This document shows positions 1 to 64,000 of a DNA stretch of 64,000 nucleotides, piece by piece. The position numbers and the translations under genes were made by a program. This DNA comes from Laetmonice hystrix. Lineage: Eukaryota. Each line of letters opens with the position of its first letter. The first letter of the stretch is position 1. The stretch covers positions 9,238,001-9,302,000 of the forward strand of contig OZ249445.1 of assembly GCA_965235115.1 (NCBI GenBank), written 5' to 3'. The notes under the pieces were generated by a model. It did not search any database, had not been told where the DNA came from, and saw only the letters and a program-made list of their open reading frames with translations.

Positions 1-313
1 CCCACCACATGCAAGTGATCAATCCAAAGATACTAAGTGGACGACGCAGGGAAATAGAGCCATGCAGGAACAGCCGTCTGCTGTGCCGCCCAGCGCCGTG
101 TAGCTGGGATATTATAAGGTATCCCTAGTTGAGACATGAATTGTTTGTGAGCTGGAGTGGGTGGAGTGGGGTGTGGCGCTCTCTACTGACCACCAGTCGG
201 CATGGTAACACCTGTTTACATCACCCCCACACCTCTCAGGCCAGCCTGACCGAGTATAGATTACCGAGCGAGGATGTACGGACAGTTAGATAAAAACCTC
301 TCCACCATGGTGT

Positions 314-880
314 CAGTGGTGTCCCAGTATGAGGTGACATGTATACTGGGCCCCGTCACACACAGAGAAAGCCTTACAGTGGTGTCCCAGTATGAGGTGA
401 CATGTATACTGGGGCCCGGTCACACACAGAGAAAGCCTTACAGTGGTGTCCCAGTATGAGGTGACATGTATACTGGGGCCCCGTCACACACAGAGAAAGC
501 CTTGCAGTGGTGTCCCAGTATGAGGTGACATGTATACTGGGGCCCCGTCACACACAGAGAAAGCCTTACAGTGGTGTCCCAGTATGAGGTGACATGTATA
601 CTGGGGCCCCGTCACACACAGAGAAAGCCTTACAGTGGTGTCCCAGTATGAGGTGACATGTATACTGGGGCCCCGTCACACACAGAGAAAGCCTTACAGT
701 GGTGTCCCAGTATGAGGTGACATGTATACTGGGGCCCCGTCACACACAGAGAAAGCCTTACAGTGGTGTCCCAGTATGAGGTGTATACTGGCGCCCCGTC
801 ACACACAGAGAAAGCCTTACAGTGGTGTCCCAGTATGAGGTGACATGTATACTGGGGCCCCGTCACACACAGAGAAAGCC
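314..880. repeat. Minisatellite, 64-bp unit (CAGTGGTGTCCCAGTATGAGGTGACATGTATACTGGGGCCCCGTCACACACAGAGAAAGCCTTA), about 9 copies
   Basis: Unit starts at 314, 377, 441, 505, 569, 633, 697, 761, 820; one unit has a 5-nt deletion. ORFs 274..459 and 630..989 are repeat read-throughs. Confidence 0.95.
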
Positions 881-1904
881 GTACTTGGTTTATACCTGAC
901 CACAGCTGAGGTGAGCGCTGCTTTAGCCGACAGTCAGGACAGACTAGGGCTTGATTTAATGTGGGCAGTCCGACCAGGTCGACAGCCACCTGTTCAGGGA
1001 CCCGGCTTCAAGTGACTATAAATCTCATACCTAGAAAGTGTTTTTCTTCTTTGTTAGACAGCGTGAATAAATAACCGCGAAGATTTGATGCTGATGATAA
1101 TTTCATTTCCTACAGAGACTGTCAATTGTATTGTTTCGGTGCCGGCTGATATTCCAATTGCCGACTAGGCCTAGACCTATTTAGGTGGTAAAAAAAGAAA
1201 TAAAAGTTTTAATGAAAGTGGAGAAAAGAATTGGAGAGTCTCGGCTTCAGAGCCATAGTATCTTAACGACCAAAATTTGGGCCGTGATCAGGAAAGTATT
1301 GATTATCTGGTTTATTGGACACTAGTGATGTCCATCATTATGATTGGAGCCTCGTGGAAAGCGTGATATTTTACCAATCTATTCCACATCTGGTTACTTT
1401 TCATTGTCAGAAGGTTAATAAGATGAGGTTCCTTGATTGTGGCCAGGTCGGACGTGATTGGTATACAAATGGGTGGACGGTTGGTACTTGGTATGGATTG
1501 TTGACTGTGGGGGAGGAGACCAGTGAGGCACCGGACGGCCGCCGTCACCGACTGACGTGACACGCCGGCAGGCCAAGTGGACGACCGTGTCACATCAAGT
1601 CGTCAAGTGGGGGCATAGCCTAGTGTGGTGGTAGTGAGTTAGTGCTTTAAGTCCTGTCCGCAATTGTTCAGGACGGGAACAAGTATCTTTTTCAGGTTTT
1701 CTGCCCAGTGATGATGGTGATGAGATGATACAGGAGAAACCCGCACACCGGGACTACGTCCAACTCTTATCGATCAGCGGCAAGGGTTCTCCACTGTCGT
1801 ATCCCAGTAAATGTTTGTCCTGTGATGACTGCCCACTACCGGGAAATTATTTTTGACCTGCCGTCTACTCACGCCCTGGTGATCGCCCTGACCTAGTCCA
1901 CGGT

Positions 1905-2460
1905 TTGCCCTGTAACCTACACCCGCTCTGTCCTCGGTTTGCCGCCTACTCCCGCCCTGTCCTAGTCCTCGGTTTGACCTGCCGCCTACTCCCGCTCTGT
2001 CCTAGTCCTCGGTTTGCCGCCTACTCCCGCCCAGTCCTAGTCCTTGGTTTGCCACCTACTCCCGCTCTGTCCTAGTCCTCGGTTTGCCGCTTACTCCCGC
2101 CCGGTCCTAGTCTTCGGTTTGCCGCTTATTCCCGCCCTGTCCTAGTCTTCGGTTTGCCGCCTACTCCCGCCCTGTCATAGTCTTCGGTTTGCCGCCTACT
2201 CCCGCCCTGTCCTAGTCCTCGGTTTGACCTGCCGCCTACTCCCGCTCTGTCCTAGTCCTCGGTTTGCCGCCTACTCCCGCCCAGTCCTAGTCCTTGGTTT
2301 GCCACCTACTCCCGCTCTGTCCTAGTCCTCGGTTTGCCGCCTACTCCCGCCCGGTCCTAGTCTTCGGTTTGCCGCTTATTCCCGCCCTGTCCTAGTCTTC
2401 GGTTTGCCGCCTACTCCCGCCCTGTCCTAGTCCTCGGTTTGCCACCTACTCCCGCCCTGT
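1905..2460. repeat. Minisatellite, 35-bp unit (CCTAGTCCTCGGTTTGCCGCCTACTCCCGCCCTGT), about 15 copies with a 250-bp higher-order duplication
   Basis: Repeat visible directly; diagnostic variant GGTTTGACCTGCC at 1971 and 2221 followed by the same order of variants. Confidence 0.92.
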
Positions 2461-4410
2461 TCGAGCCAAGGTGTGCACACCGCCAAGAGTCCACACTGAG
2501 ACCTACCGTATCCACCCACACCCTCCGATAGCTTTGTCATCAAGGTATACGCATCCTCTGGCCTGGCATGTAGAGACCAGAATCAAGCGACGGCAGTTGC
2601 ACTGCTGTCATCTCGCAGCGATAGATCAAACATAACCGCTGCATTACTTCCGGATCAATACATCGGCAAGTAATGACAGTGTACGTTTCTTTCCTCTGCT
2701 GGGATTTGGTGTTTCCTTAGGCAAGGCCATTGTTTGGCGTACACTCGAGACCAGGCAGTGGGGTGCTGTTGGTGAGGAAGCTCGCTCTACAGGCCCACCG
2801 TCTTGTCATGCAAAGTCCGTCCCTCCTTCCAAACATGTACACACTGTCACATTAGGAATTCTGTATGTTCAGCAACACTTTTATCATCTCGACGCCTTAG
2901 GATTAATTACGTTCCAGGAAATATAATTCCAAGGGCACCTAACCTCCCTGCCATGGTGAATGGTAATTACATTGACAGTATAGCTTCGAGTTATTAGTTA
3001 TTTCGAATTACGCCTGTACTGCCAGTGACCTGGGTTATCTTATACATGGAGTCGACTTAATTAGGATACTTCATGCAGCAGTATATATAAAATGCTTACT
3101 AAGTCTCTTTTTCATCTGACGCATTGCAATTAGAAAGTTCATCCTGAAATTCATAAATGGATTCAAATCATTTAGAGAAGCGGTAGAAAAAGTGTTGTGC
3201 ATTGAGAGCCTAATGTAATTCCGCCACGTTCCGTATAATTTGTTTCCTGATTATAAGTCCACACTGTAAAACAGGAAGTCATTACTTCCATTTGATGATT
3301 TGTGAGAAAGATTCGATCAAAGCTTTTTTCATTCAGCTCCAGGTCTGTGAAGTACATGCAGTACTCTTAGTAGACAAAACAGAAGAAACGTTAATCTGTA
3401 TGAAATCTCACACATACATGTATGGAAGCGAGTGGGATTTGTTGGGATTTTTTTCGGAAAGTCCTTTAGATCATATATAGGTAGATGCCAAAAGAACGAA
3501 GAGGATTGAAGTGACGGTTCCTTGAAGGAATTTTCTACCGGAGATTTGGAGGAATGTATCAGGTATAGAAGGCGGTGCTGCATCAGAAGACGGTGCTGCA
3601 CCAAGGATTCCGATGTATGTTGGGAGATTGCGTGCCGCCCCGCTGGGTGTATTAATGTATCAGACTGGAAGGTGGATGTAATCAGGTCGAACAGCCCCGT
3701 TTATTACCCGAGGGTATGGGGTGGGGGTTGGGTGACATGATGCCCCGACACACGGACCACTTGGATCTGCCGTTGCCTAGTGATGATGGATCCGAACTTG
3801 TTGAAGTATGAAATGGCAGCACTTAGGTCGGACTGGTCTGGTAACACGGATAGCAATACAGCAGTCAGTGGCCGGGGGTGTCCTCTACAAGTGGACGTCC
3901 TGACTGATGTGTCCAGGCTGGTATTGGGACATCAGCGGGTAATGTGGCGTGTAAATCGGCCTCATACACTGGCCACAGTTATGGTCTTTTCATGTTGGTG
4001 GGTTCATCCAAGACGGGATGGTTAAGGACGGCCGGTCTGGCTGTGATCGAGCCATGCCCACTCTGGGCAGTAGGCTGGGGAATGGTGACCGTCCATAGCC
4101 CCCCCCCCCCCTCCCCAACCTACACTGTACGACATGTCCCCAAGGTTAGAACTCTACCGTTCTCAAGACAGCAGAGTTAAAAGGTGGGGGCTGGCGGGGG
4201 AGGGGGTCGTACAGTCGTGCTATTTATAACCCGTTCGTGGGGTTCGCATTGAGAGATTACCTTCCCAGTAAATGGGCCGAAGTCGTCATGATAGTCCTGG
4301 AGTGTTGCTAGCACAATGGGGTGTGACATAATACGTCAAGGCTACAAGCCGCACTTTGTGAAGGTCCTAACACACACTTTCTCTGTGTCTGATTCATAAC
4401 ACAGTAGATG

Positions 4411-4697
4411 CCGGTGTAACAGTTTCAGATTACCCCCCCCCCATTGAAGTTACCCCCGGTAATCTGAAGCTAGCTTCAAATTACCCCCCCCCTCCCCCAG
4501 TTTCAAGTTACAAAAATAAACTTCGGATAAAAAATGTTTCGCGCGTTAATTCAAATAGACCTAACCCTAAACTTGCCTTAACCCTAACCGAAGGGCTTTT
4601 TGAAACCAACTTCAGATTGCCGGGGGGTAATTTGAAGCTAGCTTCAGGTTACCCCCCGGTAATTTGAGAGGGGGGTAATTTGAAATTGGGACACCGG
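4411..4697. mobile_element. MITE-like element with about 80-bp imperfect terminal inverted repeats and a central CTAACCCTAA motif
   Basis: Left end CCGGTGTAACAGTTTCAGATTACCCCC matches the reverse complement of right end GGGGGTAATTTGAAATTGGGACACCGG; CTGAAGCTAGCTTCAAATTACCCCCC is mirrored in both arms. No clear TSD. Confidence 0.75.
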
Positions 4698-5537
4698 TCT
4701 GAAGTTTCCCCAAAAGACTTCCCCCAAAGTACCTCAATACACGGATAAGTCATCTGTAACCAGGATTGACCTGAAGGGGGTTCTGTGTAAGGCGGGGGGT
4801 TCTGGGGGTCCTCCCCCGAAAATGTTTCTCTTTTTTGGGGGGAGGGGGGGTCCGGAACCCCTTGACCCCCCCCCCCCCCGTACGGGCCACGTATTCATAG
4901 TTTGCAAGTTAAGCTTTACAAGTTTTCAAGCGTAAAGCCGGATACGACACGGATTGGGCAAATCTGTCGTCTTGCCGGTGCATTAAGTACATCTGATAGG
5001 AATAATGTAATACAAACTTAATCAATTGTAAGAGTAAAGTAACATTCTTATTTCAAAATAAGGCTCGGTGGCATTGTCATAGTAATTGCCTGGCCAGTGC
5101 ACAGCGGAGGCCAGCGATGTAATCATGTTAATAAGATTTCTGTACCGAATTACTTGAGATACTGTATGCAGTGGTGTTTTCGGTAGTATCATAATTCAAG
5201 TCTAGCTGTCTGATGGATTAATACTATCGTAATTAGACAGTCTTTGACCGTACCAGAATACTAGCATCATTCAATCTCAGCCCATGTTCAATTAAGAAGC
5301 TGAGATACAGAAAAAAATCTTTCGTCTACGTATCTCGTCTCATTAGTGACTTTTTCCCCTGGAGATGAACGGATTAGGTGAGCATTAACTCTGACAGAAC
5401 TTTGTTCACAATTAAAACCAATCAAGTGCGACCTTGATGTCCAATTTATCCCTCATAGAGTGTCCATCATTAAATCTTTCCTCACACCAGACGTCCTTTA
5501 GCTGACTGGGACGTTCTTTCACATTGTTAACGATAGA

Positions 5538-5888
5538 CAGGGTGACCACGGCACCGGGAAAACAGGGGAAATGATTAAAGAAAAATTCCCTGCAGAGAAA
5601 ACACAGGGAATATGGAAAAATCCCTAAAACACAGGGAAAACACGGAGAACAAATTTTGACAGCCAATGATAAAAATTAGGCAAAAGAAAAAAAGTCAGTG
5701 AAAAGGCGGCATTGTTAAATACACTGTATTGAAGTTTGTTTGAAGGGGGAAAGAAGAGGGCTTTGATTGAGGGCACAAACACACCCCATAAGTGGCCCTT
5801 TTGTGGAGCGCACAAGCTAGGGAAAATATATTGTGGGACAGGGAAAACACAGGGAATTTGAAAATGATTTTTGTTGGTGGTCACCCTG
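5538..5888. mobile_element. Non-autonomous DNA transposon, 12-bp perfect TIR with 5-bp TSD (hAT5-like by inference)
   Basis: CAGGGTGACCAC at 5538-5549 and GTGGTCACCCTG at 5877-5888; ATAGA directly repeated at 5533-5537 and 5889-5893; subterminal AAAACACAGGGAA repeats at both ends. Confidence 0.85.
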
Positions 5889-6818
5889 ATAGAGAAACCA
5901 GTAAAGAATCTGTATGATGGGGATGTCTTTGACTTGTCTTGACGTGACGTGCTGACAGTATTAACGTCAGTGACGGAACGCCAACAGTGCGGCTTAGGGA
6001 CGCCGTCTAATAGAACATATCTCAACACGGCCTCCACAACTTTATAGAGACCATAAGACGCACAAATCATTTCCATGCCAAAGTAACCTAGAACAAAGCC
6101 ATTGCAGTAAGTCCTTTGTGTTTTATCAATACCAACCCCCTACAGCTGTCAGACTTGATTCCTTCATCTTCTAATTGCTTGAGATGTGGGGACATAACCA
6201 GGATTGAACCCCGTGTAGTGGTTCCACGTCCGAGTGAACCGGACCGGCTTACGGCCGGGCATCCAATTAGTCTGTGGTATCTGAGGGACAGGTGAAAGGC
6301 ACGTTTTGATTGGATGAGGGTCGGACGGTCGGGCTGACAAAGGGACGAGGGAGAGAAAGGTTGAGTCTTCTTCTGATGACGGATGTAATGCTTGCCAGAT
6401 GGCCTGCGTACTGATCTATATTTATACACATATATTTATAGTACAGCGAACCGAGTGAACCTAATGGGGTCTGTACTAAACAGTGGGTACCTCTGATAAC
6501 CCACCTCCTAATCTTGGTGATCACCCCGACCCTACAGTTAATCTTAGTCTCTATTAAACAGCGTAATTCTGATAACCCGCATCCAGGGTTAATCTTACCC
6601 CTAACGTCATGTAGCCCAAAGATATCTTTGAAAACCTCGCTGGAGCCAGGTGCGAGGTTTTTATTGAAACACTCGCCCCCCCCCATCCAGACTGCACTAG
6701 TCCAAAAGATATCTTTGGCAAAGATATCTTTTGATATTGAAACGCACTCCAGATTGACATATTTTGTATTGTTGCTGACGTGTGACCCACTGAGTCGTTC
6801 GTGTTGTTGTTGTTTCAG

Positions 6819-9800
6819 CTCCAGATTGCCTGAACTTCATGCAGAACGGTAGTGAGCTGATCAAGGTTCGTTCAAACAGTCGCCAGTACCACCGGCTCTT
6901 CTCACTCGACCAAGAACTACAGGAGATCCGATGGCAACCCTCCTCCAAGAAACCACAAAAAGCCAGAAGTGAGTTCCTCAGGGGTTGGTAGACGGATCGG
7001 TCTACACCCACCAGACTAATTATATCAAGTTGACCGAGCCGCGTATCTCACTTAACACACATAAATGGTCGGCGCGTATTTAAATGGAGAATACGTGTAG
7101 ATCGGACTCTTGCAATATGGCACCTCTCACACCTCCTGTGTTGTTGAGATGTGGAATTATAGGCCATCATAATCAACATAATCGCCATAATCATAATCAA
7201 CATAATGAGGTCAGCAATTTAATCATGTGATCAATAATATCAACTATTTAAAAATGGCATGACTGATTATGAAACTAACGGTCAGTATGCAAATTACATT
7301 CAGCAACCCAGTATTTCCAGCACCTTTGCCAAACGCGAATAACTAACCCAAAAAGGCAACCAAAAAGAAGAAGGACAAACAAAATGTAATCAGCATTATC
7401 CGTGAGTTTTTGGAATAATACGGGTTTTGAGTTAATGCTGATACAGCCTCATGAATACTTGCTGAGGCTGGCTCCCCGCCTCCGGATAGAGTCGGACAGT
7501 TTCTTGTTTGTTTTCAGTCCCAATCAACCAAATCAAGGAGGTTCGTGTGGGTAAGAACACGGACATTCTAAGGAACAGGGACATCGCCGGCCATTACCCG
7601 GACGAGTGCGCCTTCTCAATCATCTACGGCGATAACTTTGAGACGATGGACCTGATCGCCAACACTCCTGATGAGGCTAACATCTGGGTAACTGGTATGA
7701 CGTGTCTCATCACCGGCCGCACGAAGAACCAGGGTGAGTACCGGCTCCTACGTCAGGAGCCCCTCCCACCCCTCCCCCAATGATAAAAAAAACCCTTCCT
7801 TTATTATCTCCTCCCTCTACATCTGTCGGAGCTACATGATTGATGGACTTTTGATTAATAAAATGGGTGTCATAGCGAGTGGATGGTCTCCAGGATCAGG
7901 CAGTCGTGAGCGGACACAGTGAGGGTAGGTCATGCAAGGCCCTACCATCACGATGTTCGACAAGATCGGAAATTAATGTTGCCCTCAAAGTTCCTAGGTG
8001 ATGCCATTACCAGCTTGCCCAATCTGGGGGCGACGAAAACTTTGAAAACATTGAAAAACACCTCCTGATTTATTAAGTTATTTTTACCTCTCCAGAAGAG
8101 CAAGAGGTGGACAAGTGTAACTTCATCGTATGTACATGCACATGTACCGGTACATGTACTTTACATAGTGGCCCGTTTTAACCTCAGTCCTGGTACATGG
8201 AACCGACGGAACTCATACATCTATCATGGCTGGACATTATCCATAGACACAAGTCAGATGTGGCGATTTGATTGGAAACCAATTGGCGTACACGATGCGA
8301 TTTGATTTCGTACTTCCCATACATTTCGTCTGGCCTGTTGAAGGGCTAGTTGGTGCGTTCTGGTACGCTGGAGTGCATTACCTACATTAAAGCCTGTGTC
8401 TGGGATCTCGGCATGAACGGGCGCGTCTAATACATTTAAAGGCTATCAGAGATATTAAACCCGCGCACTATATAAAGTGAATGTCCCGCATGTTCCGTTT
8501 TAGCAACATTTGCTGCACTTATAAATGAATTATAAAGAAATGTGTTTTTTATTGAATTGAAGTTGAGCAGTAACAGTGCCTTGGGCTCTCCCTCGGGGTG
8601 CACCACCGCCTGTGGAATAACTTCTGTTTAAAACATGGAAAGAAACACATTTTCGTTTTCAGTTAAAAAGAAAGTAGTAATCAAAGGGGAAATGATGACA
8701 TTGAATTTGAAAGTAGACAAGGTTAACTGCATAATCTAGACAGTTGTCAAGCTCTTTCACCATTGTCACCTATTATTGATGGCTAAGAGAGAAACAGCTC
8801 GGGGTCAGATGAATTAACCCCTGAATCCTCATGTCCTCTAGTATTTAACCAATGATAAATCGTCGTTAATTTTCCACATTGAAGTCACTTTGGTAGCCGT
8901 CGGACCATAAAGATTTCGTGGATGGCTCAACCACGGGAAGTGCAGGGGTGAGTCTGTATCATGTCTGCAGCCTTCACATCTCTCCATGCCGTGTACTGAC
9001 AGGAGACACGGACGGGGAATGTAAGGTCCATCACAGAACATGAAGTGCTGGCCAGGCACCTCATGACATGCCCACATTGGGTAAATATATCGGAGCAGGA
9101 AGCTCATGACATGCCCACAGTGGGTAAAAAGGCTGGGGCGTCAGCTCATGACATGCCCACAGTGGGTAAACAGGCTGGGGCGTCAGCTCATGACATGCCC
9201 ACAGTGGGTAAATATATGGGAGCAGCAAGCTCATGACATGCCCACAGTGGGTAAACAGGCGGGAGCATGCAGCAAGCTCATGACATGCCCACAGTGGGTA
9301 AATATATGGGAGCAGGAAGCTCATGACATGCCCACAGTGGGTAAACAGGCTGGGGCGTCAGCTCATGACATGCCCACAGTGGGTAAAAAGGCTGGGGCGT
9401 CAGCTCATGACATGCCCACAGTGGGTAAATATCCGGGAGCAGGAAGCTCATGACATGCCCACAGTGGGTAAACAGGCTGGGGCGTCAGCTCATGACATGC
9501 CCACAGTGGGTAAACAGGCTGGGGCGTCAGCTCATGACATGCCCACAGTGGGTAAATATATGGGAGCAGCAAGCTCATGACATGCCCACAGTGGGTAAAC
9601 AGGCGGGAGCAGGAAGCTCATGACATGCCCACAGTGGGTAAATATATGGGAGCAGCAAGCTCATGACATGCCCACAGTGGGTAAATATATGGGAGCAGCA
9701 AGCTCATGACATGCCCACAGTGGGTAAATATATGGGAGCAGCAAGCTCATGACATGCCCACAGTGGGTACATATATGGGAGCAGCAAGCTCATGACATGC

Positions 9801-12800
9801 CCACAGTGGGTAAATATATGGGAGCAGCAAGCTCATGACATGCCCACAGTGGGTAAATATATGGGAGCAGCAAGCTCATGACATGCCCACAGTGGGTACA
9901 TATATGGGAGCAGCAAGCTCATGACATGCCCACATTGGGTACATATATGGGAGCAGCAAGCTCATGACATGCCCACAGTGGGTAAATATCCGGGAGCAGC
10001 AAGCTCATGACATGCCCACAGTGGGTAAATATATGGGAGCAGCAAGCTCATGACATGCCCACAGTGGGTAAATATATGGGAGCAGGAAGCTCATGACATG
10101 CCCACAGTGGGTAAACAGGCTGGGGCGTCAGCTCATGACATGCCCACAGTGGGTAAATATCCGGGAGCAGGAAGCTCATGACATGCCCACAGTGGGTAAA
10201 CAGGCTGGGGCGTCAGCTCATCTCATGCCCACAGTGGGTAAACAGGCTGGGGCGTCAGCTCATCACATACCCTCAAACATTAAACAGGCTCGAGCAGGCA
10301 GCGACATCCGGGGCTGACAGCTTACACCATACCCACAATATGTACGTTGCTTAAAGTGGCGGCCAGGGTCTGGTATACTGATAGGGTTTTGCTGTCAAAT
10401 TGCATTGCCTGAAATGGAAATTAGATGTGTCTGCCCTGTCCTACGCCTCCCCACCCGCCAACACAGCCCCCCTCCCAATCAACCCCCCTGGCAATCCCCG
10501 AGTCTCACAGCTCCGTGAGGAAGAAGACTGACAAGTGATGGCGGCCAGGTCTCCCGGGTCCTGTCAACGTCTTGTCGGGCGTTCTCTTCTTGGAATGTGA
10601 ACGCCTGCCAAGGTGGCGAATAGAGCCTCGGCTGGTGTGGTCGTCCCGCCCGACTGGCTAGCCTTACGCCCCCAGGCTAACACAGGCTGATCTCAGGCGA
10701 TATCTACACTTAGAATAAACCAAGGGCTCCTGGGGTCAGACAAGTTAATAGATGTTCCCTAAATTGTGTGTGTTGTTTTGTAGAGTGATCGGTATGGTTC
10801 TTGTGTGGATTGTGTTATATGATTGTGTATAAGGTATGGCTAGAGAAAGCATACCCGGTAGTTGTTCTGTGTTTTCCTCATCTACGGTACTCTTCTTTTC
10901 AGAGGACGGAGAGCATTTATTTATTCATTACTGGTGAATTGGATTGATATAAGGTGGGATTATTAAAAAAGTTAGATTAGTAAATTTCTCTATGAATATT
11001 AATGGTTGATGGCAACAAGAGAAACTACTGGGGCTGGGAGGTCCGACCAGACTCGGTCGGTGTCACTCAAACTGATCGTGTTGTGTGGTTGTTTTCTATT
11101 CAGTTGGAGCGGAGGGCGGCGAGGGAGCAGGTACGTCAGTTGTTGTCGACATCTTGTCTCCATAGTACGGCCGTCATACGGCAGATTTAGGGGTAGTACA
11201 GGTCTCTTGAGACCTCTGATCATTGCTGTTCCTACACAATTACTGACAGGAGACGTAACCAAGGAACATGTTAGCGTTCAGTGGGAGGTGTTTTGTAAAT
11301 ATTATTATGCATGCAGGTATCCAATGGATGGATGGGCGTCAGAAATAATACAGATTAACTTTTTGGGGACCGGCTGTACGATGACGGCTACAGGTTATTT
11401 GCTATTTTGAGTAGCTATGATAGAGTTTCCGATCATTTTCAAAACTTTAAACAAATTTGTAGTCTTTATTTTTATATTGGTCGGGTAGAAGTCCTTGACT
11501 TGAAAGTATTCCCAGAAAAAGTCTGAAGACAGAATAATCATGCAATGTGTGGATGTGTATCGCCCAGAGTAAGGATTTTCAGCAAAATTGAAGAGGACAG
11601 AAAATAAATGTCTTCATTCGGTTACAAATAGCAGCAGGCGGATGGATGAAGCACGCGATAAGAAAGGTCAGGTCTGATTGGTTGGAGGTTCTGCTCGGAC
11701 ATGCGTACTGAGTAGGGCTTCGTGTTCAGCTGTCTGGCGATTGGCTGTGGTCGGGTGTAGTGTCACGTGACTCTCCCACTTTGTGTCCCCGTACGGCGGA
11801 GTATGGCAGCCACCTCCCCCGGTAATTGCCCTCCGTCATGTAGTGTTAACCTGCCTGGCATTCTTCTCCCGATACTGGATATTGATGGCTATTTTAAAAG
11901 TTCTATTTAGATTAAACTGTAATTGTTCTTCACTGGACAATAAATAGATTCTGAAATTTAGAACAAAAGTCGAAGTTTGGTTTGTCGGAGTTGGACACAG
12001 CCGACCGATCAGACTTGAACTGGAAACTCTCGGCTTTCTGATGGTGGTACAGATTAGGGTGGAGATTGGTCAGCAAGAAACAGTCAGCTTTAAGGTGAGG
12101 GTGCTTAGCTAATTATGGCCGTCACTCTTTGTGGATATATTTGTGTCCTTATGTCTGATCATAAAGGAATTTTTTTTCTCATATTAACGTTTGTCCGAAA
12201 TAATACCTGGATATATTCTAATGTCACCTCCAGTTCAGCTGCCAAGTCCCGCTGCAAATGGCAGCATGTGTCTTAAATATCGATGCAATGTCCATGTGAA
12301 AGATGGCCGAGGTATTCCGCAGTCCAAATGTTAAAGAATACATTGTGGGCAAATGTTAAAGAATGCATTGTGAATGTAAGAATACAGTTGTTTATTACGT
12401 TTCCCCAGAAACAGCACACATTACCGTTATGTTGGCATGAAGCAGTTTCCCAAACCCTGGAAACTAAGCAGTTTCCCAAACCCGGGAAACTGACTGACGG
12501 CTTGAACAATGCTGAATTCAAGAGTGATGACAAGCACGCCCAGAGAATGGCCACTAACCGCTCTCCAGGCGTTTTGTAAAACAGGCCAATAACCCTCTGG
12601 ATATTGATACCAGCGGATGAAGAACCTGGGAAGACTAAAGACGCCTTTTATTCAAACTGATCTCTGTTTTGCCCAGGGTAGTTATAACTGGTCGCTGCGC
12701 TATTTACCAAGTCATTGAGCGCGGAATTGCTTTTCGCGCCTTCCTATATTCAGTGGTCCGGACTAATGTTGGTCAAGAGCTGCTGTTTAACTTGGCAATC

Positions 12801-15800
12801 ACTAAAACCGTGAATAAGAGAAATTTGTCCACAGATGTCCCAATGACATGTTAATATTATTGCATGAGAAATCCTGGTCTTTTATGGGCACATAGACAGG
12901 AGGCAAAGTAATAGTGCAAGGGGCCGGTGTGTTGCTAAACGTGGTAATCACAGGGTTATAATCCTATGTTGATCGTCCTATTCAGCGCGTTATTGAGAGT
13001 CAAGGTACCGAATAGTTGCAGACCTGGGACACGCTCCCACTCGAGGTCATTCTCAGCCGACTGGCGCTGACATTGCGCGGCAGTTCCCGCTGCAGGTCCC
13101 GTGGAACAGGACGCAATCCACTAATCTCAGGTACCGAGACCAGAGACCTGAACAGGAAGCATCAGAGAGACGTACAGGTATCTCCGATTGGTTCATCACA
13201 ACAGGTGCGGGATGCGGTAATGTGTGCTGTTTCTGGAGGATGCACAAACCCCCAGGGTCTTGACTCAAGAGACCAGAGGATGGACATGGCTGGCTGTGAT
13301 TTCCTGACAAGAACCTGAAAGGTTTCTTGTGCGAGCAGATTGATCAGAAACCCTTGGCACCACACTCTGCTATCTACGTCTGGTCTCTTAATCAGAAGCC
13401 TCAAAGTTTATTTCAGTACTTTTGTAGGATTTATTTCCTGAGTTAAGATCTTACGAATGACGGTGAAGAGCCTACTTACTGAACTCCGCCCAGGGCCCTA
13501 TTAGAACTGCGGGCGCTTTGATGTGTTAAAAATCAAACAAATCGCTCCAGGGACAAGAGACTTCCAGTTGGAAAGGACTCTAGTATAGTCTCAGAAGTGG
13601 GGGTGGGGGGGGGGGAGTGGAAAGATTTAGGTAGAACTGGTGTCAGAGTATGTGAAGCTTAGCGGCACAGCTCCAAGTCCCAGATTTTGTTAATATATGC
13701 TTATCCTCAACCTTTATTCGCATAATAGTCCCATTAAAGGATGTATGGCTCAGGAATGATTCCCTGTTAGTTAAACCAGTGCTGTAGCTCAGTCGGACAA
13801 TGGTGATCTCCATATCTGTGTTCCTGTTTCAGCCCCGGACGCCTTGATAGAACGGCAACAGATGCGTGACCAGTATCCTTTGTATGGTCGTTGATCCGGC
13901 GGCCGTGGGGAGGGATTGCTCAGTCCGTCTCACAACTACATTACTGGAATCAAACCGACAAAATGGGCGTGGACAGAGAGGGTTGTCATGGCAATTAGAC
14001 ATCAATCTGTCAGACGCAGCCGTATACATGATGTAATTATTGATTGGAGAGAGTTAGAGCGAATATCCATCATCGTCTTTTTATATTATGGCTTTCTTTG
14101 ACTTCAGTTTAGCCTCAGTGTAATGTGAGCCTCATTGAAAGATGGAGAGAAAGTGTTTCATGGTGATGGACAGAATGGACAGGTGCTTAAAGAGAAAATA
14201 TGATATCATTTCATGGTGATGAAAAGAATGGACAGGTGCTTAAAGAGAACGTGTAATATCACAGAATAGATAATTAATCAAAGATAGATAGAAACTATGA
14301 TATCATTTCATGGTGATTAACAGAATGGACAGGCTTTTAAAAGCAGACAAAAATCATTTTATGAGTACGGGAAGTTATTTTTGGAGAGTTCTGGAAAGAG
14401 AAACCTTTGTACACCGACCCAGGCCGGTAGGTCCGGCCAAGCTGATTGGACGAGTTAACAAGGTACGGATAGTGGTCCTTTAATCTTCCAATCCTTTGAC
14501 CTGAGCTCAGAAGAAGGAAAATGTTTGCTAAAAGTACCTAATTGGATTCATTACAAAGCAAAATTACCCTGTCAAAGCTTTCATGGTAGGATGTTTGAGA
14601 CTGTTGATACATAACTGTCAGGGTAGTTAGTGATGAAAGGTGTGTCCATGTTAGAGACATGTAAGGTCAAGGTTGATGTGGTTGGGGTGTACTCAGGAAC
14701 CATCTGTAAATCCTAACTCCTAGTTACTTTTTGTAAAGTTATCAGAATACCGGTCCTATTTCACGAACCAGTGACAGATCATTGGATTAATGTTTTCCCA
14801 AGTACTTAGATGGAATCGAAACGAACAAGGAGGCAGACAGAAGTGACCCTTTATTGCCAGTGTGTTGGTTGGAGAGGGTCAATATTTTGGTTTGTAATTA
14901 TCATACAATGATGTTAGTTAAAGTGAGGGAGGAGTTTCCTTGATGCCTTCCAAAGATGGCTCCAGGAGGTATTCGAAGGCGCCGACCTCGAGTCGACCGG
15001 CCAGCTGGACGAGTTTGAAGTGGTCAACGTCATCAAGAAAATCAACACGGGTTTGACTACGGTCAAAGTGCAACAAAAACTCAAGGTGAGACCTGGGAAT
15101 TGTTCAGGCAGTCCGTGTTTTCATGCAGGCCGCCAGGATCACACGGAAGCTGCCTCGTATTTTTCATCGTTTCATGTTTTTTTCTGTCTCAGCCTTGGTT
15201 CTATGAGGTTTTTCTCAGTCCTGTGATTTTTCCATCAAATTCAGGTACAATGTAAATTTAATTTGGGAAAAAGTAACCATTTCAATTTCCAATTTACTCA
15301 TTTAAACTGAAATTGTTTTTACAGGAATTATCGCACACCAAAGACGGGGAAAAGGGCAGATTAAACAGTGAAGAATTTGTTAGTTTATTTAAAGAAATCT
15401 CTACGAGACCAGAAATATATTTCCTTTTAGTACGGTAAGTATGGCAGTGAATGACTACCATTTTCTCCGCGTCATAATTTAGCACATCCCACATCTTCAC
15501 TTGCTGTCTGGAATTACTACAAAAAATATGTGAAAACTATTTAGTAGACATTGATGAAAAAATACTTTTTCTAGCTGTCATTTAATTCCTATGACACTGC
15601 TCTTTCTGACCTTTCGCAGGTACGGAAGTACATCTGATTATATGTCAACTGATGACCTACTTCTATTCCTAGAGGCAGAGCAAGGGGTGAGAAACTCTTC
15701 CTTTAATACTCTGACTATACTTCAAGTAATGAAGAATCTGAAGAATGAGACGAGATGTTGTTTGCCTAATAAAATCATGCCAGATATAATGTATACCGTA

Positions 15801-18800
15801 ATATAATATAATGTATGCATTCCAGGAATTTAATAGAAAACAGATTAATATTTCAAGAGGAGGATGAGATTTCATTGTGTAACGTTTTGTTAATGCTTCA
15901 GTGAGTCCCTCTTTAGACAGACTTCATTAAGAGACCGACCAGTATCCAGAGGGATTGGGGAAAGGGTATTTTTTATAACATCTCAAAGAAATCTTGTTGG
16001 ATGCTGAGAAAACATGGTATATGTATCTTTTGGAATTCGTTCTCCACGGCCGCTGCTGAGTTGAATCCATGTAGCAGATTATTGGGACTAGATTGCTTAA
16101 ATACAAAACGTAGTGTCGCGATTCAACATAATAAGATTACATAGCGGGTAATATTGATATCGTTGGATGGAGAGGAAAGATTTATGCAAATTTACTGAAC
16201 AAATTTGAGAGGATCACATTCTTCTCATGAGGTCGAAATGTTCGGCGAAAGGGATATTGTCATAATAATTGATGTGAAGTCCTGGTGAGGAATACGCGAA
16301 TCATTTGTTCAATTACCTAAGAGGCCTCAGAAAAAAGTTGTTTCCTGCTGTTGTTGCTGCTGCTGTTGCTATTGTTGTTGAGATTTTCAGGGCAGACCAT
16401 CATTAATATTTTCATTGTGTGGGCAGAGTGACATAGATTTGTTTGTTTCTCTTTCAGATGGCTCGCGTCACCAAAGACAAATGTCTTGATATCATAGATA
16501 AATTTGAACCTTCCAAAGAGGGCCGGAGGAAAGGACACCTGGGTATTGATGGTGAGTGTCGGGATGAGGGTTGGGGGTGGGGGGCCACGGGTCGTCTGAT
16601 GGTGAGTGTCGGGGTGGGGGTGGGGGCCCACGGGTCGTCTGATGGTGAGTGTCGGGGTGGGGGCCCACGGGTCGTCTGATGGTGAGTGTCGGGGTGGGGG
16701 CCCACGGGTCGTCTGATGGTGAGTGTCGGGGTGGGGGGCCACGGGTCGTCTGATGGTGAGTGTCGGGGTGGGGGTGGGGGCCCACGGGTCGTCTGATGGT
16801 GAGTGTCGGGGTGGGGGCCCACGGGTCGTCTGATGGTGAGTGTCGGGGTGGGGGCCCACGGGTCGTCTGATGGTGAGTGTCGGGGTGGGGGCCCACGGGT
16901 CGTCTGATGGTGAGTGTCGGGGTGGGGGTGGGGGCCCACGGGTCGTCTGATGGTGAGTGTCGGGGTGGGGGTGGGGGCCCACGGGTCGTCTGATGGTGAG
17001 TGTCGGGGTGGGGGTGGGGGCCCACGGGTCGTCTGATGGTGAGTGTCGGGGTGGGGGCCCACGGGTCGTCTGATGGTGAGTGTCGGGGTGGGGGCCCACG
17101 GGTCGTCTGATGGTGAGTGTCGGGGTGGGGGCCCACGGGTCGTCTGATGGTGAGTGTCGGGGTGGGGGCCCACGGGTCGTCTGATGGTGAGTGTCGGGGT
17201 GGGGGTGGGGGCCCACGGGTCGTCTGATGGTGAGTGTCGGGGTGGGGGCCCACGGGTCGTCTGATGGTGAGTGTCGGGGTGGGGGCCCACGGGTCGTCTG
17301 ATGGTGAGTGTCGGGGTGGGGGCCCACGGGTCGTCTGATGGTGAGTGTCGGGGTGGGGGCCCACGGGTCGTCTGATGGTGAGTGTCGGGGTGGGGGCCCA
17401 CGGGTCGTCTGATGGTGAGTGTCGGGGTGGGGGCCCACGGGTCGTCTGATGGTGAGTGTCGGGGTGGGGGCCCACGGGTCGTCTGATGGTGAGTGTCGGG
17501 GTGGGGGCCCACGGGTCGTCTGATGGTGAGTGTCGGGGTGGGGGCCCACGGGTCGTCTGATGGTGAGTGTCGGGGTGGGGGCCCACGGGTCGTCTGATGG
17601 TGAGTGTCGGGGTGGGGGCCCACGGGTCGTCTGATGGTGAGTGTCGGGGTGGGGGCCCACGGGTCGTCTGATGGTGAGTGTCGGGGTGGGGGTGGGGGCC
17701 CACGGGTCGTCTGATGGTGAGTGTCGGGGTGGGGGCCCACGGGTCGTCTGATGGTGAGTGTCGGGGTGGGGGCCCACGGGTCGTCTGATGGTGAGTGTCG
17801 GGGTGGGGGCCACGGGTCGTCTGATGGTGAGTGTCGGGGTGGGGGTGGGGGCCCACGGGTCGTCTGATGGTGAGTGTCGGGGTGGGGGCCCACGGGTCGT
17901 CCTGAGCAAAAGGACCACAGCAAGGGACATTGAGGAAGGTGGAGAATGTTTTATTTCACTGACAAAAACGCTCTTTTGTGAACAGTTGTACACCTCCGGT
18001 AAACTTGTTTGTCAGGCAGTTTTGTCTGTTGGACTACAACAAATGATTCTGAACGTACATCTGAACGGTTTATGAGACAGGTGACGTTTATTCCACGTTA
18101 AATGGGATGTTTTCATTGTGTACTTGCAGGCTTTACGCGGTATTTACTATCAGAGCAATGTGACACATTTGATCCCGAACATAAAAAGGTGTGTCAGGAC
18201 ATGACCCAGCCACTCTCCCATTACTTCATAGCGTCTTCACACAACACGTGAGTACCTGTCGTATCATGTTACCATATCTGGTCGACACAACGGGAACGGG
18301 CTAACACGTGGTCGTACATCTCAGGTTACAATAAAACCGCCATGTCATTTGTGACATCTCAGGTCACAATAAAACCACCATATGTCATTGTGCCACTTGA
18401 TTTCAGTTCTCTGACGTTGCAATGTTAAAGTTAAATGTATTTGAAAAGTCCCAAGAGAAAAACAAAGGATGACTGAGTGTGTTTGTGTGTTTGTATACAG
18501 GTATTTATTAGAGGACCAACTCAAGGGCCCATCCAGTATAGATGGCTACATTCGGGCCTTACACAAGGGGTGCCGATGTGTTGAATGTACGTGTGCAATT
18601 CTTATTTCTGCTAAAGGTGTTTTGATAAAGGTGCATTTTACTGCTCAGCAACTTTTAGAAACATTCAGTATACTAGTTTAGAGTGAAAAAAGAAATTCTC
18701 GGAAAAAGTGTAGTCAGCTATCGTTCCGAAGATGAATAAGTTTGGCTTAATTTAGAGGACCTGTTCTATTCTGATTGAAAGGCTACTAATTTGACCTGTC

Positions 18801-21800
18801 TACTAGATAAAGATAGGAGGTTGTTTTAGGGACTGTGTTTTTATTACTTATGTACAGTGGACTGTTGGGATGGACCTGATGACCCTATTATCTACCACGG
18901 CCACACCCTCACCTCAAAAATCTCATTCAAGTCTGTGATAGAAGCAATAAATGAGCACGCCTTCGTTGCATCAGAGTAAGTCAATCACTGGAGAAGGGTG
19001 TTTCAGGGGGTTAAAAGGGTCACAGAACAAAGTATCTTGAAGTTCAAAGAGGAAAACCAAAGTTAAGATATAGGGGAGGATTAATTCTACTGAGGTTTGC
19101 AAGAATGATAGAAAAACAGTGAGTGATTGATGTTAGACCTGATTTAATTTTTGTTTCTCGATGTTTGCAGGTACCCTGTGATCTTGTCCATTGAGAACCA
19201 TTGTAGCATCAAGCAGCAACAGGCCATTTCTCATTACCTGAAGGTTATCCTAGGAGAGAAATTAGAATGTGACAACATTGACCAGAACAAACAGTACCTG
19301 CCCTCTCCGGAGGACCTCAGAGGTCGTGTCCTCGTCAAGGTTAGCCCACTGTTGGCCTCGGCCGCCTCGAGACAAACATTTACAAGAATATAGACCTATA
19401 AATCCGATTGAAATGCGACAGAAAATGAGAAATGAAAACATAAAGAGCAAAAAAAAAGTATGCTACCGGCAATAATCTCAGTACCTATAAAATAAAACTC
19501 CATGACTTATTCTATTCTATGACTATTGGTTGGACTGATTGTTTCAGAATAAGAAGCTTGCTGCCGACAACGACAGTGAAGACGGATATGTCACCGAGGA
19601 GGATGAGGGGGAGGCAGAGAAACAGAGAAAAAACAATAAAAGGGTGAGTTCCGAAAGTCAACCAGAACACTCTTCAAACTGTATTGATGTTTTACTGACA
19701 AAACAAGAGCACTTCTGATGTGAATCTGACATTTTGTTTCAGGAGGGTTCAGTTAAGCGACATAAACTTGCCAAAGAACTGTCAGATCTTGTCACCTACT
19801 GCAAGTCTGTACGGTTTGAAGACTTTCAGATCTCCATGCAAAAACGTAAGTACAGCTTTGTTCTTAGTGATCTGGGCCCAGTTTTTCAAAAATTCTCAAC
19901 TTCAGTAAAGCTTACTTGGGTAAACTACAGGCTTCTGATTGGCTGGCCTAAGGCTAAGCAGACCAGCCAATCAGAAGCCTGTTAGTTTACTTAAGTAAGC
20001 TTTACTCAAGTTGAGAATTTTTGAAAAACTGCACCCTGATATTACCCGTACTTGTTTTCAAGTATATTACATCGGTCTGAAACGTACCGTTTCGACTAAG
20101 GTCTACACAACCTTGTGTTGTCGAAGCATGTTTCTGGCTTATAGTAAATCACCTGTGATTGTGGTTTGGAAGAAGGAAGCCGGTTACAGAGACGTCTTCA
20201 TTGCTGAGAATCGTATGTCTTATATTGAGGGTTTTTGTGTTTATAGAGAAATATTATGAGCTGAGTTCGTTCAGTGAATCATCAGCCTTGAAGCTGGCCA
20301 ACGCCTGTCCTGAAGAGTTCGTCAACCACAATAAACGGTTCTTGTCCCGAGTCTACCCGAACGGTATGAGGGTCGACTCGAGCAACTACAACCCTCAGGA
20401 CCTGTGGAACTGTGGCTGCCAAATGGGTGCGTGTTTTGTCAATCCAAACCTTTCTCAGCACCGGGAGAAATAACAACCTTTATGTTTCTTGTACCAGCTT
20501 CCAATTGTTCTCTGTCTGCATCCATCTCCGTACGCTGACATGGAACAGGAAGAAATAGTAAAATCATTTTGAATTCAACTCACGAGCGTAATTACTCCCG
20601 CCCCACCCTTCGTGCACAAGTCGGATTATGGACTTTTTGTCAGTTAGCTTTGGTCAATTTCCTGATTTTCGTTCATGGCATCACATTGATTTCTTTTGAT
20701 GGACGTTTCAGATCTAAAGTTAAGTACGTTGTTCAATGAGAATTCCATTTGAATTAAAACGATCAGATCTTTTAAATAAATTCAAATGAAATAGAATAAA
20801 TCCGTATTACGGGCGTGATTGGTGTTGTAAATAAAAGAAGAGAAGCAAGGTTTGCAAGCTGAGATTGAGGAAGTGGTAAGCAGGATAGATGACCACGTCC
20901 TGTCTGATAGACTGTCCAGCTGGTCCCCAGTGTAGTTGGCCGTCAGTGGTCGAGTGATTGATGGTGTGTGCGATCTTTGTGTTGGTAGTGGCCCTCAACT
21001 ACCAGACGTCAGGCCTGATGATGGACCTGAACGATGGCCGGTTCATGCAGAACGGTATGAGTGGTTACATCCTTAAACCCGCCATCATGAGGGAGGAGAT
21101 CGCCTACTTCAGTGCAAACACCCGTGACGTCATACCCGGCGTCTCACCCCAAATACTCCACATCAAGGTACGCACAGCCCTGCACCTGGCGGGAGGGGGG
21201 GGGGGCAAGAGACAAAAACTCTACGGAGAAACTAAGGAGTACTGAGGAGCATTTTCACTTGGGAGGCGTAGGGGACAGTGGCTTCATAAAATTGGAATCT
21301 TCCAACGTCACTTGCTACTTAAAATCAATTGAAGAAATGGGCACTTTCTTTGACAGATCATTAGTGGTCAACAGTTACCAAAGCCAAAAGGATCAGGTGC
21401 CAAAGGAGATACGATAGACCCCTACGTTACAGTCGAGATTTTTGGTATCCCAGCCGACTGTGCCGAGGAAAGAACCAAAACAGTCATGCACAATGGTAAG
21501 GGTGGTGGGGGTGGAAAAAAATCAGGGGTTTAAATTGTAATACCATAGATTTTATGTAGTTTTCTATATGTTATAAAACTTGCTCAACTTTTAAATGTTG
21601 CAAAAGGGTTGTTATCTAATACAAATTGTAGTATCTTCACTGAAAATTGAGAAACTTTATAACCTTTTTTGTCCTCTCTTCTTCAGGCTACAATCCAATC
21701 TTCGACGAGAGTTTCGAGTTTCAGATCAACCTACCAGAGCTGGCCCTCGTACGATTCGCTGTCCTTGATGATGATTTTATCGGAGACGAGTTCATTGGTC

Positions 21801-24800
21801 AATATACGATACCGTTCGAGTGTATGCAGACAGGTAGGAAGGAATACTCGCATCCTTCTAATGATCGCAGAAGGAAAGTTTATGCTCAGTTTTCGGAGTA
21901 CAATATTCTCATTGTCATTCACAAATAAGTTGATTAATTAGTGGTTGCCAGTTAGCTACAGTGTAGATCTGTTGTATTTTGTGTGAAGGATACCGACACG
22001 TCCGATTAAAATCAAACGCCGGGGATGTGATACCAAACTGTACTCTGTTCGTCCACATTGCCATCACCAACAAACGGGGCGGAGGGGTAAGTACCAACAA
22101 TTTACATGCAACTATGCCAGAACTGGTGTTACACGTCATAAATACGGACTGCCATGATTCTAATACCGGTAGTCAGTCCGATCTGATGATAGCCAGTGGA
22201 ACAACGCTGGCAACTCAGGCGACAATTGTGATGCGATTTTGTTGAGGAAATTGGACAATTATAACAAGATGTTTTTTATATTTTATTTTTGTATTATATA
22301 AATATTCATAAAAAGTGTCCTAAGTTTCTTTTGTAAAATTAAGGCGATGACATACTTTAGTATTAGGATAAGTGAAAGGAAATTACTTATGATGTGATGC
22401 GCCACTATTTAAATAAAATTGGGAGTTGGTATCAGAAGGTACTCGGATGCTCTTCATGCACAAACTGATAGTTGAGTTTTTCAAATGTTTGCTTTACTCC
22501 GGAAAACGCTGGATATTGAGGTAAAATATGAAAACTAAATCCTGTTACCGGGAACGGAGTGCCTCATGATAGACACAATTTACAATGATTGACGTAGTTC
22601 TTCATGGTAGCAAGTAACAGTGTCAGGTTATCTATTATAATTAGGCTGGGTTTCCATAGCAGTTCACGCTTCACGTGTCACGGCTCACGGTTCACGGTTC
22701 ACGCCTGAATAAAAGAATGTACAAGTCGTTTTAAAATGTTAAAAGTGCAGGTTCCATAGGCGTTGACGTATCACTTTTCACCCTCACGTTACGAGTCACG
22801 CGTGAATCAATGAACGAGCTTTCTCTGACGTGAAACGTCAACGTGAACTTGGTGGAAACCAGCAAGAAAGTGAACCGTGAAGCATGACACGTGAAGCGTG
22901 AACTTCTATGGAAACCCAGCCTAATAGGTTTTCCTATACAAAAGCTCGGTGCTAGGTATCATTGGATGAAATGAGTGTGGAAGTTCTCATAATTGTGAGA
23001 TATGTACACAAATCTCGGACAGCTGAAGCGAGTAAATAACTCATTAATAGAATTTAAATATATTATCATTATGACAACATCTTTTGCACAACATTTTGGT
23101 GACTGTTGGACAAGTTGACGTTTTGATAACATTATATTGTCAATTATTGGTGCTCTTTGTCGGAGCTGTTCAGGAAACAGGAACGATTTTCATCTGCTCC
23201 TAAATCTGAAACCACACAAATGACTCTAGACGTTAGTTACTTTCTTCAAAGATATGAAACCAATGTGGGAGGTTGGTATTATGAGATACACTACATGACG
23301 ATATAACAAGTTGACAAATCATATTGCAGATGTGTTTTGTGTCCAAACTGAGGGCATTCTGTGTGAGTATTGTGGGGATGGCTTCCATCACTGCACTCAT
23401 CATCATACAATACATAGAGTCTCTTCAGTTCTGGCGTCTTTTTCAATCTCTCTAGTCATGTTGTCGATGACACGTCCTTGGCTACACATTGTAACATATT
23501 TATGTTACAACGTACATCGATATCATATATATGCATGTCACAAATTTCAAAAGGTGCTACGCTAATGTCAAGTAGCCCTGTAGAATTTCCTTGTTACATG
23601 GTGGCATATACATTACACAAATGGTCTAGTAACTCGTAATAAGTAACTTGTGTCAAAAATCACCTGCATCAGACATCCTCTTTTCCTAGATCTGTCAGAT
23701 TCTACCAAACTCTCATCAATATTCTTGCTTTCAAGAACACTACTATTTCCTACCAAGCTCATAGAATTAGCACCACATTTAGAAAACTCATAGTCATGAA
23801 TGAAGGTGCCTAATGTACATGTTACTGTGTAACAGTAACAGAAGTTGTCATAACTCCGTACTCAGTTTTTGGTACTGTATTTTAGTAGCAGTGTGGACAT
23901 TTTGACTGTCTCTAATTATTGTGTGAGTGCCGATCCCAGTCGTCGGTAGGGGGCAGTGTAGTCGCATGCCGTAGACGCCAACCCCCTAGTGGTTGTCCGA
24001 TGTTGTACGCGTCCACCCGTCACACATAGAACAATGAATTCAGGCTTACATTATTGAATCGGAAACTTTCATCAAGTAGTCTTGGAATCGCAAGCTAAGT
24101 CGCACATCTGAGACCTTGTCTTTCTCCTTATACAGGAGAGATACTGAGAGAAATCAGTGCCACCTCGGCGTCTTATCCCAGCAATAGACACGACATAACT
24201 TTAGTACCGGTAGTTTCTGGAAGGGGAAGGTGGTAATATTTTCTCCGCTGACACGCGTAATTTTCATAATAAAATTCTATTGCCGTCACAATGGTTTGAG
24301 CAAGGTCTCAATCTCTATGACTGTCACGACAGTGTTCATAGTTCAGACCACGACACGGTCCACACGGGTTAGACACTTGTGTGCTCTTTAGATCATCTGT
24401 CAGGCTCTCAATATAAATTGTCGCATAATACAAAAATTAAAGCTTCCAAGATAGCCCCAATATTGCTTTCTAAGGCTAAGGGTAGTCTATGTTGTTCTTG
24501 CGCTCCTTATTGATACGTTGATACAAGTTTTTGTGAATGTTCTTTTGATAAGGCAGACATCTTCGTAGGGCATGATAAATTTATATAGACGTCTTTGAAG
24601 ATAAGATCCGCTGAAACTGAAACTCACGTTTAACGCCACATTGGAACTTGCATGAATCAGCTACAAATCTCTACATTCGGTACAAAGAAAAAGAATAAAG
24701 TTGTGGCTCACTGTGCATGTACGGGACATTCGTCCTAGCCACCTGGTCCGTGACAACACACAGGTTGGACGGAAGGTTGTGCTTTAACCCGTCCGGGAGC

Positions 24801-27474
24801 AAACAGTGAAAGAAAATGGCAGGGAGTAAACAGGAAGACAGGGTTGAATTAAAGATATGTTTGAACTCGGACTGAAATACAATTGATACAGAGTAGTAAA
24901 TGATAGGTATCAACATTCTTGCACATCGAAACGTCAGATAAACTATCTGACCATATGTTATGATCGTTTGAAAAAAAAAATGATAAGAGAGATTCCTGTT
25001 ACAAAGAGAGACTCGGAGGTTAGTGTGAGTGGTTCAGCGGAAGTAGGGTGGTATTGAAATATGTCTCATTCACGTATTCATTGCCTATACCTCATCCCTC
25101 CTCCTCGAAAAATAAAAAAATCACCCCCCCCCGCTTTTTTTACAATAAATTCACAGCGTTTAATAAAAAAAAACTGCCATAACTCTTTTTTCGGAATATT
25201 CAGAAAGCGTCAAAACGCGGACTATCGGTGAGGAAAAGTCGAAAAAATCGAGAGTATACAAGCATGAAGTCTGTAGGCATCAAATGTGTGGACGAAACCT
25301 TCAAAGTAGGTTATTTTATCCTTTTTATTAAAACTTCTGAAGTTATTTGAAATTCCAATTGCTTGCCGAAATATCTTGCATTCGTACTTAAAAGTTGTGG
25401 TATTTTTGAATGCACATTGACCGGGTGCCATGACGTTTGTACAGGTCGCTATCCAGCCACTCCGGGATGGGACAGATTTACGAGACAACGTCCAGGTGGC
25501 GCTGGCTGTGTTTAAAGAGAACTGCGGGCTGGCTCCGATATCTAATGTCAAACAATGTATTCGTATGTTGAGTACACGCATAGCAAGTTCGTGTGAGAAC
25601 GTCACCTTACAACTCATTATGAAAGGGGAGGTAGGAATGAGATTGGAATTTGTTTTTCTCTGTATTAGTTTTGTAACAAAGATTTCAATATGTGGTGATC
25701 AGGCAAAAGCCAGAGAATGTAGTGCAATGTATGGATCTTACCTGTTTTTAAGTACATGTATTGCACCGTCCAGCAAGTTAAAAAAAAAATTGTTGTTGAT
25801 TTTTTTTCAGTTCCCGTATTTGGAAGTGCAGGGCAACATACCGGACATTCTGAAGAAGGCGTTGGTTTCCTTTGAGAATGTAAGTGATGGACTGTTGGTC
25901 GAAAGGAAGGAATCAAATAATAACCTTCTAAAGTAAGGATCACTGGTTGTAAAAATCTTGTTCAATAAAAGCAGAGCTAAACTGTAAAGAGTCAATATAG
26001 GAAGTGTTATCAGAAATCTTATTTGACGATTGTGCTTCTCTGCTTGATGTCCAGGTCAGAGAGTCGAAAATTTTATCGTGAACCTACCAAGGCCAGCAAC
26101 AATTTACTGTGAGACATTAATGAGGCTTTCTTTATTTTACAGCTTGTTTGTGAAGCCAAAAACTTGATCAAACACGCAGATGAGGTGCATGAACGGGTGA
26201 GTATTCAATAACCACAACCTTAAAAGATATCAAATATCTTAGATTTCTTAGCAGTCAAATACATGAGCTGAGGAAAATGGCAAAGTTACTATTGAGGTCT
26301 CGTTGTCGGGTTTGCTGTATATACGCAGTGTTTGAAGGCTGTCCGATATTAAAGACTTACTATTTGTTGCGTGGGGGCCAGTTAAACCATGCTCAGCAGG
26401 CTGGCATGGAGTGGCACGAAGAACTCAACACGATCGCCCAGCAGAGTGGACTCAAGGGCAAGAAACTCAACAAGGTCAGTAGGTCAAGGTCATTGATCCT
26501 TTGTAATTGTGTGCAAATCTGAAGTGGTTGAGGTAATAGATGTTATTCTAGTTATACCATTGTAGAAGGAGTGGCTATTGTAAACGGCTAGAGTCGTTTT
26601 ATTTGCGTACTAGCCTGTATAACTGTAGACGCTGAAAGGAAGGACTGACAAAACATGTACACGTAAGTTGTCAAGATGGATTGAATGGGGAATTCTGGTC
26701 ATATGTGGTCCGTTCAATATTCGTACATGTATATGGTGTGGTATCTGTTGCGAGGTATTTAGGAATGTATTATAAAGTTAAGTTCTGACACTTTGACTTT
26801 GAGTACATTTCATTATCTATCCCAGCGATATGTGTAGTTTCTTTCTGTCCCTATTCATTCGCCTCGTTTCTGTGGCAGGCTATGGAGAATTTTGCTTGGA
26901 ACATCCGTGTTTTGAAAGGACAGGCCGATTTGTTAAAACAAGCCCAACATGAGTGTGTGGAGTACATGAAACAGGTGGGCAAAATTATCTTTTCATCTAT
27001 ATAGTACCAGCAGAGGTGTTAATGATAGCTGCATAGTGGGACATCGTACAGCCAGAGGTGTTAATGATAACTGCATAATGGGACATCGTACAGCCAGAGG
27101 TGTTAATGATAACTGCATAATGGGACATCGTACAACCAGGGGTGTTAATGATAGCTGCATAATGGGACATCGTACCACCAGAGGTGTTAATGATACCTGC
27201 ATAGTGGGACATCGTACCACCAGAGGTGTTAATGATAGCTGGATAATGGGACATTGTACCACCGGAGCCGGGGGTGTTAATGATAGCTGCATAATAGGAC
27301 ATTGTACCACCAGAGGTGTTAATGATACCTGCATAATAAGACATTTGTAAAATGGTGTCATCTGATTTTGAAAACTATAATCATATGTTTCAGGTTCAAG
27401 AAGCAGCCATATCGACGGGTCTTGTGAAGGACCTGAAAATTTTCAGTGAGACCCAAAGCTCATCCACCACCTAA
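6819..27474 (+). CDS. PLCL: Phospholipase C-like protein (PLCL1/2, PRIP family): PH, EF-hands, X/Y catalytic barrel, C2, C-terminal helical tail; 5'-partial, about 973 codons reconstructed
   Basis: 25 GT-AG exons with consistent phase: 6819-6968, 7518-7733, 13833-13872, 14956-15085, 15325-15434, 15620-15686, 16458-16551, 18130-18247, 18501-18586, 18858-18975, 19171-19339, 19548-19643, 19743-19845, 20247-20426, 20989-21167, 21357-21495, 21687-21833, 21989-22086, 25204-25305, 25445-25630, 25811-25879, 26143-26196, 26382-26474, 26879-26974, 27394-27474 (TAA). Motifs: [23 protein letters not shown] (PH), SSHNTYLLEDQ, GCRCVELDCWDG, IYHGHT, SIENHC, SRVYP, ALNYQT, C2 domain, and the PLCL-specific tail KRGLSVRK...[20 protein letters not shown]. 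Confidence 0.95.
9059..10270. repeat. Minisatellite, 42-43-bp units: constant core AGCTCATGACATGCCCACAGTGGGTA plus 2-3 recurring tail types, about 28 copies
   Basis: Seen directly inside PLCL intron 7734-13832; ORFs 9045-10317 are repeat read-throughs. Confidence 0.95.
11670..11821 (+). promoter_or_regulatory. Putative internal promoter and short alternative first exon (MAATSP) of PLCL
   Basis: ATTGG (reverse CCAAT) at 11677 and 11740, palindromic E-box GTCACGTGAC at 11762-11771, ATG at 11803 in strong context (A at -3, G at +4), phase-1 donor G|GTAATT at 11821/11822 compatible with exon 13833. Confidence 0.5.
13873..14955 (+). other. U12-type (minor spliceosome) GT-AG intron in PLCL
   Basis: 5' site GTATCCTTT (13873-13881); branch site TTTCCTTGAT (14935-14944) about 12 nt from 3' site CAAAG; no real polypyrimidine tract; splicing gives in-frame ...MRDQ|WLQEVF. 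Confidence 0.85.
14157..14345. repeat. Three degenerate copies of an about 50-bp unit (TTTCATGGTGATG..AGAATGGACAGGTGCTTAAAGAGA)
   Basis: Copies near 14157, 14209 and 14306, inside the U12 intron. Confidence 0.7.
16545..17901. repeat. G-rich minisatellite, 36/37/43-bp units (GATGGTGAGTGTCGGGGTGGGG(GTGGGG)GCCCACGGGTCGTCT), about 35 copies, starting at a PLCL exon end
   Basis: Seen directly; each unit repeats the exon-end/donor GATG|GTGAGT. Explains the three Pro-rich antisense ORFs within 16317-17993. Confidence 0.97.
19872..20038. mobile_element. 167-bp fold-back (palindromic) MITE-like element flanked by AT dinucleotides
   Basis: CTGGGCCCAGTTTTTCAAAAATTCTCAACTTCAGTAAAGCTTAC...AGGCTTCTGATTGGCTGG mirrored by CCAGCCAATCAGAAGCCT...GTAAGCTTTACTCAAGTTGAGAATTTTTGAAAAACTGCACCCTG; AT at 19870-71 and 20039-40. 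Confidence 0.8.
22644..22921. mobile_element. 278-bp MITE with about 52-bp TIRs, TA-flanked
   Basis: GGCTGGGTTTCCATAGCAGTTCACGCTTCACGTGTCA at the left end; TGACACGTGAAGCGTGAACTTCTATGGAAACCCAGCC at the right end; TA at 22642-43 and 22922-23. Confidence 0.85.
27003..27345. repeat. Minisatellite, 42-bp unit (GTACCACCAGAGGTGTTAATGATAGCTGCATAATGGGACATC), about 8 copies
   Basis: In the last PLCL intron, starting about 28 nt after the donor; gives the 14-aa-period ORFs at 26993-27361. Confidence 0.92.
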
Positions 27475-29084
27475 AATCGACCCGAGTCGCCACAACGATT
27501 TTTACTTTGTAGATAGTCCACTAGAGGGCAGTCATAACCGGTGGCTGCCGATTTACAAGAAGAGTTTCTCGATCATTTGTTGTTAAGACAGTGGCACCTT
27601 CGTGAAAGTTCGTGCACGCACAAGTATTTATATATATACATAGGACCTTTATGAAAATTGGGTACATGCATGTTTGATGTTGAGAGATACATATATATTA
27701 ATACGTGTATTATAAGGTTTTAACTGTCTAATTACTAGGAGTGCGTGGAGTTAACCGGGGGCACAATATCTATACCATGAGGTATTGTTCTGCCCTCGAA
27801 ATATATTCACTCATGAATAAGAATTGCTCATGCGTGATACAACTGTATGATCTTGAAAAAATATAAATCAAAGAGTTTGCATTCCCATAACTAGTCCAAT
27901 CCATTTAACCTAATCATATCATGGTGTAGAATTTGGCCTGTGCGTAGAGCGTGAGTTAAAATCTAGCAGGTCGGACATGTGTTCGGGCTCTGGGTATTGT
28001 GCATGACGTCTGGTCAGTATGTTAGTACTCTGGCTGCCCGCAAGGTGTCAGCAGTAGTACACGCTTTTATTTCCTTTAGATTTCGCCCTATTCTGCTAGA
28101 TGTCATCAACGTACACTTTTGTCCTGACGAGTTACTATTTCTCTTGAAAGATTTGAGTGTTGTATGCTGTTTCCGGAACCATTTAATCATACTAAATACT
28201 TGGTAACAATGAAGTATATCTCATGTTTACAGTTGACGCTTGCCAACATTCGCAGACCCTGCCAGGATACAGCGTCCCTCTGATCTAGGTCACGTGACCA
28301 TATTCAGTTCTCAGACAGCAAGCGGGGGCGAACGCTAGGCTACGGTTAACACTAACGTTTGACATAAACAAAATGTCAGAAAAACAAGACAACCGCAACG
28401 TCACATCCTGCGTTGCCTTCCCCTGGTAACGAATTATTTTTCACTTGCTCTAAAAAAGTAATAAAATAAAGAAGGGGGGCAAAGATTTCGAATTTGTATG
28501 AAGATAACGGTATCCTTACTCCCCAAGATATCAAAGTTGGTACATATGGAATGTAAGGAATTCTATTTTCTACGTCATATATAGGACGCTTACGTTGCTA
28601 AGATCATGTCACCCTGCCCCACCTGGCGGAGTCCTATAACAAAGTACCAACTGTCATCAGGTAAGACTACGGACAGCAGTTCAGTTCAGTTGTTTTTCGA
28701 TGTTTACGTTTGGCTTTTTGAAAGTGTTTTTCATCGTTTGCCTCCTAGGAAGCCTTTCTCTGATTATACCGGTGTAACACATTGAATACTTGTGAACGGA
28801 TTCTAATGTATTTAGTGGGGAAGAAGCTTGTATTCTCAATAGACTGGTGTGGGTTATGATCTGGCGTACACCACTCATCTAGATCATTGATGGTAGGCAG
28901 GATTCGGGCCTCAATGACATCTATCGCATGCTACCGTTTTCACCTCGGTTGTATTTTTCTGAGTTTCCGACACCGAACATTTTTTAGAGCACGGGTCGTC
29001 CCATCTATGCATTTGTTAACTTCACCCCCGAAACCTTTGGCCGTCACGATTGCACGACCTTTTTGTCCCAATGTCAGTGAATCT

Positions 29085-29129
29085 AGGAGAATGAGTTATT
29101 AAAATCGAGGAGAATGAGTTATTAAAATC
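29085..29129. repeat. Short direct duplication (AGGAGAATGAGTTATTAAAATC, two copies, period 23)
   Basis: Seen directly. Confidence 0.8.
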
Positions 29130-30971
29130 TATTTGCTTGCCCTTAAAATGCAGGACCATTTGTGATTTAGTTACTCAACAAATTGTTCAAGCAGCATCCA
29201 TTTCATTGGAGGTGTTTGAAGCAATTCTTCACGAATCTAATGGCAATCGGTACCTCCGTCAATTCAAGTCAAGTCCAAAATATATATTGTTTTTTTAAGA
29301 AAAAAACCGTCACGCCCGTACTGGGTGAAGATAATGAGTTTGTACCGTATAAGTCGACCCCGTATTGGGTCCACATCGATCCTGTATGGGGATGAAAGGA
29401 GATAAATGTAACATACAGCTCTAACCATGTTATGTAACTTATTGTGTCCAGCTGACACCCAGCTGTTTACAGGACGTGGTATGTGAACGGATCAGGTGGT
29501 TAGGGAAGGCAGCTGTTAAAGGAAGGTGGTTTAAGCTGAGCTTGGAGTGTAAAATAGTCGTCCTTTTTTACAGGGTTACCTGCTATGATAGTGCTATTGT
29601 GTTCATTATTGTTTTGCCTGTATAAAGTATGGACTATAAAGTCTGTAACGTTATCATCTGTATATTTATCATGAGTCGTGTGCAGACACAGCCAGGTGTG
29701 CCGACTGACATGTAACTGAGTTTCCAACTGTTCTGACCGCACTGTTGAGGTCATGTCGAGCAGGCCAAGTAAAGGACGTTTTGTCCCTGTTAACAGACTA
29801 GAAGTTCTAGTGCCTCCTTCGTAAGGAGAGCCACGAACTGGAAACGATTGCCGTGATATTATAGACGATGGTTGTGGAAAATGCAGATTGAATTTTTTTT
29901 TGGATGGGCATCTTTCTTTACATTTTTCATATGCTCCAATTATGGGTTTGAGGAGGAAGAAGGGGGGTATTGAATTATAAAAACCCATATTATATATCTC
30001 ATTAGAATCCAGGCATGTGGAGAGTTTCCTAATTGTGCTATATATTGTACAGTATGATACTGTTGTTAGATATTTCTTCCTTACGATGCTGTTACTATTC
30101 CCTATGGTTATACTGTACATTACCCCCAGAAAGGATTGGTTATTTTGGGCTGCTACCATTCGTCTGCTGTGTCCGAAGTGTAGAATTTACGGCGTTTTAG
30201 CAGTAACGTTACTCTGTGTTGAAGTTCTAGCCTTTTTCTACCAATGAGGTAATAAGATACATGCAAGAACATGACACTAAATAGGCCTAGTAGTACATGT
30301 ATCTGGCGTATTTTTGTCGTGGAAAAATAGTACTTTATATTATTCATCGGATAAAACAGCCTGAACTAAAGTTTGTAACTAAGTTTGAGGCCATTCTCTG
30401 TCTTAAATTTGGTTACGGCTGGGTGAATAAAACACAACATGGCAAGTTTTTACGACTACATCAAGGTGCGAGTTACAACTTCTATCATCTTAAAGTGTTG
30501 ATCATTGAATGAACCTCGTTGTTGAGTCTGACCGGTATCTGCATACCGGGTCAGGTAGTCGAGGTTCCCCCTGCGGGGACAGGGTATGGCCTGCGAGAAA
30601 CAGTGCCTCAAGCGGACCATATCGGTACTAACTGTGAGTACGTTAAATATCTCATTGCATGCGGTTTGAATTAAAAACATTTCACGACCATATTATTGAT
30701 GTGATGCTGTCCCGCTGAACATGTAGGGCGAACCGTCAGACATGAGTTTTCAGGTTCACACAGTGTTGACTGGAAACAATCTACGTGTACCTTCTGTCTG
30801 ACGGAAAGAGTCGCCCTTGATTTGTTTCTAGATGCTGATGTTAGATGGTACAGCACGTAATGTATGCATAGAAAACGACGACGTTACGGCTAGGCAGTAT
30901 TACAGACTCCAAGGCTTTAGTACTTGTGATGTGCATTACTTAGGTTGCCAAATCCGAGAAACCCCACGAGA

Positions 30972-31049
30972 GAATGAATGAATGACGGAATGAATGAATG
31001 AAATGAATGACGAAATGAATGAATGAATGAATTACGGAATGAATGAATG
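30972..31049. repeat. Imperfect (GAAT)n microsatellite
   Basis: GAATGAATGAATGACGGAATGAATGAATG... seen directly. Confidence 0.9.
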
Positions 31050-32432
31050 TTGGGTACATTAAAGCTAGCAATATTGTCCGTTCCCAATCCATAAGGAAAT
31101 TGTGAACCAGACTCCTATTAGATTGTAGGCGAGGACTGATATTTTTGAACTTCAGAGTGTTAGCAGTACGGAGGTGATGAAGGTGGGAATTGTAGATTTA
31201 TATACTTGTATTTTAAACCAATAAACCCATGGTTGGTGCCTACAATTCCCGCCATGTAGACGCTCTCCATCCTGTGTAGGGGGTATAGAGAGGTGTATAA
31301 GTCGGTCTGTGCCCATCCAATGCAAAACGATTATCTTAAAGAAACTGTATTTCTACCGTTACCCAGGTAAGGTAGGACAGTTTCTACATCTACAACCACG
31401 TACTGCTCGGTGATTGGGGCTTCTCGTTCATTGTTAAATCTGGATACATGATGTAGGCCGAGTCGAGGGGGTTTCATGTTCTTTGTTAATATTGGATCCA
31501 ACATGTAGGCCTAGTCAAAGCAAAACTGTCAAATATAATGCTTAGCCTGCGACAATACCCTCTATTGTATGATATTGTACATGGACGGACGTTTTGTTGA
31601 TTTTTTTCTGACAACAATAAAAAGGAAACTGTAGAATAATCTAGCAGAAGATTTCGCCTCTTTGTTTTTAATAGCCCTGAGATAAAGGGTTCAGTGTATC
31701 GTCTCAAAAATAGTATAGTAGGTCTTAGGTACTGGTACTTTGTACTTTGTAGGCGAATCATCCCAGTTCTGAATATTGTAATGTACACGAGTTGAAGCTA
31801 TTTTCACACCTTAAATAAGTGTAGGCGTCCAATGTTTATATTATATGGGGCAGCCCCCAAACCGAAATTCAGTAATAACTGTTAGCATTTTAGGCCTAGA
31901 GGGGGCGTGGCCCTAGGTGACCACGTTGGGAGTTAGGCCATTTCTCGGCCAAGACAACGGTTTTAACCCAATTTATTGTGCCCCTTTCAGAGTCTGACAA
32001 GCCTTCCGCACGACTGTTCTCAGCAAAGTGTTTAGTCCAGTTTTAAGGTGTGTTCACATGGGGATGTGGATGGTGGCATTTTGAGTGAATCATGTATCAT
32101 GGAATTGGGACAAAATACTGTTGAATAACTTAACTTTCCTCCTCGCCATTGACGTCCGTCAGATAGCTATCTTTTTCATCTATAGTTTATTTTTTTGCAC
32201 CTATGTGTCCATAGGTGCGTATGGAACATGGAATCTCTCTATTGTAGCATGTAATTGCCCATGGACGACTTGTTAAAGTGAATCACAAAACTTGGCCCTC
32301 TCCATCACAAACACACGAGCTTGGTCCTACCTAAACCTATCGCCAAGAAACCTGACCCAAACCGTAACGAGTGACTGACTCGACCTCACTGCCAACCAAG
32401 GATGACTGCACAATGTGAGCACCCGCGCTGCC

Positions 32433-35400
32433 ATGAAGACTCGATTCTCCTCCCTACTCCTCCTCATCACAGCAATCAGCTGCCCTCTCTCCCCGGAGGC
32501 TGCGATTTGCATGGACTCAATCTGTGAGTATGAGTTCAGCGTCGACCTGACCCGCACCATGCAATGGCTCGGTCCTGGCGGCAACTATTTTGACGTACGA
32601 CTTAACGGGAGCAATGTCCTTCGTGTGGTGGCGACGGCCTGGGTTCAACCAACTGACCCAACCGTGGGCACGGTGGTCGATCCGGACGACGTGATCACTG
32701 CTGATGGCATACCACGGAACATCATCACCATCAACGGACAGTTCCCGGGACCTACCCTGGAGGTCATGGAGGACGCCCAGGTAAGAATGGGGAGAAGGAG
32801 GGTGGGAATCAAGGTTTTCTATCCCACCCTGCAGGGCCTTAGTCAGTTATACTGAGCCCCACCCCCACCCTACAAAATTTACCCCCGGGGTAGGACTAGG
32901 AAGAAGTGACTTTTATTTATGAGTGTTCACGGCAGGGTAGGACTAGGATGAGAAAAGTAGCATTCCCAACCTATGAAGCTGCGTGTCCACAGGTCCGGAT
33001 GCGGACACGGTTACGGATACGGATTTTTAAAAACACATTACAAATATAGGAACTGTGTCGGATCGGTCGCCGTGTCCGGACCCGCATGAGTGGACACAGT
33101 CCCTATATTTGTAATGTGTTTTTAAACATCCGTATCCGTGTCCGCATCCAGACCTGTGGACACGCAGCTTAACGGTTTCTGTATAACCCCTGAACAGGTG
33201 GTGGTGAGAGTGACCAACAACCTCCCATCGGAAGGAGTAACTATCCATTGGCACGGCCAGCACCATCGGGGAACATGTTGGATGGACGGCATCCCGTACA
33301 TCACCCAGTGTCCCATCCACCCCCGGCAGTCGTTTACCTACCGGTTCATTGCCGACCCTGCCGGTACCTTCTGGTACCACACCCACATCGAATACCAGCG
33401 CATGGACGGACTGCAAGGTTCGTCCATCACCTACACATGACCGGTTGTCAATGTGACGCCCGTGCGATTTTAATTTTGAGCTAGAAATCCCGCTGTAACA
33501 TATCCTCGGGGTCCATCCGCGAATACTGGAGGACATGGGATCCATCTATTAAACTCAGATTCAAACGGACGTCGCACAGACAATCGCTTCAGTGTGTATG
33601 GCCCCCAAATGCCCTTAATCTCCATTGCTGTGTGTGCGTAGGCTTATAGCAATTTTGATGTTGATTTCATTCATGGTAAAGTACAAGAAATGAAAAGTAA
33701 TACCGGTCATCGTAATACATTTCTTGCCCTATTTCAGTCTTGTACCACCCCCGTCCAGAATGCCCATGGTTGTGGTGGTGTATGCTGACCATCCGTCATG
33801 TTGTTATTACCAGGTATGTTGATCATCCACCGGACAGCGCCCTCCATGCCGTATTTCCCGGTGATGATCCAGGACTGGCGCCATGAGACCGGCCAGACAT
33901 ACGGCGCCGCTAACCGTGGGGCAGGCTCCGATTTCTGGGTCCGGTCCCCCGTGCCTGACATGGTGGACACTACAATAAACACCATCCAGGTTTGGATCAG
34001 TGGTCTCATTAACGGCCGCGGCCGGGCCGACCCAGGCGAGCAGCTCCCACTCACCGTGTTCACAGTCTCCCAGGGGACCACCTACCGGTTCAGGGTGGTG
34101 AACGCTGGGGCCGAGACGGCCCTCATCGTCTCTATAGACGGACACACCCTGGCTGTTGTAGCCTTGGATGGGTTTGAGGTCAGAGCTATCAAAGTGGACC
34201 GCGTCATCCTGGGACCGGCCGAGAGGGTCGACTTTGAGGTGGTCGCTGACCGCCCCGTGGGACAGTATTGGATGAGGTCGAAGAAACTGTTGGATCCAAT
34301 GCTGGGATTGGACATGCAGGAATCGTTGGCAATTGTTAGGTACGAGGGCTTCCCGGGTGAGGATGACCCGACCACGAGCTCCAAGAGTTGCACGTCGTCA
34401 GACCGGTGCGTCGAGTTTAACTGTCCGTTCTGGTACTACCCCGACTTCTTTTATATAGACTGTGTCCACATAGAGGATGCAAGACACGAGTACACGTTGA
34501 AAGAGTTCGCTGAGTATGACCTTTCCAATGAAACCCCAGAACGAACCTATTTCTTCAATATACAACTTTTTGAGGGAAGTTTTAATTTTAATGGAATACG
34601 GGACGTTGCGCGGTCTGTTCCAGTCTTTCAAACTGACAGCATGCCAGTATCCTGTGAGGGCTGTGCTGTGGATGAGTCTTGTACATGCACTCATAGAATC
34701 AAAGTTCCTTACAACAAGATTGTTCATCTCGTTCTAATAAACCGACGACAGACGCCTGGTCCGATACAGGCCCACATCATCCACTTACACGGCCACCACG
34801 GGGCAGTGCTGGCCCAGGGCTTTGCTAACTACACGTACGGCGGGCCCAGTAACAGTATCCGTCTCACCCCTAACCCGGACATCGAGTGTGACAGCCCCGT
34901 GTGCCGGGAGGCGTTCTGGAGTAACGGGCAACCAACCCTCAACCTGGACGAGCCGCCCCTCAAGGACAGTGTCTACGTCCCGGCCTCCGGGTACACGGTG
35001 TTACGGATCCGTACGGACAACCCTGGGCCCTGGTTTCTTCACTGCCACATGCAGCACCACCTGGTGGACGGACCCCTGAGACTTCTGCTTGAGATTGCTC
35101 CGGACCGTTACCCGCCCGTGCCGCCACACTTCCCGACTTGTCAGAAACAGTTTGAACTGACCACCAAACAGTTCTACGACTTGCTGAAGGATGCAGCGGA
35201 CCAGAGGAAAGCGGGTGGCTTCACCCGAGTGGACCCGAAACGCTGTGTCGATGATGGCGATGATGGCGACGATAGCGACGATGATGATGGCGACGATGAT
35301 GACGACGATGATGACGACGATAAGGGCCCGAGTACGGACGGTATGACATACGTGTATTCATTTCATCTTCTCCCTGTACATGTCTCTCGTTGTGGCGTTT

Positions 35401-35927
35401 CCAAAGGCAGGGGAGGCGGTCTGCCACGGCCATATCATTTCTTTAAGAATATTTACATTCCACGACAATAGTAAACCACAGCTGTAGATTTTCTGTCTTT
35501 TGCAAATCCAAGATAATTTACCCGTCCCTGACATGTTTAAAGATTGTTTTATATAAATAATGCTTCAGCAAGATATATGGACGCCGTATATCCCTATTGT
35601 CACATACAACGAGGAATCTCGATAAAACTGTAACTCTGATTCAATGTACTCAAGTAAAGATTTAGAACATTTGATATCAATAAACAAGTTGACAATGTTA
35701 AACAGCTGTTAGCCGATACCATGTGAATAATACCTGGATATGATTGTGATTAATTGGGAATCGTTTTGTCTTCAGGAGACGAGGAACTGCAGCTCAACAT
35801 GCTCCAGATTATTGGTATCTTCATTGCTGGACTAGTTGTTGGCTTCCTCATCACACTGGGAGCATTTCTAATGTTTATCTGCTGCCAGAGAATGCGACAA
35901 CGGATTATTGTTAAACCTGTCATGTGA
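32433..35927 (+). CDS. Three-domain multicopper oxidase (laccase/ascorbate-oxidase-like), 748 aa: signal peptide, Cu-oxidase domains, Asp-rich stalk, C-terminal TM helix
   Basis: Exons 32433-32780, 33198-33417, 33814-35340, 35776-35927 (TGA), phase-consistent. N-terminal MKTRFSSLLLLITAISC; INGQFPGPTL; copper motifs IHWHG, FWYHTH, HIIHLHGH, WFLHCHMQHH (10 His + Cys); last exon encodes IIGIFIAGLVVGFLITLGAFLMFICCQRMRQR. Confidence 0.95.
32976..33170. mobile_element. 195-bp fold-back MITE-like element in laccase intron 1
   Basis: AAGCTGCGTGTCCACAGGTCCGGATGCGGACACGG...AAAAACACATTACAAATATAGGAACTGTGTC is mirrored almost perfectly by the right arm ending ...GACCTGTGGACACGCAGCTT; flanks TGA/TAA resemble a degenerate Harbinger-type 3-bp TSD. 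Confidence 0.85.
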
Positions 35928-35942
35928 TTACCAGGACAGGTA

Positions 35943-36714
35943 TTCCTCTCTGAGATCAGGTCAGTCAGACAACACGGACCAGTTGATTACACCTGTGTCT
36001 GAGATCAGGTCACTCAGACAACACGGACTAATACCTCTCTGTCTGAGATCAGGTCACTCAGACAACACGGACCAGTTGATTACACCTGTGTCTGAGATCA
36101 GGTCACTCAGACAACACGGACTGATTTACCTCTCTGTCTGAGATGAGGTCACTCAGACAAGGCGGACTTAATACCTCTCTATCTGAGATCAGGTCACTCA
36201 GACAACGCGGACTGATTTACCTCTCTGTCTGAGATGAGGTCACTCAGACAACGCGGATTTAATACCTCTCTGTCTGAGATCAGGTCACTCAGACAACGCG
36301 GACTTAATACGTCTCTATCTGAGATCAGGTCACTCAGACAAGGCGGACTTAATACCTCTCTGTCTGAGATGAGGTCACTCAGACAACGCGGACTTAATAC
36401 CTCTCTGTCTGAGATCAGGTCACTCAGACAACACGGACCAGTTGATTACACCTGTGTCTGAGATCAGGTTACTCAGACAACGCGGATTTAATACCTCGCT
36501 GTCTGAGATGAGGTCACTCAGACAACGCGGACTGATTTACCTCTCTGTCTGAGATCAGGTCACTCAGACAACGCGGACTTAATACCTCTCTGTCTGAGAT
36601 CAGGTCACTCAGACAAGGCGGACTTAATACCTCTCTGTCTGAGATCAGGTCACTCAGACAACGCGGACTTAATACCTCTCTGTCTGAGATCAGGTCACTC
36701 AGACAACGCGGACT
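35943..36714 (+). repeat. Minisatellite, about 45-bp unit, 17 copies, each with an 8-bp perfect stem TGTCTGAG-N9-CTCAGACA, directly after the laccase stop codon
   Basis: 17 copies counted between about 35950 and 36710; linkers of 3 recurring types. Confidence 0.95.
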
Positions 36715-37631
36715 TTTGGTAACGGTTTCAATGATTATGTTATTACTATATAATTAGTTGCAAGACGCGTTGTTTATCTAGTGAGCTTCCTACTACTAAC
36801 AATAGTTTAACACGAAGAAAATTACTCGACAGACTATTTTGTTATTTTCACAAATTATATCAGGACAACTTTTATAGAATAAATTATCCTGCATTCAGGA
36901 CATCGTATTCGATCCTATGATAAAAATTGTAGTTGGATGGTCCCATTGGTTTCACGAACTCTCTCTATGCTAATATTCAAAATTACCATGCGCCAAGTTC
37001 GAGGTACACTGTATTGCCTGTCTTTACCTATGCGTCCACGCCTGGTGGGTCAAAGAATGGCCGACCGACGCCAGGCCACCTGGCAAGATGATAAGTGAAG
37101 GAAGGGCGAACCTTTGACAGAAGGCAGTGAAGGAGATCACTTGACGATGCCCGTGTATTACGTATTCCTGCCATTTGAACGTCCGCCCATTTAACCCTTG
37201 GATGTATCTATTGTATAAGGTTACACCTACCTTCTGTCACTAACATGAACGCCAATATAACATTTGTCTTGTTTGCTCCCTTGCTTGTTGCTAACTTGAT
37301 GAGCACTTTTTAAAGGCAATTATATCTTAGAGATGGGGGACCTGAGAGCAATTTTAGGTCGCAAACATTTACCGTTTGCCGCAGTGTATACATGTACATG
37401 TATATTATGAAGATATGTGTGTTTTGCCGTGGCCTATGACAATGTGCTGAGGCCGAGTTAAGGTCGATATCTTCTTTGTATCGAGCTCTCGAGCTTTGTA
37501 TCGAGCTTGATGGCCATGGCAGCCATGACCAACAGTGGGCAATAGTAGGCAACAGCTGTATGGTCAGCGGCCAGCTGACATTGCCACTGGCCGACTGGAG
37601 GGTCAAAGTCATGATATGATGTCAAATGGAA

Positions 37632-38478
37632 TTACCTAATCCAAGAGCCCCATGTTGTTGGCCTTCAGAAACAAGACCATCTCCCATTTACCTAATCCAA
37701 GAGCCCCATGTTGTTGGCATCCAGAAACAAGACCATATCCCATTTACCTAATCCCAGAGGCTCATGTTGTTGGCATCCAGAAACAAGACCATCTCCCATT
37801 TACCTAATCCCAGAGGCTCATGTTGTTGGCATCCAGAAACAAGACCATCTCCCATTTACCTAATCCAAGAGCCCCATGTTGTTGGCATCCAGAAACAAGA
37901 CCATCTCCCATTTACCTAATCCCAAAGGCTCATGTTTTTGGCATCCAGAAACAAGACCATCTCCCATTTACCTAATCCCAGAGGCTCATGTTGTTGGCAT
38001 CCAGAAACAAGACCATCTCCCATTTACCTAATCCCAGAGCCCCATGTTGTTGACCTCCATGCAGAAGCAAGACCATCTCCCATTTACCTAATCAGAGAGC
38101 CCCATGTTGTTGACCTCCATGCAGAAACAAGACCATCTCCCATTTACCTAATCCCAGAGCCCCATGTTGTTGACCTCCATGCAGAAACAAGACCATCTCC
38201 CATTTACCTAATCCCAGAGCCCCATGTTGTTGGCCTCCATGCAGAAACAAGACCATCTCCCATTTACCTAATCCAAGAGCCCCATGTTGTTGGCCTTCAG
38301 AAACAAGACCATCTCCCATTTACCTAATCCCAGAGCCCCATGTTGTGGACCTCCATGCAGAAACAAGACCATCTCCCATTTACCTAATCAGAGAGCCCCA
38401 TGTTGTTGGCCTCCATGCAGAAACAAGACCATCTCACATTTACCTAATCACAGAGCCCCATGTTGTTGGCTTCCCATT
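37632..38478. repeat. Minisatellite, 56-bp units changing to 60-bp units (TTTACCTAATCCCAGAGCCCCATGTTGTTGGC...CAGAAACAAGACCATCTCCCA), about 15 copies
   Basis: Period 56 around 37687-37743; period 60 from about 38030 where CTCCATGCAG replaces ATCCAG. Confidence 0.93.
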
Positions 38479-38699
38479 TAAAAAACAATGATTATGAAAG
38501 TAAGGGATTAGTTTCAAACCACAAGAAGATAAGATAGATATAGATAAGAGTTTTAGGGTCAGGCCAGTTAAGAGATACATGTATAGTTATAGCAGGAAAT
38601 ATATCTGAATATAATATCTGAATATAAGGAGATAACTGAAATATTATGCCAGAATGGTGAGAGGGTGGCAGTCCCTCAATCAATAGGTTCGCAAACGCG

Positions 38700-38890
38700 G
38701 GACCCGGGACAATGGAAATTTGACGTCATCGAGGGGTAGGGACAGGGGCAGCTGACACCTGGAGGGGGTGGCTATTGTCTGCCCCCTCCCTCCCTACAGA
38801 CTGGCCGCCCATATCTAGACGATCTCCGTGGTCGGGCGGCAGTCTCCACTCTGAGGGTTTCACCGACACACGTCAGCTCTCATCACTAAA
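38700..38890 (+). promoter_or_regulatory. Putative promoter and non-coding first exon of the IGFBP-like gene
   Basis: Palindromic CRE TGACGTCA at 38721-38728, GC-rich segment, strong donor AAG|GTAAGC at 38890/38891 upstream of the ATG exon. Confidence 0.4.
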
Positions 38891-39282
38891 GGTAAGCATA
38901 CGACTTTGTTTACCGTTAGACGAATACAGATCCAGAATACCATCAAGTGGGGATTTACGGCATCTCGCCTGAACGAATTCATTAACATTTAGACTACAAG
39001 TCTGTCGGTACATCTAGATCTAGTTTATATACATGTAGGCCTATTATATATATATATAGGTATGCAAACTGTTTCTGGGTGAATCTATACTTGTGTCCGT
39101 GCGCATGGAAACACATCAATACAAAACAGACTTTTATGGAATATGGAATATTTCTGCATGCATTTTTCATTAAAACTTGTCCCTGCTTCTATTGTAATAC
39201 GGGACAAATATTCTAAAGTATATGAGGATTGTGGATGATTTTGTTTTATTATATTCCCTGCCGGTATAAGAACCTGGCAGTC

Positions 39283-41872
39283 ATGCAGGCAGCAGTCATG
39301 CAGTGGGTGTTGATGGCGGTCGTGGTGGCCCTGACGGCGGCCAGCCAGACGTTGAACATGCCGGAGTGTGAGGGAAGTGTGTGTGGTTGTCCCGAGCCTA
39401 ACGTCCGACCGGGGGACATCAAGACAGGCACTGATGCCAACGGTACCTGTCTGTGTGCCTGCGGGAGGGTACGTTCTATACAGCATTATTCGTACCTGCT
39501 AAATTATATATACTTGTCACACAGTATCAGAATGGTTCAGTACAAATTATGAAAATTAGAAATGAAAAGTCGTCTTTGTGCACACAATTAGGAACCATGC
39601 ATTTGTGTCCATGTTCTGTCAAAATAATCATTAACTTTTATAGAAACCGTTTCTTATTGTTATCGCAACTAGTCACCATGACGATTTTCTAATTATTATT
39701 TTCTAATACATACGGTTGCCAGTAGGATTCGACTTTATTGTACTTTATTATTTTATCGTGTAACTGATGTCAACTGACGATATGGATATGGTGTTCTCAG
39801 AAGGCGGGCGCCCTATGTGATACCTCCGACCACTGTGGGAAGGGCACGTTCTGTGGCGCTCCCCATGATATCGTCAACCTGGCCGACAAGAGCAAGGGAG
39901 TCTGCATCGGTACGTTCTCCTTCCAACCCCGCATTTTTTCCACTTTTTATTAGACAGAGGGTTACATCAGTCAATTAAGGCTGGCAAGGGCCGGCTATGG
40001 TAATCGACGGGCGGGTTTGGCCATGCATGCCAATAGACAGCGCCAATGAGATATAAAGATATTAGATCTGTATACGGCATGTCAGGGGTAGTAAGGTTCC
40101 GTGCACAAGATGCGGTGTTCTGGTATCCCCGACACCAGGAGCTTGTGTAGGATTATTTTTCTGTTCAAAAACTGGCCTTCGTAGCCCCTTCCCCGCGCCC
40201 TCATCAGGATCTGATGGTGAAGATGTCAGGATAGTAGGCCTATAACTATAAGGCCTCTTACTGCTAAACGGTCGATGAAATTTCTAAGCATCAGTGTAGA
40301 CCTATATCTGATCATAACGACTTGTTATTTTTATAACAATCAGCTATAACCAGGTAGGCCTAGTTCCAAAAGATTTCTTCTGTGGTTTCTTTTTAACAGA
40401 CAAATGTAAACAGACGAAATGCCCAGCTTTCAACAAGTGTGTGTTGGGCAGTGACGGGGAGCCAAGGTGTCAGTGTCAGACGTACAAGTGTGACACGCGG
40501 GAAGATGCCGTCAGACCATACCGCGCCCAGCTAGACGGCCGTATTCTCGTCTTCAACAGCATGTGAGTATCGGCCTACAACCCCACCCCTCCCCCGTCTC
40601 AAACACCCAGCCCGGCGGAGCCAGGGGTATGGAGTTGTAACCGTTTTTTGCTTGAGATTGCATCCCGCCCCCCACGCCGACCTGAATCCTGCACTGAACA
40701 CCTGACTGACTTCTATAATTTAGGCCTAAGCCTAGGCCCCACTTTCACAAGACATGGAGTAGGCCTACGTCTGTGATATCATGTTGATATAGGCCCCTAG
40801 GCTGAGGTCTATATAAATTAATAGGCCCATAGCTTCACACCTTCTCGATACAAATACATTTATTAGCACGTGTATTTACATGAGTGGTTGACTGAGATTG
40901 CTGTATACTCTGAACGGTTCCAGGTGTGAAATGGTTCAGAATAACTGTGAACGTAAGAAGGCCAACCCAATGGCGACCCTGTGGAAGTTTGTGCACGACC
41001 ATGGTGAGACCGACTCGCATATGGCCGACCATGGAGGCCTTTCTCACCTCGACTAGACGACGGGTGACGAGTGGATCGATTCATTATCTATAGGATCTGT
41101 TAGAATAATTAGGGGGCCTAGGCTTCCGGTAGAACTCTAGTCTGAATAAAAGAGGTAAAACAGTAGGTCGACTCTTACTTTTGTAGGCCTACGTTTACAG
41201 GCGATAGATGCATATTGTGGGCCTTAGGCCTATAGACTCTATATGGCGGGGATGTAAATAGGCATAGACTTTCTATAGGTTTTTAGGCTATGTTTTAATA
41301 TTATAAAAGATATAAATCAAGATTGACACAGGCATGGTCTATAGGCTAGGCCTAGATCTGCTCTAGGCCTATGCCTAGACTTTTTTCTCCCTAGGTAGTA
41401 GGCCTAAGCGCCTTTAAGCTTTCTATAGTCACAGCCTTATACCATTGCCGCAGAGAGCCAGAATGGGACCCAGGGCAAAAGTGAGCTCTGATCAGAAAAA
41501 ACGGCCGACAAAATCGGTATCTTTATGTATGCTGCCCCTTCTCGTATCAATTAAGTTGTTTTCACTATCCGTAAGATGGGGCCATATTGGCAGATTAGTG
41601 TCTCGTGTATCCGATAGAGGGCTTGTCCTAAGTAGCCCGACATTGCAGCCCAGTTGCACAACCCTCTGAATTTAGCTGAAGTCGAGCACTTCACAACACA
41701 GAGTGGTAGTGTTCGTGTGCTGTGAATAACGCTTTCAAAAGAGGATCCGTTCTGGTAGTAATTGTGCGTGACCAAGAAAACAGGAACACAGTCAGTCCGA
41801 GTCTTTCTGCCCGGCAAGGAGCCGGAGGAAGAAGGCCAGTGTGTCATCAACACCACTGAGACCGTACGGTAG
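39283..41872 (+). CDS. Secreted cysteine-rich protein: signal peptide, degenerate IGFBP-N-like domain, follistatin/Kazal-like domain (about 208 aa; last exon uncertain)
   Basis: Exons 39283-39468, 39801-39909, 40400-40562, 40924-41003, phase-consistent; last exon 41784-41872 (GTQSVRVFLPGKEPEEEGQCVINTTETVR*) or alternatively 41649-41725. Hydrophobic leader MQAAVMQWVLMAVVVALTAA; C..G..C.....C.KG.FC...G.C; KCKQTKCPAFNKC...PRCQC...C...DG....NSMCEM...C. Confidence 0.75.
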
Positions 41873-42327
41873 GGACACCTGTCGGAGGATTGTGTAACTA
41901 AACACCTATGCTGGTAACATAGGCTTAAAATTGTGTCTCAAAAATTCTTGTTCCAGACTCAGTTGTAATAACGCCCTACATGGTTTTAATTGAACAGGTT
42001 TTCAATTGGACATACTTTTCATTTTTGTCTCATGTATGGGCTATTTGAGATATAAATTTGAGATATAATTTACTCCGAGTCCATAGGGCCTATGGGTAGG
42101 CCTACAAAGTTATGTTAATTACTTAATAATAAAAAAGAATAAAATAAAAAATAGGGTAAATAGGGTTTTTGAAATATGTAACCCGAAGGTTCCACAAGTG
42201 TTTTTTTTATGCGCACCCTATATAGAGTCTAATACACACTCATGAAGTCTTTCCATCATGAGTCACGTCTGATCTCTTTCATTGTAGAGGACCAGTAGCT
42301 ATAGGTTTGTGACAGTAGAAAAGGAGG

Positions 42328-44851
42328 ATGGTGTCCAAACGGTACTTTGTTGCCAAGGCGGCAAATATGGATGCCTTGCGTGGCTGCCATGGAAACAGTA
42401 TTTGGGCATGCAAAGGACGGAAAGCACTGGACCAACCCAAAGAATTTCTGACTGAAGCATTTGAGCAAGGACCAGTGATGCTGATATTCAGTGTGAACAA
42501 CTGTCATGGTTGGCATGGATACGCACATTTGTTATCAAAACCAGGATCTGAAAATTCTGACGTTCTCACAGGGGACGCTACGGAAAGGACGGGAGGTGAT
42601 TACTCCTCTCAAAATGTGACTGACATAGACTCAGTTCCTCACATTGTAGAACAAAACACCACAATGTCTGATATCAAATCTCACGGAGAATTATCCATTG
42701 ATGTCTCAGCAACGCATGTTGTATGTTCGGAGGAAAGAGAATGGCACCGGTTCAAGATCTGCTGGTGTTGTATTTATCTGAAGGAGCACGGCGAGCAGTG
42801 TTTACCCTTCTCCCGTACACACCACCTCCATACAATGGACGGTACTCCACTAAACAAGGCGCGCAACTTTCAGGAGATGTCTGAAACCTCTGGGAAAGAA
42901 ATATGCGATCTTATAGAAGGCCATTATCGAAAGTTGTCAGAGGCCGTCCAGAAAAAGAGAGACGCCAAAGTACCCGCCCCTTTCTTTAAGCCAACAGGTT
43001 CCCACGACCCCCATGTGTTGTGGCGCCGTCTGGTACAGAAAGTTGAAGCGATGGGGGAAGTGCTGCTGGCATGTGCGTTTGGTAGTCAGCGGTGAGTAGA
43101 GAAATAACAACAGCAACAACAAAACTAACAACAATAACAGAAACTACTTGATGCAGTATAATCCTTCAGATTAAAGACATGAGTGTTATATTGAGTTTCA
43201 AACAGAGTGGTTTATTAGATTTCGTACAACGATAGACTACATTCAAAAAGTTTCAAAAAGTGTTTGTAAGTTGTACATCCCATGCCTATAACAGATTCAA
43301 TGTTTTTCGATAGGTACAATCTCCAAACTCCAGAGAGCGACATAGATATGTTCATTGTATATGCCTCCCCCACCAAACGGGTTCTTGGTTTTGACCCACC
43401 TCAGCAAACCATCAAGGTAATTTAATTGTCATTTTATAGGTATTTTATCATTATCAACATATTTAGGCAAAAACAATGGTGCAGGCACGTTTGTCACTTA
43501 ATTTTTAAAATATGTGCATGTTTGAATGTTTCCTCCAGAACCGAGATACAGACAACACGTGTGACTACACAATCCACGAGGTCCACCGGTACTGTGAGCT
43601 CCTGTTGTCGGGCGATCCGCGCTGTGTTGAAACGTTGTTCCTTCACCCGTCCACCATATACTCTGCTGCCCCCTGTTGGCAGAATCTCGCACTACACCAA
43701 CGCTGCTTTCTCACCAGGTACAATTACAAGTACAAGTGATAGATCATTTATGCATTTATCATCCTAGCAAAAATTAGGATCATAAGCCTATATAGGCCTA
43801 ATTTGTTATTCATGATTTGATTAATAAGTTTATCATAGAGAACCCAGCTAGGCTATGCCAGTAATTTAATAACATATAGGCAGTATACTGATGCTTGACA
43901 TGGCATTTTCCTATTGTTTTGTGGAAAAGATATAGTAATACTGTCTTTCGATGAACAGCCAATGTCGGGATAAATATCTAAGGGATGCTGAGGGGGCGAA
44001 GGGCCTGCGCCAGATGCAGAAGTGGGCGACCTCAGGCGAGGCTTTGGTGAACCCAATGCCTCAGAAGGTCAGCAAACTCTTCTACGTTATCATCCGCCTT
44101 TTGCAGAATGCACGGTAGGTGGCGCTGCTGTATCTTTGTCCGTCCTCATTCCCTCAAGCTCACTCATTCGCTGGGAGAGAGTTTAAAAACAACATGAAGA
44201 ATGATTATATCGTTCGAGTAAATTATCTTCCCTGTTGGTTTTCTCGGATAGAATCTATTTGTTCAGGCCTGATCTACAGACTTCATTCGTAGACTAGTAA
44301 TGACACTTTTCTTGTTGGCTATGTTTGAAATCTCCACTCCAGTGACGTCGCCTTGAATAGACCTGTAGCAGTGTTTCGACAGGAGGGGAGCCCTGAGAGA
44401 GATCTTCTCATGGCAATCCGTACTGGTAGCTTCCAATATGGTGATGCCATGCAAGAGGTTGAAAGGTAGGCCTCTTAGTCTGTTCAGCCAGTTAATTCTT
44501 AGAAGTAAATTAGGGACAATTGCTTACAGAACGACAAGAGTAATTTCTACAGAAATGGCGTGACCGTCATCGGATGCCATGTGATAGGCTCGAAGAAAAA
44601 AGAAAAAAATTGTATTAAAAAAAACCCGGCTCCGTACACACCTATTAGTTACTATGTTATCGTTGACTGCTGGTGCTGCTTTTGACAGATTACAGGCTGA
44701 CATCAAAGCGGCGGCGGCGGCGCTTGGTTCGTCCGAGAGTCACCAGGGGGCAGCACAAGAAGTTGTTGAGGACTGGCTGCTAGAACTGCGTTACAGAGAC
44801 CTCAAAGCGTACATGCAAAAGTACCAATCTGAGGGGGACCATCTGAAGTAA
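42328..44851 (+). CDS. YTH-domain / Pol-beta-superfamily nucleotidyltransferase (RlaP/PF10127-like) fusion protein, 495 aa
   Basis: Exons 42328-43091, 43314-43416, 43539-43717, 43959-44114, 44343-44465, 44689-44851 (TAA), 1488 nt in one frame. YTH motifs RYFVAK...IW...AF...VMLIFSVN..GWHGYA...F...W...LPFSRTHHL...KARNFQE; NTase motifs FGSQRYNLQTPESDIDM, DYTIHEVHRYCELLLSGDPRCVETLF, LLMAIRTG, VEDWLLELR. Confidence 0.88.
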
Positions 44852-45199
44852 CAGAGACAGATTTTAATGCATTCCAAAGGAAGTACCTCTTGGTCTATTA
44901 AAAGCAAGTCATCGTCTGAGTGGTGGTATTTAATAAAAGTGGATAACTTAAACAGGGAAGTCCTTGCATGATGTCGGTCCTTTTATATTTACCTCTTACA
45001 TATCTATAGTTCTATATCTTTTCCGTTTGTTTTGATGCAATATTAGGATTCCCAAAATAAAGGTTCTAACATTAGGCAAACAAGTTTTTTTTTCAAAATA
45101 AATAAAATAAAACGATGTTGGATAGTGAAAATTAGACCCAAGGACATTTCATTTCCTGGATCCATATATATATATTCTGAGCCATTAAAGAGCATTGCT

Positions 45200-45430
45200 G
45201 TTTTTATTGGCGAAACGTGGCCAGCCCAGAGATGAGAGTGGGTTGCCGCCCGTGTGGTGATTGGTGCTGTGTTTTGTACCCACCCACCTGAGGTGGGCGG
45301 GGCACTTTTGGCCAATAAATTCCCAGGAACCAGACGCGCCTCACGCTGTCTTGTAAACATCGCGAACCCTCCTGCCGCGGTGTATAAAACCGTGTATAGA
45401 CAGCGCGGAAATATCCATATCGAGTTTTGA
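45200..45430 (+). promoter_or_regulatory. Putative promoter of the PLEKHA-like gene
   Basis: CpG-rich patch with ATTGG at 45260, GC box GGGCGGGG 45295-45302, CCAAT 45312-45316, E2F-like GCGCGGAAA near 45403, about 450 bp upstream of ATG 45856. Confidence 0.4.
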
Positions 45431-45855
45431 AAAGACGTTCTGATAAATATATATGGACTTGTACTGGTGAAAGTACTTATTATTCTAAATCCACAAAGAG
45501 TTGCGGCCATGTGGGTACCAGAATGGGAATTCCAGGCATACCATGTGACAATGTGCAGCCAATGGAACGGCAATCACAGAGGCGTCTACCTGGCTGTTCC
45601 ATCAAGAGCTTTTACCCACCACTGGCTTTAATTGCAGCTAAATCTCTCATGCTGCTATAAAAATAGACATAAGAACTACAACTCAAACTGAATTAATGTC
45701 GCAATCATATGTAGTATAAGAGAAAGTACTTATAAGTCGTATTTGATTTGTAGAGTATGTGTTTTGGATGTGATTAGGATATGGAGGGAGGTAAATGTAA
45801 TTGCAGTGTTAAGGTGCGCACGAAGTTTATTTGGGGTCTGGCAATCAAACCGAAC

Positions 45856-48800
45856 ATGGCTGCGGTGTTACTCCGAGAGCCGCTCCCCCCTCCTTGGAAT
45901 TACGGCGTAACGGGAGATGGAAGAGTGTTCTTCATCAAGTAAGGGATAGGTCATAGTGTTTCTTGACGCCTTAAATGGATGTATAGATTGTGTTGAGGTA
46001 TACAGGGCGCGTTCACTTGACGTATGTGTTACACTTTCAGCGAGGAGTCTCGGAGTACGACATGGCTTCACCCACTCACCAACCACCCGGTCCAGTCGGG
46101 GCACACGGCCGTCTCAGGTGGGTCATCTCCCCCGTGTCTCCCTGCCCTCGCACCCCTACACCACGACACCCCTTAACATGGGCTTGTCGCAGGGAACATT
46201 AACATTAGCTGTTCACAGGGAGATATCATGTAGAACTCTTAGCTCGCATTGCTTTTGCTCCAGACCGTTGCTGTGTTCAGACGTCTGGGGATCGTAGACG
46301 ACAGCAGACACTGCCACTGATTTCAAAAGTTGGCAAAGTTTGGACTGAGCGAACTGGGTCAAAGTTGACGGGAGGGTAGTTTTAGGTCACGGTGGTTCTT
46401 GAAGACGGGGATTCCATTTGGATCATTCCTTAGTAGGGCAAGATGTTGGCTGCGCTACAAAGCATGAAACTATCAATATTGACAATAAACAGAAAAGGTT
46501 TATGACATCTACATGAGTTAACAGGTTTTCCTCATTTATTCAAAATTATGTATGTCATGTGGATCACCATGTCTTCCTGGCTGCAGTAAGTCAGCTGCCG
46601 TCCAGTCCAGTCTGAGTGCATTGTCCTTTAATCGGTAACATTATCATATAACTTATTTCATGACAATAAAGCTGTATTGGAATTCAAATTGATATTATTA
46701 TGTTTTTGTGAAGGTGTTTCCAGTATTTGTCCTGGGTAATACTTGAATATGCAGGAAAGAGGGTGCAATATATGGATGTCATTGTTATTCAGTATTATAT
46801 TGAACTGTGAATTGTAATACAGATGGGTATGTATGTAGCCTTCAGCAGCACTAGGAAATATTTTGGATGTGTTTCTTACTTCATATGTCAAGTGTCTGGT
46901 ATTTAATCTGGTGAGTGTGAGTTCACCCCCCTGCCATTTCAAAGAATTCTGCCAACTAGAACCTGCCAAACCTTACAAGTTAACAACCCTGCCAGAGGTT
47001 ATCCCTGTAGGCCTACGGTCTAGAGATACTGTATAGAAGGTGGTATAACACTAGTATTTTTGCTTCAAGGGTGTCTACAGAGTTTTGAATATTATGGTTT
47101 CAGATTTACCTCGGGGTTGGGAGAGAGCAGTCACACCAGAAGGAGCTCCGTACTACATTGAGTAAGTTCAAGCTTTATTTTGCTGAAAGTCTCTTAAAAT
47201 AAAATAGCCATTGTCATTTTGCCCAAGGAGTCAACATCTGCTGAACATGTGCTTTATCCACTGGAAATGCTCCGTATCTAAGATCATGGTGAACAATATT
47301 CCACGTTTTCCAGGCGCTGGAGGAAAGAGTATGCGTGGAACCTTGTACATTAATTATACCACAGGAGCAATAATTTTTCTTGCACACTTCAGATGTAAGA
47401 CGTATATTTCTTGGGAAATCTGTTGGTCTTTGTAACGTCCAGGTTCTACAACCACCGTAGCCACTGGTCTCATATAGAACTGGTAACCTGGCTGCCGTAT
47501 CTAAATGGAGGCCAGTTTCACTTACCAGTAGGCTTAACCACCTGCTTGATTGATAGGTTTTGACATGAAACGATCAGTATACACTGTGTCATTTTGTTAG
47601 TATTCTTACCCTCATGGGGGAGGAAACGCCATCTTGCAGATCACAGGCCTGTACATGAGTATGAGTTTTAGCATGCCTTTATATTATATCAGGTTTAACA
47701 GGTTATCTGTGTTGATTTCTTAGTAATGGTCATTGTTAACATGACGTTCCGGTAATTAATATAAGGACTGTATTATAAGGATGGCAGTGGCTAGAAGCAG
47801 CATTGTTCGAATGGTATACATTAAATGAATGTAAACACATGAAAAGAAATGAGTATACATGTACATGTAATTATGACCATTTGTCGTTCTGCAGATATTG
47901 CCATCACATGGCATTAAAACACTCCTAGAGGACCACACACCAGTGCTTTGTCTTTCCCATATAATATTCTGTTTTATGTCTGGCATAGGGAGAGCTTTTG
48001 TTCAGCAGATAAAGGAGCCGAGAGACTTTTTAACCTCCCACCCACCGTTCTAGGAGTGACTTAACCGCTTACCCCCTTAACCCCTTGCCTGCCAACCAGT
48101 TGTTGTCTGAGATCAGTTGAAGTTGACAGGCCAGGGGTAGTGGGTTAATAGGGCACCCTACTGTTCTCACACCTGAGACTGAATGAAACCTGATGAAGGT
48201 TGCTGGGTTCGCCTGGCAGGCGGCCAGAATGACGGCTAGTTTTAGCTTGTGTGTGGCTAGAACTGATAGCATACCAGGTATTACCTCGTCTGACCTGACC
48301 ATTGATTGTATTCTAATCCGACCGTCAAAAGGCTGGCCTAAACGGCAAAGTGTGTAGTAATAATGTGTTAATTACGGTATTGTAAGGGCATCCACAATTG
48401 GCACCATTAATATGTGTCACCTTGTTATAGAGTTTCAAAGGATAGACGCCTGAAGTACACGCTGCTTGATCAGTGCCAAAACTGTCAGGAATCAGTTGTG
48501 GGATTTGAATATTGACTTGAGGAGTATTTGAGGAGATTGAATTCCAGATTCTGGACTGTTTGGTAATTGAAACCAGACAGATGCTGATTAGCCCAGGGGT
48601 CCAAGGCTGTTGGGATAATACTTCCTTTGAATTTGTCAAATCTTGATAATGTACGGCCTGTCAGGGTTTCCGCCAGAAAATAATTGATGTGGGGGAGGGG
48701 GGGGGGATAATCCATGCCGGCCATGGGAAAGCCGGAGACGCGTTTTCTTAGCATCTCAGAGCAAAAATTTCTCCCAAATCTATCAACGAAATTCCATCAT

Positions 48801-51800
48801 TTTTATGATAAATAAATGATTTACTACGGAATTGTTCTAAGTTCTCCCTAATTGACTGCATGCTGTTCCCTAAGCCGGAGGTTGATCAGTAGCCATTTCT
48901 GAGCTTGAAATCTAGTCTTCATGAGTCATAGACGTTGCTTTTTAAGGTTAAGCAGGTTACGTCAAACTAGAAAAAGTAATAACCCCCACCTTCATCTACA
49001 TCTAGGGTTGGTATATAAGAACACAAGCTCCTGTTCAGACATCATCCACACCGATATAACTAGGCCAGCTCTATTTATGACTGAACCTATTTGTAAACAA
49101 TGAAGCTGTGCCAAAGGTCGGGCCTGGTGGATTTATGATTTGTTAAAAGTCAATAACTTAAGTAATTGTATAGCGTATATTTATAACAGATACGCTGGCA
49201 CATTGTAGATGGTTCTAGTACCGTTCTTGATGCTGGGAGGAAGCTTTTCGTTCTACAATAAACGTATACGGAGGTTACATTTTAACCCTTAGACTGAGCA
49301 AATATAATGGTGGGATATATTCGAAAGGTCAAGTAATGAATAAATTGCAGTCATAAAAGTAGTTGATGCGTGGTGCTTGTCCTCTTCGACAGAAAATGAG
49401 TTGTCCTAAATCAAACAGTGATCTTATCTCCACGATTGAAAATGTTCCACAGAAAATCAGTCTTTGTCAACAAAGCATTAAAACATCGGAAAACTTGAGA
49501 AGAAAGGAGACATACAAATACAATATTTGATGGATTGTAACTTAGATAAACGGTTTCCCATAAAGGCCGCCTCTTAAACTGTTGCGAAACGTTAAGTTTG
49601 AGAGGCACCCGCTGCTTGTCATGCTCTGTTTAGAACTCTTGGGGCAAACTGCAGCAACCCTTGGTCATTACTTGATGGTTGCCATGGAAACCATGTAGAG
49701 TAGATACCCTTCACAGGAATGTGTAGTCCCGGTTGGGGAGGACGATCCGAGGGTGATGTTTATAAGGTACTCAAACAGTCTTTAGGGTATTTTGTACCAG
49801 AATGACAGGTGCTATGCATCAAGTTCTGATAATACTACGTACATGTACATGTAGGCTACTTGTAGCCATTATTCAAGTCAGAATAAACCCTTTGCCTGTG
49901 TGTTGGGTGAAGTTAGCATGTCTGGGAAGGACAACTTCTAAGAAATTAATTACCGGTCCCCTGAAGGTCAATGAGACCTTCCCGTTCCCATAGACAAATA
50001 TGATGTTTTTGTCCTCTCATAGAACAACAAATACCGACTGAAGATAATTACGGCGTGAAGTCATCGTGAGGGTCAAAGTCCTTGAACAGATGCCATGTAT
50101 ATTTTTGTACTGACGTCTGCCGACGGTATTGTTGGCGTTACACAATGATGGCACCAGCTGGAGTTTAATTGTGAATGGTTGATCTTCACTGAGCTACAAC
50201 CACCGGCCAATGGTGTCGTGAGTGAGTTGAGTGTGCGTGACGGAGGTAGGGGGAGCAGTGGCGAGTGAGTGAGTGCGTGTGTAAGGACAACCCCCCCCCA
50301 CCACCACCACCACCACCACCACCTCCACATTCCCGAGCAGGGTTTGACAATAGCCGACTGAACCGTGTTGATCTTTTCTGTCAACACCCACAGAGGACAG
50401 CCAGGGTGAAGCACCTGGCTGTACTGTCGTACCTCACTGATCATGTTTCCAACCCGGCTCTGACACTCAGAATACTGACTGTAGACCGACATGTACAGTA
50501 TATCTAAGTAAAACCACGCTCATGGTGGCCGGAGATATAGATTGTAGGCCTAATAGATTGTAGGCCTAACGCCCTAAGGAAGGCGGGATTGTACTTGTAG
50601 AACGAAACAAGAATGCAGGCCTTCATCGGTACAACTTACTAAACGTAGGTCTACTTATGGCTATAGACAGAGGATGGACACATTGCCTTGAAATTTACCG
50701 GCCTGATAGGCATTATTTACCGTGATACTGTTATATCGACTACATTAATTAGCGGAATTTTAGGAAACGCATTTAGAAAATCTTAGTTCAACAGATACTT
50801 TGAAAGGCCTACTCAAATATAAAATTATGTATGTCTCAATGAGTGCAGATATGGCTAGTAGAAATAAATTGATGACTGCGGTATTAACACCTTAATGAAG
50901 TACGGAGATGCTCGACCATATAAAGATGTTTATAATTGGTACCACGGGGATGTGAGTGGAGTTGAGATCGACCCAAGAGGCCCTCACTAGCTGCTCCCAT
51001 TCATCACAATGTTCTCAGTGTTTACCTTGCCCCTCTCGACATGTCAGGGATTGAGGGGTAGCAGGCACATAAACGGGATCCACAGAGGGGGCCGGGGAGG
51101 GTACCGGGTAATGGGCAGGTCAGAGGTCAGACCAGAGGGTGGAAGAAGATAGGAGTTTGAGTAGGAAACCCTATGGGCCTGCTGGATGAGTCGTTTGTCA
51201 GTGCGGCGCGATGGGCCACATCAACCACAGACCCGTCCCCAGTAGGATTCGGTCTGACCTCATATGTCTATGACGAGATAGCAATATTTGTTTTGGACTA
51301 GGACATGGAGGGCTGTTGATATACCTGTTGCAGGTAGATAGGTTGACCTATAACCTTAGCGTCCAATAATTACAATCGCGAAGAAAAAAGTGAGTGGGTG
51401 TTGGGAGGAAGGGGGGGGGGGTGATACAAAACATCCGATATGTCGAGGTTATAATAGGAGTGAATTGCAGAATTGACAACGAGAAACACTACGGGTATAA
51501 TATACTTCAAGGGCATGGCTTGAAAACTGTAAGGTGATAACGGGTTGAAATGATAGGGTTTACATGGTCAGCTTCCCTCACAGTGGGTGACGCGGTAGAT
51601 AAATGTATGTCCTGCAGTATTTACCCTATACACAGCGTCCAGTCAGGGTAAATACCCACACACGGTCAATGGTCAGTTAGTGTCAGACTTCTGAAAGGTG
51701 GAGATTAAGTAGCGTGTGGGAGGGCAGTGGGCCCCTCGGGCGCCCAGGGACTGGACAGGAGGGCACGATATGGGCACAGATAAGGTGGTCCAAAAGTCTG

Positions 51801-54800
51801 TAGGAAGTGAGCACAGCACCGGTTGATCTGATTAGCAAGCGATCTAATACCCCACCTGTAATCAGGTTAAGATCAACTGGTTCAGACTGCCAGACAGGGC
51901 CAATCTACTGATAACAACCGCTGTACTGCTCATCTAAAGACAAGACGAGTAAGATTCTGGATTGTCGTATTTCCCTCATTTTATGTTGCGTTTATTCAAG
52001 ACTTTGGATGAATACTTCAAATTCCGCTGGATTGAATATCTATTCTCCCTTCTTTTCCTGAAATGGGACTCCTTTCTGGGGGTTACTTTTGAACTAACTT
52101 GTAGATCTCGATCAGTTTGTCCCACCAGCATTAGTCAATTGGAGGTGTACATCTATAATAAACCTTGCACAGGTACTCTCTGTGTATCTTAGCCAATTCT
52201 TTTGTTCCTATCTTTGGGAGTTGAACTAAAATTGCAGGTGCCCAGAATAGAAACTCTGGTATAATGAATGTTAAAGCGGCCTTTGCCTACGTGGCTGGAA
52301 TTACCTGCAGCCACGACTGCTTGGTCAGGGTCACAGGAAAAGTTCAAAGTAATTACCTGGTAGTAGACCATTCTGAATGGGAAGGTCTTGTCCTGGTTAA
52401 ACTTACCCATAGGAGGAGGTGCACTTGAAAGAAGAAATATTTTCTGTAACTTGTAAGGACCGAAAAAACTAAAGATGAGAACTGGCCCTAAAGTTGATAA
52501 AAAAAAATATTTGGTGCATTTTACTGACCAGATCCGGAGAAGAATTTATGAAATATTTCCGAGGTCAGTAAGAGACCGTTAGATTTAGTGGACATTGAAA
52601 GTTTTCATAGATAAATAGGGTTAAGCCTCACTTCTGCAGTGTGTCAGAACTGTCAGGATAGGGCAGTGAATCCTTGTCCCTGGGACATTAAGCCCTGGGA
52701 CAGTAGACTTAGGTTACCATGGGATCTGCTCAGTGCTGGAAGGGACAGGTATTTAAACCCTCAGTCACGAGGGGTCCTCATGTCACTGGATGTGCCTCGG
52801 GAATATTTGTACTTAACTATTTACATGTAATCCTTATTTGAAACTCTTTGCTTGTACTGTATACTGAAGCACAGAAACGTAACATGTGACAGCAAAACAT
52901 TTTATATTTTGGTACTCGACACCCCTTTGAAAAGGTAAATAGTAGCAGCTTTAATTTTGTCAATTAAAGTTGTAGCCTAGCTTGACACTGAAATGTAAAG
53001 CAGATACTGATGATTTGGTGTCGAGGGTTGGATTTCGGTGGTCTATGGTTCCCTACCGGCGGGGACTGATCAGTTCCCACGGACTGACCGGGAACCCCTG
53101 CGAAAGGTATCTTGGCATCAGTGAATGGTCTATGGTGTGGAATCCATTGGTCTGGTTACGGGCCAGAGGTGGGAAGGTGGGGGTGGGGGGAGCCCCTGCT
53201 CGCACCATTCACTGTTACACTAGGACGTGTAGGAGGAGACACGGCATTCCTTTCTGGTAACTCATGGTTATGATGTAGAGGACATTCTAGGCTAGGGGAT
53301 TTGTCGGTCATGTAAAAGGTGCAATCGTACAATTTAGCAAAATGGACCGGCTATCTATTAAAGTACTTTAATAAAAGAAAATCGAATAGTCCCTTAAATC
53401 CTGTATTGTACTGCGGTATCCATGATTACTAGTTGTAGTATGTGTAGAGGTGGCCGACTACAGAAGGTTAATCAGAGGAAGTATTCAAACATAGAGGCGC
53501 AGTTTTCTTCAAAGGTGGTATTAGATTGAAACCTGGTGTGATTTCACGTGGTGGAAATGAATACGGGTACATTCAATGAATGGCTGTCCTTTAATTTCTA
53601 ATAGACTGTTTCTTAAAACCTAAAACCGGGCATGGTTCGTATATGGCGTCTGGCAGACATATTTTGATGAAAGATTTCAAAACATTAATTTTAAGAAAAA
53701 AATAGCGTAGCAGTAAGGTAGTGTTTGATGTTGACGTGTGTGTGTAGTTTGACACGCAACCAGTGAAGTGTGCTGTAGTAATGAACGGTTGATTCTGTTG
53801 ACAGTCACGTGAGCCGGCGTACAGTGTTCAACCATCCAGTGACAGGGGAGTCTGCTGCCGTGGACGTCACACCTGAACGACTTGCTCAACCGCCACCACA
53901 ACCACAGTAAGTACAACAGGGATCGGTGACCACGTCAGATATCGGCTAGACGGAGCTACAGTCACGGTCAGGTCACTTGGACAAATTCAGCTTGTTTGAA
54001 TCTCAGTAAACACAATAGAAAACCTTAGGAATCAGAATTTTCAAAGGGTTCGCAAACAGCCCGTCTCTGTGGAAAAGTTCTTTTCAGCAGAGAAAGGGGG
54101 AGGGATGCTTTGGGGATGTTTGCCTTGCATAATTTTTGTTCAAAGTCCACCAGCAAACCGTGACCAAAAACCATGGTGTAGGATCTAGGGCAGACCTTGG
54201 GGTAGAGCGTGGGACCTGTCTGTTTGCTTAGATCCATATTGCTGGGGAGGGGGTCCCTGCACAAGTTTTGTGGCCTATACTCACTGCTAATATCGGGACA
54301 GCTTGAATGCCTGAATGGTCAGTTTGAAAGGTGGTGCTAATTAAGAAATCTTCCTTCATTTTTCTCAGAGACTTTTATTGGGAGCAGTTTTGCTCTATGC
54401 ATCCTATTTACCTTGTGTGACCCCAGTTTGTATTTATTGTGCATGAATACAGGTGCACTTGATTAAGTTTTGATACGTGATTCTTTAGTGATTCATAGTA
54501 TGTGGGCCTACTCTGACCTGTTCTTATGTCTGGCGACAGGCATGCGATCTAAGTTCAATCAGAACGTTTCTGGTTGGCCAGTCCGTCACGCTTTATGTCC
54601 AAGGTCGTCCAGCTGGGGTCACATGGACGCTTGGGGTCAGGCTTGAGGTCAAGCATGGCGTCCGGCAGCCTCAAGACATCTGAGTCGACAGGTGGTATGA
54701 TCCTGACTCGGAAATGAGTAACGTGTTGTACAGAACTGACTACCAGCCGATTGAGGGCGATATTATCTCCTTGTTCTTTTAAATTTAAATTTAAATTTTA

Positions 54801-57800
54801 AATCTAGAGAACAACATTAGATAATAGCAATAAATCTGATATTGACAGGGGTAAACTACACAGCTATTGTTGCCAAAACCTTTTTTCTTTCCCGCAAGAC
54901 TAATGTCAGCAGACTCTTCACTAACGTAGTCATTTATTCCGATTTTGTAGATATGGTTTATTTACTCTTATCGACTAAAGAATTACCTTCAAATTAAGGG
55001 TCTCACCAGCTGGCCTCTTGGATGGCAGCCAGCCTCAGTGAGAAAGTGTTAGTCGTGGAAATTTGTGATTCCATACCATCAATAAATCATTAGATTCCTG
55101 TCATGCCTGAAAGTTACCACAGAAATTAAACGGAAGCTGCTAGCTCTTTTGCCATGACTTCATGAAACGCTGAAAAAGGGTAGACAACTGGGGATAGCAG
55201 GTAACATAACATGGTCCCGGAGAACGAGATCGGGGGTTAAATGCGAAGATTTTAATAAACTTATGAGCTTCATGTGGACATAGTGGGCAGATTGAGTGTT
55301 TGACTCCTGAAAGGAACTAGTCAGTGACCTTGAGTTCGGCTCATGGGAGCACTCATTTCCCTCTGACAGATGGAGGGGTTGGCGTGGCCTGCCATTTACC
55401 GGTACGTCGGGGTACTAAGCCTAATTGATCTGTCTGAGTGACACCTGTCATCTTTCTGTAACCTGTGGCAGTGAGGAGTAGAGCAGTAAATCATAGACTG
55501 GTGACACCCCAACTAGACTTTACGTAGAAACCTGGATCTAAACTGAGCAGGAGCTCTTAATGACATACCATAATAAATGGCCATCCTACTCATTATGTCG
55601 GTTATTTTAGCTAGTGAAATAGCTGTGTAAATTAGGTTATAAATAATAATATGATGTAGTAGAACGTTGAATGTGACTTCATATAAAAAGTTTTAGTCTG
55701 TTATTTTACACATCCAGGGACTGTAGCCTGGAGGTACCATAGCAGGTCAGAAACAAAATTTACTACTCGCTTCAGAATTGATAAAGTGAAAGCGCCTGTC
55801 GTCGGTTTTCTTGTTGCTCAGTATTGCAGCCACGTTTTCGAATGCAGGACCAAGTTACGGTATTCCATCTTGAACGAATTAGATTGCACCATTGTTTAGG
55901 CTTTGAAAGAACTTGTTATTTTAGGCGTGTAACATGTAGGGCGTTCCTCCTGTTCTTGCCTAACTCCGTCAACATGGTGGGCCTGACGTTGGAGTGTTTG
56001 GGGGCTGACAGTGACCTAGTAAGTGTAGGGGTCACGAGGTCAAGTTTGTTGATACTTTGATCTCAGTGGTCGTCTTGGTGTGGATCGGGTTCGTCAGGTT
56101 GTGGACTGACTTGGGACTCGCCACTGTAAATATGAACAATATATTACAGAAGGTAGTGTTCAATCAAATGTAAAGATAGATGAAACTGTGCTGCCATTAT
56201 GATGCAGACCCTACGGTTGGTATATTCAGGCCACAAACAACATAACCAAAAAGATACTAAATATAGCTGGAGAAATAGAACGGGCAGTTGCTAAGATTTC
56301 CACTGAAGTTATGAAACTAAACCTGACAAGTAATACAATATTATGTGACACCATGAGGTTTTATCCAGGACCCATGTGCCATTGTCAGTTGGCCACAGCA
56401 TGTTATATATGTGAGGGATAATTCTATACAGCAGATGTAGTCCAAAGAGACACGCTGTTCTTCAGTAGTGTGTCTTTTTGTTATCAACCCTATGGGGACA
56501 TATTTGAATCCACGAAGTGTAAGGGAAGGCCGAATCCATGGCATGACTCAGCCATACGTCTGGCACACTGCAGGGAGTTTTAACATTCCAAGACAGAAGT
56601 TTCTTTTTTTATAGTTTTACTTTAGTAACAGGTCTATTTTGTAAATGTAGGGGACCATCGGGACACAGAATGGCAGCCAGCATTTCTGTGCTGTAGGTAT
56701 GTAGGGGTGACTCTGTCAGGTGGACGGAATCTTGCACCAAAAGAAACTGGATTGCTAGAGGTATTTAAGACTGATCAGAACTTAGCTTTCCTTGAGGGAT
56801 TCCGAAAGATATGAATTATTGATATGGAAGTGCTTTGGGTGACAAAAAATGTCAATGATTGAACAAAAATAAATGTATTTGATTATTATTGAGGCTATCT
56901 TGATTAATTCCTTTTTGACTTTGATGTTTCAGGTTGTGTAGCTTATTCTATTAAAGTTCAGTGTATCATTTTAAACCAGGACATTTCATTCACTACTTGC
57001 AGATAAAGTACAGAAAGTATTAATTTAATTTAGCTAAAAGCTTCTCAACCAGAACTGCCTTTCTGGGTTGACTATTATGTGATGTTTGACAGTAAAAATT
57101 GAACTTGAATCCACATTGTCCCACGATGATGATTCTTTGTCTTTTCAAGGTCACCTTCACATGAGCAGAGAACACGACCCCCAGTGGAAAGACAGAAATC
57201 TGTAAGTGCCAACTTCATTTGTCAACGCGTACAACAAACGGTTATGTTTTCCCCAACGTTTGATTTGAAATGTATTCGGCCGAGTTATTGTCGATATCTC
57301 AGTGAGGAAAACATTCATCTTACAAAAGGTGGCACGTTGGTAGTGAAGTGCAGAGCATCTACCTTTTTTGTGGTAATAAGATATTTTGAACAGAGATAAG
57401 TTTTATGTTCTAATTGATAGCTTTTAATACATCTCCCCATCTCGTTTCATAACGATACAAAAGAGTAGGATTGGTTGTTTGTGTCACCTAGAGTTAGGAT
57501 TCAGTATTTATAAACATGAACCGGTATAAATGCGACAGTTGCTCGTGGCTGAGCGATGTGATCCACCGTGTTTTTGAGGACGTTGAGGACAGTGAGCAAG
57601 AGAACTTGCGGATTTAAGTACTGGTTTAAATGTTAGGTATTAGGAGTGAAAGTGTTTTGCAGGTTCTTTTTCATCAGGGATCATTTATCAATCTGTTTAC
57701 CTGCTCAGAGATTGTCCTTTTCACCAGGGATTATTTATCAATCTGTTTACTTGCTCAGAGATTGTCCTTTTTGAGGAGATCGCTTTAAAGTAACTTTGTA

Positions 57801-60800
57801 CACTGAATTTACTTGTAGGAACGTAATGTTTGTGATCCCCGATAGGGGGCGCCACTGATAAAACTGAAATCCGTGGCTCAGTGTTTCCACCCAAAGGCTG
57901 GGTGGTCTCGGCAGTATGGCATCCTTGCCAATGATAACAAAATGTCACATGGGGCTCCAGTGTGCAGGTTTCCTATTAATGTAGCTCATGGACATGGCAA
58001 GCGCTGAATAAAGACATGTTGTTCTCATTGAATCAGTAATGCGTTTTATAAATATAATAGACACATAACGATTCGCGCCACTGCCGATACCTTGTTAATG
58101 CAAACCATGAAACACAATACCAGGGCATCTTTTTCCTGATTCACTGGTCTGACTAAATGAGCTGAATTCTTGCTGTATTGTGGCACTGGGTTCATTTCGT
58201 GCAGACCCACAGCCGGCGTGGCGTCGTGCACCTGGTGCGACTTATTAAAGTCATAATGGATCCACCATTCTCACCATCATGGCCATAACTTTATACACCG
58301 TGTGTGGCGGCATGGGGGTGATTACCAATGTGATACAACATAACAAGAACAATGACTAGCATCACACTTTTGAGAGCCGTGCCACATTTGGCCAGGCTGT
58401 ATAGTCATATTCACCTGTTGTATATTCATTGTTCTCGGCTTTAGTGGGGGGAAATCTTTAAGTTGACGGTAAATGAATCAATTGATACTTTAGATAGTAT
58501 TAATATCTTTTCAAATTTTCTCATGAGTAATACTTCAAAAGGCTAACCACACGGACGTGTGTCGCAACATATGCAGGGAAATCTGAGGCGAAAAGTGAAT
58601 GAAAAAAATGTGGCGTGCCAGGATAGTGGTGGGGTATAGTGTAAGGCCTTTCCTATTACACCGGACCTGAGGCCGAGCAAAGGGTTCAGTTCTGGTTTGA
58701 ATATTTAATCATTCATCGTCCGTATGTTTAGAACCTGTCCTGGTTTAAATATATCTAATTGAATAGCAAAGTATTTATGATTGTCATCTTGTTCAATGCT
58801 GTAGATATAGAAACAAGTGTAAAAAAAGGCTGTGTATTGCCTGGTCGATTATATTTTTGTTTGCCTTGCATGAAAAAAATTACTTTTGATTCTGTTACTC
58901 TAGATGTTAAGTTACAATAAGATTGACTTAGTCAAACGTGCCACATTCAGGATGGATCCCTGAGAAATTGTAATTTTAAGTACGTGTATAATCAAAAGGT
59001 AGTTTTTCAAAAAGCGGGGGAAACAAACACGTCAGAAACGTTATGTGATAGTAGCCTAAATCAAGCCAAGTTGTTTCTCATCCCGATCCCTGAGCGTGTG
59101 TCGGGAATTCGGAAACCAGTTGAACGACACCCCCACATGCAGACTGCCGGTCTGTTATGAATACTTGCATGTGAAATCGGAGCTGATGTGAATAACAATT
59201 TGACCGATATCAATGAGGACTTTGTACAAGTTATCACGTCCTCGTACTGAAAAGAAACAAACTTGGAGCAGGTCGGAGGAGAGAGGAACAGGGCAGGCAA
59301 GTGCACACAGACAGATGTGGAGAGGAGAGGGAGGCAGGCAACACTCCATGCATCCTCCACACCCTGGTGACTTCACCCCCACTTTTTCCGAGCTCAAGTT
59401 GTCATGGATAATTTGTCTCCGAGAGAAATTCACACAGTGAAGGTGTTGGTATAAGTAACTGTCGGCGTCTTTTTGTGCCACACTATGTTAATCTGGACGA
59501 GGCTGCCTGCCTGCCTGCCTGCCTGCCTGCCCTGTGGGCGTTATTTCGCATGCATGGCGATGTGCGGCCGAAGTATTTGATATGGATCTTGATTCAAAGA
59601 ATGGCAAGTATTCACTTAACTGTGAAGAGAGTCTACTAGCAAACCGAAGAGAGAGGGAGAGAGGCAGACGTCGGTGGGTGTGAACAGTAGGCGGGCGGCT
59701 GCAGACTGGCGGTGGAGAACAATTACATTACGTAACATTTGGATGGCACTGGTGAAAGTCAGCAGCACTCAACCAGAAATGTTACCATCTCAATCTCAGA
59801 TTTATTGTTAGCAGCCTTGGGCAGTTGTTTCTGTCCTGAGACACAAAGATTGTGGTTTTGTTGACCCACCATGGAGAGCAAGACGGTAGGAATGTGACGG
59901 TGTACATTGTCATCAGAGGAGGTCAGTACTAGGAAGATCGTAAAAGGTATGAGTGGATATTTTACTTCACACCATCATTGGAGTGTTGAAGACATCATGT
60001 TATTGTCATGATGCTCGTGCTATTAGTACTGCTTCCATGTAGGCCATGGCCCGTGTCATGCATGCGTGTTGAATATGAATACGTTACATGAGTGTGACAC
60101 CATTTCTGAGTGGAGTACTTGTCCTGGTGATTGAACACTTCATGGTTTGTGTGGACACTGGTTACGGTGTAAGTTAAAGGAGGTGCCTACGGCCTCACCC
60201 GTCTGACACCAGTTAGGCTTTCCTGGGGGTAAGGAGGTTCAGCTTGTTTTGTAGCTCCTATGGGCAGAAAGGGTCCGAGCTACATGTAAAGACGTTTGAT
60301 GACCGTTATACGTGGGGGAATGGAAGAATGTTAGGTTACATGATATCTAGTTCAGAAGTGTCTGGTTATAGTTTTGCGTCACGACTCCAAGTTATGATCT
60401 TAAATATTAGAACTGCAAGGCCACGCAATAACTTTCACAGCTTAAATTCGGCAAAAACTTGCTTTGTATGTGAGGATAGCGCGTAGGAAAAGTAGCGTTT
60501 CAGAGAAATTAGCATTGATATTTCTAAATAAATAAGCAGGTTGTGTATTGATGCTAGACCATGCCAGAAATTTGTGAGTTTTATACTTAATAAACACAGC
60601 TGTTAGAAAGTTTGTTATTGATTGTTTATTGAGTGACTGCTACCATAGCCATTAATATTTCAGCCAATCATAGTTAGGCACACAGGTATTATTATGTTTC
60701 TGGCGCTAATGGCGCTTGGACCATTAGGAACAGTGGTGGAGTCTGTTAGGGCCGTGGACAAAGGAGGAAGTTGGTGTTCTTAAAGGCGCCAGTCATTCTT

Positions 60801-63243
60801 TCTAGCAATCTGATTGAGATGCTGTCTCATGGACGTTACTATCTTCACATCACTAACGAACAATAATATTCTTCTTCTGGCAATTTCAGACTTCCAAGAA
60901 AAAGAGTGGCAAGTAAGTATGGAGATATTTATAATGACGTTACGTGTATGTTTTTGGTAATTGTAGGATCTGATGTATTCAGCGGTTAAACGTTCTAGTG
61001 GTTCTGCCAAAAGGTAGAAAAATGCTCTGGCCTTGGGAAACAGGACAGGTTTAATGGAAATATTAATTTAATGAATTCCTAACTGTATTTTATTGACTTA
61101 AGTATGATACTTATATTTTGTTGTGATATATCATGTATGAGGCGTATTTTTATGTAGCCGTTTCTTTGTGAGTAGGATATTGGACAGAACACCTTCGGCT
61201 CCAAGAAGTCAAAACTCGCCGGTCACAATGAGGGGATGGCTCTATAAACAGGTCAGTACTCACGCAGTAATCTCTACTACCACTGTTGGCCTCTTTACTT
61301 TGTATTTCATTATTATCATATAATGAAGTACATGTGTCATTAAGGACCAATATGTGTATTTATAGGGCAATCCAGGCCTTTTTAATCTGGTAGGTAAACG
61401 AATGGAAGGGGATGCTACCTTTGGCTTGGTCACTCTCACATTAAATGGGAGTGTAGACCAAATGTTTGGATGTGATGGTTGAGTATGTGTGCGATTCGAT
61501 AGACTATTTAATGTCTTCATGTAGATAAAAACAACCCATAATGTCAACCGGTCGGTCTCATAACTAGCTAAGGCTCCTGGTACGACCAGACAACACTAGA
61601 GTCGTCACTATTGCAGCTTAAAACGGACTCTGTTAGATTCCCACAGTACTAAAAACTATTTTCGGACAAGGTACTTGGAGAAGTATTGTCCTAATGTCTG
61701 TTTTAGAAGTGGTCATCATTCACATATTCTGCGGACCGTTAGAGGTTTCTCAGAATCAAGTTGAGCTGTATGAGTGAAGTTAACTGAAGTATTGTGGTTG
61801 ACTCATGTACTCCAGGACAGTAGTGGGCTAAAGGCATGGAAAAAACGGTGGTTTGTGGTGGCCGACTTCTGTCTCTTCTATTACAAAGGTAAGGCATATA
61901 GGAGGGGGAGATTGTCTCGTGTCCAGTCCATGTAATTGTAAGGGTCGTTAATCCTGCAATGTTCTGCATCTTCATCCATTGATGAGACACAATGAAGTAT
62001 ACGACACTTGGCGCCACCTACTGGTGTATTTGTGGCCAACATGTTATTTCAGCCATATTGGTAGTTCACAGATGCCTGAACAGCTTCTTCAATCATAAAA
62101 AGACGTTTAGACTGTAGTTAGTTCTCGTGTACAGCTAGTTAGTGGCTAATGGAAGGGGGTATAGTCTGTGATGTCTCAGCAATCTTTTCGTAAAATGATT
62201 GATGCTCACAGCTTGTTCAGTGTCAATGATTGTGTCACGTTTATTGTACTACACTAAACCTCCAGGCATACTTTCAGATGATGACGAAAGTAAGTGTTTG
62301 GGGTCGATCCTACTACCGAGTTATACAGTCAATCCATGCACACGTCAGGATGGCACCAGTCGCAAGTTTGCTTTCAAGGTGAGAATTTAGCAACAGTTTT
62401 AACCCAACAATTGCTACTGTAATGAACGTATTATTGGACTATTTGAGTTTATAGATGCTTTCTTGATCATTTCTAACAACTTTCTTGTTGAAACTCGGAT
62501 ACTGGTAGTTAATATCCCTTTCGGTAATGAGTTAGGGGACCCCATTTAACCTTGTTTACGTAAAACATGTAATTGCACTTTAACCAGCGGAAATTATCTT
62601 TACCATTAAAGTGTAAAAGCCTGTAGACAGAGGTGATTGTTTCAGAATGTAGTATTTTCTAAACTCTTAGATTTTATGTATTTTGCAGGCAGAGCACGAG
62701 AACATGCGGACGTATTACTTTGCCACGGAGACGATGGAAGACATGAACCGGTGGATCAAGGCGATGAGCCTTGCTTCCATGCTTCAGAACGACCCAAGGT
62801 ACGCTCTCCAAACGTAGGACTGGGAGTAACAGTAGATGTCTGACCTCATGGTTCTATATAGATGTTCTACAGGGTTCTGTCAGTGCGGGACTAAATGACC
62901 AATATTAAGGAGAATCCGAGTTGTCTCGGAGTTGTGGCGACGATTGTTAGAGAGAAGCTCCGCATATCAGCAGCAGCAAGCATAGCGCATACATCACATA
63001 CATAACCTTAGGAATACATATTACCCGCAGCAAGCGAGTTACATAGCGCATACATAACATACAAAACCTTAGGAATACATATTACAATTGTGATCAAAAG
63101 CAGAATTCCATCCCCAGATGTCAGATTTAGATTTGTTCCCTATCATAATTGGATAGAGTTGTTACGTGGGGTGAGTAATACAGTGAGTGTTTCCCCTGTA
63201 GGAGAGGCAGACGCCGTGAGCACGCACCTGCTCACGGGCTCAG
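45856..63243 (+). CDS. PLEKHA7: PLEKHA5/6/7-like WW-WW-PH protein, 3'-partial (continues beyond the window)
   Basis: Exons 45856-45938 (MAAVLLREPLPPPWNYGVTGDGRVFFI), 46041-46117 (TTWLHP), 47104-47161 (LPRGWE...GAPYYI), 53805-53906 (HVSRRTVFNHPVTG), 57150-57201, 60890-60912, 61176-61251 (RGWLYKQ), 61816-61888 (DSSGLKAWKKRWFVVADFCLFYYK), 62278-62378 (LGSILLPSY), 62689-62798 (MRTYYFATETMEDMNRWIKAM), probable 63202-63243. Linker exons are less certain. The symbol indicates the family; the paralog cannot be resolved. Confidence 0.88.
50299..50328. repeat. (CCA)n microsatellite
   Basis: Seen directly; gives the spurious poly-W, poly-V and poly-P ORFs at 50073-50507. Confidence 0.85.
57669..57770. 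repeat. About 50-bp tandem duplication
   Basis: TTTCA.CAGGGAT.ATTTATCAATCTGTTTAC.TGCTCAGAGATTGTCCTT, two copies. Confidence 0.8.
59503..59532. repeat. (GCCT)n microsatellite
   Basis: Seen directly. Confidence 0.85.
62981..63085. repeat. Duplication of CATAGCGCATACAT.ACATACA.AACCTTAGGAATACATATTAC, period 61
   Basis: Copies at 62981 and 63042. Confidence 0.8.
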
Positions 63244-64000
63244 GTACGTTAATCCTCCCAGAGATTATAGACTGATTGACAGAAGGCAGGTACATGTCGG
63301 CATGATCAGGTTAATCCTGGTCGAGTTGCTTCTGTCTCATGATCAGTCATTTGTAAAGCTTGCCGACAAGATAACATGTCGCTTTGAAGTTCCACATGAA
63401 GTTGTTTGGTTTCCAGGAATGATAATCAATAATCAATACTGAGTGAGGTTACTTTTTTTGTTGAATTGATAAATAATGCTTCAACGAGAGAACTTGTTTT
63501 TTGAAAGTGTTTGATTGGATCCTTACCTTGTGAAATTGAGTGTTAAAGCAATTATCAATCATCTTTCAGTCACCAGTTACTAATGAGAAAATAATTCCTG
63601 TAAATGTTTTCACTACTTGGCAACTGACTCTTACCGCCCTGTGCTTATTTTAATATGTATGTGGTTGCCAGGCATTGATTGTACTGTACTTAATTTCTAT
63701 CATTTAATCGTGATTCCAAAGATTGACTGGGTTTATTTTAGAACATAAATTTGCAGCGTCGTTTAGAGATTTCAAGGGTATGCAATGTGAGTGGAGGAGT
63801 TTAAGGGTGAACGATCATGGAAACCAGGACTCAGCAATTTGGTCATAATTTTGAAACAGGGCCCTGCTCAGTGTAGTGATTCTCTCGCCTGTAAAACACT
63901 CTTTATCGTCAGAGAGCGGCATACACGGTAGCTCTAGGCCAAAGCACCCATCCCTACACTCCACACACTTACTCCCATAGTTGATCCCATGTACTCTTAC

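Follow-up and report, generated by a model that had tools for sequence, protein, structure and literature searches.

A Laetmonice hystrix gene joining a divergent YTH domain to an RlaP-family nucleotidyltransferase

Locus and gene model

The window analyzed here is a stretch of 64,000 nucleotides of Laetmonice hystrix DNA (assembly GCA_965235115.1, contig OZ249445.1, forward-strand positions 9,238,001 to 9,302,000), and positions below are counted from its first letter. On the plus strand, at 42328-44851, it carries six exons, every border of which is of the GT...AG type, that are joined into a single reading frame of 495 amino acids, as had been put forward in the original prediction. The summed exon length of 1488 nt equals 495 codons plus the stop; the coding sequence runs complete from ATG to TAA, stop codons lie in frame directly 5' of the ATG, and the model is supported by full-length alignment with homologues and by its single occurrence in the genome (627 Mb). 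The locus is thus a functional, single-copy animal gene, which is referred to here as YTH-RlaP. By its gene tree and by the gene next to it, it would belong to a lophotrochozoan outside the molluscs, perhaps an annelid.

Exon 1 (42328-43091, followed by a GT donor at 43092) encodes amino acids 1-254 and two nucleotides of codon 255, and comprises the YTH domain, a linker helix and the first helix and strand of the nucleotidyltransferase (NTase) with its G-S motif, the domain boundary being within the exon. Because the NTase begins within exon 1, a division of the YTH and NTase halves between two genes is excluded. Exon 2 (43314-43416, amino acids 255-289) holds the metal-binding carboxylates and the invariant K289, and exon 3 (43539-43717, amino acids 290-348) the third catalytic Asp together with the GDP..ETLF motif. 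Exon 4 (43959-44114, amino acids 349-400) contributes part of the helical domain at the C-terminus, with the segments KYLRDA.G.KG and RLLQNA, and has an equivalent in Saccostrea and Owenia, exon 5 (44343-44465, amino acids 401-441) continues the helical domain, and exon 6 (44689-44851, amino acids 442-495 and the stop) encodes the last helix, with W471 and the invariant R476. Homology suggests that the gene is expressed and that the junction 43091/43314 is used. Two pattern matches flank the coding sequence on the same strand, a TATA-like hexamer 104 nt 5' of the ATG (42219-42224) and, 81 nt 3' of the stop codon, an AATAAA that is a likely polyadenylation signal (44932-44937). Elsewhere in the window, long minus-strand ORFs at 16317-17993 were considered as a gene and rejected, as they derive from a 37-bp minisatellite.

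Allelic variation in the sequenced DNA leaves the reading frame intact. In the coding exons, eight synonymous SNPs stand against five nonsynonymous ones, none of which falls in a conserved motif, all exonic indels are of 3 nt, and the density of SNPs is 0.9% in exons vs 2.0% outside. A loop insertion of the YTH domain (see below) contains R87T and H119P, both among these five, as well as an in-frame 3-nt indel. The gene is under purifying selection.

The YTH and nucleotidyltransferase halves

The N-terminal half, amino acids 4-196 (42337-42915), is a divergent YTH domain of the DC type. Exon 1 matches the Pfam YTH profile PF04146 with an E-value of 3.6e-15 and 56.3 bits (cut-off 22.1), over positions 1-134 of the 135 of the profile, and a six-frame search of the genome for YTH gives 56.5 bits at the locus. 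The AF2 model of the domain (pLDDT 84.6) superposes on the YTH domain of YTHDC2 with Z 19.6 and an rmsd of 2.0 Å over 126 amino acids; nine YTH chains are matched at Z 15.9-19.6, and the EVE and ASCH folds come next at Z no higher than 11.9. The modelled structure thus sets the domain apart from other PUA-like folds and bears out the fold originally assigned to this half.

Among solved YTH domains the closest are those of the DC type (YTHDC2, YTHDC1, plant CPSF30-L, Toxoplasma CPSF4 and S. pombe Mmi1), with Z 17-20 and rmsd 2.0-3.1 Å, and the YTH-RlaP family profile matches this type at E 1e-13 to 4e-23 (3.5e-23 for AtCPSF30-YTH and 3e-18 for YTHDC2). With them it shares the first cage tryptophan, the FSVN and F..V.W strands and the R-x-QE motif. 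In contrast to these domains, YTH-RlaP has RN in place of RD, family-specific motifs (NN[CQ]HGWHG and FGEQCL) and a long variable insertion at the site of the second cage tryptophan. This insertion, in the beta4-beta5 loop at about amino acids 72-135 (42541-42732), is predicted to be disordered (pLDDT 49-64), and neither its length nor its sequence is conserved in the family. The loop of the Laetmonice protein is among the longer ones. The partner of DC-type YTH domains is a helicase, a zinc finger or a low-complexity region, whereas in YTH-RlaP the partner of the putative reader is an enzyme.

The C-terminal part is, by sequence and predicted structure, a Pol-beta nucleotidyltransferase of the RlaP family whose catalytic triad is intact and behind which lies a helical domain, in agreement with the PF10127/RlaP-type assignment that had been proposed for it. 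The hG[GS] motif of Pol-beta NTases is present as G252-S253 (43081-43086), an invariant column in 35 homologues, and the catalytic DxD as D264-I-D266 (43339-43347), invariant in the family; the coordinates given for both in the original prediction are exact. The third catalytic carboxylate, also an invariant column, is D298 (43563-43565), within the exon 3 segment CDYTIHE, whose final residue is E303. Past the NTase core lies the conserved RlaP-type motif G314-D315...E320-T-L-F323 (43611-43640), with D315 and E320 invariant, and the predicted LLSGDP..VETLF and C-terminal LLMAIRTG and DWLLELR segments are likewise found. The Laetmonice protein retains all 24 columns that are invariant in the family, those of GS, DxD and the third Asp among them.

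An HMM built from the NTase halves of orthologues, with the window protein left out, scores its NTase half at 364.6 bits (E 9e-111), whereas the best of 200 shuffled controls reaches 2.3 bits. This score, the YTH match of exon 1 and the full-length alignments greatly exceed what chance would give. Pfam scoring of the window protein was done exon by exon, and full-length scores come from orthologues. Taken singly, exons 2 and 3 give weak but collinear matches to Pfam RlaP PF10127 (13.0 and 11.9 bits against a cut-off of 23, over profile positions 33-63 and 66-120; E 0.085 for exon 2) and match the phage RlaP-type family phrog_388 at E 4e-4 (profile 49-77) and 1.2e-6 (profile 85-141), exon 2 also matching NTP_transf_2 (E 0.003). 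The first ten full-length homologues all pass the RlaP cut-off of 23 (30.8-56.3 bits), as do five of the six later YTH and NTase members, the sixth, from Arcella, being just under it at 22.1 bits; over both sets, 15 of 16 lie at 30.8-77.2 bits. Orthologues match phrog_388 at E 1e-23 to 1e-37 and show weak matches to NTP_transf_2 and to an MTPAP-like palm. When the NTase half was used by itself in a word-based search, all relatives recovered were YTH-fused, and the result therefore carries no information on the nearest unfused RlaP; a search of PDB sequences with the same half found no solved-structure relative.

In the model of the Owenia orthologue (pLDDT 89.3, pTM 0.68), the strands and helices of the NTase occupy residues 210-313 and are followed by helices at 315-464, which form a HEPN-like domain; the relative orientation of the YTH and NTase domains is predicted with moderate confidence. 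The NTase half superposes on a bacterial RlaP cluster of the ESM Atlas with a target-normalised TM of 0.87 over 229 amino acids. Foldseek matches in the PDB were YTH entries throughout, and those of the NTase half came to light in a wider structure comparison and in the ESM Atlas. A succession of NTase core and helical domain is also seen in the crystal structure of PfRlaP (bioRxiv 10.64898/2025.12.29.696909). Like bacterial and phage RlaP, YTH-RlaP belongs to the same NTase family by profile, keeps GS, DxD and the third Asp, and has a final helix that folds back. Unlike them, it is eukaryotic, intron-bearing and located away from an RNA ligase gene, and it has an N-terminal YTH domain that the prokaryotic and phage proteins do not possess. 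Where they can be matched, phage enzymes are 25-41% identical to it, the higher values spanning the catalytic core only. The RlaP family owes its name to an RNA ligase gene neighbourhood. A genome search placed RtcB exons and YTH-RlaP on different contigs (C13 and C11), with no linkage; as operon-type linkage is not expected in animals, the location of RtcB has no bearing on homology.

Distribution of the family

Residues 5-486 of the spliced protein align with full-length homologues, the Owenia protein being 45% identical (E 5e-145), and its end-to-end alignment partners are annelid, brachiopod, nemertean, mollusc, sponge and protist proteins. More than 40 orthologues with precomputed PF04146 and PF10127 matches are present in databases, so that the search for the same architecture in other proteomes was positive. 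The architecture, which the original prediction could not confirm to be unreported, is therefore already on record in databases, and the window protein is one further orthologue. Database proteins of this kind, such as Lingula LOC106173084, Aplysia LOC101860115, Lottia LOTGIDRAFT_228195, an unnamed Owenia protein and a Balamuthia ‘YTH domain-containing protein’, show 38-45% full-length identity, the same domain order and all invariant residues, and no difference in kind; the Laetmonice hystrix copy itself is absent from the protein database searched. Their names (‘uncharacterized protein’, ‘YTH domain-containing protein’ or ‘nucleotidyltransferase’) and that of a 74-member ESM Atlas cluster, whose automatic name covers both domains, show that the family has already been catalogued automatically, which limits its novelty. 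It is annotated in this sense but not characterised, as the literature search found no paper on YTH joined with RlaP/PF10127 or with an NTase. A mention of eukaryotic fusions by Burroughs and Aravind in 2016, where RlaP is reportedly named, is possible.

The original prediction described an animal gene, and the architecture is not confined to animals, since the fusion is found also in Amoebozoa, one stramenopile and one hemimastigote. It has been retained, with invariant catalytic residues, in at least four eukaryotic supergroups. The genomic loci of Saccostrea and Owenia have an identical six-exon layout; oyster transcript contigs from Logan (1.7 kb, two runs) contain a 454-aa intronless YTH and RlaP ORF belonging to a cluster of 350 member sequences, and amoeba TRINITY transcripts hold both domains together. 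Within molluscs the gene tree matches the species tree. The fusion was not found in a scan of IMG/VR, which thus gives no sign of a viral carrier. YTH-RlaP is an old eukaryotic family, uncharacterised and kept in a patchy set of lineages, and in many invertebrates it adds to YTHDF, YTHDC1 and YTHDC2 a fourth YTH lineage that has been overlooked.

Putative function and alternative explanations

We know of no YTH domain studied so far that acts other than through the recruitment of other factors. In YTH-RlaP, the fold is fused directly to a type of enzyme that edits RNA 3' ends in bacteria. The members assayed to date, PfRlaP and PaRlaP from Pseudomonas, described in a 2025 preprint, have RNA as their substrate, adding one or two NMPs to its 3'-OH with a preference for Mn2+, and are inactive on DNA, on protein and on 3'-phosphate ends (bioRxiv 10.64898/2025.12.29.696909). 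By its sequence, the window protein is distant from these two enzymes. The best explanation, which we consider probable, is that the Laetmonice gene is an orthologue of the ancient eukaryotic family described above, in which a divergent DC-type YTH domain, a long linker helix and an RlaP NTase would act on RNA ends. By analogy with the bacterial enzymes, its most likely function would be to extend RNA at the 3'-OH by one or two nucleotides under the guidance of the YTH domain, by which an RNA end would be remodelled or restored ahead of ligation, decay or reuse; that RNA is the substrate and that the YTH domain confers any modification specificity are presumed along with this chemistry. Of the activities originally suggested, nucleotide addition is therefore the supported option, as RlaP adds one or two NMPs to 3'-OH and none to 3'-phosphate, while capping, action on phosphate or cyclic-phosphate ends and a role in antiviral defence find no support here. 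TUT4/7, the TENT family and CCA-adding enzymes resemble YTH-RlaP in belonging to the Pol-beta superfamily and in the template-free addition of nucleotides to RNA 3' ends (predicted for YTH-RlaP), but they form a separate family, none has a YTH domain, and the PAP-associated domain is not in YTH-RlaP; the likeness is one of logic and not of membership.

A less likely possibility is that the protein is a strict m6A reader, with a YTH domain that binds m6A as those of YTHDC1 and YTHDF do and an NTase that tails m6A-marked mRNAs for decay or stability. The fold is unmistakably YTH, and the genome also carries canonical YTH genes, so that an m6A system is presumably present. W26 (codon 42403-42405), invariant in the family, is the equivalent of the cage residues W377 of YTHDC1 and W411 of YTHDF1, and W139 (codon 42742-42744) lies one residue past the third cage position (L439 and W470, respectively); it is kept in the animal members and in Spironema, the other protist members having Leu at the canonical position. 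In canonical YTH domains the second cage tryptophan sits in the beta4-beta5 loop. That residue (W428 and W465) appears to have no conserved counterpart in the family, where the loop is the variable, disordered insertion and phmmer places C133 at the site. Furthermore, the Asn or Asp that bonds the N1 of m6A (N367 and D401) is replaced in the alignment by Ala16, with Ser, Ala or Gly in most relatives and Gln in Platysulcus. Judged from sequence, part of the canonical m6A pocket appears to be missing. Of the cage tryptophans, a single one is clearly retained at its canonical place, which leaves m6A reading unproven, and with Ala16 at the N1-bonding position the protein is not classed as an m6A reader, so that the ordered YTH motifs cannot serve as proof of such reading. 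Pfam YTH scores point the same way (43-88 bits in the family vs 130-300 for canonical proteins), as does the precedent of Mmi1, an example of a YTH fold without obligatory m6A reading, and the one or two nucleotides added by bacterial RlaP do not make a tail.

The reshaped pocket allows a more specific, and rather speculative, version of 3'-OH extension, which we would not expect to hold, in which its ligand is either a modified adenine that differs from plain m6A or a site of RNA damage, and it steers the RlaP domain to restore the 3' ends of cleaved tRNA or rRNA before RtcB acts, as an ancestral eukaryotic enzyme. Candidate marks would be bulky N6-modified adenines, as are found beside tRNA anticodons. 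If this were true, lophotrochozoans, sponges and several lineages of protists would have retained a modification-guided RNA repair pathway that other groups have lost. Study of the family might yield a reader-coupled activity that modifies RNA ends, a first function for a eukaryotic RlaP, and the ligand of a YTH pocket that has one cage tryptophan fewer.

More doubtful still is an NTase activity other than RNA 3'-end extension, such as synthesis of a signalling oligonucleotide (as by HalB or CD-NTases), nucleotidylation of a protein or small molecule (as by DrrA or ANT), or action on 6mA-containing ssDNA. The NTase-type PDB structures nearest to the Owenia NTase half are HalB (Z 8.5) and the uncharacterised NTase 3c18 (Z 8.0), followed by LinB, ANT enzymes and DrrA (Z 6-7.5), yet Z 6-8.5 is in the range that the structure-comparison tool labels as a common arrangement. 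YTHDC1 can also bind 6mA in ssDNA, and complexes of this kind are among the PDB matches. On the other hand, sequence and predicted structure both indicate RlaP, whose assayed members use RNA, and profile searches of NCBIfam and of the PADLOC defence families gave no match. Extension of RNA 3' ends thus remains the preferred reading. That the stretch is not one working gene, but a pseudogene, a pair of neighbouring genes or a product of mis-assembly or contamination, is close to refuted and was rejected: the runs that hold the locus are all DNA, but no stop interrupts the six-exon frame, allelic variants leave it intact, exon 1 spans the domain boundary, more than 40 species share the architecture and orthologues the exon layout, the gene has introns and is surrounded by other animal genes on a contig of chromosome scale, and independent DNA contigs of three runs span the locus with its introns.

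Gene model and exon layout

The YTH-RlaP locus (42328-44851, + strand) is made of six open segments, each bordered by GT...AG, and in this splice model exon 1 runs from 42328 to 43091, exon 2 from 43314 to 43416, exon 3 from 43539 to 43717, exon 4 from 43959 to 44114, exon 5 from 44343 to 44465 and exon 6 from 44689 to 44851, all on the + strand. Once spliced, they give 1488 nt, i.e., the 495 codons of the single frame originally predicted plus a TAA stop, and in-frame stop codons lie just 5' of the ATG. Exon 1 alone codes for the YTH domain, the linker, the first helix and strand of the nucleotidyltransferase (NTase) and its G-S motif, so that two halves transcribed as separate units would split the NTase in two; the finding of YTH and NTase domains in one gene is real and, at the domain level, correctly read. 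The six-exon layout is common to the Saccostrea and Owenia genomic loci, in which a long exon 1 ends just past GSQR and is followed by exons of about 35, 60, 53, 41 and 40 residues. Residues 5-486 of the spliced protein align with full-length relatives retrieved with exon 1 only, among them Owenia (45% identity, E 5e-145), Lingula, Lineus and many molluscs. The assembly (627 Mb, 35 contigs) contains one copy of the locus.

The YTH and nucleotidyltransferase domains

The YTH fold of the N-terminal part, as predicted, is certain: exon 1 matches the Pfam YTH profile over its whole length (56.3 bits, cut-off 22.1), and an AF2 model of residues 1-205 (pLDDT 84.6, above 95 in the core, with a disordered insertion at about 72-135) resembles nine solved YTH domains with Z of 15.9-19.6, YTHDC2 being the top match (rmsd 2.0 Å over 126 residues) and EVE and ASCH folds coming next (Z ≤11.9). 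The domain is nevertheless divergent in the whole family, which scores 43-88 bits against Pfam YTH versus 130-300 bits for canonical YTH proteins in the same search; the family profile is nearest to DC-type domains (AtCPSF30, 3.5e-23; YTHDC2, 3e-18; YTHDC1, 1e-13; for YTHDF, 1e-12).

When the residues of the m6A pocket are mapped by alignment, W26 occupies the position of W377 (YTHDC1)/W411 (YTHDF1) and is invariant in the family, but the loop tryptophan W428/W465 lacks a conserved counterpart because this loop is a variable insertion. The L439/W470 position is Leu in the protist members except Spironema, while Spironema and the animals carry a Trp one residue further on (W139 in the predicted protein). 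The N367/D401 position is Ala16, and Ser, Ala or Gly in most of the family, and RD of the R-D-x-QE motif is changed to RN. Thus, of the proposed m6A reader the fold stands, but m6A reading, judged from these residues, is not certain. A strict m6A-coupled tailing of mRNA is weakened by the incomplete pocket and is unlikely.

The NTase half carries an intact Pol-beta signature at exactly the predicted coordinates, with G252-S253 at 43081-43086 and D264-I-D266 at 43339-43347 (+ strand, spliced translation), followed by CDYTIHE, containing D298 and E303, by G314-D315...E320-T-L-F323 and, in the C-terminal part, by LLMAIRTG and DWLLELR. Exons 2 and 3 singly give weak but collinear Pfam RlaP matches, and they match the phage RlaP-type nucleotidyltransferase family phrog_388 significantly, at profile positions 49-77 (E 4e-4) and 85-141 (E 1.2e-6), respectively. 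The orthologues match phrog_388 with E of 1e-23 to 8e-37 and phage "nucleotidyltransferase" genes with 25-41% identity over the matched parts. YTH and RlaP both exceed their Pfam cut-offs in all ten full-length homologues first tested, as well as in Spironema, Balamuthia, Platysulcus and Corticium, the RlaP score of Arcella being just under the cut-off (22.1 bits versus 23). Across 35 homologues 24 columns do not vary, and the predicted protein has the same residue in every one of them; mapped by alignment, they are F7, K10, W26, S55, G64, F142, W146, R179, N180, G243, G252, S253, Y256, N257, S263, D264, D266, K289, D298, D315, E320, G361, G364 and R476.

In the model of the Owenia orthologue (pLDDT 89.3, pTM 0.68), the NTase half resembles a bacterial RlaP cluster (TM 0.87, normalised by target), its helical domain is akin to HEPN-like bundles, and the nearest solved NTase-type structures are HalB, 3c18, LinB, ANT enzymes and DrrA, with Z of 6-8.5. 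These middling structural matches are the sole ground for an activity on something other than RNA ends, which is decidedly improbable.

RlaP is named after the RNA ligase genes to which it is linked. A jumbo-phage survey restates the prediction that RlaP replaces lost nucleotides ahead of ligation. In a December 2025 preprint, two RlaP enzymes from Pseudomonas extend RNA 3'-OH ends by one or two NMPs, with little preference among NTPs and Mn2+ favoured, and are inactive on DNA, protein and 3'-phosphate ends (bioRxiv 10.64898/2025.12.29.696909). The most likely reading of YTH-RlaP, on the whole of this analysis, is that it would act as a YTH-guided RNA 3'-end nucleotidyltransferase. The original prediction left it in doubt whether the architecture was unreported: the fusion is already catalogued automatically in databases, but no paper connecting YTH to RlaP, to PF10127 or to a fused NTase was found in the literature searched, whose scope leaves out the paper naming RlaP. 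What is new is a variant not studied before, a eukaryotic RlaP that carries a reader domain, and not the architecture as such.

Distribution, transcripts and allelic variation

Of 1.84 billion representative proteins searched, only 108 matched at E ≤1e-3, the weakest being ordinary YTH proteins. Among the named family members, the animals are many bivalves and gastropods, one chiton, the annelid Owenia, the nemertean Lineus, the brachiopod Lingula and the sponge Corticium; the protists are Amoebozoa (Balamuthia, Arcella, Flabellula), the stramenopile Platysulcus and the hemimastigote Spironema. The molluscan sequences form one clade in a maximum-likelihood tree and branch within it in line with taxonomy. 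The predicted protein falls in a group, not further resolved, with those of Owenia, Lingula and Lineus; farther out come the sponge and, beyond it, the protists. A 1025-aa protein of Platysulcus tardus carries YTH and, at about 198-268, a stretch like NTP_transf_2; a second, stronger match, to RlaP, follows at 792-955, so that the NTase may have been duplicated in tandem.

Expression receives indirect support, from transcripts of relatives. A 454-aa unbroken YTH+RlaP ORF lies on Logan contigs of 1.66-1.74 kb from two runs (cluster of 350 member sequences), and these are processed mRNA, since the gene has five introns in the nearest oyster genome; in Arcella and Flabellula, too, TRINITY transcripts contain both domains.

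A search for sequencing runs containing the locus itself found no RNA run; the three that do contain it gave DNA contigs, introns included, with 39 single-base differences from the assembly. The SNP density is 0.9% in exons versus 2.0% outside them, and the 13 exonic SNPs are synonymous in eight cases and nonsynonymous in five (R87T and H119P in the disordered YTH loop, A241T, A453V and E490V), all of which leave the conserved motifs untouched. Exonic indels are all of 3 nt (codons 128 and 449), whereas most of those outside coding exons are of 1 or 2 nt. The predicted protein scores 364.6 bits against an HMM of the orthologue NTase halves made without it, shuffled sequences reaching at most 2.3 bits, and a reading of the locus as a non-gene is close to excluded. 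An allelic 23-nt deletion (called at 43415) lies at the exon 2/intron 2 border (43415-43442); being flanked by two AGGTA copies, it leaves the end of the exon and the GT donor as they were (AG/GTA) and equals an intronic deletion.

Genomic surroundings

RtcB is on another chromosome than the YTH-RlaP gene. A canonical YTH gene is present elsewhere in the genome (contig C20:17371682-17372086, 187 bits, inside a 490-aa open frame), so that YTH-RlaP comes as a divergent YTH lineage on top of the usual readers; a further YTH-matching exon is at C1:55459626-55459796. In the window, a single-exon laccase-like ORF of 557 aa (33798-35471, +) has Cu-oxidase and Cu-oxidase_2 domains, without Cu-oxidase_3 inside the ORF, and contains a GAT/GAC-rich acidic repeat (35250-35323); its top matches are unnamed ENA proteins (57% identity), annelids being the best named ones and the tubeworm Ridgeia the first of them (37%), a hint of an annelid host; the host is probably a lophotrochozoan other than a mollusc. 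Three overlapping minus-strand ORFs of 454-558 aa (16317-17993), with no Pfam match, were rejected as genes, being an artefact of a G-rich 37-bp minisatellite (16574-17901, about 35 copies, 94% match). Minisatellites abound in the window, their units measuring 35-64 bp and each array holding 8-28 copies (314-884, 1930-2460, 9060-10242, 27004-27344, 35949-36715 and 37632-38474). About 450 bp 3' of the YTH-RlaP stop, at 45270-45400 (+), a CCAAT-like box (ggccaataaa) and a TATAAAA-like box (gtgtataaaacc) may form the promoter of the next gene.
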